Under the pieces are notes generated by a model that was given only the letters and a program-made list of their open reading frames with translations, was not told where the DNA came from and did no database searches. This document shows, in pieces, positions 1 to 64,000 of a stretch of 64,000 bases of DNA. The DNA comes from Candidatus Dojkabacteria bacterium. Lineage in GTDB: Bacteria; Patescibacteriota; Dojkabacteria; SC72. Every line of letters begins with the position of its first letter. The stretch's first letter is position 1. A program made the position numbers and the translations under genes. The stretch spans positions 104,574-168,573 of the forward strand of contig JAAZBX010000002.1 of NCBI GenBank assembly GCA_012513575.1. Direction: 5' to 3'.

Positions 1-1003
1 AAATCTTTCAACTAACAATATTGGTGTAAAAGAAAGAAGACGTTTTTTACGGATAAAGAAGGTAAAGGAGAGGATTAGAATAGAGAAAAAGAGTAGTAAA
101 ATCGTCACTCTCGAAAAGGTAGGTATGATAGAAATTACAGAAATTAGCATTGTGAGAAAGGGAATAAAAGAATATTTCTTTTGGATATTTTTTACGAAGT
201 AGAGTGAAAGGAAAAAAGAAAAAAGGAAAAAACCAGCCAATATATTTGGATGAGGGAAGGTTCCGTAAGATCTTAGAATTTCTGTCCCTGAAAGACTTAC
301 AAAGCTTGAGCCCAACAATCCAGCAGCTACCTGTGATTCCCCTAAAAAATTGATTCCCAAAGAGACTCCCCTTTTGAATTGGAGATATCCGACTATCGCT
401 TGTCCCGCGGTCGTTAAGAAAAGTAGAATCGAAAAAATTTTCACTTCTTTACTTTCAATTTTTTCTCTTCTAAATTCTTCAATCAAAATTAAAAATGTGA
501 AGATATATGTTAAAAATCTTGCTGAATTTAAAGAGACAAGAAGATCTCTGAAAAAAATATTTTGAAGAAGTAGAATTAATGAGAAGAGGAACAATGGTAA
601 CTTGTATTTTTGGAATATTGTTTTGAATTGTAATCTATTTTCAATTAATAAGACAGTGATAAAAAGAAATACTCCCAAATCAATAATGGAAAGTGTTGGG
701 ACTAGATAGTTTACATGGATATTGTTTACCAATGTTTTTGAGAATTCGATAGGCAACTGATATGTAATATTTAATGGTAGAGATAGAAGTAAAAAAGAAA
801 TGAAGGCAATAGAAGTCTTTTTGGAAAATAAGTAAAAAAGATAGAAAAACAAAACAAGAATTGAGATTGAAATAAATCTCCCTATAGATTCTTTTACAAA
901 AAGAGACAATACCAAGAGGGTAAAAGCAAAGAGAAGAGAAACAAGTAGCTTCTTTTTTGAGAAGTGTTTAATTTGCATTAGCCAATTTTACCATTCACAC
1001 CAC

Positions 1004-1483
1004 TTACTTAATAGGAGATATAACAATTCTCCTATCCATACCCTCACCAATACTTTCAGAGGATATATCTTTAAATTTCATTAAAGCGAGGTGAACTATT
1101 CTTCTATCAGATGGTTTCATTGGGGGCAATTCAATTGGTTCTCCAAGTATTCTTGCATTATCAGCTTTTTCAAGTGCCATTTGCTCAAGTTTGTCATCCT
1201 TTTCTTTCCTATATCCCGCCACATCTACGAAAACTCTAAAATCCACTTCTTCACCAAGTTTTCTTCCTAAAATAATTTGGAGAATAAACTGTAAAGCGTC
1301 AAGGTGCCTCCCTCTATTTCCAATCATATATCCCAACTCTTTTCCCTCAAAGTTAACTTTGAGGTATTTAACACCCTCTTCTCCTTCTTCTATAGAGACT
1401 TCTCTCTCGCTCTCAACTTTGAGCAAAGAGGAGAGATTTTCTACCTCATTTTGGACAATTTTTAATAGTTCCTTATCTTTCAT
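1004..1483 (-). CDS. jag: Jag/KhpB-like RNA-binding protein (KH + R3H domains)
   Basis: The protein has a KH-like GxxG segment (GYMIGNRGRHLDALQ) and a C-terminal R3H-like region. Its position downstream of yidC in the conserved rpmH-rnpA-yidD-yidC-jag cluster supports the call. Confidence 0.75.
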   Translation of the reverse strand: MKDKELLKIVQNEVENLSSLLKVESEREVSIEEGEEGVKYLKVNFEGKELGYMIGNRGRHLDALQFILQIILGRKLGEEVDFRVFVDVAGYRKEKDDKLEQMALEKADNARILGEPIELPPMKPSDRRIVHLALMKFKDISSESIGEGMDRRIVISPIK

Positions 1484-1543
1484 TAAGATAATTCTAACAA
1501 TTTATTACAAAATAAACAGGGATACCTGACTAACTAGAACCCC

Positions 1544-2404
1544 TTATTTCTCTGCTTCTACGTTCCCTTTTCCTTTCCCTTTTTTCATTACAGAGATTAA
1601 ATTCTGAACACCCTTCTTTGTTTTATCCCAATCTAAGAGAACATACTGAGCAATTAATGCAAATGATTGCGCTACCCAATACAGACCTAAAAATGCTGGC
1701 ATCCTAATAGCAAAAAGAATAGTCATCACAGGAAGTACATAATTAAAGGATTTGGACATATTTTCTTGAAGCGCTTCTGGAGAAAGCTCTTCTGTTTTCT
1801 TCTTTTTCTTAGATTTCGCTGCCTGTGGATTTTGCATCAACTGTGTAAACTTCGTTGTAAAGTACTGAGAGACACCAGCTAAAATTGCAATGATCAAAAA
1901 TACGATTCCCTCTTTACTAAATTTGTCAGAAAGTTCTGAGTAAATATTTGTTAACTCCAAACCAAGAAATTTAGTATTTATGAGAAAATCTTTACTTGAT
2001 GCTATCCATTCATGAATAAATGGATACATTCCGTTAATATTATTCGCAGCAATATTTCTAATAGCCTGATAAAGAACAATTATAATTAATAACTGAGGAA
2101 TAAATGTCCCAAGACAGCCCAAAGGATTGTAACCAGACGCTTTGTAAAGCTTCATTTGCTCCTGAGAAAGTTTCTCAGGATTGTTCTTGTATTTTTTTTG
2201 AAGTGCATCTAACTGAGGTTTAAGTGAAGCCATTTTCCTTGTCATACTCGTTTGACTCTTGGTCAAAGGAAGAAGAACTAGCCTAAAAATTATTGCAAGA
2301 GCGATAATAGCTAATCCTAAATTATCTCCTAAAATGTGATAAAGAGACAAAGCGACATTAAGAATTGGGTTATACAGTAAATTCGTCCAAATCCAAGAAA
2401 ACAT
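1544..2404 (-). CDS. yidC: Membrane protein insertase YidC/Oxa1 family
   Basis: It is a polytopic membrane protein with a lysine-rich C-terminal tail. It has the conserved YidC core motifs and sits in the synteny position next to yidD and rnpA. Confidence 0.88.
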   Translation of the reverse strand: MFSWIWTNLLYNPILNVALSLYHILGDNLGLAIIALAIIFRLVLLPLTKSQTSMTRKMASLKPQLDALQKKYKNNPEKLSQEQMKLYKASGYNPLGCLGTFIPQLLIIIVLYQAIRNIAANNINGMYPFIHEWIASSKDFLINTKFLGLELTNIYSELSDKFSKEGIVFLIIAILAGVSQYFTTKFTQLMQNPQAAKSKKKKKTEELSPEALQENMSKSFNYVLPVMTILFAIRMPAFLGLYWVAQSFALIAQYVLLDWDKTKKGVQNLISVMKKGKGKGNVEAEK

Positions 2405-2460
2405 CTTTCGATTGTTGCTTAATTAAAATAGTATTTCGGACTATATCACAAAAAAAACAA

Positions 2461-2700
2461 TTAAGGAACAGGGTCGTATGTTCCAGCAGCTGTTTTGTAA
2501 TTACATCTTAAAATTCTTTTAATAGCTAAAAACCCTCCTTTTAAAACTCCGTATTTATCGATAGCGCTATATCCATACTCAGAACAGGTTGGAATAAATT
2601 TACATACTCTATAATTTGGACGAAGTTTCCCATAGAAACCATGATCTAAGGAAAGTGTTTTTTGATACCACCTAATTATTCTTAGTACTACCTCTTTCAT
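2461..2700 (-). CDS. yidD: Membrane protein insertion efficiency factor YidD
   Basis: It is a 79-aa protein with the conserved YidD Cys motif (CKFIPTCSEYG). It overlaps the 3' end of rnpA, as is typical. Confidence 0.85.
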   Translation of the reverse strand: MKEVVLRIIRWYQKTLSLDHGFYGKLRPNYRVCKFIPTCSEYGYSAIDKYGVLKGGFLAIKRILRCNYKTAAGTYDPVP

Positions 2701-3031
2701 CTGATAAAAGCTTTTTTAATAGATAATTAAAATCTTCTTTAAGCTTGGAATAATCATCACAGAAAGTAAATGCAATAAATTCAAAATTTCCATTCTTTAG
2801 AGAGAATTCTTGGCTTTTTATTGCTTCCATTGAAATTACTCTAAGAAGCCTTGTCATTCTATGCCTTCTTACAGCATTTCCTATCTTTTTACTTACTACA
2901 AATCCAAATTTGGGGATATTCTGAGAATTGTCAAAATAGAGTAGCATTCCATATTTACCCTTGGCTTTAATACCTTTTCTATACAACAATTGAAACTCTT
3001 TTGCAGGCAACCTGTATTTTCTAGGTAGCAT
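2672..3031 (-). CDS. rnpA: Ribonuclease P protein component
   Basis: It is a basic 119-aa protein starting MLPRKYRLP, with the RnpA fold signature. It lies between rpmH and yidD. Confidence 0.85.
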   Translation of the reverse strand: MLPRKYRLPAKEFQLLYRKGIKAKGKYGMLLYFDNSQNIPKFGFVVSKKIGNAVRRHRMTRLLRVISMEAIKSQEFSLKNGNFEFIAFTFCDDYSKLKEDFNYLLKKLLSDERGSTKNN

Positions 3032-3038
3032 GATATTA

Positions 3039-3221
3039 CTACTTAATATTTTGTTTATGCTTTTTTCTTAAGAGTTTGTACTCTTCTGAAACAGAAAGTT
3101 CTTTTCTGCCTTTAGCTCTTTTGGTTTTCAAAACCCTTCTTCCCCCAACAGTGCTGTTTCTTGCTCTAAAACCAAGCTTTTTAATTCTTCGCATGTTGTT
3201 TGGCTGATATGTTCTTTTCAT
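3039..3221 (-). CDS. rpmH: 50S ribosomal protein L34, with a lysine-rich C-terminal extension
   Basis: The protein begins [40 protein letters not shown], which matches the L34 consensus. The ORF is 60 aa, about 15 aa longer than a typical L34. Confidence 0.85.
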
Positions 3222-3369
3222 ATAATTTCTGATAAATGTGAAATCAAGCTGATTATATAGGAAGCAATTACATTTAGCAAATAAATAAAATTCTCTCTAA
3301 TATTATTAGAGTTGATCTCGCTTGTCAAAAAAGCCCTTTTAATAAAGATATTTTAGCATTAAAAAAAAG

Positions 3370-3400
3370 ATATCCACATTTTCCCAAAATTGAATATAAT
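3370..3400 (+). promoter_or_regulatory. DnaA-box-like 9-mer (GATATCCACA) and a TATAAT -10 element upstream of dnaA
   Basis: GATATCCACA lies at 3370-3379 and TATAAT at 3395-3400, in the AT-rich rpmH-dnaA intergenic region. Confidence 0.4.
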
Positions 3401-3467
3401 GGGAAAGAGTCCCAATCGACCATTGACTGCCCCCCAGAAAACTGTCATTAAGTTAAATAACTAAGCA

Positions 3468-4898
3468 ATGAACAAGGCTGATTTTAAAAGTTACTTCGAA
3501 AATATACAACCCAATTCGAATGAGGATGGGGATGAATTATGGAAATTAACTAAAGAGCACTTAAAATTAATGCTCGGAAACAGAATTTTCTTAAGTCTTT
3601 TTACAGGTGTATATATTGAGAATGTTGGGAATGGAATTGTGCAATTTACTTGTGACACAGAGTACAAAAGAGAGAAGATATTAAGAGATTACAAAGCTTC
3701 AATTAAGCAAGCGTTAAGAAAAGCTAGTGGTCTTAATTATGAAGTTGAGATGAATATTAAAACTTCTACAAATTCGAATAAAAAAGATAGATATGAATAC
3801 CATGATCCAAAAGAAGGAGAGTCCCTAGACCTTTTTTCTTCAAGTCAGAAGCAGAAAGAAAGATTTTTAAAAAGTATTGAGGATTCAAATTTAAATCCAA
3901 GATATCTTTTTTCTAATTTCATTGTCGGAAAAAGTAATGAACTTGCCGAGGCTGTTGCAGAAGCAGTTTCAAACGATTTGGGAAATGCATACAATCCAGT
4001 TTTCTTCTACGGAAATAGTGGGCTTGGGAAAACTCACCTTATGCAAGCGATAGGGAATGAGGTTTTAAAGCAGGATTCTTCAAAAAAAGTTGTTTACACA
4101 ACTACTGAAACCTTTTTAAATGAGATGGTTGATGCTATTAAAACAAAAAGAAATGATGATTTTCGAAACAAATACAGGACTGTTGATCTCCTTATGATTG
4201 ATGATGTCCAATTTGTCGAAATGTTTCCAAGAACTCAGGAGGAGCTCTTCCATACATTTAACGCACTCTATGATTCAAACAAACAAATCATCTTAGCATC
4301 GGATAGGCCACCAAAAGAAATTAAAAATATAACGGAGAGACTTAGAACACGATTCCAAGGTGGCATGGTTGCAGATATTCAGCCTCCCGATTACGAAACC
4401 AGGTTAGCTATTCTTCAACAATCACTTGAAGAGAAAAAACTAAGTATTCCAGAGGAGCATTTAGAAATGATCGCGAAGAATATTGAAAGCAATATTCGAG
4501 AACTTGAAGGAGCACTTACAAAAGTATCTTCACTTTACAGAATTGGCTTGAACCCAAATGAAGAGGAAGTTGCGAAAATTCTCCAAGTGGATTTAGATTC
4601 AAAAAGAAAGAAGATTACTTCAAGCAAAGTAATATCAACAGTAAGTGAAGTTTTTGATGTTAAGCCCTCGGATATTAAAGGAAGTCGTAGGACTGCATAT
4701 GTCGCACAGTGTAGACAAGTTGTCATGTATATCTTACGAAAAGAATTACAGCTTCCTCTTGAGAGAGTTGCAAAAGAGGTAAATAGAAAAGATCATACAA
4801 CCGTGCTTCATGCTTACGATAAAATTGAGGAATTAGTTACAAAGGATAATAGGTTTGGAGAAAGAGTGGATAAATGCATTCAACTGCTTAGGGAATAA
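3468..4898 (+). CDS. dnaA: Chromosomal replication initiator protein DnaA
   Basis: It has the Walker A motif GNSGLGKTHL, the AAA+ box VDLLMIDDVQF, and a C-terminal DnaA-box-binding HTH (HTTVLHAYDKIEE). Confidence 0.95.
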   Translation: MNKADFKSYFENIQPNSNEDGDELWKLTKEHLKLMLGNRIFLSLFTGVYIENVGNGIVQFTCDTEYKREKILRDYKASIKQALRKASGLNYEVEMNIKTSTNSNKKDRYEYHDPKEGESLDLFSSSQKQKERFLKSIEDSNLNPRYLFSNFIVGKSNELAEAVAEAVSNDLGNAYNPVFFYGNSGLGKTHLMQAIGNEVLKQDSSKKVVYTTTETFLNEMVDAIKTKRNDDFRNKYRTVDLLMIDDVQFVEMFPRTQEELFHTFNALYDSNKQIILASDRPPKEIKNITERLRTRFQGGMVADIQPPDYETRLAILQQSLEEKKLSIPEEHLEMIAKNIESNIRELEGALTKVSSLYRIGLNPNEEEVAKILQVDLDSKRKKITSSKVISTVSEVFDVKPSDIKGSRRTAYVAQCRQVVMYILRKELQLPLERVAKEVNRKDHTTVLHAYDKIEELVTKDNRFGERVDKCIQLLRE

Positions 4899-5351
4899 AC
4901 TTGTGGATAACCTTGTGAATAAGTGCTGGACAATTTTTTGTTTTTATAATTAAAAGATGTTTAACTAATCCTATGAGATCATTAAAAGGTTCCTACAACA
5001 ACATTTAAGATGACCTCTTGTATCCACACTCTTTACTAAGATATCCCGTGTTATCCAAAAAAATAATCCACATTGATACAGATTGCCATCTCAACATTTT
5101 TGATTTTCTTAAAGGATAATTCTAAGAAAAGATATCCACTAGGAATTTTGAAGAAAATACTAGTTCCTGACAACGTTAAAATAAATTTAAACAAAAGTTA
5201 TCTACTTATCCATATTGCCTACTACTTTTTCTAAGATATTTAATTAAAAAAGAAATTAATAGATACATTTGTGGAAAAATTAATGTATAATTGGGCATAA
5301 GATTTCTGTGTTAAGAAAACTACCCATATTTAAAATATGATTTGTTGAAAA
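4899..5351. promoter_or_regulatory. Candidate oriC: DnaA-box cluster and AT-rich unwinding region between dnaA and dnaN
   Basis: At least seven TTATCCACA-like 9-mers occur in both orientations. They are TTGTGGATAA at 4901-4910, TGTATCCACA at 5019-5028, TTATCCAAA at 5051-5059, TAATCCACA at 5064-5072, ATATCCACT at 5132-5140, TTATCTACT at 5198-5206 and TTATCCATA at 5206-5214. An AT-rich tract lies at 4930-4975. Confidence 0.6.
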
Positions 5352-6473
5352 ATGAAATTCACTTGTAATCAAGATACATTCTCAAAATATTTAAATATTG
5401 TAAGTAGAGTTGTTACATCAAAACCAGGTTTACCAATTTTAAGTAATGTGATGTTTGAGACAGAGAATGGTAAGCTTACTATGAAGACAACAGATTTAGA
5501 ATTGAGTATTAGTACCTGGATTGGAGCAGATATTCAAGAAGATGGAAAGATTACAGCCCCAGCAAAGCAGCTTTCTGAATTTGTGAATTCTATTCCTGAA
5601 GAAAAGGTAGATATTGAGATCGTTAAACAGAACTTTAATATCTCAACATCGAATAATACTGCTAGTTTTAATACAATGCCTTCTGAGGATTTTCCAAATA
5701 TCCCTGAGGTAGGAAAAAAGAAATATGACTTTAGAGTAAAAAAAATAGATATTGTCCAAGCAGTTAATAGAGTGGCTTTTGCAGCAGCCAGTGATGATAT
5801 TAAACCTGTTTTAACAGGAGTAAAGGTTGAAGTTGAGGATGATAAGGTTTCATTTGTTGCTACAGATGGATACAGGCTATCAAAGCAGAGTGTAAAGATA
5901 GAAAAAGATAGTGGTAAAAAAAGTTTTTTAGTTCCTGTTAGAGCTTTTTCTGAATTGACATATATTATCTCCGAATTGGATACGGATGAGGAGTGGGTTA
6001 ATATTTATCTCTTAGAGGATAGGAATCAGGTTCTTTTTAGATTGTCAGATGTAGATTTAGTTTCAAGATTAATAGATGGAGAGTATCCTGAGTACAAGCA
6101 GATTATTCCTACAGGTTTTGAGACTAAGTGTGTTATCAAGAGAGAGGATTTCCTTAATTCTTTGAAAGTTGTAAATATCATTGCTCGTTCTGTTCTAGGA
6201 AACAAAATGATTTTAAATATTAATACAAAAGATGGAAAGATTGCACTATCAGCTGTTCAAAGTGATTTGGGAAAGAACCAGAGTATTTTTAATGGAGATA
6301 TTAAAGGAAATGATATTAAAATTGCATTTAGTGCAAAGCTTCTATCTGATATATTAAATCATTTAGATTCTGAGGATTTGGTATTCCAGTGTACTGATCC
6401 TGTAAAACCAGGTGTCTTCCTTATTGAAGGGGAAGAGGATTTTGTACATTTGGTTATGCCTATGATGCTTTAG
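5352..6473 (+). CDS. dnaN: DNA polymerase III beta sliding clamp
   Basis: It is a 373-aa protein whose N-terminus (MKFTCNQDTFSKYLNIVSRVV...LPILSNVMFE) and three-domain length match DnaN. It lies immediately downstream of dnaA. Confidence 0.9.
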   Translation: MKFTCNQDTFSKYLNIVSRVVTSKPGLPILSNVMFETENGKLTMKTTDLELSISTWIGADIQEDGKITAPAKQLSEFVNSIPEEKVDIEIVKQNFNISTSNNTASFNTMPSEDFPNIPEVGKKKYDFRVKKIDIVQAVNRVAFAAASDDIKPVLTGVKVEVEDDKVSFVATDGYRLSKQSVKIEKDSGKKSFLVPVRAFSELTYIISELDTDEEWVNIYLLEDRNQVLFRLSDVDLVSRLIDGEYPEYKQIIPTGFETKCVIKREDFLNSLKVVNIIARSVLGNKMILNINTKDGKIALSAVQSDLGKNQSIFNGDIKGNDIKIAFSAKLLSDILNHLDSEDLVFQCTDPVKPGVFLIEGEEDFVHLVMPMML

Positions 6474-6484
6474 GTTTTCTGTCT

Positions 6485-7030
6485 CTAATCAAAGCATTCT
6501 CTTAGACTTCTCCAAGCTTCTATAATTATCTCTTTGTCGTCTCTTAATCTTTCTGAAGCAAATTCCAAAGCCACTCCATTATTTTTAACAGCTTTCAAAA
6601 CTACCTCTTTATCATTTTTTAATTCATCGGAAGCATATTTTAAAGCAAAACCATAACTTTCAACTACCTCAGTGACAATATCTTTATCATTTTTTAATTC
6701 ATCTGTCGCATATTCTAAAGCATTTGGATTTTTTTGAAGTACCTCTATCATAAACTCCCTATCACTTCTTAACTCATCAGAAGCAAATAGTAAAGCTTTG
6801 CCATTTAGTATTTCCCATGGTGATATTAAACCTTCTGCCTCGCTTGTAATTGCAGTCATCACAACTTCCCTATCATTTTTTAATCTTTCTGAAGCATATT
6901 CTAAGAATGTTCCTATTTTCTTAACGACTTTTAAAGTAATCTCTTTATCCTCCCTGAGAGCTGGAATCTCATGGTATTCCTTAACATAATCAGGAGTACT
7001 TAGTTCTTGTTCTAACTCCGAAGTTTCCAT
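6485..7030 (-). CDS. DUF4116-type repeat protein
   Basis: It contains at least four tandem repeats of about 35 aa, of the form A(S/T)DELKNDKEVV...ALE(Y/F)AS. Confidence 0.55.
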   Translation of the reverse strand: METSELEQELSTPDYVKEYHEIPALREDKEITLKVVKKIGTFLEYASERLKNDREVVMTAITSEAEGLISPWEILNGKALLFASDELRSDREFMIEVLQKNPNALEYATDELKNDKDIVTEVVESYGFALKYASDELKNDKEVVLKAVKNNGVALEFASERLRDDKEIIIEAWRSLRECFD

Positions 7031-7109
7031 ATCTATATCATCAAAAATAAAATATATGGGGAGTTTGTGTATATATTATATAACAATTCTCTTTGGAGTC
7101 CAATTATAG

Positions 7110-7790
7110 TCATTCTTTAGGTTTTCTGTCTCTAACAATGTATCCTATACCATGTACTGTCTCAATGACATTTCTGTCTTCAAGTTTACTTCTCAGTCTG
7201 TTTATATGCACATCGATTGTGTTTGAACCTATATACTCTCTATAGTCCCAAACATGATCGAGCAATTCACACCTTGAAATTGGTCTGTCTTTATTTCTTA
7301 CCAAATACTCAAATAGGTCATATTCCTTATTCCTAACTTCAATATCCTCATTTCCCTTTTGTATGCTTTTGCTATTAGTATCCAAGACTAAGTTTCCAAG
7401 ATAAAGGTTGTTATCTATATACGATTTAGGTCTTCTGCTTACTGATTGAATTCTTGCTAATAACTCTTGCATAGGAAAAGGATATGTAAGGACATCATCT
7501 CCTCCATGGTTTAGAAAATTCACTTTCTCAGGCCAACCACCATTATTACAAACACCCAAAACTTTTGTTTTAGGGCAATGCTTAATTATGTAAGAAAGTA
7601 TTTCCTCGCTCTTGTTGCCTGAAAGTTTTGTGTTTAATATTACAAACTCAAAAATCCCATCTTTGACGTATACCTTACTACCAAAATTCTCATTATCTAA
7701 AGTCACTTTATATCCGTATGAATCAAGAGTTTTTTCTATAATCTGTGAAAGAGTGGAAGAATTCTCTATAATTAAGATATTCATTCGCAA
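7110..7790 (-). CDS. Atypical OmpR/PhoB-family response regulator with a degenerate receiver domain and a winged-helix DNA-binding domain
   Basis: The C-terminal trans_reg_C domain is intact (RCELLDHVWDYREYIGSNTIDVHINRLRSKL...GIGYIV). The receiver-like N-terminus lacks the acidic pocket (ENSS instead of DD) and the phospho-acceptor Asp (VILNTKL). It also lacks the conserved T and K positions. Confidence 0.7.
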   Translation of the reverse strand: MRMNILIIENSSTLSQIIEKTLDSYGYKVTLDNENFGSKVYVKDGIFEFVILNTKLSGNKSEEILSYIIKHCPKTKVLGVCNNGGWPEKVNFLNHGGDDVLTYPFPMQELLARIQSVSRRPKSYIDNNLYLGNLVLDTNSKSIQKGNEDIEVRNKEYDLFEYLVRNKDRPISRCELLDHVWDYREYIGSNTIDVHINRLRSKLEDRNVIETVHGIGYIVRDRKPKE

Positions 7791-7861
7791 AAAGTGTAAA
7801 ATTAATAGGCAAAGCTTAATTTTATATATATGTATAATTAAATCCTAGTAAACGAACATTT

Positions 7862-8230
7862 ATGAAATTTACTTTTACTTTTTTCTTTCTTTTAGGCTTT
7901 AGCGTAAGCTTCTTGTATTATTTATTTCAAAACCAAACCTTCCTTCCAACTGTTTCTTTGCATGAAGTAAATTGGAGTAACTTGTTTGTATTTGTAACCT
8001 TCTCTCTTCTCTCACTTCTCTCTCTCTTAAATTTGATTTTCTATCATTCATACAAAATATTTAAGAAAGAAATGCCCGAGAAATTAAGAATCAGAGAAAG
8101 TGTTAAATTCTCCCTCTTCATTTCTTTAGGTATTCTTGTTGTTTTCGCGTTACACATCTTCCACATAATCAGCTTCCCTTGGGGTATTGGAATCCTTGTT
8201 GTTCTACTGTTACTCTTTTTTGTGGTATGA
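7862..8230 (+). CDS. Hypothetical small multi-pass membrane protein
   Basis: It is a hydrophobic 122-aa ORF with no recognisable motif. It could be spurious. Confidence 0.3.
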   Translation: MKFTFTFFFLLGFSVSFLYYLFQNQTFLPTVSLHEVNWSNLFVFVTFSLLSLLSLLNLIFYHSYKIFKKEMPEKLRIRESVKFSLFISLGILVVFALHIFHIISFPWGIGILVVLLLLFFVV

Positions 8231-8915
8231 TAAACCAAGAAATATGGAAAATGACAGCATGGAAAAATTAGCAGATTTCTTAACAGGAGAGAAAGCTCTT
8301 CGAGATAAGGAGCAAAGTATTGAGAATGCAAAGAAAGAAGCTATTAAAGAGGAAAAAAACAAAAGAAGGAGAGATATTGTAGAAGGCAAAGCGAAATTAA
8401 AAGAAGATCCTGTTCAGAAAAAGAAGGTTGTCCAAAATATTAAACTTTTTGAATGGTCCGCTCCAGAAAGGTATCAGATCAAGCTTCAAAGCAAGAACTT
8501 TTTAATCATTGTTGTTATTTCACTTCTCTTTATCTCCCTTCTTGCTGTTCTTGGTAAATATTATCTTATTGCTGCAATAATTTCTGTCCTTTTTGTAATA
8601 TATGCTGCTGGTAGTACCAAACCTTTAATTGCAAAACATAAAATTACTGCAAGGGGGATAGAAACTGTTGGGAAACTGTATGAATGGTATATGCTTGAAG
8701 ATTTCTACTTTTGTAAAAAGGGAAATATGTATACTCTGCTTGTTCAAACAAAATTGAACTTCCCTAAAGCATTAGTATTACTTTGTAATGAGAAGGACAA
8801 AGACCCAATATTTGTAATTCTTCAAAAGAAACTTCTGTACAGGGATATTAGAAAGAAACTAAGCAAAGTTGATGTTCTTTCCTTTGGAGAATATGTTCCA
8901 TTAGAGAGAATCTAA
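8187..8915 (+). CDS. Hypothetical membrane protein with a lysine-rich coiled-coil N-terminus and two TM helices
   Basis: The true start is probably the internal Met near 8244 (MENDSMEKLADF), which would avoid overlap with the previous ORF. No known motif was found. Confidence 0.35.
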   Translation: MESLLFYCYSFLWYDKPRNMENDSMEKLADFLTGEKALRDKEQSIENAKKEAIKEEKNKRRRDIVEGKAKLKEDPVQKKKVVQNIKLFEWSAPERYQIKLQSKNFLIIVVISLLFISLLAVLGKYYLIAAIISVLFVIYAAGSTKPLIAKHKITARGIETVGKLYEWYMLEDFYFCKKGNMYTLLVQTKLNFPKALVLLCNEKDKDPIFVILQKKLLYRDIRKKLSKVDVLSFGEYVPLERI

Positions 8916-8930
8916 CGTTAAAGTTTCTGA

Positions 8931-9587
8931 ATGAAAAAAGTTCAAAAGAATTTAAATATCGAGAAATTAAGGAAAAACTTTTCCCATTTGTTTGTTGGAA
9001 TGGATTTGCAGAAAACAGAGATTGAATTCTTGTTTTCTGAATTAAAAGAAATGTATGAACAGGAGGGTAGATATTACCATAATTTGAAGCATATTGAGAG
9101 AATGCTTTCTTTTTTAGAAAGAAGAGTAGACAGAATAGAAGATTGGGTATCTATTCAGCTAGCTGTTTGGTTTCATGATTGTATTTATGATATCCATGAC
9201 AGTAAAAATGAAGAAAGAAGTGCCGATTTCGCTAGAAAAAGACTATCCGATTTAGGAGTATCTGAAGATCTTGTTGAGAAAGTAGCAGATTTAATTCTTC
9301 TTACGAAAAAGCACGAGATTACGGCAAAACATTCTAATTATGACACCAAAATCTTTTTAGATTCAGACCTTATGTCTTTGGGAGGTAGTTTTGAGGAATA
9401 CAGCAAGATATTTGAAAGAATTAAAAAAGAGTATTCTGAAATTCCTAGTGAAGTATTCAAGAATGGTAGAAGAGTATTTCTCCAATCAATTCTTTCAAAA
9501 CCAAGAATATTTTACACAGATGAAATGTTTTTAGAATTTGAACAGGATGCAAGGAGAAATTTGGAAAGGGAGTTAGTTAGCATTTAG
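8931..9587 (+). CDS. HD-domain metal-dependent phosphohydrolase-like protein
   Basis: It carries an H...HD metal-binding signature (YHNLKHIERM ... VWFHDCIYD). Confidence 0.5.
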   Translation: MKKVQKNLNIEKLRKNFSHLFVGMDLQKTEIEFLFSELKEMYEQEGRYYHNLKHIERMLSFLERRVDRIEDWVSIQLAVWFHDCIYDIHDSKNEERSADFARKRLSDLGVSEDLVEKVADLILLTKKHEITAKHSNYDTKIFLDSDLMSLGGSFEEYSKIFERIKKEYSEIPSEVFKNGRRVFLQSILSKPRIFYTDEMFLEFEQDARRNLERELVSI

Positions 9588-9613
9588 ATTTCCGTGGTAT
9601 AATGATGGATATT

Positions 9614-9700
9614 GGAGAGATGCCTGAGTGGTTGAAAGGGAAGCTCTCGAAAAGCTTTGTTTGGTTTTCCAAACCGGGGGTTCGAATCCCTCTCTCTCCG
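9614..9700 (+). tRNA. tRNA-Ser (anticodon CGA)
   Basis: The acceptor strands GGAGAGA and TCTCTCC pair. The anticodon loop is CTCGAAA, there is a long variable arm (GTTTGG...CCAAAC), and the T-loop is GGTTCGAATCC. CCA is not encoded. Confidence 0.85.
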
Positions 9701-9708
9701 TATACAAG

Positions 9709-10122
9709 ATGAAAAAAGAAATAGATAAAACACACTGGACAATTCAAACCTTAGTATTTTTGACAATCATTCCTATGTTTGTTTTTCTTAATCAGATCGT
9801 CCCTTCTGAAGAGATTTTCTCTTTCAAAGAAGCAACCTCTCTTCTCTTCCTTCCCTCTCTACTTTCTATTTCTTTGGTAATGATTTCACTCTTTTGTAAC
9901 AGGAGAAAGCTCTTTTCAAAGGAGTATTGGTATTTGAATGATTTTGTTTACTGGAATATTTTTTCTTGCACTCTTTCCTTAATAGCAATTTTTCACGGCA
10001 TTAACAGTAAAGTATTTCCACTAATATTCTCCCAAGTCTTTGCATATATCGCTCTTCTTCTTGGTTATGCAAATGAACTTAGAAATGAGATAATAGAGGG
10101 AAAATTTAAGAAAGGAGAATAA
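9709..10122 (+). CDS. Hypothetical multi-pass membrane protein
   Basis: The ORF-track start at 9628 lies inside the tRNA-Ser gene. The plausible start is the Met at 9709 (MKKEIDKTHW). The protein is hydrophobic. Confidence 0.4.
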   Translation: MKKEIDKTHWTIQTLVFLTIIPMFVFLNQIVPSEEIFSFKEATSLLFLPSLLSISLVMISLFCNRRKLFSKEYWYLNDFVYWNIFSCTLSLIAIFHGINSKVFPLIFSQVFAYIALLLGYANELRNEIIEGKFKKGE

Positions 10123-10848
10123 ATGCAATTACCAAAATTAAAAAGATATCAAAAGAAGTATGATTTTTCGTATGCATTTGGTGCATATCCTGTACTTGAT
10201 CTTTTAAAATACCGAAAGGAGAAAGTACTTAAGATTTTTGTTAAGAGTGAGGGATTACAAAGTGATGGGATATCTGAAATTTCAGAGATTTGTAAAAAAG
10301 AAAATATTTCATTTGAAGAAAATAACCGATTGATTGACAAGATAGCTTATAAAGAGAATACATATGTGGTGGGTGTTTTTGAGAAATATGAATGTATTTT
10401 AGAACAGAATGAGAACCATATTGTTCTTGTAAATCCAAGTAATGCGGGTAATTTAGGGACAATAATTAGAACAATGATTGGTTTTGATTTTAGAAATCTT
10501 GCAATTATTAAACCAGGTGTAGATATTTTTGATCCTCTTGTTGTCAGGTCTACGATGGGGGCGTTGTTTGGAATCAACTTTAAGTATTTTGAGAGTTTTA
10601 AGGGGTATACAGAGGCTTACAAGGCACACAATTTGTATCCCTTTATGTTGGATGGAGCAAAGAATATTCTTGATATTGATTTTAAAGAACCTTTTTCATT
10701 TGTGCAGGGGAATGAGGGTAAGGGATTAGATGCCGGTTTCAAAGATTTCGGAGAGAGTATATATATTCCACACTCAGAGAAGATAGACTCTTTGAATCTT
10801 TCAGTCGCAACAGCTATTGGTATGTGGGAGTACAGTCGAAGAAAGTAG
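10123..10848 (+). CDS. TrmH/SpoU-family RNA 2'-O-methyltransferase
   Basis: It has the SPOUT motifs LVNPSNAGNLGTIIRT, VQGNEGKGLD and LNLSVATAIGMWE. Confidence 0.8.
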   Translation: MQLPKLKRYQKKYDFSYAFGAYPVLDLLKYRKEKVLKIFVKSEGLQSDGISEISEICKKENISFEENNRLIDKIAYKENTYVVGVFEKYECILEQNENHIVLVNPSNAGNLGTIIRTMIGFDFRNLAIIKPGVDIFDPLVVRSTMGALFGINFKYFESFKGYTEAYKAHNLYPFMLDGAKNILDIDFKEPFSFVQGNEGKGLDAGFKDFGESIYIPHSEKIDSLNLSVATAIGMWEYSRRK

Positions 10849-11193
10849 TAGTTTTCCTTTGTGGTGATATAATGGGGGATTAATTTAATATTAATTAAAT
10901 ATGTTCCCCCTAAAAGTTTTAGAGATTTCAAAAGAGCAAAAGGAAAGATTTAACAAGTATTTTGTAGAAGAGGATGGTAAATTCATGTTCAAAGGTATGT
11001 TCACTTTGTAGACCACTATACAGTCTTAACGGAGGGACAGAAAGAATATCTTGCGGTAGCAGATGCTTATCTTTGTGTTTCGAATACGTTACCAAGTAAT
11101 GAACTTGAGATATACGCAAACAAGATATATGAGGCATTAAAGAAAAACGGTTTCGTAGAAGCAGAGAAAGGTCTTTACAAGAAAGAGAATCTG

Positions 11194-12027
11194 TTGATTG
11201 AATTTAAGTATTTTGATGATCATCCCAAAAATAAAGAAGGTAATGTCTCGTTCCCCGCAGGCTATCGTTCATTAGACATATTTGTTTACTCTGAGGGAAA
11301 TGAGTTTGAAAGTCACTATGACAGAATGTGGGAACATTCTACAAAGATGTTTAGAATTCCAGATAAAAGGGAGAATCCTTTGTATGCAACTGATGTAAAA
11401 TTGATAGAGAAGTATCTCCCCGCACAGGTGGAAATGGGTTGTGGGCCATCAATTGAGGTTGGAATTCCTCCTCTACATGGAATGCACGAGACTTACAAAG
11501 TTCAGAATCACCTAACTCACAAATTCTACTTCGCTGATATGGATTATTTGATATTGCAAATTATCGAGAATCCTCTTGAGATGTATAAAAAGTTTTCAAG
11601 AGTCCCCATTCTATGTCTTACATCTGAACACTCTGATGCATATTTGAAGTTTAAAAAGTATTATGACAAAGGTTTGTTTGTAGGAACTGTATACAACAAC
11701 AATTTTGATAGGTTAGTTAAGAGATTAGATATTCCAGAATTTATTTTGCGAATATATGACAAAAAGAGGTATTTACCAAAGATTGATTTTGATCCAAAAG
11801 CAAAATCATTAATTTGTTTTGGTTCTCATGCAGATAGGAGAATGGTTCAAAAACAAGCAAGAGAGAAGGGTCTTCAAATTATATTTGTTGATCCAGAGGG
11901 TTTTGATACACCAAATGGATTTGATTCTTATCCAATAGAGGGTCCTAAGGATGGAGATATTATTTTCAAGATGCCATTCTCAGAATTTATGGATAAGTTT
12001 GATAAATATTTTGAGAAAAGAAACTAA
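11194..12027 (+). CDS. Hypothetical protein
   Basis: The ORF track begins at a TTG. The first in-frame ATG is at 11326. No motif was recognised. Confidence 0.4.
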   Translation: MIEFKYFDDHPKNKEGNVSFPAGYRSLDIFVYSEGNEFESHYDRMWEHSTKMFRIPDKRENPLYATDVKLIEKYLPAQVEMGCGPSIEVGIPPLHGMHETYKVQNHLTHKFYFADMDYLILQIIENPLEMYKKFSRVPILCLTSEHSDAYLKFKKYYDKGLFVGTVYNNNFDRLVKRLDIPEFILRIYDKKRYLPKIDFDPKAKSLICFGSHADRRMVQKQAREKGLQIIFVDPEGFDTPNGFDSYPIEGPKDGDIIFKMPFSEFMDKFDKYFEKRN

Positions 12028-12044
12028 CTTAGACAAAGTTCTGG

Positions 12045-12073
12045 TTGAGTGAAATTTGAAAAAATGGTATAAT
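12045..12073 (+). promoter_or_regulatory. Sigma70-type promoter with an extended -10 element, upstream of ssrA
   Basis: TTGAGT lies at 12045-12050. After a 17-bp spacer comes TGgTATAAT at 12065-12073, about 20 nt upstream of the tmRNA 5' end. Confidence 0.5.
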
Positions 12074-12094
12074 ACTAATGTTCTTTACAAATAT

Positions 12095-12501
12095 GGGGAC
12101 GTCAGGCTATCGACAGAAGCTTGATTCTAGTTATCACAAACCGTTTGTTAAGTTCGTTATTCTTAACACACATTATAAGTGTAAAAAATAAAATCGTCGC
12201 TTTTGCAGAGCAGTTAAAAGCAGCTGTTTCAGCTCCACTTTATAACTATAACTTTGCATAAGTTTAACTGATTAATTTCGGTTAATGTCTTTTATCCTTT
12301 TCCCTAATGAGGGATGTAAGACAGTCGTTATTAGGGTATGGTCTTCTATCAGGTCAGTAGGGTAGTAGATTGAAAAATATAACTGAGGAGATGTACTTTT
12401 TGTCTAATCTTTTAGGTATGTCTTACTAAACAAGAGTAGATATGTTTGTATATGGTGCTAGATGACACTTTTGGACATGGGTTCAATTCCCATCGTCTCC
12501 A
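12095..12501 (+). ncRNA. ssrA: tmRNA (SsrA)
   Basis: The 5' GGGGACG pairs with the 3' CGTCTCC to form a tRNA-like acceptor, and the T-arm is ATGGGTTCAATTCCCAT. An internal tag ORF reads GCT TTT GCA GAG CAG ... AAC TTT GCA TAA. Confidence 0.85.
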
Positions 12502-12526
12502 CATTGTAAAGATTTAAATGTGGAAA

Positions 12527-12934
12527 CTATTTCTCTTTTGTAATTAACTTTTTTACATCTATAAGCCCTTTTATCAAAACAGGAACTAGTAAGATTGGGA
12601 TAATTGGCAAAGAATCATCAAACATCAGAAATTCAGCAATAATAGCAACAATTGTAAGTATTATTGAGTAAATAAATATTTTCTCTGTACTTTTAGGAGT
12701 TTCAAGTTTGTCTTTTCTAAGCTTGTTCCCAAATATAAATATTCCGATGGAAACAAAAATAGAAGCAGAGAAGTAGACAATATCTATTGTAGATATGCTC
12801 TCAGAAGTATATACATCGTAGTATATAAATTGCCCGGCGATAAAGACTATCTGCCTAAGTAGGAAAATTATAGAGATAATAAAAACAATCCATCCGATAG
12901 CTTTTATCGTTTTTTTTGTTTCCTCTTGGTCCAT
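12527..12934 (-). CDS. Hypothetical multi-pass membrane protein
   Basis: It is a 135-aa hydrophobic ORF with no motif. Confidence 0.4.
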   Translation of the reverse strand: MDQEETKKTIKAIGWIVFIISIIFLLRQIVFIAGQFIYYDVYTSESISTIDIVYFSASIFVSIGIFIFGNKLRKDKLETPKSTEKIFIYSIILTIVAIIAEFLMFDDSLPIIPILLVPVLIKGLIDVKKLITKEK

Positions 12935-13063
12935 TTAATTATTGTTTAATTTAATAAAAAAATCATATATCTTTATTCCTTCACCGTCAACGTCTATCCT
13001 GCCTTTAATTGTATAAAGCCAATAATTTAGGTATATTAAACTAATAAATTAATATTAATCTAA

Positions 13064-13696
13064 ATGGAAGATAAAAAATATCTCAACGAGGAAAAATATC
13101 AAAAAGTTGTAAAAAAGTTATCTAAAATATCAATTGTCATATTAATATTGGGTCTCTTAATAGGGGGAGGATTAATAGCGTATGGATTTTTCAAATCCAA
13201 TGAAAAAACAACACCAGCAGTTGTGAAGGAAGAAGAGAAAAGTGAAGAGGATATTAAGGCAGAGATTCAGGCTTTAGAAAATGAAATAGCTCCTTTAGAA
13301 GCAAAAAAGGCTGAAGAATTTACACAAAACGGCTTTTCTGAGGAATACTACAGACTCTCAAATCAAATAGAGGAGAAAGATATAAAGTTAGGCAGTTTAA
13401 GAGTTGGGTCATTTGAAGAATCGAAGGTTTTTGAAGATTTTAAAGAGAAGTCGGATTCAATTGTAAAGAAAGTAAAATACTCTCCTTTCTATATGATAGG
13501 TGGTTTTATCATTTTTGCATCATTTGTAGTCTCTTTCATGGTATTTCTCTTTTCCAAGAGAAGAGAGATTTCAGCTTTCTCAGTACAGCAGAGTATGCCT
13601 GTGGCTAAGGAAGGTTTGGAAAAGATTGCGCCTTCATTGGGCGAAGTAGGAAAAGAAATTGCAAAAGGAATCAAAGAAGGGACAAAGGAGGAATAG
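13064..13696 (+). CDS. Hypothetical membrane-anchored coiled-coil protein
   Basis: It has an N-terminal TM helix, a Glu/Lys-rich coiled coil and a second TM helix. Confidence 0.4.
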   Translation: MEDKKYLNEEKYQKVVKKLSKISIVILILGLLIGGGLIAYGFFKSNEKTTPAVVKEEEKSEEDIKAEIQALENEIAPLEAKKAEEFTQNGFSEEYYRLSNQIEEKDIKLGSLRVGSFEESKVFEDFKEKSDSIVKKVKYSPFYMIGGFIIFASFVVSFMVFLFSKRREISAFSVQQSMPVAKEGLEKIAPSLGEVGKEIAKGIKEGTKEE

Positions 13697-13697
13697 A

Positions 13698-14324
13698 TTA
13701 AAGCGAAAGAAGTAGCACAACGATAATACCAAGCACCATAAATGGAACAAAGGGTATTTTTAATCCCTTAAACCTCTTTTTCTTGTAAGCAAGTATCAAA
13801 CCATAGATTAAAGCAGTAAAGATAGTAATATATAGCCAAAGTATTAAATTACTACTCCCAATTAAAAGACCACAGATAATTGCAATCCTAACATCTCCTT
13901 GTCCTAGTCCTTTCTCTTTAGTAATTACAACAATCAATTGAAATATCAGACCTAATATAATAGCTCCAATTAAATTCTCATAAGGGAGATAGAAGTAATT
14001 TCTTGTTACTTCAAGTCCCCAAGTACTTCCTTTAACTAGAAAAAAAGAGACATTCAAAAGTAAGAGGGTGATAATTAGATAAAGAGACACCTTTTGATCT
14101 ACCTCCATCGTTTTGAAATCCTTTAATGCGAGAAAGAGGAGCAGGGTAAATATGAGAAGAAGAATCAAAAGGATAAATACTGTTTTAAAAGAACAGGTGG
14201 AATTGAGAAGGACTTTAAAGCTTGCAAAAAGCTGTACTAGAATAAATACTGTGATACTTATGATCTCTTCGATTTTTAATTTCTCTTTAAATATTTGAAA
14301 TTTCAAATGGGTCCGAATTAACAT
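13698..14324 (-). CDS. pilD: Prepilin peptidase (A24 family, short form)
   Basis: It is polytopic with the A24 signature GLGQGDVRIAIICGLLIG. It sits at the end of the pilus operon. Confidence 0.7.
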   Translation of the reverse strand: MLIRTHLKFQIFKEKLKIEEIISITVFILVQLFASFKVLLNSTCSFKTVFILLILLLIFTLLLFLALKDFKTMEVDQKVSLYLIITLLLLNVSFFLVKGSTWGLEVTRNYFYLPYENLIGAIILGLIFQLIVVITKEKGLGQGDVRIAIICGLLIGSSNLILWLYITIFTALIYGLILAYKKKRFKGLKIPFVPFMVLGIIVVLLLSL

Positions 14325-14664
14325 TTAATTCTTTTAGGATATTTACATAATTATCTGAATCATCTGTTGCTGTTATGCTCAAAAGTTTAACTCCAGGTTC
14401 TCCAACCTTCTCAGCTATTATTGAATTGCAACTCCAACCTTCCTGAGTCATTGAGAATACTCCAACAAAGAGGTGGTCTCTTTTAATTTTGTATACACTT
14501 TCTTCAAGGCAGGTCTCAGCATTTATTTGGAGTATGTTACTGTCATAGGTCATTTTGCTTGTAAGGAGTAGTCCAATATTTTTGTAAACTAAATCAATTC
14601 CTGTTAGAAGAAGGATTGGTAATACTATTAATACGGTTGTTAGTGCAATATATCCTTTTTTCAT
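14287..14664 (-). CDS. Small pilus-associated membrane protein, possibly a PilX-like minor pilin without E5
   Basis: It has an N-terminal hydrophobic helix (KKGYIALTTVLIVLPILLL) and lies within the pilus operon. The assignment is weak. Confidence 0.35.
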   Translation of the reverse strand: MKKGYIALTTVLIVLPILLLTGIDLVYKNIGLLLTSKMTYDSNILQINAETCLEESVYKIKRDHLFVGVFSMTQEGWSCNSIIAEKVGEPGVKLLSITATDDSDNYVNILKELNVNSDPFEISNI

Positions 14665-14666
14665 TG

Positions 14667-15143
14667 TTATCTAATTATTGCTAAAAAACTTATCGTTTTT
14701 GATTGGCTATACTTGCTTCCCGATACAATCTCAACAGTTATCTTTGTTGCAACTACTTCATTTTTTCGATTTGTCACTGGTTCAAGATACATCTTTATTA
14801 CTTGTATATTACTTGGTGTAATGGGAATAGAGTTGTAAAGGATTCTAGAATTTTCCAAACGATATATCTTTTCCCCATCTTTGAGCATTACTGAGAGAAC
14901 TCCAGAGTCGTTGTTAAATATTGTATTGGTTGTATTAATACTTAAAGTTTTGCTGAATGTGTCCTGTATATGCTGGATTACGAAAGAAGAAGATTGCAGG
15001 GCAAGAACTCTACTTGCTGTTCTCTGGCTTGATTCTTGTGCGGAGAGCATGAATGAAACAATTATTATCATGATTGAAGCAGTAAGCCCTATGTAGAGAA
15101 CCGTTTCAAACAATGTTAATCCTTTTAATTTGTTACTTTTCAT
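14667..15143 (-). CDS. Prepilin-type N-terminal domain protein (minor pilin or pseudopilin)
   Basis: The true start is probably the Met at 15143 (MKSNKLKG|LTLFETVLYIGL). The cleavage site is G|LTLFE, with Glu at +5. Confidence 0.55.
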   Translation of the reverse strand: MKSNKLKGLTLFETVLYIGLTASIMIIIVSFMLSAQESSQRTASRVLALQSSSFVIQHIQDTFSKTLSINTTNTIFNNDSGVLSVMLKDGEKIYRLENSRILYNSIPITPSNIQVIKMYLEPVTNRKNEVVATKITVEIVSGSKYSQSKTISFLAIIR

Positions 15144-17061
15144 AGCTAATAGAGAGTTCCTTAAGTAAAGATGTTGTATCCGTATTTGAAACAAAGTCAG
15201 CTTTGTACTGGAAATATCTTCCATGGAGTGGAGCAGTAAGGTAGTAAATGCCTGTGGTTGAGTAGTAAGTATCCGGGGTGTTGTCTGGTCCCACCCAAGT
15301 GCTTCCTTCCATTGTAGCTGAGGAGCTTGCCCTTAGTTGAATTTTTAATTCAGAACCTACTGGAATTTCGGTATCTAAAGTTAAAGTGTAAAAAGTGGCA
15401 GTTTCGGAGGTAGTATCTAAAATTTTTGACAGATATTGACCAGAAGGAAGATATCCATAACCATCGTCTCCTCCGCCTCCGTTTCCTCCTTCAATTACTT
15501 TGAGCTCATTTGTTGAATCTGATGTAAGTACATATGTGTAAAGGTGTTCTCCAAGAATTACTAAATCCATGGAATTGATTGATGTTGAGATACTCAATTG
15601 CCCACATTGAGTGGCTGAGGTCCCTGTGGAGATATCAAGTACAATGTAGTCTGGGTTTCCATACCCACCCTCTCCTCCAATCATAACTCTGTTCTCTACC
15701 GCAGTAATTGAGCTTACAGCAAGTGTCCCTAGTTCGTATGAGAAAACAAGTGGGTATTCTGTATACTTGTTTGAGATATCAAGGACATAGAATTCGTGTC
15801 CAGCATTTGTGCTTGTCCCTACATATGCTTTGTTCTTGTCTAGGGAGATAAAGAGGGCAGTAGGGGTAATGCTTCCCAAATTTGCTTTGCCTACTAGCGT
15901 AATTGTGGGAGAATAAGTGTAAACTTTTAGGTTGTAAGTATCACCACTTACAGTGACATACATGAAATTTTCATCAACATACAAATCAGTTACCAAAGCT
16001 CCTCCGCCTCCTACAGAAACAGATCTTAATGTACTTCTTGATCCTGTTTTTACTGTAATATCAAAGAGTGTTACATTGTTTCTGTAACTTACAAATCCAA
16101 TATTCCCATATCCTGCGACATGTTGGCCATCAACATTCCCAGACAAATCATACCATCCGACCTCCTGATAGGGAGAAATATTTGTACTTATGATAGACAC
16201 CTCCTTTGAGTTTGTGTCTGACCCAATTAATGCATATCCATCAGGGAGAGCTTGTATATCATTGGTTTTTCCAAGATCGACATTCCCATTTACTGTTAAT
16301 ATTGGTTCTCCATTTGAATTCTCTGTTACTGTCGCCTTTACAAAAGAGAGACCTGAAGCGTTGTCCCCTGTTCCCATATATATGGTATTCCCATGGGTAG
16401 AAATTGTTTTTGCTACACCTTGTCCTGGCAGGTCAAAAGCATATGTACTAAGAGATGGCCTGCACCAATCAAAATACCTTTGGGGGGCAAGCCTTAATTC
16501 TCCTCCATATGTCTCTTGTGCTAGGGTATCGGTATATGTCCCTAGGTCAAAATCTGCTTTTGAAGTAAATACAACTGAATTAATATTCCAGTCATTTAAA
16601 AATAGCTTTGGAGTAAGTGTGTAAAGTTTCCCCAATCTATCTCTCCATTGGATATTAATATCTACAGTTCTTGTATGAGGATCTAGCGTGCCACCCTCGC
16701 TGACTATCTCCCCCAAGTTATTTCTGTAGGCATACGAGATGGTAAAAAAGTAGTTTAAAGAATTTTGAACTCCAGGACCCTCAGCTATACTGTACGTTCC
16801 GTCAACAAACTCGATATGCCTTTCTCCTCCATCTGTTTCTTTGGAAATACCAAACCACTCCTCAGATTTAACAAATTTTAGAGCGGAGTATATATCCCTC
16901 GTTAAATTTGCAGCATTTGTCCTTTTCTCAATATTTTCATATGCTCTTGTGGCATCTACCATCAAGAAAATCAGAAAAGAAGATATAACCGCAAAAAGTC
17001 CAATAGAGAGAACTATCTCAGTTAAGCTAAAACCTTCCAATTTTTTCTTCTTTTTATTCAT
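15133..17061 (-). CDS. Giant 642-aa prepilin-type protein, a putative pilus tip or adhesin subunit
   Basis: It has a class III signal (MNKKKKKLEG|FSLTEIVLSIGL) followed by about 600 aa of Gly/Thr/Ser-rich, beta-rich sequence. Confidence 0.6.
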   Translation of the reverse strand: MNKKKKKLEGFSLTEIVLSIGLFAVISSFLIFLMVDATRAYENIEKRTNAANLTRDIYSALKFVKSEEWFGISKETDGGERHIEFVDGTYSIAEGPGVQNSLNYFFTISYAYRNNLGEIVSEGGTLDPHTRTVDINIQWRDRLGKLYTLTPKLFLNDWNINSVVFTSKADFDLGTYTDTLAQETYGGELRLAPQRYFDWCRPSLSTYAFDLPGQGVAKTISTHGNTIYMGTGDNASGLSFVKATVTENSNGEPILTVNGNVDLGKTNDIQALPDGYALIGSDTNSKEVSIISTNISPYQEVGWYDLSGNVDGQHVAGYGNIGFVSYRNNVTLFDITVKTGSRSTLRSVSVGGGGALVTDLYVDENFMYVTVSGDTYNLKVYTYSPTITLVGKANLGSITPTALFISLDKNKAYVGTSTNAGHEFYVLDISNKYTEYPLVFSYELGTLAVSSITAVENRVMIGGEGGYGNPDYIVLDISTGTSATQCGQLSISTSINSMDLVILGEHLYTYVLTSDSTNELKVIEGGNGGGGDDGYGYLPSGQYLSKILDTTSETATFYTLTLDTEIPVGSELKIQLRASSSATMEGSTWVGPDNTPDTYYSTTGIYYLTAPLHGRYFQYKADFVSNTDTTSLLKELSISYEK

Positions 17062-17515
17062 ATTCTATCAACCCCTCCTCATTTATACTTACTTTAACTG
17101 ATTGCGAACCTATTCCAACATATATGTTTCCAAAAGATACTGGCTTGAAAGAGTCATTTGGGAAGAGAATTGAGTTATCAGTTGTTAATGCTGTTGAAGA
17201 AATATATGTGTTTTTAGGAAGAACTTTTTCGTCTTTTTCTGTTCCTGTATCAAAGGAGTCCCCATCAAAAAGGTAATATCTTCCGTTGGTAAAATATATC
17301 CCTGTTGAGATATTTTTGCTTTTTGCTCTTTGTTGTTGATAGTAGATATCGGAAGCTATCTGAGAAGCGTACCCCTTTATCTTTGATTTTTGGACATTTC
17401 CAAGAGTTGTAGGGAATGTTAATGCCGAAATTAGAAGTAAAAGCCCCAGAGTAAGGATAATTTCAAGGAGAGAGAAGCCTTTCAAATCTTTTGTTTTTAA
17501 TTTTTTCCTAACCAT
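17054..17515 (-). CDS. Minor pilin (prepilin-type N-terminal cleavage/methylation domain)
   Basis: The N-terminus is MVRKKLKTKDLKG|FSLLEIILTLGLLLLIS, with Glu at +5. Confidence 0.6.
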   Translation of the reverse strand: MVRKKLKTKDLKGFSLLEIILTLGLLLLISALTFPTTLGNVQKSKIKGYASQIASDIYYQQQRAKSKNISTGIYFTNGRYYLFDGDSFDTGTEKDEKVLPKNTYISSTALTTDNSILFPNDSFKPVSFGNIYVGIGSQSVKVSINEEGLIEYE

Positions 17516-18707
17516 TGATAGTACCCATTAATTGATAGATTGGCATGAGAACAGTAATTCCCAGACCCCCAATTATTGCTCCTACCAAAATTAGAAGAAG
17601 AGGTTCTACGAATGTAACAATATTGTTGCTCATTTCAGTTACTTCTTCTGAGTAGAATTCGTGAAGGTACATGAGATTATCTTCCAAAGAGCCACTTACC
17701 TCACCGATATCCACCATTTTTACGAAAGAGGTGTTGAAATATTTAGGATATTCAGCAAGTGAGATGGAGAGATCTTTCCCATCATGGATACTTTGGTGTA
17801 TTTCTTTTAAGATCCCTGCATAGATGGAATTACTTGTCGTGGCAGAAGCGATTTCCATTGATTGCTCTAGAGGAATTCCACTTGCTAGAAGGACGCTTAA
17901 TGTCCTTGAAAAGGAAGCAAGAATGTTTGCGATAAAGAGTTTTTTGAGGATTGGGAAATGTATTGCAAGCCATCCGAGGAATTTTTTACCAGATTTTGTT
18001 TTAAGATAAAGAATAATTAAGGTAATAATGACTGCTAATATTGCAAATATATACATCCAATTTGTTCTAATGAACTTTGAGGCGCTCATTATGAAGAGAG
18101 TGAATTTAGGAATATTCTCAAAAGCCTCAAACATTGTTTCAAGTTTAGGAAGAACGATAAAGATCATTCCAAGAAATTCCATTAGAGTCATTCCCACAAT
18201 TATGACTGGGTAGATAATTGCTCCTTTGAGTTTTTTGTTTATCTCCCATTCTTTTTGAATTGTCTCCGCAACAAATATTAAGTTTTTTTCTAAGGAGCCA
18301 CCTTTCTCTCCAGCCTCGACAACAGAGGATATTGTTCTTGGGAATACTTTCGGAAATAGATTCATAGCTTTAGCCAAACTTACGCCTTTTTTTACTTCGT
18401 TGGATATATAGTCGTATATCTTATTTAAATTTTGATCACTTGATTGTCCAGAGATGGTCTCAATCGTTTCTGACAATGGGATTCCTGCTTTTAATAGGGC
18501 AGCTAGGGATTTAATTGAAATTAGTAGTGTAGGGACTTTAATCTTGTAACTCTGTAAAGTTTTTAGTAGCTTAGCTTTTTTCTTGTCCTCTATCTGAATT
18601 TGGCTTGTTTTTTCCTCCCCTATTGTCTCTTTGGTCTTAACGGCTTCTTCCTTTTTAACTTCTTCCACTAATTCTTCTTTTTTAGTTTGTTCCTTTTCTT
18701 CTTTCAT
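17508..18707 (-). CDS. pilC: Type IV pilus assembly platform protein PilC (GspF family)
   Basis: It has two GspF-type repeats (e.g. EAGEKGGSLEKNL and GEVSGSLEDNL) and three TM segments. Confidence 0.85.
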   Translation of the reverse strand: MKEEKEQTKKEELVEEVKKEEAVKTKETIGEEKTSQIQIEDKKKAKLLKTLQSYKIKVPTLLISIKSLAALLKAGIPLSETIETISGQSSDQNLNKIYDYISNEVKKGVSLAKAMNLFPKVFPRTISSVVEAGEKGGSLEKNLIFVAETIQKEWEINKKLKGAIIYPVIIVGMTLMEFLGMIFIVLPKLETMFEAFENIPKFTLFIMSASKFIRTNWMYIFAILAVIITLIILYLKTKSGKKFLGWLAIHFPILKKLFIANILASFSRTLSVLLASGIPLEQSMEIASATTSNSIYAGILKEIHQSIHDGKDLSISLAEYPKYFNTSFVKMVDIGEVSGSLEDNLMYLHEFYSEEVTEMSNNIVTFVEPLLLILVGAIIGGLGITVLMPIYQLMGTING

Positions 18708-20131
18708 TAATCTTTTATTGCAATAACTCTTATTAATTCTTTTATATCTATCATACCATCTGTTAATTTACTTACTGCATCTTCAACCATGAGTTTGAAG
18801 TCACCCTTTTTAGCTGTTGTCAGAATTGCATCCATTGAAGGGTTAGAAATAATGGTGTCCCTTAAAGGTTTATCTATATACAACAACTCATAGATTCCGA
18901 CTCTTCCAGAGTATCCAGTGTTGTTACATTTCTCGCAGCCTACAGCTTTGTAAAGTTTTTGAGAGGGTTTAACAAATTTCTGTAGGTCAGGTCGTAATTT
19001 AAGTAACTCTTTGTTCTCTTCATCTTTTTCTAGTACATACTCTTTTTTACACTCTTTACAAAGTCTTCTTGCAAGTCTTTGAGCTACAACAATATTCAAT
19101 GTAGAGGCTATCAGGAATGGCTCAATCCCCATATCCACAAGTCTTGGGATGGCACTTACGGAATCATTTGCGTGAAGAGTAGAGAGAACTAGATGGCCAG
19201 TTAATGCTGAGTTTACAGTAATTCTTGCGGTCTCAGTGTCTCTAATCTCTCCGACCATGATTACATTTGGATCTTGTCTTAGAATAGACCTTAATCCTGT
19301 GGCGAATGTTAAATCACTTTTCACATTTATCTGTATGTGGTTTACACCATCGATACTGTATTCAACAGGGTCTTCAATAGTGGTAATGTTAACCTCTCTA
19401 GTGTTTAGAATTTTAAGGATAGAGTAGAGGGTTGTTGTTTTCCCACTTCCAGTTGGGCCAGTTATGAGGATGAGTCCGTACGGTTGTCTGTATGATTTTT
19501 CTAGGAATTCTAAATCATGGTTACTGAAACCTAAATCAGACATAGAGTACGACTTATTGGCTTGAGTGAGCAACCTTATTACAACTTTCTCACCAAAAGT
19601 CACAGGCAATATTGATACTCTTGCATCAACATTGTATGTGTCTTTTTCTAGAGATTGAAATGCCTCTAAACGGTTTAATGTCTTTTTGATTTCCTTTTCT
19701 TTCTCTTTTTCTTCGTCTTTACCCCATCTGCTCTTTTTTGGCTTCTCTTCCTCTTTTGTCTCTTCTGCTTCTTTTTCTTCTTCCTCTTTCTCGTTCTCTT
19801 CCTTGGATATTGGTTCTCCATCGATTAAGGATTTTTTGAATTCAAAAGGAATTTTTCCATCCTGAGGTGTTAGATGAACATCTGTTCTTAACTTAGCTCT
19901 TACTTTGATAATAAAGAGTAAGCTTTCTTTTAATTCTGGGCCAATGGAAATTGTGTCTCTTAGTACACCATCAACTCTGTATCGTACTAAAAGTGCATTG
20001 TCTTCTTTTGACTCTATGTGAATATCAGAAGCTCTGCTCTTTAGGGCATCTAGGATTAAAGCATCAAGAAAGTCAGATATATTAATCTTCTTCTTGAGCA
20101 CATCATCCATTAATTCTAGTAGTTCAATCAT
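18707..20131 (-). CDS. pilB: Type IV pilus assembly ATPase PilB (GspE family)
   Basis: It has the Walker A motif LITGPTGSGKTTTL, Asp and His boxes, and a tetracysteine motif (CKECKK...CEKCNNTGY). Confidence 0.9.
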   Translation of the reverse strand: MIELLELMDDVLKKKINISDFLDALILDALKSRASDIHIESKEDNALLVRYRVDGVLRDTISIGPELKESLLFIIKVRAKLRTDVHLTPQDGKIPFEFKKSLIDGEPISKEENEKEEEEKEAEETKEEEKPKKSRWGKDEEKEKEKEIKKTLNRLEAFQSLEKDTYNVDARVSILPVTFGEKVVIRLLTQANKSYSMSDLGFSNHDLEFLEKSYRQPYGLILITGPTGSGKTTTLYSILKILNTREVNITTIEDPVEYSIDGVNHIQINVKSDLTFATGLRSILRQDPNVIMVGEIRDTETARITVNSALTGHLVLSTLHANDSVSAIPRLVDMGIEPFLIASTLNIVVAQRLARRLCKECKKEYVLEKDEENKELLKLRPDLQKFVKPSQKLYKAVGCEKCNNTGYSGRVGIYELLYIDKPLRDTIISNPSMDAILTTAKKGDFKLMVEDAVSKLTDGMIDIKELIRVIAIKD

Positions 20132-20200
20132 AACCCTAGGACAGCTAAGAGCTATCTGATATTCACTTTAAATACACAAAACACGTTATCTAGTAAGAAC

Positions 20201-20632
20201 CTATCTTCTTACTGAAATTACTTTTCCCTCTGCCCTTGGAGCAGCAATCTGAATCCTTGTACCTACTGTACAAATTGTGTAGCCAGTAATAGCATCTGTT
20301 CCATTTGTTGGATCTGTTGGGATTGAGACAATGTAGTCTTGATCCTCAGCTGTTAGAATTGTGAGGTCAATACCCTCCGTACCAATCGATGAAGGACCAT
20401 CAACATCGTCACATGATTTTATTCCTTCTGGGAGCTCATTCCTATCAGTTGTGTACTGTGTAACCGCATTTAGGATTGAGTTCACATCTGAGCTCCTCTG
20501 TGCATTTCTAGTATCCTTGAAGTTCTTTCCAGGATTGATAGCAACAATTGTTATTGTAGCAAGAATGATGATCAATGCTACAACAACAAGGATCTCGATA
20601 AGTGAGAAGCCCTCGTATCTTTTTCTACTCAT
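20201..20632 (-). CDS. pilA: Type IV major pilin (PilA-like)
   Basis: The N-terminus is MSRKRYEG|FSLIEILVVVALIIILATITIVA. Two C-terminal Cys residues are consistent with a D-region disulfide. Confidence 0.75.
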   Translation of the reverse strand: MSRKRYEGFSLIEILVVVALIIILATITIVAINPGKNFKDTRNAQRSSDVNSILNAVTQYTTDRNELPEGIKSCDDVDGPSSIGTEGIDLTILTAEDQDYIVSIPTDPTNGTDAITGYTICTVGTRIQIAAPRAEGKVISVRR

Positions 20633-20709
20633 AGAAAAATATATTAAATAAAATTAAGTACATATTTAATATACGAGGTAATCGAGAGTGTGTCAATTGT
20701 AAAGAATTC

Positions 20710-21537
20710 TTACTTAGCAAAATCTAAACTTCCAAGAATTGAATCTAAAGCAGTAAGTTCCTCTTCACTTGCATCTTGAGAAATCCACACATTAAAAAGT
20801 GGCACAGGACTTACTTCTTCAAGCCCTTTTAGTACTAACCAGTTACTTTCACATTGAGCCTCAAAAGTATTAGTACTTCTATCAGTATCATAGAATACTT
20901 TGGTTTCAACTCTTCTGAGTTCTGTACCAAACAGAGAGATCTCAGAATATTTTGTGTCTGTATAGTCAAGGACATTAGCTTGTATTCCGATTTCTTCATT
21001 TTGTTGATTCTGTTTCTCTTCAAAGTCTTCTGGGGAGTCTTTAAAAAGAACAATTTGAGAGCATCCTACACTCCCAACCCCATCAAGTATTTCAAGTCTA
21101 AAGATATTCTTGCTTTCGTGAGAGATCTCAAATTTTGTCAACCCACTATACTGAACCCCTTCGGTAACCATGTCGCTTTCTTCCCCATTTTTAAACTCTT
21201 TAATACTCCATCCTTGTGGTATTTCTGTGGTAAGATACTCACCTTGAAATTTTACTAATTCAGGTTCCTTTACAGTTTCTTCTTCTTTCTTTTCTTCCTC
21301 TTCTTCTATAGTATTGGTGGGGTTCTTTTCTGTAAAGTATCCTTCCTTAATAAAGATGTAAGTTCCCATTGCAATAACAGCAAAAAACAATATGAAGATT
21401 ATTACCATTAACCCTTTATTACCCTTTGTCTTCTTCTTCTCAACCTCGGCAATTGCTTCCTCCCCAGCTATGTTTACTTGATTATTCTCCTTAACAATCG
21501 TACCGTCCAAAGGAGTATTATTTGAATTCTCGTCCAT
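20710..21537 (-). CDS. Hypothetical membrane-anchored acidic protein
   Basis: It has a single N-terminal TM helix followed by a Glu-rich linker. Confidence 0.35.
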   Translation of the reverse strand: MDENSNNTPLDGTIVKENNQVNIAGEEAIAEVEKKKTKGNKGLMVIIFILFFAVIAMGTYIFIKEGYFTEKNPTNTIEEEEEKKEEETVKEPELVKFQGEYLTTEIPQGWSIKEFKNGEESDMVTEGVQYSGLTKFEISHESKNIFRLEILDGVGSVGCSQIVLFKDSPEDFEEKQNQQNEEIGIQANVLDYTDTKYSEISLFGTELRRVETKVFYDTDRSTNTFEAQCESNWLVLKGLEEVSPVPLFNVWISQDASEEELTALDSILGSLDFAK

Positions 21538-21586
21538 AAAATATTTAATATAATTTTATTATTTCAGTATAACCCAAATTAAAAAT

Positions 21587-22645
21587 TTGGGATATGGTAA
21601 AATAATAAGCTATATTATTTTTTACAGCATTCATTTGAAAAAATTACTCATAGGAATTCTTTTTGTTTTGCTTTTTCCGATTCCTTCTTTTGCAAAGGAG
21701 CAAGTAACTCTTTTTTGGGGGGTCACATGTCCATACTGTCATACAGTAAGAGAAAAAATTTCTGAAGAGAAACTAGATGAGAAGATAGATATTGTTGAAA
21801 TTGAGCTACAGGAAAACAAGGAGAACTTACCTAAGTTTGAGGAAAAAATTAAAGAGTGTAATATTAATCCTCAGCAAGCGGGGATTCCAATGCTTTTTGT
21901 TGATGGAAAATGCTATCAAGGAGTTGACCCCATAATGGAAAAACTAAACGGTATGGTTGAAGGAAAAGATGTCAATGGCTCAATTGAGGAAATAGATTTG
22001 GTTGAAGGCAAAAGAAATACAGAGATAATGATTGGAATTGTATCTCTTTTTCTTGTTGTGCTCGTTTTGTTCGGATACTACAGACAGAATATGAAGACAA
22101 GCAGAAAGAAAGATGCAAAAAAATCAAAAAAGGTATACACCTTAATATTGTTTTTGCTAGCTCCTTTGTTTTTTGCTTCCAAAACATACGCCATATGTCC
22201 ACTATGTACCATCGCTGTGGGCGCAGGAGTAGGATTCTCAAGATCATTGGGTATAGATGATCTAATTGTAGGACTTTGGGTCGGAGGTCTTCTTGTTTCT
22301 AGTAGTATGTGGCTTTTCGAATGGCTAAAATCTAAAAAGATTGCAAAGAAGCACACTGAGACATATTGGGCTTTTGGTGCTGCAACGTTAATGTTTGCTC
22401 TAACTCTCATACCTCTAAAGATGGCAGGTATTATTGGTCATCCTTTTAACAAAATGTTTGGAATAGACAAGGTTTTGCTAGGGGTAGTAATTGGGAGTGT
22501 TGTATTTTTTGCTTCGGGGAGATTACACTTTTACCTCAAGAGTAAAAACAAGGACCAAGTATATTTCCCTTATCAAAAAGTTGTAATACCTGTTGGAGCG
22601 TTGTGGTTGACTACAATTATCTTGTATTTAATAGTATACTATTAG
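21587..22645 (+). CDS. Exported glutaredoxin-like domain (CPYC) fused to a polytopic membrane domain carrying a CPLC motif; putative thiol-disulfide oxidoreductase
   Basis: It has a signal peptide, a Grx-like active site (WGVTCPYCH) and the Grx motif GIPMLFVDGKCYQG. At least five TM helices follow, with CPLC at the start of a helix. Confidence 0.5.
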   Translation: MGYGKIISYIIFYSIHLKKLLIGILFVLLFPIPSFAKEQVTLFWGVTCPYCHTVREKISEEKLDEKIDIVEIELQENKENLPKFEEKIKECNINPQQAGIPMLFVDGKCYQGVDPIMEKLNGMVEGKDVNGSIEEIDLVEGKRNTEIMIGIVSLFLVVLVLFGYYRQNMKTSRKKDAKKSKKVYTLILFLLAPLFFASKTYAICPLCTIAVGAGVGFSRSLGIDDLIVGLWVGGLLVSSSMWLFEWLKSKKIAKKHTETYWAFGAATLMFALTLIPLKMAGIIGHPFNKMFGIDKVLLGVVIGSVVFFASGRLHFYLKSKNKDQVYFPYQKVVIPVGALWLTTIILYLIVYY

Positions 22646-22662
22646 ACTTAAATTGACTTTTT

Positions 22663-23115
22663 TTGTTTATGCCAAAAGGAAAAAAAGTAACTGCCGAGGA
22701 TGTGAACAAATTGGTTGAGAAGTATGATGCTTTAAAAAAAGATGAGAAGCTTGATTTGTCTGCCGATGAAGATTTGTCTATTGCAATCATGAACCTCATT
22801 TCAATCGAAGAGCATTTGTTCTTTAGTGGCGGGAAAACAGGAAATAGTAAGTATTATGAACTTCTAAATGAGGTAAGAGATATGAGGAAGGGATTGCTTA
22901 AGAAAATTATCAAAGAGTATGAGGGAGAGGTATGGTGTATTTCTAAGCATCTTCTTGCAAGTAGCTACCGACTTATGGAATATGGTACTAAATGCTTGGG
23001 AAGAGGAAAGAACAAGGAGGCCTACGATATGTTTGAGAAAGCATACAACTTGTATTCTCTGTTTTGGGCTTTGAATATGGGAGTTATTAATCTAAGTGAA
23101 GTTAAAGAGGCGTAA
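22663..23115 (+). CDS. Hypothetical cytoplasmic protein
   Basis: It is a 150-aa ORF with no motif. Confidence 0.3.
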   Translation: MFMPKGKKVTAEDVNKLVEKYDALKKDEKLDLSADEDLSIAIMNLISIEEHLFFSGGKTGNSKYYELLNEVRDMRKGLLKKIIKEYEGEVWCISKHLLASSYRLMEYGTKCLGRGKNKEAYDMFEKAYNLYSLFWALNMGVINLSEVKEA

Positions 23116-23216
23116 TGAAGAAGGAAATGAAGAAGAAAAAAGCAAAGAAGAATGATTTTTGGAGTAAAATTGGAGACGTTGTAAAAAACGCTGTGGATTG
23201 CTGTATAGAGTAGGAG

Positions 23217-23801
23217 TTATTTAGTCTTAGGCTCTGGCTCTTGTACGGGTCCTAATTTCTTCTTAACTAGGAAGTAGTAAAGTATTCCTGGGATTATCCC
23301 AAACCCCATGAGTGTACCAGCGATTAGTATTACCATCCAGAGAGTTTTGTCTTGGAATTCCCTTTTGTTACAATCAATTAGCATAATAATGTTGAGGATT
23401 ATTCCTCCAAATGCAAGAAGACCAAAGAGTATCAATATTCCAAGAAAGACAAAGATACTTCCAAAGACTGCCACAATACCGTCCTCAATATTCTTTACGG
23501 GGGCATCATCAACCATTCTAGAAATGTCCTCGATATCACCTTGAATCTCTTCTCTCTGAGTATCAAACTCGTCCATTTTCTCTTCAAACAGTTCGTATGT
23601 TTCTCCAGTATCAGGAGCTTGCTCTTTGGCTTTTTCAAGATTCTCCTCCATTAGCTTTTTTGTTTCTTCCATCTGTAAATCGATCTCTTCATCTGTAGGT
23701 AATTGGGAAAGAATATTTTTTTGTTCCGCAAAAGAGTGTAGTGGTAAAAGGAGTATAAAGAAAAATACAAAGGTAGAGATTTTTAATATATTTTTAACCA
23801 T
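23217..23801 (-). CDS. Hypothetical exported or membrane protein
   Basis: It has a signal peptide, an acidic coiled coil and two C-terminal TM helices. Confidence 0.35.
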   Translation of the reverse strand: MVKNILKISTFVFFFILLLPLHSFAEQKNILSQLPTDEEIDLQMEETKKLMEENLEKAKEQAPDTGETYELFEEKMDEFDTQREEIQGDIEDISRMVDDAPVKNIEDGIVAVFGSIFVFLGILILFGLLAFGGIILNIIMLIDCNKREFQDKTLWMVILIAGTLMGFGIIPGILYYFLVKKKLGPVQEPEPKTK

Positions 23802-24057
23802 TAATGTATATCCCTAAATTAATATGCATATTGTTGCATAGGGATATTTGGTTGTCAATTTGAAATAATACGGGGATATTACAGAAATTAAATAAATAAT
23901 ACAGAAAAAATACAAAGAAAATATTGAGAAAGGGCTTTAGAAAGGAAAATGTCATGTGGGAGATAATATGAGATAGAGATATAGTACAAAAAGCTTACAG
24001 TGAAGATTTAGCTCTCTCTATCTTGCCTTCTTTGATCTTAACAAGTATATTACAGAA

Positions 24058-24873
24058 ATGAACACATCAAAATTTCTCAAAAAGGAAATAAACATGTCTC
24101 TCTTTCTCATATCAATATTAATATTGATAACAGTAATAGGTATACAAAGTACGAAAATTACAAACCTTCAAACGAGAGTAAACAAATCAAAAAGAGAGCT
24201 ACAAGAAGATTCTACAAGATTAACGTCAACATATGGGGTGGAAGAGTACATTCTTAATTGGAATGGAGTAATAGATGGATTCGAAAGAGAATACGAATTC
24301 ATATCATCTCCCAAATACTACCTTACGAATGAAAGAAACAAAGTAAGTGACACATGGATTCTTAGAGGGGGATACAGGTTGGAATTGGATTGTCCCGAGA
24401 TAGACTCTATGGTTATAGTCCCAGAAGACCCCTACGGTTGTAAGGTAAAATACAACGATCAATTAATTCGTTCTGATGTGAGATTCAACCTTGTTCCATG
24501 GGGAGTAGGTAAGTCCACACCATCATATGTAGATTTGGTTGTATACTCTCCGCGCAATAGTACAATAGAGGGTTTAGAGATTCTTGCATTAGGGGGCTAT
24601 CGTGGAGGACAGGTTGATGATATTTTCATATACAGGTTAGAAGATGGCGAAGCAGAATTAACACCTTTTAGTTTTCAAAACGAGCTTCTCCAATCATGGT
24701 CAGTTGAGAGTTCCATGAGTATTGGTTTGTATTACAACACAGCTGGAGATGTAAAACTAGTTACAGCATACTATGACCATATTGAGGATTTAGTAGGACC
24801 AGTAATTAGAGAGTGGAAACTAGGAAAGAATTCTTTGACTTTAGAGAAATCATTTGGTATTTCTACCAACTAA
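24058..24873 (+). CDS. Hypothetical membrane-anchored protein
   Basis: It has an N-terminal TM helix. No motif was recognised. Confidence 0.35.
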   Translation: MNTSKFLKKEINMSLFLISILILITVIGIQSTKITNLQTRVNKSKRELQEDSTRLTSTYGVEEYILNWNGVIDGFEREYEFISSPKYYLTNERNKVSDTWILRGGYRLELDCPEIDSMVIVPEDPYGCKVKYNDQLIRSDVRFNLVPWGVGKSTPSYVDLVVYSPRNSTIEGLEILALGGYRGGQVDDIFIYRLEDGEAELTPFSFQNELLQSWSVESSMSIGLYYNTAGDVKLVTAYYDHIEDLVGPVIREWKLGKNSLTLEKSFGISTN

Positions 24874-24894
24874 AGAATTGCTTACTTTCTCTCT

Positions 24895-26115
24895 TTAAAC
24901 AAACGTAAGTGCATACCCCTTTTTCCCAGCTCTTCCTGTTCTACCTATTCTGTGAATGTAATCATCATAGTTTTCGGGCATATCGTAGTTAATGACATGT
25001 GTAATATTGTTTATATCCAACCCTCTAGATGCCACATCTGTTGCAATTAAGATATTTACGTAATCTTTCTTAAATGAATCGATAATTCTTGATCTTTGCG
25101 ACTGTCTTTTATCCCCATGCAATGCATTAACCTTAATTCCTTTTTCAATTAATTTATTTGAAAGAGCATCTGCCTGTCTTTTAGTTCTAGTAAATATCAA
25201 TACCTTCTTGAATTCCTCTTTGTTAATATATTGGTACAACACATCAAACTTCGTCTCCCCTTCTTTTAAACGTATTACATCTTGATCAACATTCTTTCCT
25301 TTGGATTCTTCCTCTATCTGTATCTTTACCGGTTTCTTAAGTAGAGTATTGGCAATCTCCTCGCTTTTTCTGTTCATAGTGGCTGAGAAAAAAAGAGATT
25401 GTTTGTTCTCATTTAACTTCGAAATGATAAAACGAATGTCTTCGATAAAGCCCATATCAAGCATTCTATCTACCTCATCTAGCACTACATTATTTATTCT
25501 AAGTAAATCAATAGCTTTTCTACCAATTAAATCTTTCAATCTACCTGGTGTGGCTATTACAAAATGAGGATCTCTTTTCAAAACTCCTATCTGTTTCCCC
25601 ATACTGTTTCCTCCCATAATTAATACAGATCTCATACCTGTATTTCTTGCAAGTTGCAAAAATTCATCCTGTATTTGCATTGCTAACTCTCTTGTAGGTA
25701 CTACAATTAGAAACCTTTGAGAACTGTCTAGCACCCCTTTGTTTATCATAGGGATGAGAAATGCCGCTGTCTTTCCTGAGCCTGTATTTGCAATACCTAA
25801 AATGTCTTCTCCTTTGAGAATATGTGGTATTGCCTCATACTGAATCTTAGTTGGGCTTGTATATTTTTTGTATGTAATATTCTTTTTTAATTCTTTTGTT
25901 AAATCAAATTCTAAAAGATTATGATCTAATACATATATGCTTGGGAGGTCTTCAAATACAGCCTTAGCTATTAGCTGGCTGACATTTATACTACTTCCTC
26001 TTTTGTTGTACCCACCACCTCTTCTACTATTGCTGTATGAAGAACTTCTGTATGACGGTCTCCTTCTGCCGTAACGATTGTTACGTGCGTATTTATTTGT
26101 GGAATTGTTTTCCAT
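24895..26115 (-). CDS. DEAD-box ATP-dependent RNA helicase
   Basis: It has motif I (NTGSGKTAAF), motif II (LDEVDRML), SAT, and motif VI (HRIGRTGRAGKKG). The N-terminus is an Arg/Ser/Gly-rich low-complexity segment. Confidence 0.9.
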   Translation of the reverse strand: MENNSTNKYARNNRYGRRRPSYRSSSYSNSRRGGGYNKRGSSINVSQLIAKAVFEDLPSIYVLDHNLLEFDLTKELKKNITYKKYTSPTKIQYEAIPHILKGEDILGIANTGSGKTAAFLIPMINKGVLDSSQRFLIVVPTRELAMQIQDEFLQLARNTGMRSVLIMGGNSMGKQIGVLKRDPHFVIATPGRLKDLIGRKAIDLLRINNVVLDEVDRMLDMGFIEDIRFIISKLNENKQSLFFSATMNRKSEEIANTLLKKPVKIQIEEESKGKNVDQDVIRLKEGETKFDVLYQYINKEEFKKVLIFTRTKRQADALSNKLIEKGIKVNALHGDKRQSQRSRIIDSFKKDYVNILIATDVASRGLDINNITHVINYDMPENYDDYIHRIGRTGRAGKKGYALTFV

Positions 26116-26259
26116 TATTAAGTTTATTAATTTTATTTTCAGTTCTATAGAGGTAAATGAAAATAAAAATGTTTAACCTAATATGGATATGAGGCGATTA
26201 TTTCGTTTAAATCTAATCAAACGGATATGAGTATATCACAAATGTTTGAAAAGACCTAA

Positions 26260-26790
26260 TTAATGTTCCTTTACATCTCCGTATTTACCAGTAATGGGGT
26301 CTTTGAAGAGAAATATCTTGGGAGGGTAGTAGGAGAATATAGCAAATATTCCAACTATTCCAAGAGAGAGTAGAAGAGCAATCTCTTCTGGGAAGAGATA
26401 TATGTTCTCCTTGAGGAAGTATGACTGAGTTAGTAGTCCAAATAATATTGAAAGTATGAATATTAGGATGGTTACAGAGAAGGGGACTTTTTTAAGAAGT
26501 AAACGGAGAGGTTCAAATAGTAGGGGGATTGAGGTCACTTCTACGAGAAGTAGTATGAATATGGAATTAAAGAGGTTTGTATAGGTTTCTTTTAGAAATA
26601 TATATTGTAATATACCTACCAGTATTGTTGGTGCAACTAGTAGCTTCATGTGTTCCCATGTACTTTCATTTAATGCAGAGAATATGTGAAGAAGAATTCC
26701 CTTCTTTATCCAATCATGTGTGAAATGTAGGAGAGAGCCAAAAATGATCAGGAAGCAGAAAGAGAGGATCAAGATACTATATATATCCAT
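26260..26790 (-). CDS. Hypothetical polytopic membrane protein
   Basis: It is a 176-aa hydrophobic ORF. Confidence 0.4.
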   Translation of the reverse strand: MDIYSILILSFCFLIIFGSLLHFTHDWIKKGILLHIFSALNESTWEHMKLLVAPTILVGILQYIFLKETYTNLFNSIFILLLVEVTSIPLLFEPLRLLLKKVPFSVTILIFILSILFGLLTQSYFLKENIYLFPEEIALLLSLGIVGIFAIFSYYPPKIFLFKDPITGKYGDVKEH

Positions 26791-27106
26791 ACCTTAGTAT
26801 ATATGTAGGAGAGATATTTTCCAATATGGATACAGAATTTGGTAGAAGACAAGTAAATGAGAAAAGGGAGAAATCTGTTTTTCCCGAGCCTCCCAGGCGA
26901 CAGCCCATAGTGTTGAGTCCCCAGCCCAATTTTGGTATAATATGTTGTATTAAGACCAAAAGTTTCCTTTTAAGGAACAGTCTTTACAAATATTGCACCT
27001 TAATAAATATTAATATTGGCAAGGATAGTACTCCTCCTTTAGGGTGGTATTACCCTTGTCAATATAATCAAGAGTCCATATACAAAATACAAAAAAGGAG
27101 ATTACG

Positions 27107-28108
27107 ATGGAAATTTTCGCAAATGGAGTAGCTACATTGCTGTTTGTCTTGTTGTTCTTGGGGGCAGTAGTTTTTGTGCTTTCCCTAATCTTTGAGGGTC
27201 GCTCTGATGCCCTTTTGATCATCCCTGCGGTGATGCTGGTTTGTTCCGTCTTTGGGTTAAGCTACAGCACAACTCATAGAGTTGTCCCAGCGAATCAGAG
27301 GTGGGTCGTTATCAACACTCTCAAGGGAGAGGTTCAAGGGGGTGTGAGAAAATCTGGGATTACAAAGATGCCTTTGATCCGGGATATTCACAAGTACCCT
27401 GGGGCACAAGAACAGCCATTTTGTATACAATATACCCCAGCATTAAAAGAGGGATATGAAATCACTGTAGACATCTGCGGCAACTATGATGCCTCCATCT
27501 TGGATTGGGAGCAAATTTACAAAGCGTACAACTTCACTGGAGAAGAGCAATTGCTTGCACATTGGGCTAACCAGTCCAAGGAAGTTGTAAGTTTGGCTTT
27601 CGTAGGTGTCGACTATTCGAAGTTGACAACTGAAAGACCTCAAGTTTCCAATCAGGTAAGAGAGAATCTTAATCCTTGGTTTGAGGATTGGGGAGTTTCT
27701 GTGTCTAATATAGTACTTAAAAATTGGGACTTCACGTCTGAGCAAGTGAAGCTGCAGGTTGATAGAGCTAGCTCTGCATCTATGCAAAAGACGATCGAAT
27801 CTCAATTACTGGAAGCAGCCAAACTGGCAAGAGAGCGTCAATTGTATGAGGTAGAAACTGCAAATTTGATTCTTAAAGAGAGGGGTTTAGGTCTTAAAGA
27901 CTTAATAGAATCTCTTGGGATCAAAGATGATAGTGCTAAGGCACAAATTGCTACCCAAATGACTTGGTACGCTTATGCTGAAAATCCCCCTGAGGGAGTT
28001 CAGATTGTTTTGTCTGTAGGAAGTGGAGGTAGTGTCCCAGTTTCAATTCCAATTGATTTTGGTAACATTACTACCGTTCCGGAAGTACCTGTTGAAGGTG
28101 AAAAATAA
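27107..28108 (+). CDS. SPFH/band-7-like domain membrane protein
   Basis: It has an N-terminal TM region followed by an SPFH-like core (VVPANQRWVVINTLKGE...VDICGNYDA...VSNIVLKNWDF). Confidence is moderate. Confidence 0.5.
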   Translation: MEIFANGVATLLFVLLFLGAVVFVLSLIFEGRSDALLIIPAVMLVCSVFGLSYSTTHRVVPANQRWVVINTLKGEVQGGVRKSGITKMPLIRDIHKYPGAQEQPFCIQYTPALKEGYEITVDICGNYDASILDWEQIYKAYNFTGEEQLLAHWANQSKEVVSLAFVGVDYSKLTTERPQVSNQVRENLNPWFEDWGVSVSNIVLKNWDFTSEQVKLQVDRASSASMQKTIESQLLEAAKLARERQLYEVETANLILKERGLGLKDLIESLGIKDDSAKAQIATQMTWYAYAENPPEGVQIVLSVGSGGSVPVSIPIDFGNITTVPEVPVEGEK

Positions 28109-28132
28109 TAACTCTTGATTAAAAGGTGCATT

Positions 28133-28185
28133 TACCCCACAAAGTTTTTATCTATTTAATAGATATTTACCGAGTGGGGTTTTTG
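28133..28185 (+). terminator. Rho-independent terminator-like hairpin
   Basis: CCCCAC...GTGGGG is followed by TTTTT. The enclosed loop contains the perfect palindrome TATCTATTTAATAGATA. Confidence 0.4.
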
Positions 28186-28283
28186 CATTTTATAGGGGAG
28201 AGGACGTGTAAATCCCTTTTCTTCCGAGTAATTCTTAGATGGTATAATTATATATATGTAATTAATTTTATTACATCAATTTT

Positions 28284-28562
28284 ATGGAAATTAAAATAAA
28301 AGATTCGGTTAGTTGTATTAATGGGAAGGGGGATGAGGATTATACTTATATCTTTGATGCAGAATCAAAGTCCCATATTTTTATTTGTAACGCATTACTA
28401 AAAGAACTTGGGTACGAGAATTTAGAGGAAAAAGAAGAGGAGATTTTTCTTCAAATCACAAATGCTTTAGATTATGGGACATTTCATGAGGAGCATCTTA
28501 AAAAGGGCATTTTTATTAGAACAGAAGAGGAATTTAGGGATAATTTGTGTAAGAATCTTTGA
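28284..28562 (+). CDS. Hypothetical small protein
   Basis: It is a 92-aa ORF with no motif. Confidence 0.3.
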   Translation: MEIKIKDSVSCINGKGDEDYTYIFDAESKSHIFICNALLKELGYENLEEKEEEIFLQITNALDYGTFHEEHLKKGIFIRTEEEFRDNLCKNL

Positions 28563-28574
28563 AGATGGGGACTT

Positions 28575-31481
28575 TTATAAACTGATTTTGCTTATTTCTT
28601 TCATAATCCTATCCGTCTCCTTCAATGCCACTATTATTTTTTGATAATGCTCTATATCCTCATTAGTTAATACCCTTCTTTTTCTATCCTTTAACCATTT
28701 CTGTGCAGGTTGATAACCACCAATATAAAAGTTCCAAACTACTTCAGGAACATTACCAAAGTATTGAGTATCATTAATATATGTATTCCCATCTTTGTAT
28801 ACTACTTTTTCTACCGTATCTGTCCCATCAATAGGGTATGTAGTTATATATTTATTTATCTTTGGTGATTCCATTAGGTGTAGTTCTCTTAATTCTGTAC
28901 CTATCTTTACTAATTTTTTAAATGATTCTTTATCTTTAGGATATGGTACTCTAGGGAAATCTATCTTTAAGAATTCTTTGTATTTTTCTCTATATGTAGG
29001 ACTATGTAATACTGCATATATATAATCAAAGATATCTTCTGGTGTAGTTTTACCTACTATTTCTTCTATTTTAGATACTATCTCAGGGTTTAGGTTAGGG
29101 GTTTTGGTCCCATCATCAAAGTAGAGGTATAGAGGACAACTGTATGTGTGGTTAGTAATCAAATCGCGGTTTACCAAATACCTTGATGCTAAGACTTCAA
29201 CACCATTTAATTTTGATTGCTTTACAATATTTATACCTAGGTTATTTCCCAAAATATAATTTCTCATTAACTTAAGCCTTGCTCGCTGTATTGTATTCGT
29301 ATCATAATAAACATATCTATCATCAAATGGGCGATAATGGATTTTTTTTAATTTTTCTCGCATGGACAAATCCAGATCTTTTGGTAAGAACCCAATATAT
29401 TTCTCATCTTTTCCTGTTGCTAGTCCCATATTATGAAGCGGAAACAAATCTATTATTTTGAAATAATTGTTATATTTATTTATGGAGCTAAAGTTCTTTG
29501 GTGCAAAGAAATAGTATGGTACCTCACAATCTAATATCTTCCAATCAGTCTTTTTCTTATTAAGATACTCAAACTTCTTTTCTCTCGAACCATATAAATC
29601 CATGTGATGTAATTTCCCCAATACTTTTTTTTCTTTGTTTTTCCTTACAAAAATATTAATACTCACACCCTGCATAATATTGAATACATTCTCATCCTTA
29701 CTACCATCAGGAGATACTTCTTTCTTCTTAGAATTCCCGTGTAAATCTAAAACATATATATCATCAAAGGTCTCTAACAAATGCTTTCTCATCTGACGAT
29801 GGATAATCCCATCTATGAAGGAATTATTAGTAATCATTGCAACGACTCCGCTTCCATTTTTTTCAACATAAGACTCTGCGAATCTTATAAATTTAATATA
29901 GTCATCAGAAAGAGGTTGAATATTTTTCTCGTCCAAATTTTGCTTGTATATCTTTATTAGGTTTGTAATCCATTCTCCTTTATTGGACGAGCTAACACTA
30001 TACGGAGGATTTCCTAACACAACCATAATAGGAGTGTCTTTCTTAATCTTTTCTGCTTCCTTAGATTCTTCTGTAATACTTGATGCAAAACCAAAAGAAA
30101 ATAGATCTTCCTGTTTAATCCCTTCTTCTAATGCATTAGTTAAATATATTCCCAATCTCTTGTTGAAATGTATAAACCCTGTCTTTTTAAAAGCAATACT
30201 AAGTTTAAGATGGGCAATGGTATATGGAGCCATCATAAGTTCAAAAGCGTGAATACGAGGTAAAAGATCATGATGAACATATGAAGGCCATCTACCTTTT
30301 TGACCTGAATCTAGAATCTTTTTATATATGAGGTTTATCACGGCACTAATGAAAGTACCTGTACCAGTAGCAGGATCTAATACTTGGACGATATGTTTCC
30401 CATCTGCAGATTTAGAAGTATCGGCTAAACCATTTGGAAGATTGAAATCTTTCTTAAGAATAGTGTCTACTGAATTTACAATGAAGTTTACAACTGGGAG
30501 GGGAGTGTAGTAAGCGCCCATTCTTTTTCTTAATTCAGGGTCATATTCTTGCAAAAAATCTTCATAGAAATGAATAATTGGATCTTTCCCTTCTTTCTTT
30601 TCAAAATACTCTTCTAATAAATATTTTACATCAGCATGTGAGAAAACTTCACATAATTCATTGACGATATATTCTAACCTTTTATCAAAATCCGGCCCTA
30701 CTATATGATCAAAAAAATGTCTTAGAAGTGGATTAGACTGTGGTATTAAATCTCTTGCTTCTTGTCTTGTAAAACTTTCTGGTGATTCGTCATTGTATCT
30801 TGCTGCAAATAGCCCATATACCAATGTTTGCGCATACATATCTGCGAAGGAATCTATTGAAAGATCACTAACAAGTAATTTCTTAAGCATTTCATATACT
30901 TTTGCTATCTCTGTACCCTCTTTAAGATATTCTTTTACATTGTCTCTAATTCTTTGTGCTTTTCCTGCCATTATCTTCGAGAGGTGCGCACCAGACTTTA
31001 TAGGTTCTTTGTATGATTCTATAAATTCTATTAATGTTTGTGCAACATGCTCAAAATTTGAAGGTATTGCTGAGATCGTTCTATGCTTTTTGTCATTCTC
31101 TGCGATCTTTATTGGATCTTGATATCTAATACCATTTCTGTAGAATCTGAACTCGATATAATCAGTTAGTACAAGGTTCGCATAACCATAATATCTACGC
31201 ATTTGGTCAGAATTTTCTATCTTGTCTAATGAAACACCAATATCTTTTGCTTCTATGTAAAGAATTGGTATTTCACCGTTAAAAAGAACGAAATCTGGTT
31301 TGTTCCCATCAATAGCTTTCGCGTCATGATCAATTCTTTTGTTGAATTTTTTTACTTTTACATTATCAAAAACCTTGTTGAGAAGTATTTCAAAGTCAGT
31401 TCTATACCCATATTCGGAAGTTTCCTCATGGGAATATTTCTTGGAAATAGCTGAAAGGTATTCGTTAAAGATTTGTTCCAT
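28575..31481 (-). CDS. Type IIL/IIG restriction-modification enzyme, MmeI-like (fused PD-(D/E)xK endonuclease and N6-adenine methyltransferase)
   Basis: The N-terminal nuclease has a D...EAK motif (KPDFVLF...YIEAKD). The methyltransferase has motif I (VLDPATGTGTF) and motif IV (LGNPPY). The length, 968 aa, matches the MmeI family. Confidence 0.75.
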   Translation of the reverse strand: MEQIFNEYLSAISKKYSHEETSEYGYRTDFEILLNKVFDNVKVKKFNKRIDHDAKAIDGNKPDFVLFNGEIPILYIEAKDIGVSLDKIENSDQMRRYYGYANLVLTDYIEFRFYRNGIRYQDPIKIAENDKKHRTISAIPSNFEHVAQTLIEFIESYKEPIKSGAHLSKIMAGKAQRIRDNVKEYLKEGTEIAKVYEMLKKLLVSDLSIDSFADMYAQTLVYGLFAARYNDESPESFTRQEARDLIPQSNPLLRHFFDHIVGPDFDKRLEYIVNELCEVFSHADVKYLLEEYFEKKEGKDPIIHFYEDFLQEYDPELRKRMGAYYTPLPVVNFIVNSVDTILKKDFNLPNGLADTSKSADGKHIVQVLDPATGTGTFISAVINLIYKKILDSGQKGRWPSYVHHDLLPRIHAFELMMAPYTIAHLKLSIAFKKTGFIHFNKRLGIYLTNALEEGIKQEDLFSFGFASSITEESKEAEKIKKDTPIMVVLGNPPYSVSSSNKGEWITNLIKIYKQNLDEKNIQPLSDDYIKFIRFAESYVEKNGSGVVAMITNNSFIDGIIHRQMRKHLLETFDDIYVLDLHGNSKKKEVSPDGSKDENVFNIMQGVSINIFVRKNKEKKVLGKLHHMDLYGSREKKFEYLNKKKTDWKILDCEVPYYFFAPKNFSSINKYNNYFKIIDLFPLHNMGLATGKDEKYIGFLPKDLDLSMREKLKKIHYRPFDDRYVYYDTNTIQRARLKLMRNYILGNNLGINIVKQSKLNGVEVLASRYLVNRDLITNHTYSCPLYLYFDDGTKTPNLNPEIVSKIEEIVGKTTPEDIFDYIYAVLHSPTYREKYKEFLKIDFPRVPYPKDKESFKKLVKIGTELRELHLMESPKINKYITTYPIDGTDTVEKVVYKDGNTYINDTQYFGNVPEVVWNFYIGGYQPAQKWLKDRKRRVLTNEDIEHYQKIIVALKETDRIMKEISKISL

Positions 31482-31581
31482 ATGCTAGTAATGGTTTATT
31501 TAATTCCTGAATTCAACAAATTATACAATGCTAGCTATAAAAACGATAGGACAGTTATATAATATATGTATGTTAGCAATA

Positions 31582-33318
31582 CTACCAACTTCCACCTCCA
31601 CCTCCTCCTCCACCTCCACCACTTGAGCCACCACTAAAACCACTCCCTCCACTACTAAAACTGCCACCTGAATCAACAGGAGTTGCTATTGTGGAACTAA
31701 TATTCGATACAGAGTTCAAAAGTACCATACTATTAAATGTAGACATATCTCCTGTGTACCAATCTGGAGGGGTAGTGTAGAGGTCTTTAAACTCATTCAT
31801 CCACTTCTTCTCTAAACCAAATAATATGGCATAAGGAAGGAGAGACTCGAAAACACCTCTAAACTTATCTGGATCATTGTGAAATTCAATCCTATGCTTC
31901 TCTGCTGTATTTATATACATCTTAAGACCCAGAAGTTCATAGTAAGCATCATTCCCTTTCTCTGATCTAAAATCCCAGAAAACGGAGATAATAAAAATCG
32001 AGATACCGGTAACAAATAAAGATAATGCAGCAAAAATTGAACCATTAACAAGCATTAATGCAAGGGCCACAGGAGCACCACCTAATGATAAGATACCTAA
32101 AAACGCCAATAATAATCCTTTTTTAGTCTTCTTCTCATCTACAAACCCATTATTTACAGCATCTAATCGTGTTTGCTCCCAAATCGTAGGACCATAGCCA
32201 TATAGATTAGACGTTTTACTCTTTGTACTAATTTCATCTAAAGAACCAAACAACAAATCAAAAAGCTTTTCAGATGAAGGATGGGGAATTATTGGTTCAA
32301 GAATAGTCTTACGCAAAATATACTCTTTCCTTTTCTTTTGCTCTATATCAATAAATCTCTGAATAGCTAAATAGATAATCTCTGCAGTGATATATTTACT
32401 TCTAAGTCGTCCTTTCGATAGTAAATAACTGGCTACAAGTGGATTTAAACCTTTCGGAGGGGTAAAAGATGGTGCTACAGTTTTTTTACGGCTTTTGAGC
32501 TTAGAACCAAATAGGTAGAAGAGAGGAATAAGAAGAAGCGAAGATGAATACAGTATATTATTTCTTTTAATATTTTCATTCTCTTTTTCTAGGACATCAA
32601 CAATAGAACCCTTTGGCATTGATACGGCTATTGTAATAGCCTCATTTTCTCTTAGTGGTGCGGTATTGGTTAATAGAAGAGAGGTGTCGGACTCTTTTGT
32701 AATTTGGCAATTAGTACCTGTAGAGCCATAAACTCCGGTATAGCAAACTGTATCCTGAATTACTCCTGGAACATTTATCTTTGCCTCGACGCTGTTAATT
32801 GGAACTGTCCATCCAGTACCAATTATGTTCCAATACAGTTCGTCATGGTCTTCAAAATAGTTTATTCCGTTTTTCACGGTATAGTCGATCTCATAAATAT
32901 AAAGACCAGTAATTGTCCTATCTGCATCTCCAATTCTTAAAACGACTTCATCGTTAAGATTTACCTCTTTAGAATATGAATTGCCAATACTAGCAGGGCT
33001 ATCGCTAGGGTAATACAAGATTGAGTTTATTTTGATGCTAGTAGGTGTTTTGAGACGGTTCCCTTCACTTCTTTTGTTAATAGGGACATTTCTATATATT
33101 CCATGCTTTGGGGTTGAGAAGTAGTAGTGAATCCTCTCTTTTATCCTAATATCTGAATTTGTTTGAAGAGATAAACTGATTTCAAACTTCTCAACTACCT
33201 CAGGCTTATATACAGAGGGGGAGTTAGTAATCTGAGGATTTTGCCCATATGCTAAGGAGGGTATGAATAAACCTACAGAAAAAATAATACCTAAAAATAT
33301 TAGCAGTATTTTCTTCAT
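31582..33318 (-). CDS. DUF2207-family membrane protein with a C-terminal Gly/Ser-rich tail
   Basis: It has a signal peptide, a beta-rich ectodomain, TM helices, and ends ...GGSGFSGGSSGGGGGGGGGGSW. It is paired with LemA. Confidence 0.6.
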   Translation of the reverse strand: MKKILLIFLGIIFSVGLFIPSLAYGQNPQITNSPSVYKPEVVEKFEISLSLQTNSDIRIKERIHYYFSTPKHGIYRNVPINKRSEGNRLKTPTSIKINSILYYPSDSPASIGNSYSKEVNLNDEVVLRIGDADRTITGLYIYEIDYTVKNGINYFEDHDELYWNIIGTGWTVPINSVEAKINVPGVIQDTVCYTGVYGSTGTNCQITKESDTSLLLTNTAPLRENEAITIAVSMPKGSIVDVLEKENENIKRNNILYSSSLLLIPLFYLFGSKLKSRKKTVAPSFTPPKGLNPLVASYLLSKGRLRSKYITAEIIYLAIQRFIDIEQKKRKEYILRKTILEPIIPHPSSEKLFDLLFGSLDEISTKSKTSNLYGYGPTIWEQTRLDAVNNGFVDEKKTKKGLLLAFLGILSLGGAPVALALMLVNGSIFAALSLFVTGISIFIISVFWDFRSEKGNDAYYELLGLKMYINTAEKHRIEFHNDPDKFRGVFESLLPYAILFGLEKKWMNEFKDLYTTPPDWYTGDMSTFNSMVLLNSVSNISSTIATPVDSGGSFSSGGSGFSGGSSGGGGGGGGGGSW

Positions 33319-33325
33319 TCCGTAT

Positions 33326-33871
33326 TTAGAATTTTACCTCAACATTCTTCTGTTCCTCTTGGGACGCTTCAAAGAAATCTACTTTCTTGTATCCGAAGAG
33401 CTGAGCAATTAGATTGGTTGGGAATACAACAAGGGATGTATTGAAATCTCTTGCAGCACCATTGTAGTACCTTCTGGATTTCTGAATTCCTTCTTCAAGC
33501 TCTTTTAAGGTTGTTTGAAGTTGAATGAAATTGGTATTGGCTTTTAAGTCTGGATAGTTTTCTGCAACAGCAAAGATTTTTGAGATAGCACTGGTTAGTC
33601 CCTCTTCTAGTTTCATTTTCTCAGGGAGAGTACCTGCAGACATTGCTTTTGTCCTCATTTCAGTAACCATTGCTAACGTAGCACTTTCATGTTTTGCATA
33701 TCCTTTAACCATCTCAACAAGGTTTGGTATCATGTCGTATCTTTGTTTGAGAAACGTTTCAATATCTGAGGAAGCCTCTTCTACCATAACCTTTAATTTC
33801 GCAAGTTTATTGTAGATTCCAATAAAGGCGAGAAATAGAACAGCAACCACACCTAAGATTCCGTATAACAT
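33326..33871 (-). CDS. lemA: LemA family protein
   Basis: It has an N-terminal TM helix and the LemA signature (KLKVMVEEASSDIE...YYNGAARDFNTSLVVFP). Confidence 0.85.
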   Translation of the reverse strand: MLYGILGVVAVLFLAFIGIYNKLAKLKVMVEEASSDIETFLKQRYDMIPNLVEMVKGYAKHESATLAMVTEMRTKAMSAGTLPEKMKLEEGLTSAISKIFAVAENYPDLKANTNFIQLQTTLKELEEGIQKSRRYYNGAARDFNTSLVVFPTNLIAQLFGYKKVDFFEASQEEQKNVEVKF

Positions 33872-34157
33872 GTTAAGTAAGAATAAAATTAATACTTGAT
33901 TGTAAGAATAATTACCTCAGCTGTCAACAAATTCCACATCTGTTTCTACCTAAGATATTTCTTTAGTTTGTTGTACTGACCCTTAGTTAGAAATATCCTA
34001 TGTACATCTTTATCATCCGTGTCTCCGGTGAGAGTAGCAGTATCCGATATCCCCCAATTAACAATTTTCATAGTTACTATATTTATATCTATGAAAAAAT
34101 ATTCACTATCTTTATTCATAGTTAATTAAATATATATCAAATTATTTTTAATTGGAA

Positions 34158-34251
<94 letters not shown>

Positions 34252-34303
34252 ATAAACAGTTTCCAATTATACTTCATTCAATTAATATATGCTAGAATAG
34301 TAT

Positions 34304-35173
34304 ATGTACCTAGGTATTCATGTATCATCATCAGGTGGTATACAAAACTCAATAACTAATGGTGAGAAGTATGGAGTAAATAGTATCCAAATTATGCCAA
34401 CCGCACCCATGAGGTGGGCAACAAAACTAATCACTGATGAACAGATTGATATATTTCTAGATACTTTAGAGAAATCTAGTATAAAGAAGATATTGATACA
34501 TGGAATATACCTAACTAACCTTGCAAGAGAAGACAAACAGCTATTTCATCTTGGGAAAATGGGATTGGTAGTATATTTAGATTTTGCTGAAAAAGTAGCT
34601 AAGGGTATACGGGAAAGAAAAATTGATAGCGAAATACTTGGTGTATGTTTTCACCCTGGTTCTCAAAAAGAACTCTCCTATGAAGATAGTCTAGAAAGAA
34701 TCTCTTACGGAATGCAGTGGGTATTAGATGAGGTAAAGGGAAGTCAGAAACTACTAATTGAAACTACAGCAGGAACAGGTGGAAATCTAGGTAGAAATTT
34801 TACAGAATTAAGGTTGATGAGAGAAGGAGTCAAGGACAAACAGAGAATTGGTTTTGTAATGGATACTGAACATACATATGCATCTGGTTATGATTGGGTG
34901 AATAATTTTGATGGCGTAGTAGAGGATATGGATAGGGAGCTGGGTATACGAAATGTTAAAGCAATACACCTTAATGATTCTATGGTTGAGTGTGGGAGCA
35001 ACAAGGATAGACATGCAAATTTAGGAGAGGGAAAGCTAGGGGAGAATACAATTTCAAAAATATTGCACTATAAGAGATTTAAGGACACACCTTTTATACT
35101 CGAGACCCCAGCACTTAAAGGAGATGCTACAATCCCAGATGAGGTAAAGATGCTTATGAAATTAGCAAAATAA
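34304..35173 (+). CDS. nfo: Endonuclease IV (AP endonuclease, TIM barrel)
   Basis: The conserved metal-binding blocks are HGIYLTNLA, LIETTAGTGGNLG, DTEHTYASGYD and HLNDSMVECGSNKDRHANLGEG. Confidence 0.85.
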   Translation: MYLGIHVSSSGGIQNSITNGEKYGVNSIQIMPTAPMRWATKLITDEQIDIFLDTLEKSSIKKILIHGIYLTNLAREDKQLFHLGKMGLVVYLDFAEKVAKGIRERKIDSEILGVCFHPGSQKELSYEDSLERISYGMQWVLDEVKGSQKLLIETTAGTGGNLGRNFTELRLMREGVKDKQRIGFVMDTEHTYASGYDWVNNFDGVVEDMDRELGIRNVKAIHLNDSMVECGSNKDRHANLGEGKLGENTISKILHYKRFKDTPFILETPALKGDATIPDEVKMLMKLAK

Positions 35174-35327
35174 TTTTAATATGAAAATATATGAAAGAAA
35201 AAGATAGAAAAAAGATACTAAAATTTCTTGAAATACTACCCAATCCTAAGGTCTTATCCCTAATTGCAATTACGATAATCTTGGGGGTCATATTTTACAT
35301 CTTAATCTTATCCTCTCTAACAAAGTA

Positions 35328-38300
35328 ATGGGACAAGTAAACCTAAACGAAAAGCAGAAACAAGCAGTAGAATTCAATAAAGGAGATTTACTGATAATTG
35401 CAGGAGCAGGAACGGGAAAAACATCTGTAATAACCGAAAGAATCATACATATCATTAATAGTGGATGGGCAAAACCCTCAGAAATTCTTGCATTAACCTT
35501 TACCGAAAAAGCAGCACAGGAAATGCAAACAAGGATTGATGAAAGAATGGAATACGGATATGACGAACCGTACATATCTACATTTCATTCCTTCTGTGAC
35601 CATATCCTTAGGAATGAGGGATACAACATAGGTCTTGATGGGAGCTACTCACTACTTAGCACCGCTCAAGCATACATTTTTTTAAGAAAACACCTTTATG
35701 ATATGCCATTTAAAACCCTTCTTCCAAAGGGAAATCCTACGAAATTTCTAAATGATTTCCTTAAACATGTAAGCCGACTTCAAGATGAGGACGTATCACC
35801 TGAAGAGTATGAAAAGTATGCAAAATCTCTTCCTAAATCAACTGACGATTTGAAGGAGGAATATACAAGGGTAAATGAGTTAGCACAGGGGTACAAAAAG
35901 TATTCAGAGTTAAAAATTGCGGAATCAAAGGTCGATTTCGGAGATTTAATACTACTTACGATAAAGCTCTTTAGAGAAAAGCCAAATATTCTCGCTAAAT
36001 ATCGAAACAAATACAAATATATACTTGTAGATGAGTTCCAGGATACAAACTACACACAAAATGTTTTAGTAAATATTCTTAAAGGAGATGGAAAGACTCC
36101 ATTTCTAACCGTAGTGGGGGATGACGATCAGGCCATATACAAATTTAGAGGTGCTGCAATCTCAAATATACTTCAATTCAAGGAAAGATATCCAAAAGCA
36201 TTTGAGATTGTATTAACTGAAAACTATCGTTCAAAACAGGAGATACTTGATTCTGCACATACTTTAATCCGACATAATGACCCAAATCGTCTTGAAGTTA
36301 CCGAGAGGATAGACAAAAGCCTTGTTGCACGAGGAGTATTTGAAGACGATAGAAACTCTGTCCAACTAATGGTCTCTCAATATGAGTCAATTGAAGCAGA
36401 GAGGGTAGCTGAGGAAATTATGAAATTAACAGGGTATGGAGAGTTGGTAAAATTAAGGGAAGATAGAGACAGTCAAACATTTGACGAGAAAGGTCAATCA
36501 ACATTTTTAGATAGTCAAACTCCTGGAAAAGATGCAAAATACAAATTCTCAGATATCGCTATCCTTGTAAGAGCTAATTCAAATGCTGATATATTTGTTC
36601 AGGAATTTAGGAATAGAGGTATAAGGTACAAGCTGGGGGGCTCAAGAGGTTTGTATTTCAGAGAAGAGATAAAGAATTTGATTGCTTTTCTTAGAGTGCT
36701 TACGGATTTTACGGATGAAGTGTCAATGTACAAACTTCTTACCATGGGTATTTGGAACTTCTCTCCAAGGGAGTATATGGAATTAATACAATTAGCAAGA
36801 ATGGAGAAGTTAACACTTCTTGAACTCCTCGAGGCAGAGTGGAAGATAAAGATAGGGGAAGAGAGTTTTAGTGAGGGAGATTTTAAGGAAATTGATAGCA
36901 AGATAATGGATAAAATACTTTCTCCTCAAGCTATTGCAGGAGTAAGTACTCTCCTTATGCTTCTTGATACAAGCATGAAAAAGATTAAAGAGGGTAGGTC
37001 TCTCGTAGAAATACTTTATGATTTTGTCATGAACAGTAGATATGTGGGAGAATTTCTAGACAAGGAGACACCAGAGAGTATCTTTGCGATTTCAAATATT
37101 AACAAGTTCTTCGAATTAGTAAAAAACTATGAAAAGGACAATCCTGATTCCAATATCTATGAATATGTAGATTACCTTAATTACAGTATTCAAATTGGAG
37201 AATCACCTTTAGTCGATTCTGTTGATATGGATGAGTTAAATGCTGTTAACATTATGACAGTACATTCAGCTAAAGGTTTGGAGTTTCCAGTTGTATTTTT
37301 AGTAAATCTTGTATCAGAGAGGTTTCCTACAAAAGCAAGGGGAGATGCTTTGCCCATACCGGATGAATTAATTAAAGAAACAGGGATTGAAAACCTTGAT
37401 GAAAAAGAGGCAAATATTCAGGAGGAGAGAAGACTCTTCTATGTTGGAGCGACAAGAGCAAAAGAGAAATTGTATCTTACCGCCTCTAATTTCTATGGAG
37501 ATGCAAAGAGAAAGAAAAAACCAAGTATTTTTCTCCATGAAATTCTTGATAGAAGTGTAGATGAAGATTTCAAAGAGAAGGTGCAAGTTAATGATTTTAC
37601 TGATGATATAATACATTTAACTTCTATTGAAGGTTTGGATCAATCAATAATCCCATCCAAAGACATAATGAATATAGTAAAAAGATTTAGTTACTCTCAA
37701 CTTAATGTGTATGAGAGCTGTCCTAGGAAGTATGAATATGCATATGTTTTACGTATTCCAACAAAAGGAAATGCTTCAACAGCTTTTGGAACTACAATTC
37801 ACAATACACTTAAGGATTTCTATACTCTTCTTCAAAGGTCTAAGGAGAGTTTAGGTGGAATTGTGCAAGCCCCAACGAAAGACGATCTGCTCGCATTGTA
37901 TGGGAAGAACTGGGTAAGAAGCGGCTATGAGAGTAAGAAACAGGAGGAGATTAGAAAAAAAGAGGGGAGAAAGATAATGGGGCAGTATTTTGATAAGGTG
38001 TTCTCTCTTGAAGAGAGCCCTTTACGATTAGAGGAGTCATTCAGTGTTCATTTCGCAGATGTAGTATTCAGTGGGAAGATTGACAGGATAGATTTGATTA
38101 AATCGGGCGAAGGTATCCAAGAGGTTTGTATCGTGGATTACAAAACCGGCTCAGAGAAGAGTGCAAGTGACATTAAGAAGGATTTACAGTTACCTCTTTA
38201 TGCTTTGGTAGCGGAAGAGAAATTTGGCTTGAAAGTAGTTGGTGCCAAATATGTATTTGTAGAAACAGGCAACTGTGTCGATGTAAATGTATCTCAGGAC

Positions 38301-38432
38301 AGAAGGGAAGAGGCAAAAGAAAAATTGATTGAATCACTTGAGAGTGTTAAGAAGGGAAATTTCAAAGCAACACCTGGGTTTGTATGCAGATTCTGTGATT
38401 TTAACTCTATTTGTGAGTACGCCGATTTATAG
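35328..38432 (+). CDS. UvrD/PcrA-family helicase fused to a C-terminal RecB/Cas4-like PD-(D/E)xK nuclease with a 4-Cys cluster
   Basis: Helicase motif I is AGAGTGKTS, and there are DEFQD and later helicase motifs. The C-terminus has GKIDRIDLI, IVDYKTG, QLPLY, and cysteines (ESCPRKY...CRFCDFNSIC). Confidence 0.8.
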   Translation: MGQVNLNEKQKQAVEFNKGDLLIIAGAGTGKTSVITERIIHIINSGWAKPSEILALTFTEKAAQEMQTRIDERMEYGYDEPYISTFHSFCDHILRNEGYNIGLDGSYSLLSTAQAYIFLRKHLYDMPFKTLLPKGNPTKFLNDFLKHVSRLQDEDVSPEEYEKYAKSLPKSTDDLKEEYTRVNELAQGYKKYSELKIAESKVDFGDLILLTIKLFREKPNILAKYRNKYKYILVDEFQDTNYTQNVLVNILKGDGKTPFLTVVGDDDQAIYKFRGAAISNILQFKERYPKAFEIVLTENYRSKQEILDSAHTLIRHNDPNRLEVTERIDKSLVARGVFEDDRNSVQLMVSQYESIEAERVAEEIMKLTGYGELVKLREDRDSQTFDEKGQSTFLDSQTPGKDAKYKFSDIAILVRANSNADIFVQEFRNRGIRYKLGGSRGLYFREEIKNLIAFLRVLTDFTDEVSMYKLLTMGIWNFSPREYMELIQLARMEKLTLLELLEAEWKIKIGEESFSEGDFKEIDSKIMDKILSPQAIAGVSTLLMLLDTSMKKIKEGRSLVEILYDFVMNSRYVGEFLDKETPESIFAISNINKFFELVKNYEKDNPDSNIYEYVDYLNYSIQIGESPLVDSVDMDELNAVNIMTVHSAKGLEFPVVFLVNLVSERFPTKARGDALPIPDELIKETGIENLDEKEANIQEERRLFYVGATRAKEKLYLTASNFYGDAKRKKKPSIFLHEILDRSVDEDFKEKVQVNDFTDDIIHLTSIEGLDQSIIPSKDIMNIVKRFSYSQLNVYESCPRKYEYAYVLRIPTKGNASTAFGTTIHNTLKDFYTLLQRSKESLGGIVQAPTKDDLLALYGKNWVRSGYESKKQEEIRKKEGRKIMGQYFDKVFSLEESPLRLEESFSVHFADVVFSGKIDRIDLIKSGEGIQEVCIVDYKTGSEKSASDIKKDLQLPLYALVAEEKFGLKVVGAKYVFVETGNCVDVNVSQDRREEAKEKLIESLESVKKGNFKATPGFVCRFCDFNSICEYADL

Positions 38433-38441
38433 TATAATGCG

Positions 38442-38789
38442 ATGATGATTAATATTTTTCTTACAATTAATAATTTTTTGGTTCAAAGAGCATATGCGCA
38501 GAGTATAGGGGCAAGCTTAGAAGAGGGTTTGTCTGTTGATTCTGACACCAACGTGGATAGCTTGTTAGAAAGAATTGTGAGGATAGCTGTTCCTGTTGCA
38601 GTTATTTCAGCATTTGTTCTTCTGTCTTATGGGGGATATTTGCTAATCTCAAGTCAAGGGAATCCAGATAAATTGCAGGAAGCAAGATCTATTATTACCA
38701 ATGCAATTATCGGACTTTTAGTTGTTGTCCTTTCAGTAGCTATACTTTTGATAATTAGTGGGACTTTTGATTTAAATATATTTAATTAA
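38442..38789 (+). CDS. Small VirB2/TrbC-like T4SS-pilin-family membrane protein, paralog 1 of 6
   Basis: It has a signal-like N-terminus and a hairpin of two hydrophobic helices joined by the conserved loop YLLISSQGNPDKLQEA...IIGL. Confidence 0.55.
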   Translation: MMINIFLTINNFLVQRAYAQSIGASLEEGLSVDSDTNVDSLLERIVRIAVPVAVISAFVLLSYGGYLLISSQGNPDKLQEARSIITNAIIGLLVVVLSVAILLIISGTFDLNIFN

Positions 38790-38794
38790 AAAAT

Positions 38795-39100
38795 ATGGTA
38801 AACATTTCAAGACTTCTATCAACATTTGGATTGGCCTCACTTGATGGGAATACTGATAATATAGATAGTGTATTAGAAAACAAAATCAAGCCTGGTTTGA
38901 ACTGGATAGTCGCAATGGCAGTGGTTGCTGCTGTGGCTATGATTATTGTCGCAGGGTATAACCTAATCACTTCTAACGGAGATCCCGAAAAGATACAAAA
39001 GGGAACAAAAGGTATAACAGCAGCGATCATTGGTCTGGTAATTGCTTTCTCTGCAAGAATAATCTTAGTGTTTATTTTAGAGAAATTAGGTCTTCAATAG
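38795..39100 (+). CDS. Small VirB2/TrbC-like T4SS-pilin-family membrane protein, paralog 2
   Basis: Its conserved loop is AGYNLITSNGDPEKIQKG...IIGLV. Confidence 0.55.
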   Translation: MVNISRLLSTFGLASLDGNTDNIDSVLENKIKPGLNWIVAMAVVAAVAMIIVAGYNLITSNGDPEKIQKGTKGITAAIIGLVIAFSARIILVFILEKLGLQ

Positions 39101-39164
39101 TATTGTTTTTTAAATTATACTATTGTACTATTTGTTAGGCTTAAATAAATTAATTCATTACTAA

Positions 39165-39515
39165 ATGAAAAGTTTAAAATATTCTTTGACCCCGATTTTG
39201 TTTGGTTTGTTTCTCCCCTCAGCGGTTTTTGCAGACGGAATAATTACTGGTATCCTTCCAGAGGGTCCTAATACAACAATTCCAATTTTAATCAAAACAG
39301 TTTTGAATTTTGCCATTGGATTTGCAGTTGTTGTTTGTGTCGCTATCTTAATCTTCGCAGGCTATTCATATATGACAGCAAATGGTGATGAAGACAAAAT
39401 CCAGAAAGCAACAAAATCCTTAACATGGGCAATCATTGGATTGGTAGTATGTTTTGTTGCAATTCTCTTAGTAAGATTTGTAGGGGAAAAGATTGGAATT
39501 GATTTTGGAGCTTAA
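39165..39515 (+). CDS. Small VirB2/TrbC-like T4SS-pilin-family membrane protein, paralog 3
   Basis: It has a signal peptide (AVFA|DG) and the conserved loop AGYSYMTANGDEDKIQKA...IIGLV. Confidence 0.55.
   Translation: MKSLKYSLTPILFGLFLPSAVFADGIITGILPEGPNTTIPILIKTVLNFAIGFAVVVCVAILIFAGYSYMTANGDEDKIQKATKSLTWAIIGLVVCFVAILLVRFVGEKIGIDFGA
39297..39515 (+). repeat. Nucleotide-level duplicated block, copy A (3' two-thirds of pilin paralog 3)
   Basis: It is about 93 percent identical to 39781-40000 by eye alignment. It starts at the shared ...CAGTTTTGAATTTTGC... and runs to the stop codon. Confidence 0.7.
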
Positions 39516-39649
39516 GACTTTATTCAAGAGCAATTGACATTTCTTCACGACATCGGAGTGTTCTTTATTAACCACTCTTGTTGAATTCCTAATATTGTTA
39601 TTATATAATGAGCATTAAGATAATTAATATTAAATAAATAATTAAAACA

Positions 39650-40000
39650 ATGAAGATTTCAAAATTATCGGTTGCTCCAATTTATTTGGCTATGGCAAAT
39701 GCGACTGCGGTATATGCAGATGCTTCTGGATTTCTTCCAGACGACCAGACCGGAGGGAAAACACTCCCAGGAATTATCCAGACAGTTTTGAATTTTGCTA
39801 TTGGATTTGCAGTTGTTGTTTGTGTTGCCATCTTAATCTTCGCAGGCTATTCATACATGACAGCAAATGGAGATGAGAACAAAATCAAGAAAGCTACAAC
39901 ATCTTTAACATGGGCAATCATTGGATTGGTAGTATGTTTTGTTGCAATTCTCTTAGTAAGATTTGTAGGAGAAAAGATTGGAATTGGTTTTGGAGTTTAA
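39650..40000 (+). CDS. Small VirB2/TrbC-like T4SS-pilin-family membrane protein, paralog 4
   Basis: It has a signal peptide (AVYA|DA). Its C-terminal 72 aa are nearly identical to paralog 3. Confidence 0.55.
   Translation: MKISKLSVAPIYLAMANATAVYADASGFLPDDQTGGKTLPGIIQTVLNFAIGFAVVVCVAILIFAGYSYMTANGDENKIKKATTSLTWAIIGLVVCFVAILLVRFVGEKIGIGFGV
39781..40000 (+). repeat. Nucleotide-level duplicated block, copy B (3' two-thirds of pilin paralog 4)
   Basis: It matches 39297-39515. The 5' thirds of the two genes, which encode the mature N-terminal region, are unrelated. Confidence 0.7.
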
Positions 40001-40036
40001 GAAATCCATTGAATAAGATATAAGAATACATTCGGA

Positions 40037-40309
40037 ATGGAATGGTTAAGTTTTGTTGAAAAGTTTAATAGGGTGGAGTTCTCCTCATTGCAAGATTTTA
40101 TTGCGAATCTGTTTAATGTTGCAATGTCATTTTCAGTAGTTATTGTGGTAATTGCATTAATCATAGCTGGCTTCAAATATATGTTTTCTAAAGGAGATGG
40201 AGACAAGGTAAAGGAGGCGACTAGGAGTTTAATCTTTGCCCTTATCGGTTTGGTAATTGTATTTCTTTCTCCAACTATTGTAAAATTTGTGATAGATAAA
40301 TTTCTTTAA
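40037..40309 (+). CDS. Small VirB2/TrbC-like T4SS-pilin-family membrane protein, paralog 5
   Basis: Its conserved loop is AGFKYMFSKGDGDKVKEA...LIGLV. Confidence 0.5.
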   Translation: MEWLSFVEKFNRVEFSSLQDFIANLFNVAMSFSVVIVVIALIIAGFKYMFSKGDGDKVKEATRSLIFALIGLVIVFLSPTIVKFVIDKFL

Positions 40310-40316
40310 TTAAGAA

Positions 40317-40640
40317 ATGTCAAAAAATTTAAATAGAACTATTCTGCTACTTACTTCTCCTTTTCTTTTCATCTCGAAGGTATATGCTGAGGATCCTCCA
40401 GAAATTAATGCTGAAACTATCGACAAATTAATAAATACCATTACTAGTAGATTGCTTCCAATCGCTGGTCTGTTGTCATTCATATTCATCGTTTACGGAG
40501 CATATATGTGGATAATATCTGCTGGGGATCCAGATAAAATTAAAAAAGCTCAGGGTACTTTACAGTGGTCAATTATCGGCCTTATCTTTGTAATTATCGT
40601 CTCCCTTATCCTCAGGGCAGTTCTTGATGCAGTTGCATAA
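40317..40640 (+). CDS. Small VirB2/TrbC-like T4SS-pilin-family membrane protein, paralog 6
   Basis: It has a signal peptide (KVYA|ED) and the conserved loop YGAYMWIISAGDPDKIKKA...IIGL. Confidence 0.55.
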   Translation: MSKNLNRTILLLTSPFLFISKVYAEDPPEINAETIDKLINTITSRLLPIAGLLSFIFIVYGAYMWIISAGDPDKIKKAQGTLQWSIIGLIFVIIVSLILRAVLDAVA

Positions 40641-41037
40641 AATGAAAAACCATTCTTACAAATCAGAAGATTTTTTCAAAAGCCAAGGCTATGCAAGGAA
40701 TGGTATTAAGTTGATTTACAAGAATGAGAGAAATTTCCGAATAGAGCTTGTATTCACGCTTTTGGTCATACTTGCTGGGGTATTTTTCAAGGTTACTCAT
40801 TTTGAGTGGATAGCTTTAAGTTTAGTAATTTCCATGGTTCTAATATCCGAGACAATAAATAGTGCAATTGAAGCTTTGTGCGATACTGTTACTCAGGATT
40901 TTAAGATTAATGTAAAGTATGCTAAGGATGTTAGTGCTGGAGCAGTATTGGTAAGTTCCCTTCTTTCGGTTATCACAGGCCTTATTATCTTTCTCCCATA
41001 TATCATTGAACTTGCTCAAAACATCTTTTTGAGATAA
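40624..41037 (+). CDS. dgkA: DgkA-family lipid kinase (diacylglycerol or undecaprenol kinase)
   Basis: It has the motif blocks NERNFRIELVF, SETINSAIEALCD and YAKDVSAGAVL, and three TM helices. The start may be at 40627. Confidence 0.7.
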   Translation: MMQLHKMKNHSYKSEDFFKSQGYARNGIKLIYKNERNFRIELVFTLLVILAGVFFKVTHFEWIALSLVISMVLISETINSAIEALCDTVTQDFKINVKYAKDVSAGAVLVSSLLSVITGLIIFLPYIIELAQNIFLR

Positions 41038-41053
41038 TGGTATAATTAGGGCG

Positions 41054-42931
41054 ATGAAAGGTATGCCCCAATTCAAAAAAACTTTATTTATCTCTATCAC
41101 TTTACTTTTAGGAATTTTCCTCTTTTTCAATTCTCCAGTATATTCCCAATCAGTTTCAGATCTTGAAAAAGAGATAGAGGAAAGTAATAGGGCAATTTCA
41201 GAGAAAGAGAGTATTTTAGGAAATATTGAGAAGAGGATAGCGGAGATAAAGGGAGGAAATCAAACTTTAAGTCAGAAGATTCAGTTGATGACTGATGAGA
41301 TTAATAAGGTTAAGGATACAATTTCACAAAAAGAGATAGAGATTGAAACAAAGGGTAAGGAGATTGAGAGTAAGCAAGAGCAGCTTAATATTCGAAAAGA
41401 AACTTTAGATTTAGTTTCGGCTGAGTTGTATATGGAGACAAGGAATAGGGTGTCAACCTTTTTCCTTTCAGATTGGTCTGATTTAGTAAGAAACTTTTAC
41501 CTTAAAAGAAATATAGTTTCTGATTTGAGACATCAGGTTGAGATGATTAGTGGAGAGTTTAGTTCTTTAGCTGAGGCAAAGGAGTTGTTAGATTCTGAGA
41601 AGAGTCTTTTAGATACACAGAAGAAGGAGTTGGATGATTCCTTGGGTATTTTAGCAACAGAGAAAGCAAAGTTACAGGCAGAACTTAGTAAGCAGTATGC
41701 ACAGAAGGGGAGTTTGAGTTCAGAGATTACAGATTTAACAAAGAAGGTATCTCAATTACAGGCGGCATTGATAGCAGCAAGAGGGGCTGGAACTATATCT
41801 TCGGGGGGTAGTACGGGGACTGTTCCTGGGACTTCGATTTCTCAAGCACCAGCAGGCTATTTTGGAGTTTTCTCTATTGGTGCATATACGCATAGAAACG
41901 GTATGAGTCAGTGGGGAGCGAGGGCGAGGGCTGATGCAGGACAATCTACAGGACAGATACTAAGCTTTTACTATCCTAACACAAGAATCTCAAATGGTGT
42001 AGTTAATTCTAATGGAATTCCCCAACCTTTAATGCAGAATATTAATGTGAATAATGTAGGTACTCTTTCATTTGAGGATTACTATCTATTGGGTATACAG
42101 GAGATGCCGGAGAGTTGGAATATGGAAGTATTGAAAGCCCAAGCAATTGTTGCTAGAACCTACGCCGTGTGGTACGTTAACAATGGGAATGGAAGATGGG
42201 TAAACAAAACTCTTGTTAACTCTATTTGCACATCCCAGAGTTGTCAAGTATTTAATACCCCACTCAAAGCTGGGGCTTGGAGAACCGCTGTACAGCAAAC
42301 AAGAGGGCAAATTTTGACAGACTCAAGTGGATCTGCAGTAATGGCTGAATATGCAGCTGTACATGGAGCATGGGGGAATTGGCAGGGGCAAGCTACAGGT
42401 TGGGACACACAGAGTGGAAGTGGAGATAATTGGTTTACCGATGCTTGGGATAAAATTTCTGGTGTTAACTGGTTTTATAGATCTTGGTATATCAATGGAT
42501 CTGGTTATTCTGGAGAAACATGCGGACATTCACCATATCTTTCTCCATCAGAAATGTTAATCATTCTTAATGCCTATTATGTAAAGAAAGGTGAGGGTTT
42601 AAGGATGACTCCCGATTTGTCAAGATTGCTTCCAAGCGATTATGGGAAGTGCCCAGGAGGAGCAAGGGATGATGACTTCGGTCGAACAGACAAAGTCCCA
42701 TACAGTTTATCTGAATTACAGGGATTGTTATCAAATCCAGTAACATCTATATCCTCTGTATATGCTTCCTTTGCTAACGGACAAACCACAAATGTATATT
42801 TTCAAACAAATAGAGGCCTTATATCAATGTCCGGCTTTGCCTTCAAAGATATATACAATCAAATGGCTCCAGGTCATATGAGAATACAACAACAATCTTC
42901 CTATGCTTTCTTCAATATAGAAAAGAAATAG
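41054..42931 (+). CDS. Secreted coiled-coil protein with a C-terminal SpoIID/LytB-like peptidoglycan-remodelling domain
   Basis: It has a signal peptide and about 200 aa of coiled coil (an EnvC-like N-terminus). The SpoIID-like block is LKAQAIVARTYAVWYV. Confidence 0.55.
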   Translation: MKGMPQFKKTLFISITLLLGIFLFFNSPVYSQSVSDLEKEIEESNRAISEKESILGNIEKRIAEIKGGNQTLSQKIQLMTDEINKVKDTISQKEIEIETKGKEIESKQEQLNIRKETLDLVSAELYMETRNRVSTFFLSDWSDLVRNFYLKRNIVSDLRHQVEMISGEFSSLAEAKELLDSEKSLLDTQKKELDDSLGILATEKAKLQAELSKQYAQKGSLSSEITDLTKKVSQLQAALIAARGAGTISSGGSTGTVPGTSISQAPAGYFGVFSIGAYTHRNGMSQWGARARADAGQSTGQILSFYYPNTRISNGVVNSNGIPQPLMQNINVNNVGTLSFEDYYLLGIQEMPESWNMEVLKAQAIVARTYAVWYVNNGNGRWVNKTLVNSICTSQSCQVFNTPLKAGAWRTAVQQTRGQILTDSSGSAVMAEYAAVHGAWGNWQGQATGWDTQSGSGDNWFTDAWDKISGVNWFYRSWYINGSGYSGETCGHSPYLSPSEMLIILNAYYVKKGEGLRMTPDLSRLLPSDYGKCPGGARDDDFGRTDKVPYSLSELQGLLSNPVTSISSVYASFANGQTTNVYFQTNRGLISMSGFAFKDIYNQMAPGHMRIQQQSSYAFFNIEKK

Positions 42932-42980
42932 TCATACTTAATTAGCTACTCTAAATCAATAAATTATGTTATCCTAATTT

Positions 42981-43598
42981 ATGAATGAGGTAGAAAAGAT
43001 CAATATCCCAGAAAAATTCCAAAAAATAGATAGAACATTCCTAAACCATCTTCGTAATGAAAAGGGCAGTGTATTTATGCCATTCCCTAGAAATACGTCA
43101 TTTTTAGGAAAAGAGGATGATGAAAGCGTAGTCTTAATCCTAAGAAAACATTGGCAATTTCTTCTACCCACAATCCTAGAATGTATCTTCTTACTTCTTC
43201 TACCTTTCATCCTTTCAGTGATAATTCCAAATTTGCCCAACAGAGGACTATTCGTCTTCGCTCTCTTTCTTGTATCCCTTTTAATTTCCTTATCCCTATT
43301 AATATATCGATATGTAAGATGGTTTTACAATGTAAATATCATAACTGACCAAAGAGTAATTGATATGGATTTTGAAACTCTTTTCTCACACAAAACAACT
43401 GAAGCAAGACTGGAGAAGGTAGAGGATATTACTTTCAAGCAAATTGGAATCCTCTCAAACCTGTTTGATATTGGTTCAATATATATTCAAACGGCGGGAG
43501 CAAAATCAGAAATAGAGTTTAAGGGAATTCACAATCCCAAACAGGTTCAAGACATACTCTCTGATCTGCTAGAGTCTAAAAAGAAAGGAGAAATTTAA
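42981..43598 (+). CDS. Membrane protein with a bacterial PH (YdbS/YdbT-like) domain
   Basis: It has two TM helices followed by a bPH_2-like region (DQRVIDMDFETLFSHKTTEARLEKVEDITFKQ...IYIQTAG). Confidence 0.45.
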   Translation: MNEVEKINIPEKFQKIDRTFLNHLRNEKGSVFMPFPRNTSFLGKEDDESVVLILRKHWQFLLPTILECIFLLLLPFILSVIIPNLPNRGLFVFALFLVSLLISLSLLIYRYVRWFYNVNIITDQRVIDMDFETLFSHKTTEARLEKVEDITFKQIGILSNLFDIGSIYIQTAGAKSEIEFKGIHNPKQVQDILSDLLESKKKGEI

Positions 43599-43864
43599 TG
43601 GTGGGAAATGAAATATTAGACAGTATAAATATGGTTGAGGTAAATACATTTGATTTTAATATGCTCCCTCTTCTTAAGGTTCCTTTTATACTCTTGTTAA
43701 TTGCAAATCTGTTTTTTGCATTAATTCTTTATCTTCGAATCAGAATTCTCTCTGACACATTTGTCACTTTTGAAAACAGGAGAATAAAGAGTATAGTTGT
43801 TATCTATCTAATAGGCTCACTTGTTCTCTCTTTATTTGCCTTACTCTTTTTAATATTATCATAG
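43598..43864 (+). CDS. Hypothetical small membrane protein
   Basis: It is an 88-aa ORF with two hydrophobic helices. Its start overlaps the previous stop. Confidence 0.3.
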   Translation: MVGNEILDSINMVEVNTFDFNMLPLLKVPFILLLIANLFFALILYLRIRILSDTFVTFENRRIKSIVVIYLIGSLVLSLFALLFLILS

Positions 43865-43867
43865 TAT

Positions 43868-46237
43868 ATGGAAATAACTGCTCAACAATACATCTCGAAT
43901 GAAAAAGATTCTCAAGCATATGTAACTACATATGCGAACCTTTTTGACTCTCGAAAAGAAAAAACAGGTAAAGAAGGAGATATTTATGTAATCTTGAAAA
44001 TGTCCTCAACAAAGAAATTGCCTCTTAGTAGGCTATCTAAATTTGTTTTAGACAGTCTTACTGATGGATATCTTTACTCTCACGAGAAAACAACTAACGA
44101 ATCCATGAAATCCTCTTTAGAGGACGGCTTTAACAAATTGAGGAGCTTAATCCAATCAGATAAAGATATTGAAGGGAGTAAAATTGATTTAACAATACTT
44201 GTATGTTTAGTTAAAAAGGAGGGTCTGTATATTGGCTCAATAGGAAAAGGTGAGATATATGTAATTAAAGGAGGAAAAGCAGTAAATATTGCTGAGATAA
44301 TGGAGAAAAAAGAGGCGAATACGGCGGGAGTGTTACTTGAAGAGAATGAAGCACTCCTTCTATCTACACAGGGCATCCTTTCAGAAAATTTGGCAGATAT
44401 CATTGTTGCATCAGAGCAAAAGAAAATTGCAAGAGAAATTACAAAAATTGGAGTAAATCTAAAGGGTGATAACGCGTTAATGACATTTGTAAATCAGAAG
44501 AAAAAAGAGGCCCCATCATTAATTGTAGAAACTTTGAAACCTGAAGTTGAAGAGGATAAACAACTACTCTCTGAGCAGGAAACCTCCGAAGGACAGGGTG
44601 GCGAGGAAGAGGTAAAAACCAAGAAGAAATTTAGCATAAAAGGATTTAGATTAAACAAATTAAAAGCAAGCGAGAATGTTCAGAGGTTTGGGAAAACATT
44701 TGCTCTAACGGCTTCTAAAGTATCTGAATTCGGAAAGAAAATGAAGCCTTCTTCCGAAACGGTAGGTAAATTCAAAAATATTCTGTTCAGAGTGGGCAAT
44801 ATATTTAAGAAAATTTGGGGTTTGATAAAGATGTTGTTTGCAAAAATTTGGCAGAAAATCTCACCTATACTTTCTAGAAAAAGATGGTTCAAGAAGGTAA
44901 TGTCTAAATATTCAGAGATAAGTTTTAAACAACCAAAAAGGACAGCGCAGACAGTTGGGGTGAGGATAGATGATTACAAAGTAAAGGACTTGAGGGGAAA
45001 GAGGATTAAGTTGGTATTGGGAATCCTCTTGATAATTGTATTGATTGTATTTGGAGTCAACTTCGCGATTCAAACAAAGGAAGCTAATGAGCTAAGCAAA
45101 GATGCGAATCAGAAGTTTGATCAGATTGAGAATTTCTTGGACAAAACTGAAAAAAATATTACTTCTGACAAGAGTAGTGCAGAGGTAGCATATTTTGAAG
45201 CAGGAAATATTCTTAAAGAGATACCATCCCCACTTAGAGAGAAAGAGATTGAGAGGGAAAAGAAGATAAATGAGAGGTATAGCTCTATTGGGGATCAACT
45301 ATTTAAGAAAGAGGGTTTTTCTACTGACTTGAAAAATCTTTCTGTATATATCAATCCAAGTCTTTCCTCTATGGGAGAAGGGGTTGATTTGGTAGACATT
45401 GATAAGTATATGGATAAAAATAATAGGGAGTATTTGTTACTTACAGATAAAGGAAAAAAGGTTGTTTATAAGATACTTATTGAAGATACTCCGACTGTGG
45501 AAGTTATTGCTGATGAAAAGAAATTAATTAAAACCCCTCAATATGTATCTGTCGGGGAAAGAGGGGTCTTTGTATATGATAAAGATGCTGGAGTTTTAAA
45601 ATCTTCGATTGCGGAGGATGGGACACTTACAAGCTTTATCTCTCTTCCTGGAATACTTGGCAGGGACATCCCTGATGATGTGATAGAAGATATGATTATT
45701 CTTACTGCCAATGATAATGTTTATCTTGTTTCTTCAACTCAAAAAGCTGTTCTAAGATCAACGGCTGTATATGGAGACAGGTACTCAATGCTAAACAAAT
45801 ATATAGAGAACCCTCTTTTTGAGAGAGCCAAAGATATCCATGGAGATTTCAGTACATATCTATTTGTTGAATCTGATGAAGGTATTTTACGATACATCTG
45901 GAGTTCCGTTGAGCAGAAACAGGTTCCTTCAGAATTAGGAATTACTGGACTCTCGGGGGGTGTAGGAAAGATTACTAAAGGATACACGTATGCAGATAGT
46001 ATGGATAGTGGATTGTATATGTTTGATTCTGAGGGGAGAAGATTTTTAAGGTTTGAAAAACCGCAAGAGAGTGCCTCAGATTTACGACACCCAAACCAGT
46101 TGTTACTACTAAAACAGTATGAATACAGGGGTGAGAATCAGGATGAATTTAAAAATGTAAAGGATTTTGTTGTTGACTATAAAGAAGAGAATATGTACGT
46201 TTTAGATGGTAATACCGTATGGAAAATTTCTTTGTAG
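43868..46237 (+). CDS. Large hypothetical membrane-anchored protein (789 aa)
   Basis: It has an N-terminal domain of about 200 aa, a Lys-rich linker, a central TM helix (GILLIIVLIVFGVNFAI) and a beta-rich C-terminal domain of about 400 aa. It has no catalytic motif. Confidence 0.4.
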   Translation: MEITAQQYISNEKDSQAYVTTYANLFDSRKEKTGKEGDIYVILKMSSTKKLPLSRLSKFVLDSLTDGYLYSHEKTTNESMKSSLEDGFNKLRSLIQSDKDIEGSKIDLTILVCLVKKEGLYIGSIGKGEIYVIKGGKAVNIAEIMEKKEANTAGVLLEENEALLLSTQGILSENLADIIVASEQKKIAREITKIGVNLKGDNALMTFVNQKKKEAPSLIVETLKPEVEEDKQLLSEQETSEGQGGEEEVKTKKKFSIKGFRLNKLKASENVQRFGKTFALTASKVSEFGKKMKPSSETVGKFKNILFRVGNIFKKIWGLIKMLFAKIWQKISPILSRKRWFKKVMSKYSEISFKQPKRTAQTVGVRIDDYKVKDLRGKRIKLVLGILLIIVLIVFGVNFAIQTKEANELSKDANQKFDQIENFLDKTEKNITSDKSSAEVAYFEAGNILKEIPSPLREKEIEREKKINERYSSIGDQLFKKEGFSTDLKNLSVYINPSLSSMGEGVDLVDIDKYMDKNNREYLLLTDKGKKVVYKILIEDTPTVEVIADEKKLIKTPQYVSVGERGVFVYDKDAGVLKSSIAEDGTLTSFISLPGILGRDIPDDVIEDMIILTANDNVYLVSSTQKAVLRSTAVYGDRYSMLNKYIENPLFERAKDIHGDFSTYLFVESDEGILRYIWSSVEQKQVPSELGITGLSGGVGKITKGYTYADSMDSGLYMFDSEGRRFLRFEKPQESASDLRHPNQLLLLKQYEYRGENQDEFKNVKDFVVDYKEENMYVLDGNTVWKISL

Positions 46238-46248
46238 TATAATAACGA

Positions 46249-46692
46249 ATGAAAATTTCTAATAAAAAGGCTACTTTCAATTATGAGATTATCGAATCTT
46301 TCGAAGCAGGTATTATTCTATCTGGAGCAGAAGTGAAGAGTATAAAGGAAGGAAGAGTAAATCTAACCGATTCATTTGTGAAGATTGTTAGCGGAGATTT
46401 GTATCTAATAAATGCGGAAGTCCCTCAATACAGATACAGTACAGACGAATTTTATGACTCAAGAAAATCAAGAAAGCTTCTTGTTAAAAGGTATGAACTT
46501 ATACAGATTGCTAGCAAACTAAAAGCGAAAAATCTCCTTTTGATACCTTTATCAATATATACTAAAGGGAAGTTGGTAAAAGTTGAAGTTGCATATGCCC
46601 GAGGAAGAAAAAGGCATGAGAAAAAACAAAGAGAGAAGGAAAGGGATTTGGATAGAGAATTGCTTTACGAAAGCCGTAAATTTGTTGTATAA
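46249..46692 (+). CDS. smpB: SsrA-binding protein SmpB
   Basis: The N-terminus and length match SmpB (KKATFNYEIIESFEAGIILSGAEVKSIKEG), and it has a basic C-terminal tail. Confidence 0.9.
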   Translation: MKISNKKATFNYEIIESFEAGIILSGAEVKSIKEGRVNLTDSFVKIVSGDLYLINAEVPQYRYSTDEFYDSRKSRKLLVKRYELIQIASKLKAKNLLLIPLSIYTKGKLVKVEVAYARGRKRHEKKQREKERDLDRELLYESRKFVV

Positions 46693-46700
46693 TTAAGACT

Positions 46701-47021
46701 ATGAGCGAAATAATAAGTACTGGAATAGAAAGGCATTCGGAAGTGATTAAAAATCCTTCTGAAAGAATCCCTTCAGAAGAGATTCCATCTGTTGAGTTGA
46801 GGGAAAATCCTCTTCCACAGTCAGTTGGTTCACTCACTCCTGCTTTGCAGTCAGAATTGCTTAAAACTACTGAAATCATCCCCCAAAAGGATAATATATG
46901 GGATGGATGTGGCTATACTCCAGGTCAAATAGAAGAGGGATCGACTGAAGCAATCAGTAGTGGTGATAGGGCACGAGATGTTGTTGCTAAAAAGATTTCG
47001 CAAGTCCCTGTTACGGAGTAA
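46701..47021 (+). CDS. Hypothetical small protein
   Basis: It is a 106-aa ORF rich in Ser, Glu and Pro, with no motif. Confidence 0.3.
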   Translation: MSEIISTGIERHSEVIKNPSERIPSEEIPSVELRENPLPQSVGSLTPALQSELLKTTEIIPQKDNIWDGCGYTPGQIEEGSTEAISSGDRARDVVAKKISQVPVTE

Positions 47022-47114
47022 TTTTCTTTTGTTTTTTACAACTCTTCCTAATATTTTTTTGATATACAACTATTTCTGTGATATCCTTAATGGATAATAT
47101 ATACTGTCCTTTCG

Positions 47115-49616
47115 ATGTATTCAGAAGATATTTATGCACAAGTATTTGGACCTACGCTAGGGGATTCGGGTAGCGAAACATCTACCAGGTACAAAGATAA
47201 TTCCTATGATACTTTCGATATGGATATTCCTTGGGGGTGGATTTCTTTCTCTATTGTTCTAATTGCTCTTGTTGTATTAGGCTTTTTGTATATAAAAAAG
47301 AATCTCAAGAAGAAGGATAGAAATGAAAAAGCGAGTGATGGTATTCTAATGGAAATTCGGGTACCTAAAGGCAATGAAGTAGAGATAGGATCAGCAGAAA
47401 AGATGTTTGCAAATCTTTATGGTATTGGAGGAAAAGCAGATGGGATAGCCGAGAAATTTAGTGTAAGTAACTGTGTCACTTTCGAAATGGTAGGATTGCC
47501 GGGAGAAATACGCTTCTTTGTTCATTGTCCTAGGAAATATGCAGATATGGTTGAGAAACAAATACTTGGCTCATATCAAGATGCAGATGTCTCTGTTGTA
47601 GACGAATATAATATATTTGCCCCGAAATCAGAAATTGCATATGCGAGGCTTGTATTAGACGAGGATTCATATGCCCCGATAAGAACAGCTGAAAGCTTTA
47701 CTGGCGATCCTATGGCAAATGTTCTTAGCACATTGAGTAAAATGTCTGAACAGGAGGGTGCGATTGTTCAACTTGCTGTTGCTCCTACTGACAATCGATG
47801 GCAGAAGAATGGTAGTGGGTTTGTTCAGAACATTGAAAAAAACAATTCTGATCCAGAAAAAAAGAAGATAAATGTCCCTCAAGAGAAGATACAAGCGATA
47901 AACAAGAAAATCTCTAAGCCTGGATTAATCTCAGAGATTAGAGTAGTTACTAGTGCTCCAACTAAGGAATTTGCAAAAATGCATTTAGATAATATTCTTG
48001 CTGCTTTTGATCAATATTCTAATCCAGGAATAAACAAGTTGAAGAAGAAAAAGATAAAAGATAGTGAAGAGATGTCTTTTCTTTACGATGTAATTTATAG
48101 AAGGACACCTGAGAGTGAGAAAAGTATTCTTAATATTGAAGAATTGGCTGGTTTGTACCACTTCCCAAACAAGGAAATTACAACACCAAATATTTTTTGG
48201 CTTCTTTCTAAAGAGCTTCCAGCAGGGAATGAGATAAGTTCGGATATAAATTCAAGAGACGCAATTTGGCTTGGGAATAACTATTTCCGAGGGAAAAGAA
48301 AGATGATTTGCTTCCAAAGAGATGACCGAAGAAGGCATGCGTACATTTTGGGACAAACAGGTACAGGGAAATCATGGTTGATGGTTAGAATGATGATTCA
48401 AGATATTTATAATGGTGATGGATGTTGTTTTATTGATCCTCACGGTTCAGCAGCTGAGATGCTTTTAGAGAGGATTCCACCTGAGAGGGCAGAGGATGTT
48501 ATCTATTTTAATGCTGCCGATTTTGACAGGCCATTTGGGTTGAATATTATGGAATTCTATAACGAGCAACATAAGCATCAAATTGTAAACAGCTTCTTAG
48601 CTTTGTTAATAAGATTGTTCGATCCAAATAATCAGGGGTATGCTGGGCCTGCTTTCCAGCAAGCAGTTAGAAACTCAATGCTTACAGCCATGTCTAAGCC
48701 AGGTTCTACATTGGTTGAAGTTGTGAGAATTCTTCAGGACGAAGAATGGGTCATGAACTACTGGTTACCCTTAATTAAAGATGAAATGGTACTTGGATAT
48801 TGGACTGACCAGGTAGCGAAGACGGATAAGAAGACAAAGGCTGAGTCATTGACTTACTTTATTTCTAAATTCGATAAATTTACAACAAACTTAGCCATTC
48901 GAAATATTATTGGTCAATCAGAATCATCTTTTGATTTTAGAAAGATCATGGATGAAGGAAAGATTCTCATTGTAAATCTTTCAAAAGGTTTGATAGGGGA
49001 TGAAAATATGTCTTTTCTTGGTTTGTTGATTGTTCAGAAACTTTTAGCTGCTGCTTTGAGTAGAGAGAACATCCCAGAAGAGGAGAGGAAGGATTTCTTT
49101 TTCTATGCAGATGAGTTCCAGAATTTTGCTACGGAGGAGTTTAATTCAATTCTTTCAGAGGCAAGGAAATATAGACTGAATTTGACACTAGCACATCAAT
49201 ATATTGGACAACTTCCAGAGGATATTAAGAATGCAGTTTTTGGAAATGTTGGTTCTCTCTTTATTACAAGGTGTAGTCCTGAAGATGCACAGTTCCTAGA
49301 GACTCCGTTTGAAGGGTATGTGACAGCTTCAGACATAGTCAATCAGTCGATGGGGCATTGGTATACCAAACTCCTTAATAACGGCTCGTATCCCTCTCCT
49401 TTCTCATTGGTAAGTTCGTATGGCCCGAAGTTTCCTGATTCGGGGTTTGATTTGCCAGTAAACAAAGAAGTTACAGGCATTATTAAGGAGATGTCTAGGA
49501 GAAAGTATGGTAGAGATGTAAATGTTGTTGCTAATGATATCCGCACTAGAGCTCAGCTTGATAGGAAGGAAGAGCAAGCTCAGAATCCAGCCCCTGGATT
49601 TCCCCCAATCTTTTAG
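47115..49616 (+). CDS. Membrane-anchored VirB4/TrbE-like or TraD/TrwB-like ATPase of the FtsK/HerA superfamily
   Basis: It has an N-terminal TM helix, a mid-protein Walker A motif (ILGQTGTGKSWLMV), a DPHG block (CFIDPHGSAAE) and a Walker B motif (FYADEFQNF). Its 833-aa length and the Walker A position fit VirB4. Confidence 0.55.
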   Translation: MYSEDIYAQVFGPTLGDSGSETSTRYKDNSYDTFDMDIPWGWISFSIVLIALVVLGFLYIKKNLKKKDRNEKASDGILMEIRVPKGNEVEIGSAEKMFANLYGIGGKADGIAEKFSVSNCVTFEMVGLPGEIRFFVHCPRKYADMVEKQILGSYQDADVSVVDEYNIFAPKSEIAYARLVLDEDSYAPIRTAESFTGDPMANVLSTLSKMSEQEGAIVQLAVAPTDNRWQKNGSGFVQNIEKNNSDPEKKKINVPQEKIQAINKKISKPGLISEIRVVTSAPTKEFAKMHLDNILAAFDQYSNPGINKLKKKKIKDSEEMSFLYDVIYRRTPESEKSILNIEELAGLYHFPNKEITTPNIFWLLSKELPAGNEISSDINSRDAIWLGNNYFRGKRKMICFQRDDRRRHAYILGQTGTGKSWLMVRMMIQDIYNGDGCCFIDPHGSAAEMLLERIPPERAEDVIYFNAADFDRPFGLNIMEFYNEQHKHQIVNSFLALLIRLFDPNNQGYAGPAFQQAVRNSMLTAMSKPGSTLVEVVRILQDEEWVMNYWLPLIKDEMVLGYWTDQVAKTDKKTKAESLTYFISKFDKFTTNLAIRNIIGQSESSFDFRKIMDEGKILIVNLSKGLIGDENMSFLGLLIVQKLLAAALSRENIPEEERKDFFFYADEFQNFATEEFNSILSEARKYRLNLTLAHQYIGQLPEDIKNAVFGNVGSLFITRCSPEDAQFLETPFEGYVTASDIVNQSMGHWYTKLLNNGSYPSPFSLVSSYGPKFPDSGFDLPVNKEVTGIIKEMSRRKYGRDVNVVANDIRTRAQLDRKEEQAQNPAPGFPPIF

Positions 49617-49660
49617 GTCTTCTAAAAAGAGTAAAGTTTTGATAGAATTGTTGGATTAAT

Positions 49661-49737
49661 GGGAATATAGCTCAGGTGGTTAGAGCGCGGTTCTTATAAA
49701 GCCGTGGTCGGTGGTTCGAGTCCACCTATTCCCACCA
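49661..49737 (+). tRNA. tRNA-Ile (genomic anticodon TAT; decodes AUA)
   Basis: The acceptor strands GGGAATA and TATTCCC pair. The anticodon loop is CTTATAA, the T-loop is GGTTCGAGTCC, and the 3' CCA is encoded. Confidence 0.8.
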
Positions 49738-49750
49738 TAGAAAGATATCA

Positions 49751-50341
49751 ATGAGGAGATACAAAATATCACAAATGCAAGAAAAAGATATACCCGAAGT
49801 AATTAACTTTCACAATAATTATCTAGGGGAGAGAGATTTTATTAATGAAAGAGAGCTATTAGATAGGTTGGAATCAAATAGGGGCATTTTTCTTGTTGCA
49901 AAAGATGAGGATGAGAAAATAGTTGGAATTAAGCTTTCCTTTATAGAGAACGATGTATGCCTAGGAAGGGGAGTCGCAGTAGATAAAAATTTCAGGAGAT
50001 TAGGAATCGGAAAGGAGTTAGTAAGTATTTTTGAATTAGAGTTGAAAAAATTTCCAGGTGTAAAAAAGTATGTATTTGCTTCATCAACACAAGAAGGAGT
50101 TCCATTTCATATCAAATTGGGATACAAACCTTTAATATTACTGCAATCAGAAAACAATGTTCTGTTAGAGGGTATGGATTTTAATATGTTTACAGTTAGA
50201 GAGAAGCTGTTTAATAAAGAATACAATGTATATCAAGTATACCTAGAATCAGATAAGGAGCTTGATTTAAACTTTCTTTCAAAGATTAAAGCTCAATATC
50301 CGGAATTAGAAATTACCTATTTATTTGAAAAAATTCTTTAA
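49751..50341 (+). CDS. GNAT-family N-acetyltransferase
   Basis: It has the acetyl-CoA-binding motif VAVDKNFRRLGIGKELV. Confidence 0.65.
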   Translation: MRRYKISQMQEKDIPEVINFHNNYLGERDFINERELLDRLESNRGIFLVAKDEDEKIVGIKLSFIENDVCLGRGVAVDKNFRRLGIGKELVSIFELELKKFPGVKKYVFASSTQEGVPFHIKLGYKPLILLQSENNVLLEGMDFNMFTVREKLFNKEYNVYQVYLESDKELDLNFLSKIKAQYPELEITYLFEKIL

Positions 50342-51225
50342 AGTTCCTTTAGTGCTTTCTCCTCTTTGCCAACACTCTTAAGAATATTTAAATACTTCTC
50401 TGTTGTAGAGAGTCTCTTGTGTCCTACCAATTTTGAAACGGTTGGTAATCCTACACCATTGGCTAAGTGATGAGCAATAAAAGTATTTCTTAAATCATTA
50501 ACCTTCGCATTTTTTATTCCAGCTCTCTCAAACGACTTGTCTATTGCTGTCCTAATATTTCTAACAAGCAAGGGTCTTCCGTTCTTAGTAACAAAAACGG
50601 TATCATCCTCTGTCTCAGGCCTTACAAGAATGTAGTCATCTAATGCTTTCTTTGCTGATTTGTTTAGTGGAACTTTTCTTGAAGGATGGCTTCCTGCTGC
50701 TTTTATATAGAGAAAATCTATTTTCCCATCTTTTGATTTTCTAATATCTTCTATTGAAAGTGCTGCCAACTCTCCGATTCGTATCCCTGTTTGAAGTAAA
50801 ATCTCAACAATAGAGTAGAGCCTAATATCAACTCTACTTACATCTCTTAACGCCCTATACTCCATTTCTGATAGCACTCTAGGTGGCTTAAGTTCAAATC
50901 GGGGGTGAGCCAATTTTTCGGAAACGTTATCAGGAATATAACTATGATCTAGCAAATATCTGAAGAATGTCCTAGTGCTGTTAATTTTTCTAGATACACT
51001 TTTTGGGGTGTAATTATTGTCCTGTAGGTTTTGTCTATATCCCTCAAGGTCTTCAATTGTAACCTTGTCCAAGGAGTTAATTCCAATCTTGGAAAAGTAG
51101 TTTAGAAGCTGTTCTATGTCTTTGGCGTATGCAATGACTGTAGATTCAGAACGGTTTTTTGCTTCTAGATCTTTAGTAAATAGGTCAGCTTTATCCTTAA
51201 AATTAACATTGTTGATTCCGCTCAC
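50338..51225 (-). CDS. Tyrosine site-specific recombinase (XerC/XerD-like integrase family)
   Basis: It has an N-terminal SAM-like domain. The catalytic core has R...HxxR (IAHHLANG) and LGHKRLSTTEKYLNI with the catalytic Tyr. Confidence 0.85.
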   Translation of the reverse strand: MSGINNVNFKDKADLFTKDLEAKNRSESTVIAYAKDIEQLLNYFSKIGINSLDKVTIEDLEGYRQNLQDNNYTPKSVSRKINSTRTFFRYLLDHSYIPDNVSEKLAHPRFELKPPRVLSEMEYRALRDVSRVDIRLYSIVEILLQTGIRIGELAALSIEDIRKSKDGKIDFLYIKAAGSHPSRKVPLNKSAKKALDDYILVRPETEDDTVFVTKNGRPLLVRNIRTAIDKSFERAGIKNAKVNDLRNTFIAHHLANGVGLPTVSKLVGHKRLSTTEKYLNILKSVGKEEKALKEL

Positions 51226-51374
51226 GATTACTTTTGGCTCAATTTAAGGGGCATTTGTTTAATATAGAGTAATTATATCACCACTCATGTGGGAGGGCAA
51301 TAGTAATTGTATATGGGTCAGTTGCTCTTTTGGTCGTACTGGTCTCTTTTCTGTTTTTAATATATATTTGACTA

Positions 51375-51830
51375 ATGGATAGAGTAATTTACAAACCCAA
51401 AAAAGATTTCATAAACAACGAAGAAGAGAAAAGCAAGAATCCTATAAATTCTGTTATAGGGAACTCTTTCGTAAAGATTGTTTTAATAGGTGTTTCACTA
51501 TTTCTTTTTTACAGTATATATAATTCGGTTATAATTACATATCAAAAAATTGAAATCTCTAAACATGCGAGAGAGGAAGTCGATAAACTTAGATTGGAAA
51601 ATTTGAAGTTAGCTCTTTCTCTTGAATCAATGAGTTCACAAGAGTATATAGAAGTTCAGGCCAGAGACAGATTAAATTTTTCTGGTAGTGATGAATATAT
51701 TTTTGTAATACCTGATAGTACTCTAAAATCAGCACAGGAACAGATTCAGGTGTTTTTCTCTGAACCAGAAGAGAAGACAGATACTCAAGTATATGAGGTA
51801 TGGATTGATTTTCTTAAAAACGGTATTTGA
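51375..51830 (+). CDS. Septum formation initiator family protein (FtsB/DivIC-like)
   Basis: It has an N-terminal TM helix, a coiled coil (VDKLRLENLKLALSLESM) and a conserved EYIEVQARDRLNF block. Confidence 0.6.
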   Translation: MDRVIYKPKKDFINNEEEKSKNPINSVIGNSFVKIVLIGVSLFLFYSIYNSVIITYQKIEISKHAREEVDKLRLENLKLALSLESMSSQEYIEVQARDRLNFSGSDEYIFVIPDSTLKSAQEQIQVFFSEPEEKTDTQVYEVWIDFLKNGI

Positions 51831-51871
51831 ATACATTATATAAAAGGGTTATAATGACTTCATATCGCTAA

Positions 51872-51946
51872 CGCGGGGTAGAGCAGTGGAAGCTCGTTAG
51901 GCTCATAACCTAAAGGTCGTCGGTTCGAGTCCGACCCCCGCAACCA
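51872..51946 (+). tRNA. Initiator tRNA-fMet (anticodon CAT)
   Basis: It has a C1xA72 acceptor mismatch, an A11:T24 D-stem pair, the anticodon loop CTCATAA, and an encoded CCA. Confidence 0.75.
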
Positions 51947-52087
51947 TTTTCTCCATCTATTTATACTAGACAACAATTTCTTTACAGATTTCTTTTTTTA
52001 GTCAAAAAAATACAATGTCTATTGTAAAATTATATATATCAAGCTACCATTGTTTTGTAATAAATATATAAGTTTATTATTAACAAA

Positions 52088-52555
52088 ATGAAAATATCAG
52101 TAGTGTATGACTCAAAGTTTGGTAATACTCAAAAGATAGCAGAAACGATAAAAGAAGTTGTTGAAAGGGGAAATGAAGTTAAAGTAATTCATGTTACGGA
52201 TACAAAGATAAAGGATATTGAGAGCCCCGATATAGTAATAATAGGTTCACCAACTCATGCGGGGAATGTATCAGAAGCAACGAAGGTACTTCTTAATATG
52301 ATTCCTAAGGACTCGTTAAAAAATAAGCCTTTTGCAGTATTTGATACAAGTGTTGCTTCTTTTGGTCAGAATATCTTTATGAAAGGTATTATCAAATTTT
52401 TTGGCTATTCAGCTCCTAAGATGGCAAACGTATTGAAGAAAAGAGGGGCAAAGATAGTTTCGATTCAGTCTTTCTTTGTAATGGGAATGAAAGGCCCTTT
52501 AAAAGAAGATGAAATAAAACGAGTAAAAAATTGGGCTAAAGGTATAATTGAGTAA
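52088..52555 (+). CDS. Flavodoxin-like protein
   Basis: It begins MKISVVYDSKFGNTQKIAE, which contains the FMN-binding loop. Its size, 155 aa, fits. Confidence 0.7.
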   Translation: MKISVVYDSKFGNTQKIAETIKEVVERGNEVKVIHVTDTKIKDIESPDIVIIGSPTHAGNVSEATKVLLNMIPKDSLKNKPFAVFDTSVASFGQNIFMKGIIKFFGYSAPKMANVLKKRGAKIVSIQSFFVMGMKGPLKEDEIKRVKNWAKGIIE

Positions 52556-53486
52556 TATGATAACAGTAACAGGATATATAAACCCTGACATCGATTGTGT
52601 CGCCTGTTCAATAGGGTATGCTGAGTTTCTAAGAAAAGGTCTTAAAGAAGCTCAAGCAGTATATTCTGGGGATATAGGAAAAGAGTCTGAATTTGTAAAA
52701 AAATACTTGGGGTATTTAAGTATTCTGCATGTATCTGGGGGACTTGAAGAGGATCAGATTGTATTGGTGGACACTTCAGACGTTGAATCAATAGATTTAA
52801 GCATTAAAAAGGAGAATATCATCGAAGTTATTGACCATCGAAAGCTTTCATATATTCATGATTTCCCCAAGGCGAAGATGCAAATAGATTTGGTTGGCTC
52901 TTGTGCGACATTAATTACTGAGAGATTTCATGATAATGGCATTATCCCATCGAAAGAATCCGTGATACTGCTTTTCTCTGCAATAGTGTCTAATACTGTA
53001 AATTTTATGAGTAATGTAACAACACAAAGGGACAAAGACATGGCGAATTGGCTAAAAAAATATGCAAATATCCCTCAAGATTATATCTCAGATATGTTTG
53101 AATATAAGTCAGAAATAAACAGGAAAAACATTGAGGAGGTATTAACAGAGGAGTTTAAGCAGTATACAATTTTGGGTAAAAAAATTGGAATAGTGCAATT
53201 AGAGATAACCGAAGCTATTCGTAGGGTCTCAGAATTGGAAAATGACCTAAGGGAGAAGCTTTGTAAAATTAAGAGTGATAAGGAGTTAGATTATTTGCTT
53301 TTGTCTTGTGTAGATATTAAAGAAGGATTTAATTATTTCTTAACAATAGATTCGGAGTCCTCAGATTTTTTTGAAAAGGCCCTTGGAATTACCGCTGTTT
53401 ATGATGGTGTAAAGTCGGAGGGTATTTATATGAGAAAGGAGATATATCCAAAATTAGTAAAGTATTTAGAAGACAGAAAGTATTGA
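52548..53486 (+). CDS. DHH-family phosphoesterase-like protein (PpaC-like), with DHH altered to DHR
   Basis: Motif I/II is GYINPDIDCVACSIGYAEF. The motif III position reads VIDHRK instead of DHH. Confidence 0.45.
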   Translation: MSNMITVTGYINPDIDCVACSIGYAEFLRKGLKEAQAVYSGDIGKESEFVKKYLGYLSILHVSGGLEEDQIVLVDTSDVESIDLSIKKENIIEVIDHRKLSYIHDFPKAKMQIDLVGSCATLITERFHDNGIIPSKESVILLFSAIVSNTVNFMSNVTTQRDKDMANWLKKYANIPQDYISDMFEYKSEINRKNIEEVLTEEFKQYTILGKKIGIVQLEITEAIRRVSELENDLREKLCKIKSDKELDYLLLSCVDIKEGFNYFLTIDSESSDFFEKALGITAVYDGVKSEGIYMRKEIYPKLVKYLEDRKY

Positions 53487-53541
53487 TTAACAATGTTTCT
53501 GGTGCTAGAATAGCCCTTGTTTAATTGTCAACCATCACTAT

Positions 53542-54099
53542 ATGCCAATTACCGCACAACCTGTTAAAGGAATGTATCTTCTTGAAGAGGGAAGAGTCTT
53601 TATCTTGCAAGATAGAAAATTAAAGACCCAAGGCAGACAGGGAGGGTTGATTATTCTTAAGATGAAAGCTTTGGATAGTGGACAAATTGTTACTAAAACA
53701 ATTAAGGCTGGTGCCAAGGTGGAATATATTGAGCCTGAGACAAAAGAGGTTCAGTTTCTTTACTCTGATAGCGAAGGTTCATTCTTTATGGATTCGGAGA
53801 CCTTTGAGACAATTATGATTCCCAAAGATGTTATAGGTAGTTATGTACAATTTCTTAAGGAAGGAGAATCTGTTTTGGTTATGCTTTTTGATGGTAAAAT
53901 TCTCTCAGTAAAAGAGCAGCCTTCTGTGTCTCTTAAAGTTATAGAATCTAGTGATGCAGTAAGAGGGAATACTTCCAACTCTGCAACTAAAGAGATTGTT
54001 TTAGAGACAGGCTACAAGGTACATGTCCCATTGTTCATAAAAGTAGGGGATGTGCTGAAGATAAATACTGAAACAGGAGCCTATTCAGGGAAGGCTTAA
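53542..54099 (+). CDS. efp: Elongation factor P
   Basis: It has a three-domain, 185-aa EF-P layout (KGMYLLEEGRVFIL...). The tip loop reads KTQGRQGG where KPGKG is expected. Confidence 0.75.
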   Translation: MPITAQPVKGMYLLEEGRVFILQDRKLKTQGRQGGLIILKMKALDSGQIVTKTIKAGAKVEYIEPETKEVQFLYSDSEGSFFMDSETFETIMIPKDVIGSYVQFLKEGESVLVMLFDGKILSVKEQPSVSLKVIESSDAVRGNTSNSATKEIVLETGYKVHVPLFIKVGDVLKINTETGAYSGKA

Positions 54100-54162
54100 T
54101 CAAGTCTGAGAGGCTCTTCTGGTTGGTAAGTAATACATTTCTTTGGTATAATCAATATGCTC

Positions 54163-54236
54163 GGTGGGATAGCTCAGTCGGTTAGAGCATGGGATTCATA
54201 AACCCAAGGTCGGTGGTTCGATTCCACTTCCCACCA
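54163..54236 (+). tRNA. Elongator-type tRNA with anticodon CAT (Met, or Ile if lysidine-modified)
   Basis: The acceptor strands GGTGGGA and TCCCACC pair, with a G1-C72 pair. The anticodon loop is TTCATAA and the T-loop is GGTTCGATTCC. There is no encoded CCA. Confidence 0.8.
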
Positions 54237-54246
54237 TACATTTTTT

Positions 54247-56163
54247 GTGTTTTACCTAATTTTGATTACTCATAAGATGGAAGATAAAAGAAAAAAACAG
54301 GTTAAGGGGAAAAAGGACAATGTATATGTTGTTGATATTAGGAAATTACCTAAAGGAAAAATGCTCAAAATCTCTAGTTTTGGTGTAATTCTTCTAATTA
54401 CATTGCTTCTTTCAGCAGTTGTGTTTTTGTATAGAGCATTCTCTTACAAGGGAGAGGAAGTATCGGTAAGTAAGATAGTCTCTGAGATTTCTCAGAAAAA
54501 TTACGAGAAGATAATACTTAGGGATGATATGGTTGTTCTTGAGCAAAAAGAGGAGATAGATGGGAAGCCAGTTGTGATAAAAAAGTTCGCGATGATTCCA
54601 GTCAAAATGGATTTCTATCAAGTTCTTTCCGATTCTGATATTGATATCAAAGAATTAGGAGATGATTTCTATGAGCCGAAAGTTGGCATTACATTTGGGG
54701 ATGTAATAACGCTAGTTTTCTTTGGTTCTGTTTTGGTTTTTGGATACATGATGATTAAAAATATGCAAGCTCAAGGAGGGAAAATAATGGATTTTGGAGA
54801 GAGCAAAGCAAGATTACTCTTTGGGAAAAAGACGGGTATCTCGTTTGATGATGTCGCAGGAGTTGATGATTCAAAACAGGAACTTACTGAGATTGTAGAT
54901 TTTCTAAAAAATCCGAAGAAATATAGAGATTTAGGAGCTAGAATCCCAAAGGGGGTACTTCTTGCAGGTGCTCCAGGAACGGGTAAAACACTTTTAGCAA
55001 AAGCTGTAGCTGGTGAAGCAGAGGTTCCATTTTTCCATACATCAGGTTCTGAATTTGAAGAAATGCTTGTTGGAGCCGGAGCATCAAGGGTAAGAGATCT
55101 GTTTAAGAAAGCCAGAAAAGCTGCCCCGTGTATCATTTTCATTGACGAGATTGATGCTGTGGCCAAAAAGAGAGGTACAGTTCTTCATTCTGGGGCAGGT
55201 GAGCAAACATTAAATCAGATTTTGGTTGAAATGGATGGGTTGGAAGATAGGGAGAATGTAATTGTTCTTGCAGCAACAAACAGGCCAGATGTTCTTGACC
55301 CGGCAATTTTGCGACCAGGAAGGTTTGATAGAATGGTTGTTGTTCATATGCCAGATGCTCAGGGGAGAAAAGAAATTCTTGAAGTTCATGCAAAGAACAA
55401 AAAGTTTGCAAAGGATGTAGATTTAGGAACATTGGCCAAGAAAACAATTGGATATTCAGGTGCAGATTTAGAAAATATCTTGAACGAGGCAGCGATAATG
55501 GCTGCTCAAGATGGGGACAAAGAAATAGGGCAGGATGATCTTGCAGAGGCATTCCTTAAGGTAAAACTTGGTAGAAAGAAGAATCCGGAGAAAGAGCAAG
55601 AAGATTTAAAGAAGACTGCATATCATGAAGCTGGGCATGCAATTGTTGCGAAATTTACACCTGCTTCTGATCCAGTTGAACAGGTTTCAATTATCCCAAG
55701 AGGGATGTCAGGGGGTGTTACGGTATACTTACCAGAGAAGGAAAGAAAAACTCTTTACAGGAATCAGATGTTAGCATGGTTAAGAAGTGGTGTGGCTGGA
55801 AGAGCCTCTGAGGATTTGTTCCTTGACGATATCTCCTCTGGTGCATCGGCAGATATTGAGCAAGCAACTGAGGTTGCAAAGGAAATGGTAATGAAGTACG
55901 GAATGAGTGAAAAACTTGGAATGGTAAAGTATGGAGATTTAGATGAGACTACACATTTGGGATATTCATATGGGGGTGGAAGGGATTTCAGTGAGGAGAC
56001 AGCAAAAATGATTGATGCAGAAGTGAAACGTTTAATTAGTGAGGCATACGAAGATGCTAAGAAGGTGCTTACTGAACATAAGGAGGATGTTGAGAAATTA
56101 GTAGCTGTTCTTCTTGAGAAAGAAGTTGTAACCAGAGAGGAATTTGATGCTCTCTTTGTGTAG
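54247..56163 (+). CDS. ftsH: ATP-dependent zinc metalloprotease FtsH
   Basis: It has an N-terminal TM pair, an AAA Walker A motif (GAPGTGKTLLAKAVAGEA), an SRH region and the HEAGHAIVA zinc site. The start may be at 54277. Confidence 0.95.
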   Translation: MFYLILITHKMEDKRKKQVKGKKDNVYVVDIRKLPKGKMLKISSFGVILLITLLLSAVVFLYRAFSYKGEEVSVSKIVSEISQKNYEKIILRDDMVVLEQKEEIDGKPVVIKKFAMIPVKMDFYQVLSDSDIDIKELGDDFYEPKVGITFGDVITLVFFGSVLVFGYMMIKNMQAQGGKIMDFGESKARLLFGKKTGISFDDVAGVDDSKQELTEIVDFLKNPKKYRDLGARIPKGVLLAGAPGTGKTLLAKAVAGEAEVPFFHTSGSEFEEMLVGAGASRVRDLFKKARKAAPCIIFIDEIDAVAKKRGTVLHSGAGEQTLNQILVEMDGLEDRENVIVLAATNRPDVLDPAILRPGRFDRMVVVHMPDAQGRKEILEVHAKNKKFAKDVDLGTLAKKTIGYSGADLENILNEAAIMAAQDGDKEIGQDDLAEAFLKVKLGRKKNPEKEQEDLKKTAYHEAGHAIVAKFTPASDPVEQVSIIPRGMSGGVTVYLPEKERKTLYRNQMLAWLRSGVAGRASEDLFLDDISSGASADIEQATEVAKEMVMKYGMSEKLGMVKYGDLDETTHLGYSYGGGRDFSEETAKMIDAEVKRLISEAYEDAKKVLTEHKEDVEKLVAVLLEKEVVTREEFDALFV

Positions 56164-56180
56164 TTAGTGTAGAATACAGT

Positions 56181-58853
56181 ATGAACTTAGTTAAAACATC
56201 TAAGCAAAGGTTTCTTGCAATTGATGCCAATGCAATTGTGCACAGAGCTTTTCATGCATATCCTGCAAGTCTTCAAACAGAAAACGGGATCCAAGTTAAT
56301 GCCGCCTATGGCTTTACAGTAATGCTTCTTGAAGCTTTGGATATGTTTGAACCGGAATATGTTCTTTGTTCTTTTGATACAGCCAAGCCAACCTTTAGGC
56401 ATGTCGAATTTCAAGAATACAAGGGGACTAGGAAGCCAACGGACCAGTCATTAATTGACCAATTTCCAATTGTTGAAGAAATATTAACAGCTTTTAATAT
56501 CCCAATTTTGAAGAAGGAAGGGTTTGAAGCTGATGATGTTCTAGGAACCATCTCCAAATATGTTAGAGAAGGAAAATGGAGTAACGAAAATATCGAGCTT
56601 TACATCTTAAGTGGTGACAGAGACCTTTTGCAGCTGGTATCCGACAATGTAAAAGTATGTCTTCCACAAGGAAATTTCAAGAACTTGATTGCATATGACA
56701 GGGATGAAACAAAGAAGAAATTTCATATGTATCCGGAGCAGATTGTTGATTACAAAGGCATGGCTGGAGATGCTTCAGACAATATCCCCGGAGTTAAAGG
56801 GGTGGGGAGTAAGACGGCCATAGAACTTTTAAGCAGATATGGAAGTTTAGATGAAATCTACAAAAATCTCTCAGAGGTAAAATCAAGATATGCGCTTCTT
56901 CTTAGGGAGGGAGTGGAGCAGGCAGAAATGAGCAGGAGACTTGCGAAAATTGATCAAAATGTTGATATACAAATCAAACTTGAAAATTGTTTGCTTAGAG
57001 ACTTTAACAAATCTGAAGTTTTGGAGGTATTTCATAAATATTCATTTAGGTCACTCATTACGAAGATTGACAAATTGAAGAAGGATGAACAGAAGTCCAT
57101 AACTACCCAATTAGATATTTTTTCATCAAATCAACCAGAAGTAGAATGGACAAAAGATTTGGATGCAAAAGATATTGTGAAAGACGCAGAGAAAATATTA
57201 ATTGCATATATTGATGAAAATGAATCAGCTCTGGAGAGGGGTTTCTTTCTTCTCCGAAAATTTGTTAATTCCTCAAATTTTGAAGACTACCTTCTTGAGG
57301 ATATTGAACAGATAATTGGATGTGATTGTGAGAAAGTAGTCTACAATCTTGAAGGAATTCTTTCTGATGTTGGAGAACCTAAAGGTTCACTTTTCGACTT
57401 AGGTTTCTTTGCTCACCTAATTAATTCTGAAAGAAGGGGATATTTACTCAAGGATTTGGCTTTTGATTACTCATCTTTTATGTTTGGGGAGAAAATACAT
57501 CCGTCAGAAATAAAGAAAGTTTTAGATTCAATCGGTGAGATTCAACAAACTCAAATAAACAAGGCAAACAAAATAGAGTTGTACGAATATACAAAGAAAT
57601 GTATGAGGGACATTCTCAGAATAGAGAAGGATTACTTCCTTCAGAGTCTGGAGAAAATAGAAATACCAATTTCTATGGTTCTTTCTAAAATGGAAAAAAG
57701 AGGAATAAAGATTGATATCGATTGGTTGAAAAGTTTGGATGTAGAGCTTTCTAAAGCTATAGAAATGGTGAAAAAAGAGATATTTGAATCAGTTGGCCAT
57801 GAATTCAATATTAATTCTCCTAAACAGCTTTCAGATGTGCTTTTTTCCGAATTGAAACTTCCAGATAGAAAGAAGGGTTCAACCAGAGAAACGGTATTAG
57901 ATCTATTGAAAGGTACCCATCCTGTTGTAGAAAATATTCTTGAATATCGTGAATTAAGTAAAATTCATACTACATATGTACGACCTTTGCTTGAGTTAGG
58001 AGAGATGAATGAAGATAGTACAATTCATACTGATTTTAAACAAACAGGAACCTCCTCTGGGAGGCTTTCCTCAGTTAACCCAAATATGCAAAATATTCCC
58101 ATAAAAGGAGAGTGGGCAGAGAAGATTAGAAAATCTTTTGTTGCAAGAAATGGTTTTAAATTACTTGGCATGGATTACTCTCAGATGGAGTTAAGGGTAC
58201 TTGCGGATATGTCAGAGGATGAGCTGTTAATTGAGGATTTTCAAAATGATGTGGATATTCACAAGGCAACAGCAAGTAGAATATTAAAGAAGGATGTTGA
58301 GGAAATTACTAAAAAGGAAAGAAGTTTAGGTAAAACTGTTAATTTTGGGATACTTTTTGGCCAAACGGCGTTTGGATTAGCTAATATGCTTAAAATTGAT
58401 AACGATGTGGCATCTGGGTATATCCAAAACTATTTTCAACACTATACAGGCGTTGAGGAGTACATGAGATCTTTGGAGAAAGAAGCGTACAAGAGAGGGT
58501 ATGTGCAAACAATGTTCGGTACGACAAGGTGGATTAAAGGTATCAAATCAAGGAACATCCGATTGATGAGAGCTGCCCAGAGAGAGGCTATTAATATGCC
58601 TATACAGGGAGGAGAGGCTGATATTATGAAATATGCAATGATTCAATTAGATCAGATGATAGAGGAAAAATTTAAGAATGAGGCGTTTATACTACTTCAG
58701 ATTCATGACGAGCTTATTTTTGAAGTTATGGAGGGGAGAGTTAAGGAGTTTGAAGAAGAGGCCAAGAAGATTATGAGAGAAGCAGTTTCATTAAATGTTC
58801 ATCTTGATGTTAGTTCTGCTATTGGAGAGAATATGGCTGAGTTAAAAAGCTAA
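56181..58853 (+). CDS. polA: DNA polymerase I
   Basis: The 5'-3' exonuclease block is GDASDNIPGVKGVGSKTA. The polymerase has motif A (DYSQMELRVLA), motif B (KTVNFGILFG) and motif C (QIHDELIFEV). Confidence 0.9.
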   Translation: MNLVKTSKQRFLAIDANAIVHRAFHAYPASLQTENGIQVNAAYGFTVMLLEALDMFEPEYVLCSFDTAKPTFRHVEFQEYKGTRKPTDQSLIDQFPIVEEILTAFNIPILKKEGFEADDVLGTISKYVREGKWSNENIELYILSGDRDLLQLVSDNVKVCLPQGNFKNLIAYDRDETKKKFHMYPEQIVDYKGMAGDASDNIPGVKGVGSKTAIELLSRYGSLDEIYKNLSEVKSRYALLLREGVEQAEMSRRLAKIDQNVDIQIKLENCLLRDFNKSEVLEVFHKYSFRSLITKIDKLKKDEQKSITTQLDIFSSNQPEVEWTKDLDAKDIVKDAEKILIAYIDENESALERGFFLLRKFVNSSNFEDYLLEDIEQIIGCDCEKVVYNLEGILSDVGEPKGSLFDLGFFAHLINSERRGYLLKDLAFDYSSFMFGEKIHPSEIKKVLDSIGEIQQTQINKANKIELYEYTKKCMRDILRIEKDYFLQSLEKIEIPISMVLSKMEKRGIKIDIDWLKSLDVELSKAIEMVKKEIFESVGHEFNINSPKQLSDVLFSELKLPDRKKGSTRETVLDLLKGTHPVVENILEYRELSKIHTTYVRPLLELGEMNEDSTIHTDFKQTGTSSGRLSSVNPNMQNIPIKGEWAEKIRKSFVARNGFKLLGMDYSQMELRVLADMSEDELLIEDFQNDVDIHKATASRILKKDVEEITKKERSLGKTVNFGILFGQTAFGLANMLKIDNDVASGYIQNYFQHYTGVEEYMRSLEKEAYKRGYVQTMFGTTRWIKGIKSRNIRLMRAAQREAINMPIQGGEADIMKYAMIQLDQMIEEKFKNEAFILLQIHDELIFEVMEGRVKEFEEEAKKIMREAVSLNVHLDVSSAIGENMAELKS

Positions 58854-58960
58854 ATTACACACTTTTTAAGAAAACCTTGCATTAATCCTACACAGTTGGA
58901 TATAATCCGACAGAGCGATAGGGAAACCTGTTCTTAAAAACCTAGAATAAAGGAGATAAC

Positions 58961-59197
58961 TTGGCATCGGTTACGAAGGACCCTGAAAAATTAAGAATAC
59001 ACAGATTTTTCAATTGGACTTGTCAAGAATGTGGGAAAAAAGAGGATCCCAGTTATCCGATCTTCACAATCCATCACATTAACCCCAAATCTAATGGGGG
59101 AACATCAAACCTTTCCAATCTTCTTCTCTTGTGTCAATCTTGTCACAGAAGGCTTCATCATTCGGAGCAGAAAAGAAACAAAAAGAGGAAGAAATAG
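58961..59197 (+). CDS. HNH endonuclease
   Basis: It has a CxxC...HHINPKSNGG...N...CQSCHRRLH zinc-finger HNH motif. Confidence 0.7.
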   Translation: MASVTKDPEKLRIHRFFNWTCQECGKKEDPSYPIFTIHHINPKSNGGTSNLSNLLLLCQSCHRRLHHSEQKRNKKRKK

Positions 59198-59287
59198 AAG
59201 GGACTAGGGAAGGGAGGTATTAAATATATCTTGCTACAAGTATAAGTACCTCCCTTTAATCTTCCTCGTAATGATATATAATTAAGT

Positions 59288-59677
59288 ATGGAAGACAATA
59301 ATCAAAAAGAAAGGTCTGTTAAGTCTTTACTTACCAGTATATTGAGCTTGTTAATTGGTCTCTTTATCCTTGGTTCCATATTAAAAAATAGAAAGGATGA
59401 AGATTCTAAGTCAGAACTAAAGGAAAAGCCGCAAACTCCAGATAAAGAGGAAATTGTACAGGATAGTGTAAAGAATGTTGTTGGATTGAACAAAAGGCAA
59501 GCAGAAATTCTTGCAGAAGTAAGTAGGTTAAAAGAAATTACGCCTTCCGAATTGTATAAATTGCAACCAAATGTTTCTTCCAGAACTCTAAGAAGGGATA
59601 TGGATGTTCTTGTTAACAAAGGATTGGTAAGTCAAGATGGGAGCACAAAATCAACTAAGTATACATATTTAGGATGA
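59288..59677 (+). CDS. Small membrane-anchored protein with a C-terminal DeoR-like winged-helix motif
   Basis: It has an N-terminal TM helix. The C-terminus reads SSRTLRRDMDVLVNKGLV. Confidence 0.4.
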   Translation: MEDNNQKERSVKSLLTSILSLLIGLFILGSILKNRKDEDSKSELKEKPQTPDKEEIVQDSVKNVVGLNKRQAEILAEVSRLKEITPSELYKLQPNVSSRTLRRDMDVLVNKGLVSQDGSTKSTKYTYLG

Positions 59678-61497
59678 AGAACAGTAAAACTACTTTCAAA
59701 GAGATAAGTGAAATATTTCAAACAATAGAGGAAATTGCCTCAAGGAATGAGATTACGGAAATACTAGCATCTTTTTACAGAGAATTGACGAGCGAAGAGG
59801 GAGAGATTCTTTCATACTTGATATTAGGTAGGGTTGCACCATTTTTTGTAAATAGTGAGTTTAACTATTCTGAAAAAAGCCTAATTTCATTGTTAGAAAA
59901 GTATGCAAAAGCCAAGGATATCGATATCAGAGTTCAGCAGGAGAGAGATAGATTGGGGGATATTGGTGATACAGTAAAACTTTTTTCCGAAAAGTGTGGG
60001 TTTGTTTCAAAAGGGGCATCCCTTTTTGAGGCCTATGATACCCTTTGGGGTATTGTAAAAACAGAGGGAAATGGTTCTGTGGAAAGGAAAAATTCAATTA
60101 TCTTGGGTGCTTTGGAATCCTTTTCTCCTTTGGAAGCGAAATACTTTGTTAGAGTAATTTGTGGGCAGTTAAGATTTGGCATTAGCTTTAAGACTCTCCT
60201 TGATGTTTTCTCTTTCGTTGTTGTTGGCGATAAAAGCTTACGATTGGATTTGGATAGGGCATATGGAATCTGTGCTGATATCGGATATATTTACAGCTGT
60301 ATAGCTCAAAAAGCAAGAATGGAAGCTGTAGAAAGTTTGAAAAATTTAAAAATACAACCTGGTATCCCAGTTATGCCTAGGTTGGTCGAAAGAGTAGGCT
60401 CTTTTGAAGAAACGTTTGAAAGAACAGGTTCGCCTGCTCTTGTTCAGCCAAAATTTGATGGACTTAGGTGTCAAATTCATAAATATGAAAGTAAGGATTT
60501 TGAGCACAGGGAATATATTTGGAAAAAATATCTCTCACGAAAAGATATTGGTCTTTTTGAACAAGCTTCAAATGATGTTGAGATTAAGCTTTTTACCAGG
60601 AATCTAGAAGATGTTACAGAAATGTTCCCAGAGATTGCTGAATCTGCAAAAGCAATTTCTGACAAATCATTTATTTTGGATTCCGAAGTTTTGGGATTTA
60701 AGGATGGGAAGTTTCTTCCTTTCCAAGATACGATGCAGAGAAGGAGAAAATATTCAATTGGAGATGCATCAAAAAATATCCCTGTAAAGGGGATGGTTTT
60801 TGATGTGCTGTTCCTAAATGGAAAAGATTTGATTGAACAAGATACACAAAAAAGGGTAGAGACACTAAGTAAAATTGAAATGGGAGAAAGCCTTGAGCTT
60901 TGTGAGACTAAAGAGGTTTCTGACTTAGATAGCTTGATGCAGATATTTCATGAGAATGTTGAGAAAGGATATGAAGGAGTAATTGTGAAAATGCTTTCAG
61001 GTGAATATCTCCCAGGTGTGAGAAACTATGATTGGATTAAGTTAAAAAAGAGTATGATGAATACATTGGTGGATACTGTAGATTTGGTTTGTGTTGGCTA
61101 CTATTACGGTTCTGGAAGGAGATCAGATTTTGGTGTGGGAGCAATATTGGGTGCTTTGTATAACGAGAAGACAGATGGATATGAGGCTATTTGTAAGGTA
61201 GGAACAGGTTTTAGTGATGAGCAGTTGCGAAGCATTAAAGGGCAGTTGGAGACAAAGATTGAGGAGGGCCAACCACAGAATGTTCTTTGTCCAGAGAATC
61301 TTAAACCAGATATTTGGGTATATCCAGAAGTTGTATTTACTGTTGAAGCAGATGAAATTACAAAAAGGTTGGGAGAGGAGAATATCGGAGGTGGTCTCTC
61401 ACTTAGATTCCCAAGATTGGTGGAGTGGAATAGGGACAAAAGTTCTAATGATGCCACAAGAGTTAGTGAACTGATTAAGATGTTCGAGATGAAGTAG
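59674..61497 (+). CDS. ATP-dependent DNA ligase
   Basis: It has adenylation motif I (QPKFDGLRCQIH), motif IV (EGVIVKM) and motif V (DWIKLKK). Confidence 0.85.
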   Translation: MKNSKTTFKEISEIFQTIEEIASRNEITEILASFYRELTSEEGEILSYLILGRVAPFFVNSEFNYSEKSLISLLEKYAKAKDIDIRVQQERDRLGDIGDTVKLFSEKCGFVSKGASLFEAYDTLWGIVKTEGNGSVERKNSIILGALESFSPLEAKYFVRVICGQLRFGISFKTLLDVFSFVVVGDKSLRLDLDRAYGICADIGYIYSCIAQKARMEAVESLKNLKIQPGIPVMPRLVERVGSFEETFERTGSPALVQPKFDGLRCQIHKYESKDFEHREYIWKKYLSRKDIGLFEQASNDVEIKLFTRNLEDVTEMFPEIAESAKAISDKSFILDSEVLGFKDGKFLPFQDTMQRRRKYSIGDASKNIPVKGMVFDVLFLNGKDLIEQDTQKRVETLSKIEMGESLELCETKEVSDLDSLMQIFHENVEKGYEGVIVKMLSGEYLPGVRNYDWIKLKKSMMNTLVDTVDLVCVGYYYGSGRRSDFGVGAILGALYNEKTDGYEAICKVGTGFSDEQLRSIKGQLETKIEEGQPQNVLCPENLKPDIWVYPEVVFTVEADEITKRLGEENIGGGLSLRFPRLVEWNRDKSSNDATRVSELIKMFEMK

Positions 61498-61618
61498 TAG
61501 GTTGATATTTCCTCATTGATGGTAAGACAATATCTATTTGTGTATACAAATGATAGTCAAACCGGAGGTGTTTTTTTTCTTTTTACAATACAAAAACCTT
61601 CATATATAATCCCAGGTT

Positions 61619-63061
61619 ATGATTTCAGGCAAAAACATAACTAAGAAATTTGATGACCGAGTTCTTTTCTCTAAGATTGATTTCAAGCTTTCTGGAAACA
61701 AAAAAGTTGGTCTAGTAGGAAGAAATGGCTGTGGGAAAACGACACTCCTTAAACTAATTGTTGGAGAGGAGGATACAACAGAGGGTAAAATTAGCAAAGT
61801 AGCTGAATATGTAGGGTATATCCCTCAAGAATTTTCTTTTCCAAACGAAATGGTGGGTATATATCTTGAAGAGCAACTTGAAAATTCATGGGATGGGTAC
61901 AAGATTGAAAAATTAGCTTCTCAGCTTGAATTTACGAATTTTGACCCTTACCAAAATTTAAACACATTAAGTGAGGGTCAGAAAATGAAGGTAAAGTTAA
62001 TCGAACTTTTACTTCATGATCCAACAACACTTTTAATTGACGAGCCTACAAATCACTTAGATATTGAGGGAATAGAGTGGTTTGAGAAATATATTAAAAG
62101 AGTGCAGATCCCAGTGTTGATGATCTCTCATGATAGGCAGTTTTTGAATAATGTTGTTGACGAAATATGGGAGATTGAAAGACATGGATTAATCAAATAT
62201 GTAGGGAATTATGATAATTACAAGGAAGAAAAATATAAGTTGATCGAGAAATGGAATGATGAATTCAAATTACAGGAAAGAAAAAGAGCTCAGTTAGAGA
62301 GATTGTTAGAAAATGTTAGAAAAATCGGTGCTGGGCACCAAAGATCAAGAGCAATTAGTGCGGCTAAGACTAGGATTGAGAGGTTGGATAGAGTGAAAAC
62401 TGAGAAATACGAAAACAATGTTATCGAAGAAATTAAAATTAAGACAGAAGTACACAAATCAAAGCTTATGTTAAGAGTATCTGACTTAACAATGAATTAC
62501 GGGGATATCAAGGTGTTTGAGGGTTTAGATTTGGAAATTAGAGGAGGTGAAAAAATTTGGCTTTTTGGCCCTAATGGGGCTGGTAAAACAACTTTTGTAA
62601 AACTAGTGATGGGGTTGGAGAAGCCAAAGAGAGGAGAGGTAAAGATAGGTGATAACTTGAGAATAGGTTACTTTTCTCAGATACAGGAGACAAAGGGGTG
62701 CTTGAAGAATATTCGGGAAGAGTTTATCGACAGAACAAAATGTTTTTACGGTAATTCTGGGGGATATTTATCTAAGTTCCTTTTCACTAAAAATGATATT
62801 GAACTTAAAAGTCTAAAGCAATTAAGTCCGGGGGAAAGGGCAAGGTTTGAGTTCGCCGTGTTTAGCTACAAAGATTACGATATGCTAATTCTTGATGAGC
62901 CAGATAACCATTTAGATATTGAAACTAAGGAGGTTCTAGAGCAAAGTCTTAAAGAGTATAGTGGGACAATATTGTTGGTGTCTCATGACAGATATTTTGT
63001 CGCAAATAGCGGAATAACGAGCGTATTAAATCTCAAAGATGGGGAATTAAGGAATTGTTAG
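61619..63061 (+). CDS. ABC-F family ATPase (tandem ABC domains, no TM domain)
   Basis: The two Walker A motifs are GRNGCGKTTLLK and GPNGAGKTTFVK. The two signature motifs are LSEGQKMKVKL and LSPGERARFEF. Confidence 0.85.
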   Translation: MISGKNITKKFDDRVLFSKIDFKLSGNKKVGLVGRNGCGKTTLLKLIVGEEDTTEGKISKVAEYVGYIPQEFSFPNEMVGIYLEEQLENSWDGYKIEKLASQLEFTNFDPYQNLNTLSEGQKMKVKLIELLLHDPTTLLIDEPTNHLDIEGIEWFEKYIKRVQIPVLMISHDRQFLNNVVDEIWEIERHGLIKYVGNYDNYKEEKYKLIEKWNDEFKLQERKRAQLERLLENVRKIGAGHQRSRAISAAKTRIERLDRVKTEKYENNVIEEIKIKTEVHKSKLMLRVSDLTMNYGDIKVFEGLDLEIRGGEKIWLFGPNGAGKTTFVKLVMGLEKPKRGEVKIGDNLRIGYFSQIQETKGCLKNIREEFIDRTKCFYGNSGGYLSKFLFTKNDIELKSLKQLSPGERARFEFAVFSYKDYDMLILDEPDNHLDIETKEVLEQSLKEYSGTILLVSHDRYFVANSGITSVLNLKDGELRNC

Positions 63062-63146
63062 TATTGTTTTCTAGTGGAGCTTTTGGTATAAAACATTTAT
63101 ATTATTCTACTGCTCACAAATTAATATAAATTAATAGCAACTTTTT

Positions 63147-63836
63147 ATGGAGAGCAGTACTTCCGAGTTCAAATCCCGACCAGAAAAATTAGTTGGAGTT
63201 TACGGCCAACAAATACCTTCTATTGAAGGACTTTCTGTTGATCCTTTAAATTTTTGTATTAGAGATAGTGGCCTAATAGTCCCGGAAAGACTTTATAATC
63301 CTTCATATTCTATATTTCTCTCAGGAGATGTGGATGTAGAGATGCTTGATTATCTAAAAAACGAATTGATTGAACTCGAAGAATCGGATATATTTGTTAA
63401 GAATCTTAATATTGATTTGGCCTCTTACGGTGGCGAGGTGTACTATGGCTTTGCTGTCTATGATGCATTGTCAATTTTTAGGAAGGAAAAAAATCTTTCT
63501 ATTACAACCACAAGTATTGGTCCAGTTATGTCAATGGCGGCATTAATCCTTCAAGTAGGAGATGTTCGAAGGATGTCAGCAAATTCTGTTATGTTAATTC
63601 ATCCTATAACGGGACTGGCTACGGGAAGTAAAAATGAGATAAAAGCAGAGTCAGTTCAAATGGATAGACTGGATAAAGTATATAGCGAAATTCTTGTTGC
63701 AAGAGCCCAGGCGAGTGGGGTAGAGAGCACAACGGAGAAGGTGTTGGAAGAAATAACTAATGCACATAATGGGGTTGGGACATATCTTTCTGCTCAAGAA
63801 GCTAAGAAATATGGCTTTGTGGATGAAGTAATTTAA
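63147..63836 (+). CDS. ClpP-family (S14) serine protease-like protein
   Basis: It has a Ser block (GPVMSMAALIL) and a His block (VMLIHP). Its size is ClpP-like, and the N-terminus is divergent. Confidence 0.6.
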   Translation: MESSTSEFKSRPEKLVGVYGQQIPSIEGLSVDPLNFCIRDSGLIVPERLYNPSYSIFLSGDVDVEMLDYLKNELIELEESDIFVKNLNIDLASYGGEVYYGFAVYDALSIFRKEKNLSITTTSIGPVMSMAALILQVGDVRRMSANSVMLIHPITGLATGSKNEIKAESVQMDRLDKVYSEILVARAQASGVESTTEKVLEEITNAHNGVGTYLSAQEAKKYGFVDEVI

Positions 63837-64000
63837 AGAATATTGTATTGTTTAGTATTAGGGATTGTTGGAGATACTGTTAATTTTATTCCTGTCGCAA
63901 TAACATATGCTGGAGACAAATTATGTCCTCAATAAGGGTACTTGCATAGCAAAAATTTCTATGCTATACTTCTGCTCACGAGTTTGGGAATATATTTAAA

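Follow-up and report, generated by a model that had tools for sequence, protein, structure and literature searches.

A predicted chromosomal array of VirB2/TrbC-type pilin genes and a coupling-type ATPase in Candidatus Dojkabacteria

The locus described here lies in a 64,000-nucleotide stretch of DNA (the window) from Candidatus Dojkabacteria (WS6), a member of the CPR/Patescibacteria. Its best explanation as a whole, which we consider probable, is a T4SS pilin array plus a coupling-type ATPase, the intervening genes being simply neighbors. The original prediction placed six tandem pilin genes at positions 38442-40640 of a chromosomal apparatus, and six co-directional open reading frames (ORFs) were found on the + strand at exactly those coordinates, about 35 kb from dnaA. 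Judging by their amino acid sequences, they are taken to be a chromosomal tandem array of VirB2/TrbC-type T4SS pilins, not type IV pilus pilins. A separate type IV pilus cluster, also predicted, was located at 13.7-20.6 kb and includes a PilD peptidase, T2SSE, T2SSF, and an N_methyl pilin. The array appears to be of the PF18895/Mycoplasma-ICE 'Mbov_0395' kind, typical of the monoderm-type (MPF_FATA-derived) Patescibacteria T4SS.

An HMM search bore out the assignment to the VirB2/TrbC type. All six small proteins scored above the gathering score of the T4SS_pilin family PF18895 (E 3e-7 to 3e-13), and the best NCBIfam match of each was NF045849, a Mycoplasma ICE pilin-like family whose cut-off was exceeded by three of them. 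A profile made from the six proteins matched those six ORFs alone in the whole window, indicating that the array is not due to chance. The anticipated hairpin of two helices joined by a conserved loop was seen by hydropathy, with two strong hydrophobic segments in each pilin, and in the alignment, where the loop G(D/N)x(D/E/N)K(I/L/V) is followed 15 residues on by (A/S)(I/L)IGL. The loop motif is present in 192 and the IIGL motif in 235 of the 247 ORFs of relatives. The signal-like N-terminus that had been ascribed to all six proteins was recognizable in four, which have AxA-like leader ends (AYA|Q, VFA|D, VYA|D, and VYA|E), while inspection of pilins 2 and 5 revealed no obvious N-terminal leader.

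Paralogue 1 (38442-38789, 115 aa, orthogroup 1, leader ending AYA|Q), which heads the array in 45 related loci, has two hydrophobic helices according to hydropathy and scored 30.7 bits with PF18895 (cut-off 26.6) and 26 bits with NF045849. Paralogue 2 (38795-39100, 101 aa, orthogroup 2; PF18895 E 1.2e-11; NF045849 34 bits) is without a clear cleavable leader and has positional orthologues in relatives. Paralogue 3 (39165-39515, 116 aa, leader VFA|D; PF18895 E 3.5e-13; NF045849 44.1 bits, cut-off 40) belongs to orthogroup 3, the amplified one, and its position is occupied by one to four copies among relatives. Paralogue 4 (39650-40000, 116 aa; PF18895 E 5.7e-13; NF045849 50.2 bits) is a lineage-specific duplicate of paralogue 3. 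The duplication is mosaic; identity between the two reaches 93.5% over the last 216 nt but only 30% over the first 44 aa. Paralogue 5 (40037-40309, 90 aa, leaderless; PF18895 E 1.3e-12; NF045849 44.2 bits), with orthologues that are likewise about 91 aa long, is the most TrbC-like of the six and the one that exceeded the cut-off of TrbC PF04956 (34.2 bits, cut-off 27.9). Paralogue 6 (40317-40640, 107 aa, leader VYA|E; PF18895 E 2.6e-11; NF045849 37.7 bits) ends the array in relatives. The array therefore consists of five orthogroups in an order that is conserved across Dojkabacteria (1-2-3-5-6 in 35 of the 48 pilin-bearing loci). Tandem amplification takes place only at the third position, and extra copies in Dojkabacteria loci are nearly always of type 3/4. 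The N-terminal part of the pilins is about twice as variable as the hairpin core (mean pairwise identity 23-33% versus 49-58%).

The gene located 6.5 kb downstream of the array (47115-49616, + strand) codes for a TM-anchored T4SS ATPase of 833 aa with a TM helix at about aa 40-62, a DUF8128 domain at about aa 75-350, and a T4CP-like P-loop domain at about aa 395-760. The motifs noticed in the original prediction, GQTGTGKS (Walker A, 48351-48374), DPHG, and DEFQNF (Walker B DEFQ, 49110-49121), are present and invariant in 35 homologues. T4CP matches were obtained in Pfam and NCBIfam, the Pfam scores being barely above cut-off (25.8 versus 20.1 and 21.1 versus 20.5), and the PDB sequence matches were DotL and TrwB. 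The motor-domain family HMM scored higher with TrwB (29.5 bits) than with TrsK (19.8) or TrsE/VirB4 (15.7) and did not match TrwK or TcpF; hhalign of the motor family against TrwB gave a 95% probability. These comparisons support its inclusion in the T4SS ATPase group and not in HerA or FtsK proper. The description of the enzyme as VirB4/TrbE-like was partially correct. The DUF8128 domain is predicted to adopt a fold that resembles the VirB4 N-terminal domain, but the motor is, by its sequence, T4CP-like (TrwB/VirD4/TraD) and not VirB4, and plasmid homologues are found beside genuine VirB4 proteins. The AF2 model of the motor is poor (pLDDT <50), and the confident structural statement is limited to the N-terminal domain. 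In a Bacillus plasmid, a homologue (247 bits) occupies the coupling-protein slot adjoining a Replic_Relax relaxase, and a separate AAA_10 VirB4 is located 3 kb away. In haloarchaeal plasmids, the conjugation modules hold a PF18895 pilin gene, three genes of unknown function, and a VirB4 gene (CD1110, 176 bits), and the DUF8128-like protein and the T4CP-like ATPase are encoded separately. The 833-aa protein probably corresponds to the second ATPase found in these Bacillus and haloarchaeal modules. Just upstream of the ATPase gene there is an ORF of 106 aa (46701-47021, + strand), whose position is conserved, with a small gene also in Dojkabacteria, L090, L093, and Microgenomatia, but whose sequence is not; its alignment has no conserved residues and it has no Pfam or NCBIfam match.

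The remaining genes that separate the ATPase from the array are also on the + strand. The DgkA-type lipid kinase gene (40624-41037; DAGK_prokar E 3e-33), which likely starts at ATG 40642 rather than at the overlapping TTG, is missing from this site in about half of the related loci. It is followed by a gene for a secreted coiled-coil cell-wall hydrolase with a SpoIID/LytB domain (41054-42931; SpoIID PF08486 E 1e-16; TIGR02669 94.7 bits, cut-off 83.3), which adjoins the 789-aa family in L090, L093, L101, and L102, and by a bPH_2 membrane protein gene (42981-43598; 22.6 bits, cut-off 22) with orthologues in L093 and L102. On the 3' side of the latter is the gene for a DUF5657 protein of 88 aa with two TM segments (43598-43864; PF18901 E 1.5e-8), an arrangement conserved in Dojkabacteria. 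All ORFs listed in the original prediction were found in place, but this gene and the 106-aa ORF had been overlooked. The 789-aa membrane protein (43868-46237), thought to have an unknown fold and to merit comparison with VirB6 and VirB8, was instead modeled (AF2, mean pLDDT 78) as a cytoplasmic PP2C-like domain (aa 1-210), a disordered linker (212-294), a TM helix (about aa 381-401), a helical stalk, and a six-bladed beta-propeller (aa 481-789). Foldseek matched this model to tPphA/PstP PP2C (E 5e-9) and NHL/paraoxonase propellers (E 8e-8). The PP2C-like domain, for which no match was found at the sequence level, is probably inactive, and the protein evolves fast (37-55% identity where the ATPase has 75-80%). 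The interleaved smpB (46249-46692; SmpB PF01668 E 7e-44) encodes the trans-translation factor, an unrelated housekeeping function; a tmRNA gene is located at 12095-12502. The SpoIID-like, bPH, DUF5657, 789-aa, DgkA, and SmpB proteins have no similarity to any T4SS part, and these genes are regarded as envelope or housekeeping neighbors, not demonstrated machine parts. Promoter and terminator scans of the locus gave results at chance level.

The 64-kb window and 13 kb upstream in the same species do not contain VirB4, VirB3, VirB6, TrsD, or a relaxase, and VirB8 is also missing from the window, in agreement with the original prediction that neither VirB6 nor VirB8 would be recognizable at the locus. 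Alone, the locus is an incomplete T4SS. A T4SS has been published for Dojkabacteria, and a survey scores VirB4 as 'Yes' for two Dojkabacteria assemblies, so the gene set probably represents one piece of a dispersed T4SS and not the minimal self-contained machine first proposed; a partner VirB4 elsewhere in the genome is presumed from this survey. We find it unlikely that the whole 11-kb stretch is a T4SS-like machine that does without VirB4, VirB6, and VirB8, in which the SpoIID-like protein would be a VirB1 analogue, the bPH, DUF5657, and 789-aa proteins a channel or scaffold, and the 833-aa protein the sole motor. This possibility gains from the window having no other T4SS gene, from the VirB4-like N-terminal fold and mid-protein Walker A of the ATPase, and from the co-directional genes, which are separated by gaps of -17 to 134 nt and keep their order in about 60 Dojkabacteria species and partly in L090, L093, L101, and L102. 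In L090, the order pilin-SpoIID-789aa-smpB-ATPase is kept even though the ATPase is only 45% identical, a retention that may stem from function and not from inertia. However, the housekeeping genes addA, smpB, xerC, divIC, efp, ftsH, and polA share the same conserved order within an addA...polA block that is collinear in about 60 species, and synteny here does not discriminate for T4SS membership. Nothing ties the SpoIID, bPH, 789-aa, and DgkA proteins to a T4SS. In Microgenomatia and CP064982 the ATPase is away from the pilins, SpoIID, and smpB, and unrelated genes are inserted in the block in L090, L101, and L102; genes that interrupt it in lineages other than the present one include sbcCD, a GNAT, and a pseudouridine synthase. 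The fold of the 789-aa protein and the plasmid-borne ATPase relatives that accompany a true VirB4 also speak against it.

The two elements of the preferred reading were likewise weighed separately. The pilin-like proteins could be membrane-resident two-helix proteins, forming a channel or stalk or serving the envelope in a role unrelated to secretion, with an array that provides surface variation only. Gram-positive-type T4SSs generally lack pili, a filament of these proteins has so far not been purified from Patescibacteria, and the tubes that cryo-EM revealed in a cultivated relative were only suggested to be T4SS pili; two of the six pilins lack a cleavable leader and VirB4 is not nearby. 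We nevertheless deem this very unlikely in view of their clear affiliation with the conjugative pilin family, TrbC included, the presence of the family in haloarchaeal conjugation modules, its best NCBIfam match to a Mycoplasma ICE pilin-like family, the essential array of Southlakia, and a variable N-terminus next to a conserved core, the pattern expected for an exposed polymer subunit. There is a similarly slim chance that the ATPase is a housekeeping FtsK-like DNA pump acting in segregation or dimer resolution with a XerC-type recombinase and DivIC. In Dojkabacteria, L090, L093, and L102 its gene converges on xerC, with divIC next in line; its conservation is very strong (identity of 69-95% in the class and about 50% between classes), and the window lacks a relaxase. 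Almost the whole phylum has T4CP homologues, including genomes that lack virB4, and the Southlakia homologue was published as dispensable for epibiotic growth. On the other hand, xerC is not adjacent in Microgenomatia and CP064982, an FtsK_SpoIIIE Pfam match was found in only one of about 240 listed homologues, the protein has a single TM helix versus four in FtsK with no gamma domain detected, and the plasmid homologues sit within conjugation modules.

If the locus encodes a T4SS pilin array and a coupling-type ATPase, analogy with VirB2/TraA pilins and the essential Southlakia array suggests how the pilins may work. The pilins would enter the membrane via Sec, four of the six would be cleaved by signal peptidase, and all would be held as membrane hairpins for extraction by a VirB4 ATPase encoded elsewhere. 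They could then assemble into a pilus or stalk touching the host bacterium, with the variable N-terminus facing outward and the conserved loop lining the lumen. The 833-aa protein would act as a P-loop motor of hexameric type, anchored in the membrane, belonging to the T4SS coupling-protein kind, and fused to DUF8128. Since no relaxase accompanies it in the window, its substrate, which it would feed or pull, is presumably something else than a plasmid strand piloted by a relaxase.

The locus had been proposed as an undescribed system, a claim that does not hold. Publications on Patescibacteria already describe divergent VirB2-like pilins in tandem arrays of 2-11 (Wang 2023; Quinonero-Coronel 2025; PMC10633639, PMC12102498; review PMC12857230), and such arrays have been reported in 383 assemblies. 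VirD4-type T4CP homologues have likewise been published, 5,713 of them in 2,918 of 3,035 genomes, mostly distant from virB4. The Southlakia array, which is essential and located within a T4SS cluster (PMC10633639, PMC12102498), has six pilin genes, as does the Dojkabacteria window. The locus is therefore a further example of the kind of pilin array published in 2023-2025. The new details that it contributes are the five positionally conserved orthogroups, the third being the amplified one. By analogy, the ancient separation of the five paralogues suggests that they differ in role, for instance as major and minor subunits, and are not simply redundant.

The ORFs that the original prediction placed in the region 38442-49616 were all found on the + strand, each at its predicted position. 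Six small ORFs (38442-40640) encode proteins of 115, 101, 116, 116, 90 and 107 amino acids and are followed, in the same orientation, by genes for a DgkA-type kinase, a 625-aa SpoIID-like protein, a bPH membrane protein, an 88-aa DUF5657 protein, a 789-aa membrane protein (43868-46237), SmpB, a 106-aa ORF and an 833-aa ATPase (47115-49616). Two of them, the DUF5657 gene and the 106-aa ORF located before the ATPase gene, had not been listed in the original prediction. The addA gene lies upstream, with 9 nt between its end and the first pilin gene, and the intergenic gaps across 38442-49616 are all short (-17 to 134 nt). Promoter and terminator scans of 38.0-50.4 kb returned counts equal to those of shuffled sequences (43 versus 42.5 and 8 versus 6.5, respectively), so the operon structure cannot be inferred from them.

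The six small proteins are VirB2/TrbC-type pilins, as had been proposed. All of them scored above the gathering cut-off of the Pfam T4SS_pilin family, PF18895 (30.7-49.9 bits versus 26.6; E 3e-7 to 3e-13), and pilin 5 was the only one that also exceeded the cut-off of TrbC/VirB2, PF04956 (34.2 versus 27.9). The top NCBIfam family for all six was NF045849, the Mycoplasma-ICE "Mbov_0395 pilin-like conjugal transfer protein", whose cut-off was passed by three of them. Hydropathy analysis showed that each protein has two segments of 25-31 residues (KD 2.4-3.35) with about 12-15 polar residues between them, which is the topology of VirB2/TrbC-type pilins (about 70-120 aa, two hydrophobic helices and a short polar loop). 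In the alignment, the polar loop carries the motif G(D/N)x(D/E/N)K(I/L/V), followed 15 residues on by (A/S)(I/L)IGL. Candidate leaders, recognized as AxA-like sites after a hydrophobic N-terminus, are present in pilins 1, 3, 4 and 6; no AxA-type leader is evident in pilins 2 and 5. The other pilins are 20-33% identical to pilin 1, and a profile built from the six matched those six ORFs only within the window.

A scan of genome contigs returned almost only Dojkabacteria (64-88% identity) and one outlier with 45% identity, which was the seed of the second protein search that provided the cross-class loci. About 60 Dojkabacteria loci were retrieved and their pilins were compared with the six in the window. 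The commonest array has five genes (38 loci). Of the 48 loci with pilins, 35 show the best-match order 1-2-3(or 4)-5-6. Additional copies are nearly always of type 3/4, with up to four found consecutively, and pilins 3 and 4 are one such duplication: the last 216 nt of their genes are 93.5% identical and the first 44 residues of the proteins are 30% identical. In every orthogroup, conservation of the N-terminal part, which comprises the leader and the mature N-terminus, is about half that of the hairpin core (23-33% versus 49-58%). The pattern is consistent with five subunits that are old and not redundant, each with a rapidly evolving, exposed N-terminus, and with one amplification-prone position. 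That five orthogroups keep one and the same order throughout a class speaks for subunits with different roles, and the confinement of amplification and N-terminal divergence to one position of the array marks a candidate exposed or variable subunit.

Pilin arrays of this kind have been described in other Patescibacteria. An essential T4SS cluster that includes a series of predicted pilins was reported in Candidatus Southlakia epibionticum ML1, a member of the Saccharimonadia (Wang et al. 2023, PMC10633639). A survey by Quinonero-Coronel et al. (2025, PMC12102498) searched 3,035 genomes of Patescibacteria, using PF18895 among other profiles, and identified 441 VirB2 arrays of 2-11 genes each in 383 assemblies, with a mean identity of ~25% within arrays. 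VirD4-type T4CP homologues numbered 5,713 in 2,918 genomes and usually lay at a distance from virB4, and relaxases were nearly absent. In the same survey, comF, recG and radA were found near T4SS genes in class ABY1 (PMC12102498). Its preprint version includes Dojkabacteria among the T4SS-bearing lineages, and this group was barely sampled, with five mentions in the available part of the supplementary file. Like the window, Southlakia (SEML1_0006-0019) and the surveyed loci have tandem, divergent VirB2-like pilins (six in Southlakia and six here) that belong to PF18895 and are chromosomal, origin-proximal and without a relaxase (PMC10633639, PMC12102498, PMC12857230). Of the features by which a patescibacterial T4SS is recognized, a tandem divergent chromosomal VirB2-like array without a relaxase is found in this locus. 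The Southlakia array lies inside a virB4 cluster with VirB1-, VirB3- and VirB6-like genes, whereas the window array is flanked by addA and the SpoIID-like gene and has no VirB4 within the window. Given the published arrays (PMC10633639, PMC12102498), the claim of an undescribed system had to be abandoned. The Dojkabacteria locus is a further example of a published kind that adds comparative constraints, and what is new here lies in the details of the comparison and in one observation, at the level of the fold, on an uncharacterized domain.

Several parts of a canonical T4SS were sought near the array. VirB4, VirB3, VirB6, VirB8, TrsD and a relaxase were all absent from the scanned ORFs of the window and from the 13 kb upstream in the same species, and neither region has a patescibacterial-clade VirB4 with TrsD, VirB3/PrgI or VirB6 nearby. 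The original statement that VirB6, VirB8, VirB9, VirB10 and VirB11 are not recognizable was borne out within the window. Since Table S1 of the survey scores two Dojkabacteria assemblies as VirB4-positive, the VirB4 genes are, on the strength of that publication, probably separate from this locus and located elsewhere in the genome.

Judging by its sequence, the C-terminal half of the 833-aa ATPase is coupling-protein-like. The Pfam families T4SS-DNA_transf (25.8 versus 20.1) and TrwB_AAD_bind (21.1 versus 20.5) exceeded their cut-offs by small margins in this half, DUF87 was also above cut-off, the best NCBIfam families were VirD4-like CD1115 and TraD, and the best PDB sequence matches were DotL and TrwB. 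An HMM of the ATPase family gave 29.5 bits with TrwB, 19.8 with TrsK and 15.7 with TrsE (VirB4), and did not match TrwK or the Bacillus TcpF-like VirB4. None of the VirB4 profiles (CagE_TrbE_VirB, AAA_10, TIGR00929, CD1110) matched the 833-aa protein over most of its length: AAA_10 stayed below its cut-off (E 0.037), and CD1110 gave 21.7 bits on a stretch of 69 residues (cut-off 325). The motifs GQTGTGKS and DEFQ are invariant in 35 of 35 homologues, and no relaxase is linked to the gene within the window.

DUF8128 is not a domain of canonical T4CPs, which have two TM helices. The 833-aa protein has one predicted TM helix (aa 40-62), and precomputed annotations place a DUF8128 domain (PF26449) at the N-terminus. 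Most of the ~240 listed homologues carry T4CP families or TraG-D_C, and a minority carry DUF8128 only, with or without DUF87. In the AF2 model, the N-terminal domain ahead of the P-loop domain has a VirB4-type fold; the model was obtained from 35 overly similar homologues, and the pLDDT of its motor domain is below 50, too low to judge whether it has the all-alpha domain and other T4CP-specific features. Comparison of the DUF8128 profile with TrwK, TrsE, TrsD and the TcpF-like VirB4 using hhalign gave a probability of 0.8% or less, and a literature search for DUF8128 found nothing. The protein combines a coupling-type motor with a fused VirB4-NTD-like domain and a single TM helix. The original label, "VirB4/TraD-like", was half right on each count: the VirB4-like portion is the predicted N-terminal domain and the motor is of the coupling type, with no full-length match to a VirB4 profile. 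The small ORFs found upstream of the ATPase gene in seven lineages were also aligned, and no residue beyond the initial Met is conserved.

Full-length homologues of the ATPase were detected by tblastn in 601 plasmid records. The Bacillus subtilis plasmid NZ_CP032854, which carries a Tcp/ICE-type module, encodes a full-length homologue with both domains (247 bits). This homologue adjoins a Replic_Relax relaxase, followed by TcpC, TcpE and a separate AAA_10 VirB4, and the module has no PF18895 pilin. Unlike it, the window locus has no relaxase and no Tcp proteins, and is not plasmid-borne. The haloarchaeal plasmids of Halorussus limi (NZ_CP096663) and Haloterrigena (pHTS138, NZ_CP069189) encode a PF18895 pilin similar to the Dojkabacteria pilins (phmmer E 1e-5), as well as a DUF8128-like protein and a T4CP-like ATPase that jointly match the 833-aa protein (E 1e-29; HMM 111 and 163 bits). 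Their operon also encodes a genuine VirB4 (CD1110, 176 bits). A module of seven genes, for the PF18895 pilin, three unknowns, VirB4, the DUF8128-like protein and the T4CP-like ATPase, is found in three haloarchaeal plasmid loci (L095, 4392-16051; L098, 147-12051; L099, 6765-15845), where the NCBI labels of its parts are limited to pilin, hypothetical or TraM-recognition proteins. It differs from the window in that it is plasmid-borne, DUF8128 is a separate polypeptide and there is one pilin gene instead of an array. The location of the plasmid homologues beside a separate VirB4 indicates that the 833-aa protein is the counterpart of the second, coupling-type ATPase in monoderm/archaeal conjugation modules.

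The best-studied Gram-negative T4SS is that of R388, in which TrwL is VirB2, TrwK is VirB4 and TrwB is the T4CP. Compared to R388, the window has no VirB3, 5, 6, 7, 8, 9, 10 or 11, it belongs to a monoderm cell and it has six pilin genes versus one; the DUF8128 domain has no sequence similarity to the N-terminal domain of TrwK. A set of 29 T4SS proteins encoded by pSK41, R388 and the Bacillus and Halorussus plasmids served as references in a phmmer comparison with all retrieved CPR ORFs, in which the haloarchaeal pilin alone gave consistent matches (57 ORFs, Dojkabacteria pilins), and TrsK and TrsL gave one marginal match each (E 0.004 and 0.002). The nearest curated family to the window pilins is NF045849, by its NCBIfam name an ICE-borne conjugal-transfer family of Mycoplasma, and this match shows that the window pilin type goes with monoderm MPF_FATA-type elements. 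A 105-aa protein of pSK41 (L097, 25115-25432), labeled "CagC family type IV secretion system protein" in RefSeq, had no NCBIfam match. Its gene is just upstream of the annotated trsD and of the gene for a DUF87-domain ATPase, which we take to be the VirB4 (TrsE) of the plasmid. Should the CagC label be correct, a Gram-positive MPF_FATA-type system would contain a VirB2-like gene.

The genes between the pilins and the ATPase had been taken as parts of the same machine, which they probably are not. The order addA, pilins, SpoIID, bPH, DUF5657, 789aa, smpB, ATPase, xerC, divIC, efp, ftsH, polA is conserved as a whole, and its inner part, being conserved along with the rest, gives no evidence of a functional unit. 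DgkA is found at its site in only about half of the loci. In the lineage with the 45% identical ATPase (L090), sbcCD separates the pilins from SpoIID, and two loci from other lineages (L101 and L102) have unrelated genes ahead of the ATPase gene. None of the neighbors discussed here accompanies the ATPase (~50% identical) in two Microgenomatia-type loci (one of them Roizmanbacteria) or in the complete genome CP064982. An 834-aa gene located upstream of the ATPase in CP064982 was considered and is not a homologue of the 789-aa gene. VirB1-type T4SS cell-wall hydrolases are recognized by an SLT lytic transglycosylase or CHAP/amidase domain encoded in the T4SS cluster. The 625-aa protein, for which a VirB1 role was proposed, has a genuine SpoIID/LytB domain (TIGR02669, 94.7 bits versus 83.3) behind a long coiled coil and no SLT or CHAP domain. 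In L093, L101 and L102 its gene keeps its place next to bPH and the 789-aa family irrespective of pilins, and its position co-varies with the 789-aa gene and not with the pilins.

The predicted structure of the 789-aa protein (pLDDT 78) consists of a cytoplasmic PP2C-like domain, a linker, a TM helix, a helical stalk and a six-bladed beta-propeller. Foldseek matched the PP2C-like domain to tPphA, PstP and SpoIIE (E 5e-9). Instead of the VirB6 or VirB8 suggested for comparison, the model recalls membrane PP2C proteins such as PstP. In sequence searches PP2C_2 reached 15 bits versus a cut-off of 24, and a profile of the family found nothing among PDB sequences, PP2C included. No DGHGG-type motif was seen by eye in the sequence, and there are no recognizable catalytic motifs.

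The window starts at the replication origin region, with khpB/jag (R3H+KH), yidC and rnpA on the minus strand followed by dnaA (3468-4898) and dnaN (5352-6473) on the plus strand (1004-6473 in all); rpmH and yidD were additionally called in the origin neighborhood of the same species (L007). The pilin array is thus ~35 kb from dnaA, on the leading strand, and the cumulative GC skew rises steadily from ~34 kb to the window end. Between dnaN and a response regulator, a minus-strand gene (6485-7030) encodes a 181-aa protein of five DUF4116 repeats (257 bits), which is missing at the same site in some contigs with identical YidC (L009, L010). Two adjacent ORFs at 8187-9587 were suspected to be paralogues, an idea rejected on comparison. 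As claimed, the region 13.7-20.6 kb holds a separate and ordinary T4P cluster (13698-20632, minus strand) with a PilD-like A24 peptidase, a T2SSF platform protein, a T2SSE ATPase and an N_methyl pilin; it also holds a 642-aa ORF (15133-17061) and several small ORFs without a Pfam match. The tmRNA gene (12095-12502) has the tag peptide VKNKIVAFAEQLKAAVSAPLYNYNFA and is 34 kb from smpB (46249-46692), which encodes its partner. A 968-aa single-chain Type ISP restriction-modification enzyme is encoded at 28575-31481 on the minus strand (Type_ISP_C, 251 bits, and N6_Mtase/Eco57I methylase). Directly after the ATPase gene there is a tRNA-Ile gene with anticodon TAT, which reads AUA directly (49661-49737), and two tRNA-Met(CAT) genes are found at 51872-51946 and 54163-54236. 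A GNAT acetyltransferase gene (49751-50341) lies between the ATPase gene and xerC, and its absence from the same position in related Dojkabacteria loci (L001, L004) indicates a lineage-specific insertion into the collinear block. A 607-aa ATP-dependent DNA ligase of the archaeal/eukaryotic type (59674-61497) adjoins polA, a position kept in the related Dojkabacteria loci examined (L001-L006).

In the one species tested, epibiotic growth requires the patescibacterial T4SS and its pilin array, the function of which has been termed completely unknown. Published ideas about its substrate are effector export or the import of host macromolecules. A 2026 preprint on a cultivated relative describes tubes, perhaps T4SS pili, as well as host RNA uptake, and proposes that the former may provide access to the latter's substrate. 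In the Dojkabacteria, the pilins would be inserted by Sec as hairpins, and a VirB4 encoded elsewhere would pull them out and polymerize them to form a pilus or stalk extending to the host cell. With no relaxase, the coupling-type ATPase might handle some other substrate. Different DNA-end-processing or recombination genes flank the pilin array in three lineages: the AddA-type helicase-nuclease in the window (35328-38432), SbcD-SbcC in L090 (1783-4964) and RmuC in L093 (2224-3408). This could be a weak hint at nucleic-acid uptake, and could be due to chance within a collinear block.

With respect to the origin of the pilins, it was suggested in the survey that MPF_FATA systems lack VirB2-like pilins, which perhaps were co-opted from elsewhere (PMC12102498). 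The Mycoplasma ICE family being the nearest curated one and the presence of PF18895 beside a CD1110-type VirB4 in haloarchaea suggest that the pilin travelled with a monoderm/archaeal system. This is a modest refinement that differs from the published suggestion. A broader reading, which we consider improbable, is that DUF8128 ATPases are an unrecognized third kind of T4SS motor, with a coupling-like P-loop domain and a kept or fused VirB4-type N-terminal domain, common to Patescibacteria and to Bacillus-type and haloarchaeal plasmids. In the relaxase-less Dojkabacteria, such a motor and a heteropolymeric pilus of five anciently diverged pilin paralogues would pull host DNA or RNA into the epibiont, and the flanking DNA-end-processing enzymes would handle the imported strands; the arrival of the pilins with the monoderm/archaeal MPF_FATA-type system, and not by co-option from diderm T4SSs, would be a corollary. 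The 833-aa ATPase is a coupling-type motor with a VirB4-like N-terminal domain, and its relatives adjoin the same pilin family in monoderm/archaeal conjugation modules. The constraints obtained from this locus bear on the origin of the pilins and help to select target genes in cultivable Patescibacteria.

Follow-up and report, generated by a model that had tools for sequence, protein, structure and literature searches.

Probable partial concerted evolution between two tandem VirB2-like pilin genes in Candidatus Dojkabacteria: a reading from sequence

At the pilE/pilS loci of Neisseria, silent promoterless cassettes of type IV pilin genes donate their variable region to one expression locus. 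The Trw system of Bartonella, a diderm alphaproteobacterial pathogen, is said to be plasmid-derived and to hold 7-8 pilin copies, for which diversifying selection was reportedly found. Its tandem trwL/trwJ paralogs combine concerted evolution or recombination with surface diversification (Nystedt et al. 2008, MBE 25:287, via PMC3483213), and the virB2 paralogs of Anaplasma phagocytophilum and A. marginale range from 8 to 15 copies between strains, their variation being concentrated near the mature N-terminus and the C-terminus (PMC3556328). A survey of 441 CPR VirB2 arrays of 2-11 genes found a mean within-array identity of 25% and a maximum of 54%, and T4SS genes close to dnaA were noted in some CPR (PMC12102498). 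In the only patescibacterial species in which this was tested, the T4SS-like system is essential.

The window analysed here, i.e. the whole 64,000-nucleotide stretch of DNA from Candidatus Dojkabacteria (WS6, Patescibacteria, CPR; 34.8% GC), holds a pilin array that resembles those of the CPR survey in its families (PF18895/PF04956), in being a chromosomal tandem array and in having both a putative T4SS-type ATPase gene and dnaA nearby. It exceeds the survey's maximum, however, as two neighbouring genes, par3 and par4, are 73% identical overall and 93% identical in the hairpin they encode, and the corresponding pair of a sister species reaches 99.7% at the nucleotide level. Concerted evolution within arrays, which we propose here, is not described in that survey (PMC12102498), and a search of one literature library returned no paper joining Patescibacteria, pilin and gene conversion. 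The locus shares with Bartonella Trw tandem-amplified T4SS pilin genes under concerted evolution or recombination whose surface-exposed, here presumably exposed, parts diversify, although the diversifying selection reported there contrasts with pN/pS values below 1 here; it shares with Anaplasma virB2 multiple paralogs, here too probably of variable copy number, with a signal peptide and two hydrophobic helices, whereas those paralogs, which belong to obligate intracellular Rickettsiales, are more divergent and partial-gene homogenisation is not described in the part of that account we could consult (PMC3556328). The likeness to pilE/pilS lies in gene conversion between pilin copies with conserved segments as the recombination substrate; here, in contrast, the family is VirB2-like, each of the two copies forms a complete gene, and exchange affects the conserved part.

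The pilin array and its surroundings

The array consists of six small forward-strand genes at 38442-40640, called as open reading frames of 115, 101, 116, 116, 90 and 107 amino acids (Table 1), and all six exceed the Pfam gathering cutoff of 26.6 for PF18895 (T4SS_pilin) with 30.7-49.9 bits. The fifth gene has a second Pfam match to TrbC/VirB2 (PF04956, 34.2 bits, cutoff 27.9), and par3 and par5 score above the cutoff of 40 (44.1 and 44.2 bits, respectively) for the NCBIfam model NF045849, the 'Mbov_0395 family pilin-like conjugal transfer protein' of monoderm ICEs. The Pfam matches of the array genes include no type IV pilin family, and an SPase I-like A-x-A site can be read in the sequence; these matches identify the predicted products as VirB2-like T4SS pilins and not as type IV pilins. 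Five genes make up the usual array in Dojkabacteria (44 of 80 related loci), and we therefore take the six-gene array of the window to carry a duplicated slot 3, of which par3 and par4 are the two copies. An Rfam scan of the array matched no RNA family, and no terminator was predicted between par3 and par4 when the region was scanned.

Table 1. Coordinates, strand and characteristics of the array features and of the nearby ATPase gene, in window positions.
Feature	Position	Strand	Description
par1	38442..38789	+	PF18895, 115 aa, slot 1; slot conserved in Dojkabacteria arrays
par2	38795..39100	+	PF18895, 101 aa, slot 2; without signal peptide in the window
spacer IG2-3	39101..39164	.	orthologous to sister-species S spacer (alignment)
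par3 signal peptide	39165..39233	+	codons 1-23, ending in AVFA before D (predicted cleavage); divergent N3 type
par3 mature N-terminal head	39234..39296	+	codons 24-44; strain-hypervariable; indel variant in L101/L102
par3 C-module	39297..39515	+	helix-loop-helix hairpin and stop; probably mainly gene-conversion acceptor from par4
spacer IG3-4	39516..39649	.	3' ~70 nt orthologous in sister species S; unrelated to IG2-3
sigma-70-like promoter match TTGAAT-17-TATAAT	39581..39609	+	5' of par4; conserved in species S; consensus match only
par4 head	39650..39781	+	signal peptide and mature N-terminus, N4 type; nearly invariant between strains
par4 C-module	39782..40000	+	hairpin and stop; probably mainly donor; only 5 alleles in 17 genes
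par5	40037..40309	+	PF18895 and PF04956 TrbC/VirB2, 90 aa; most conserved slot
par6	40317..40640	+	PF18895 T4SS_pilin, 107 aa
VirD4/VirB4-superfamily P-loop ATPase, membrane-anchored	47115..49616	+	833 aa, 7 kb 3' of array, weak matches

The AF2 model of par3 comprises a disordered segment (residues 1-37), a helix (38-71), a short loop (72-75, ANGD) and a second helix (76-109), with pLDDT values below 50 in the head, and hydropathy agrees with the modelled helices (hydrophobic stretches at 41-71 and 84-108). Residues 21-24 read as an A-x-A motif followed by D, a predicted cleavage site, and for the slot-3 pair cleavage is predicted after AVFA or AVYA, with an ANGD-E.K loop between the hydrophobic helices. 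A Foldseek search of the par3 model against the PDB gave no match at E<=0.001 (best E-value 2), a bare helical hairpin being uninformative in this respect.

The genes flanking the array are of housekeeping type (UvrD-PD-(D/E)XK helicase, DagK, SpoIID, SmpB), and housekeeping genes also separate it from the ATPase gene listed in Table 1. The latter matches PF02534 with 25.8 bits and NF045973 with 37 bits, under the cutoff of that model, and as its phmmer and NCBIfam matches are only weak, we make no firm VirB4 call for the 833-residue protein; it is a candidate motor of a T4SS-like system to which, we infer, the array is linked. Family searches in the window recognised neither VirB6 nor VirB3 around the array. 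A gene for a 789-aa protein (43868-46237), syntenic 3' of the array in all strains and adjoining an 88-aa DUF5657 gene (L001:10434-10700 on the source contig), belongs to no Pfam or NCBIfam family and has one central transmembrane segment; on both grounds we rejected a VirB6-like identity for it.

Several other features of the window are recorded here as separate observations. The presence of dnaA and dnaN (3468-6473) places the window next to the replication origin, and the pilin array lies ~35 kb from dnaA. A reverse-strand PilC-like T2SSF protein and PilB-like T2SSE ATPase (17508-20131) represent type IV pilus or T2SS-type genes, a filament system distinct from the VirB2-like array. The tmRNA gene (Rfam RF00023, 103 bits; 12095-12504) and the SmpB gene (46249-46692) are 34 kb apart, five tRNA genes are present, and a restriction-modification enzyme is encoded on the reverse strand (28575-31481) as a single polypeptide of 968 aa that combines N6_Mtase/Eco57I domains with Type ISP C-terminal specificity.

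Near-identical hairpins and heads of probably ancient divergence

par3 (39165-39515) and par4 (39650-40000), each of 116 codons, share a 3' segment, hereafter the C-module (codons 45-117), in which only 14 of 219 nucleotides differ (93.6% identity; nine synonymous and five non-synonymous differences, 67 of 72 residues identical). This bears out the preliminary description of a repeat of ~220 nt at ~93% identity, whose limits are right for the first copy (39297-39515) and one base off for the second, which starts at 39782 and not at 39781. A repeat search aligns 39275-39517 with 39760-40002 at 91% identity and a 485-nt period, equal to one whole gene plus its spacer. The break in identity at codon 44/45 is abrupt, with 53 differences at 126 head positions versus the 14 at 219 C-module positions (Fisher p=3e-15). 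Over the whole two-helix domain par3 and par4 are 73% identical, compared to 21-44% for other paralog pairs, so the remaining four genes, said to keep only the loop motif, fit that wording loosely: their similarity extends across the domain and all of them pass PF18895.

The 5' segments had been called unrelated, a view that the alignments overturn. The two heads are equal in length and share 16 of 42 residues and 73 of 126 nucleotides (58%) in a gapped alignment; ungapped, their nucleotide identity of 45.7% compares with 27.6 +/- 4.0% for codon shuffles, none of 5000 of which scored as high (p<2e-4), and the motifs MK..K.S..PI, AV.A before D, LP and T.P.I recur in both. We therefore regard the heads as homologous on the strength of these comparisons. 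The originally favoured scenario of a recent partial duplication, in which an unrelated gene start received a copy of just the ~220-nt C-terminal segment, would account for the sharp break at codon 44/45, but it conflicts with homologous heads of equal length, with a repeat period that spans the gene and its spacer, with the par4-type head on slot-3 genes of other species and with the recurrence of the same two-gene layout between orthologous spacers in a sister species, and we consider it very improbable.

That sister species (species S) is represented by two assemblies made independently, L100 and L114. Its array repeats the six-gene layout of the window, with spacers orthologous to window IG2-3 and IG3-4 (z=10), and the two slot-3 ORFs in it are only 1 of 351 nt apart (115 of 116 residues the same), with the identity bounded exactly by ATG and TAA, and each differs from window par4 at 75 of 351 nt; moreover, a strain-specific AGEF versus ASGF change is carried by both copies of each assembly. 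Homologues from other species all have a par4-like head, the par3-type head being found in the window species alone. Spacer homology to the window is weak in species C and D (z=3-5) and vanishes for species E (z of ~0.4-1.8), which hints only faintly at a duplication ancestry shared with C, D and E, where duplication may have recurred, and for this reason we do not claim a single ancestral duplication for all five species. The orthologous spacers, together with synonymous divergence, indicate instead that a whole-gene duplication preceded the split between the window species and species S, contrary to the recent origin first suggested.

Divergence computed separately for the two halves of the gene, as the preliminary description had proposed, is far from even. 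By the Nei-Gojobori method, the par3 and par4 heads differ with pS 0.63 and pN 0.34, and the cores with pS 0.20 and pN 0.02, a threefold gap in pS (Fisher p=2e-4 for synonymous changes) that becomes ~sixfold in corrected dS. Between-species orthologue pairs, taken as a control, have head pS close to core pS (0.55-0.75; the difference was not significant in six of seven pairs). These saturated between-species values also speak against a constraint on synonymous sites of the core, such as an RNA structure preserved across species. Core pS between the slot-3 copies within the genomes of five species is 0.20, 0.00, 0.36, 0.11 and 0.00, as opposed to 0.56-0.81 between any two species. The slot-3 pairs of three of these species (L119, L124 and L125) have core pS of 0.36, 0.11 and 0.00 against head pS of 0.70, 0.34 and 0.54, and within each pair the two cores resemble one another far more than they resemble any orthologue. 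By comparison, older slot-3 duplicates in other genomes (L033, L053, L055, L063, L025; C half 72-81% identical in nucleotides, pS 0.47-0.63) are saturated in pS in both halves, and the young duplicate of L061 has uniform pS (head 0.23, core 0.20). As both the old duplicates and L061 show even pS, the discordance between head and core is specific to the pairs above and is not a trait of the family.

These values weigh on two accounts that dispense with exchange between old copies. If the duplication were old and no recombination had occurred at all, with purifying selection just acting far more strongly on the hairpin than on the head, the low C-module pN found everywhere (0.02-0.03) and the 72-81% C-half nucleotide identity retained by the five old duplicates would be accommodated. 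Constraint on the protein leaves synonymous divergence unlowered, however, so it cannot produce the pS gap between head and core; a core pS of 0.20 beside a head pS of 0.63 and orthologue core values of 0.56-0.81, as well as mosaic alleles that bear the paralog's bases (see below), make this account scarcely tenable. Alternatively, each species could have duplicated the whole gene recently and independently, followed by very fast divergence of one head under positive selection. The within-genome core similarity in five species could indeed reflect young duplicates, as the uniformly young L061 pair illustrates, and the faint likeness of the spacers in species C, D and E is in line with it; yet positive selection on the protein would leave the saturated synonymous sites of the heads unexplained, head pN/pS is below 1, the spacers of the window and species S are orthologous, and the par3 head is as distant from the window par4 head (0.42) as from the heads of the sister species (0.41-0.44). 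We judge independent duplications improbable.

A separate observation concerns slot 2, most genes of which lack a signal peptide in Dojkabacteria. In species S the slot-2 pilin has 131 residues instead of 101 (L100:771-1166, L114:2542-2937) owing to a 32-aa N-terminal extension, MKINKLSLVSVAIGLLSPSSAFARDLVDDRLEG, which we compared with the window regions 38795-39100 and 39165-39296. Its best protein match is the par3-type head of the window species (score 70 versus 19.6 +/- 4.0 for shuffles, z=12.6), compared to scores of 39-47 for par4-type heads, and the nucleotide-level comparison of the extension with the par3 head was not significant (p about 0.05). The protein match suggests that a head module has moved between paralog slots.

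Mosaic alleles, chimeric genes and copy number

The locus was recovered in about 35 metagenome or MAG contigs (L-numbered here) from digesters, sludge and fermenters. Retrieval relied on an exact par3 or par4 protein match and so biases estimates of diversity, and we analysed the two sets separately to lessen this bias. As the comparison data are metagenome assemblies throughout, and De Bruijn assemblers may collapse or mis-phase near-identical repeats, artefacts may account in part for some of the mosaics, for the five- and seven-gene haplotypes and for the near-perfect identity seen in species S. That repeat collapse should have created the near-identity of par3 and par4 as such is, by contrast, hardly credible: the window itself probably derives from a metagenome contig (L001, ERZ795066 NODE_7), but both genes recur in more than 30 contigs assembled independently with different assemblers, and 10 of the 14 differences recur in most contigs, while the four 5'-most vary between strains.

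At the diagnostic sites of the two C-modules, the alleles of par3 form patchworks of par3 and par4 bases (4333.., 4434333.., 44443333.., 43344444444333), whereas par4 is almost invariant. The par3 C-module has 22 minor alleles, of which 11 occur at one of the 13 paralog-diagnostic sites and show the base of par4 (binomial p=1e-13), and the L101/L102 alleles contain an internal par4 patch. In two long, six-gene contigs of 35-40 kb (L112/L113), par3 keeps 21 differences from par4; at six of these sites, in the interval nt 279-330, the window allele has the par4 base, a pattern compatible with a conversion tract on the lineage leading to the window. Taken together, the substitution patterns indicate homologous exchange between par3 and par4, limited in the window species to the hairpin-coding part.

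A comparison of strains for swapped heads, likewise anticipated in the preliminary description, was productive. Three contigs (L010, L106 and L107) carry a gene with the par4 head and the par3 C-module (N4-C3) flanked on both sides by IG3-4, and four others (L103-105 and L108) carry a gene with the par3 head and the par4 C-module (N3-C4) with par5 directly 3'. The two types match the reciprocal products that unequal crossover within the 5' portion of the C-module should yield. In L010 (1187-2507) an extra N4-C3 gene forms part of a seven-gene array, and a five-gene haplotype carries a single N3-C4 gene (e.g. L103:2849-3199). At the junctions of L010 and L103 the shared sequence, only about 5 and 11 nt long, is too short for assembler joins; the L103 junction lies at nt 180-192. 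Each haplotype occurs in 3-4 independent but short assemblies, the chimera-bearing contigs measure 521-3588 nt and the three with stated coverage have low values (0.44-3.8x), which leaves the physical existence of five- and seven-gene arrays uncertain; a copy-number polymorphism between strains is possible. A supposedly unique head allele was rejected as support for the five-gene haplotype, as the L112/L113 head is almost the same (2 nt differences); the 11 nt shared at the N3-C4 junction are too few for an assembly join on that background as well.

Such chimeras are also what one would look for if recombination served to swap exposed heads, be it for host range or for evasion of phages or predators, and the locus was initially likened to antigenic or receptor-specificity variation. 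Apart from the N4-C3 and N3-C4 genes and the copy-number variants, a dedicated system of this kind could draw on the hypervariable par3 head with its one indel-remodelled allele, on the N3-type signal peptide and head on a par2 body in the sister species, and on the precedents of Bartonella trwL/trwJ and Anaplasma virB2. About 35 contigs, however, yielded only two head types, and all copies in them are complete ORFs with start codons, with no silent, promoterless or truncated donor cassette seen; the C-modules differ by five residues, so that a swap would change little; chimeras are rare and found in short contigs; head pN/pS (0.3-0.5) remains below 1; and no recombination-initiating element was seen at the locus. 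Dedicated head shuffling thus appears unlikely to us, and we read the locus as one of concerted evolution rather than as an antigenic-variation or cassette system. What survives of the earlier interpretation is recombination at a conserved C-module, with distinct heads and existing chimeras; the exchanged part is the module itself and not a library of heads.

Variable heads on a shared module

Among contigs that were not retrieved through par3, nucleotide diversity (pi) of the par3 head is 0.077, compared to 0.001-0.039 in all other segments. Its pN/pS between strains is 0.52 in the signal peptide and 0.30 in the mature head (small sample), below 1 and 6-50x the values of par1, par2, par5 and both C-modules (each <=0.05); dN/dS above 1 in the presumably exposed segment, as would accompany diversifying selection of the Bartonella Trw type, was not found for the par3 head. 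In two assemblies the head allele is remodelled in frame from GILPEGPNTTIP to SSSPVSSGILP, and a frameshift origin of this L101 variant was rejected, as it consists of an in-frame insertion and deletion that keeps GILP. With the par3 ORF intact in every contig, raised variation and pN/pS below 1, the head is probably relaxed or diversifying but maintained. Elsewhere in the array, par6 has the second-highest amino-acid polymorphism (pN/pS 0.12, pi <=0.034), mostly in its N-terminal region.

We therefore favour, at a probability of roughly 0.8, an old whole-gene tandem duplication of slot 3 followed by partial concerted evolution through gene conversion, with the heads remaining distinct. The slot-3 gene would have been duplicated whole and in tandem before the split from the sister species, and RecA-type homologous recombination between the 485-nt-spaced copies would repeatedly copy sequence, mostly from par4 into par3, and probably also produce unequal crossovers. 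In the window species only the last 219 nt of the gene, coding for the ANGD-E.K loop and its two hydrophobic helices, would take part in the exchange; the first 132 nt, encoding the signal peptide and ~21 mature residues, would have diverged to synonymous saturation, possibly because diverged heads block heteroduplex extension or because selection removes head-erasing tracts; in the sister species, one conversion tract would have run through the whole ORF. In solved conjugative pili, the termini face outward. By analogy with the family, the slot-3 proteins are expected to be cleaved after A-x-A, to insert as helical hairpins and to become subunits of a filament or channel associated with the T4SS, their variable N-terminus pointing outwards; with a near-identical assembly module, one machinery could then serve both head types.

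A more far-reaching and doubtful idea is that selection keeps the slot-3 hairpins interchangeable, so that different exposed heads can be mounted on one filament. If it were true, one conserved and one hypervariable head would be displayed together, head modules would hop between paralog bodies, recombination in the common module would yield the N4-C3 and N3-C4 chimeras and the copy-number variants, and the outcome could be a tuning of attachment to host bacteria or of phage evasion in an episymbiotic CPR organism.

Under the concerted-evolution reading, the locus is a new instance in which process and gene family are both known, gene conversion among tandem paralogs being ordinary, here in a little-studied gene array. 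Accounts of VirB2-like arrays have so far portrayed them as divergent throughout, identity not exceeding 54% (PMC12102498), a level that this slot-3 pair surpasses. At least one slot of the Dojkabacteria array would thus be evolutionarily dynamic, i.e. duplicated, homogenised in its assembly module and free or driven to vary in its N-terminal segment, and its copy number probably varies between strains too. Importantly, the mature N-terminus of slot-3 pilins would be the most likely environment-facing, specificity-bearing part of these proteins, and par3 and par4 offer a concrete pair of near-isogenic pilins for experiments.
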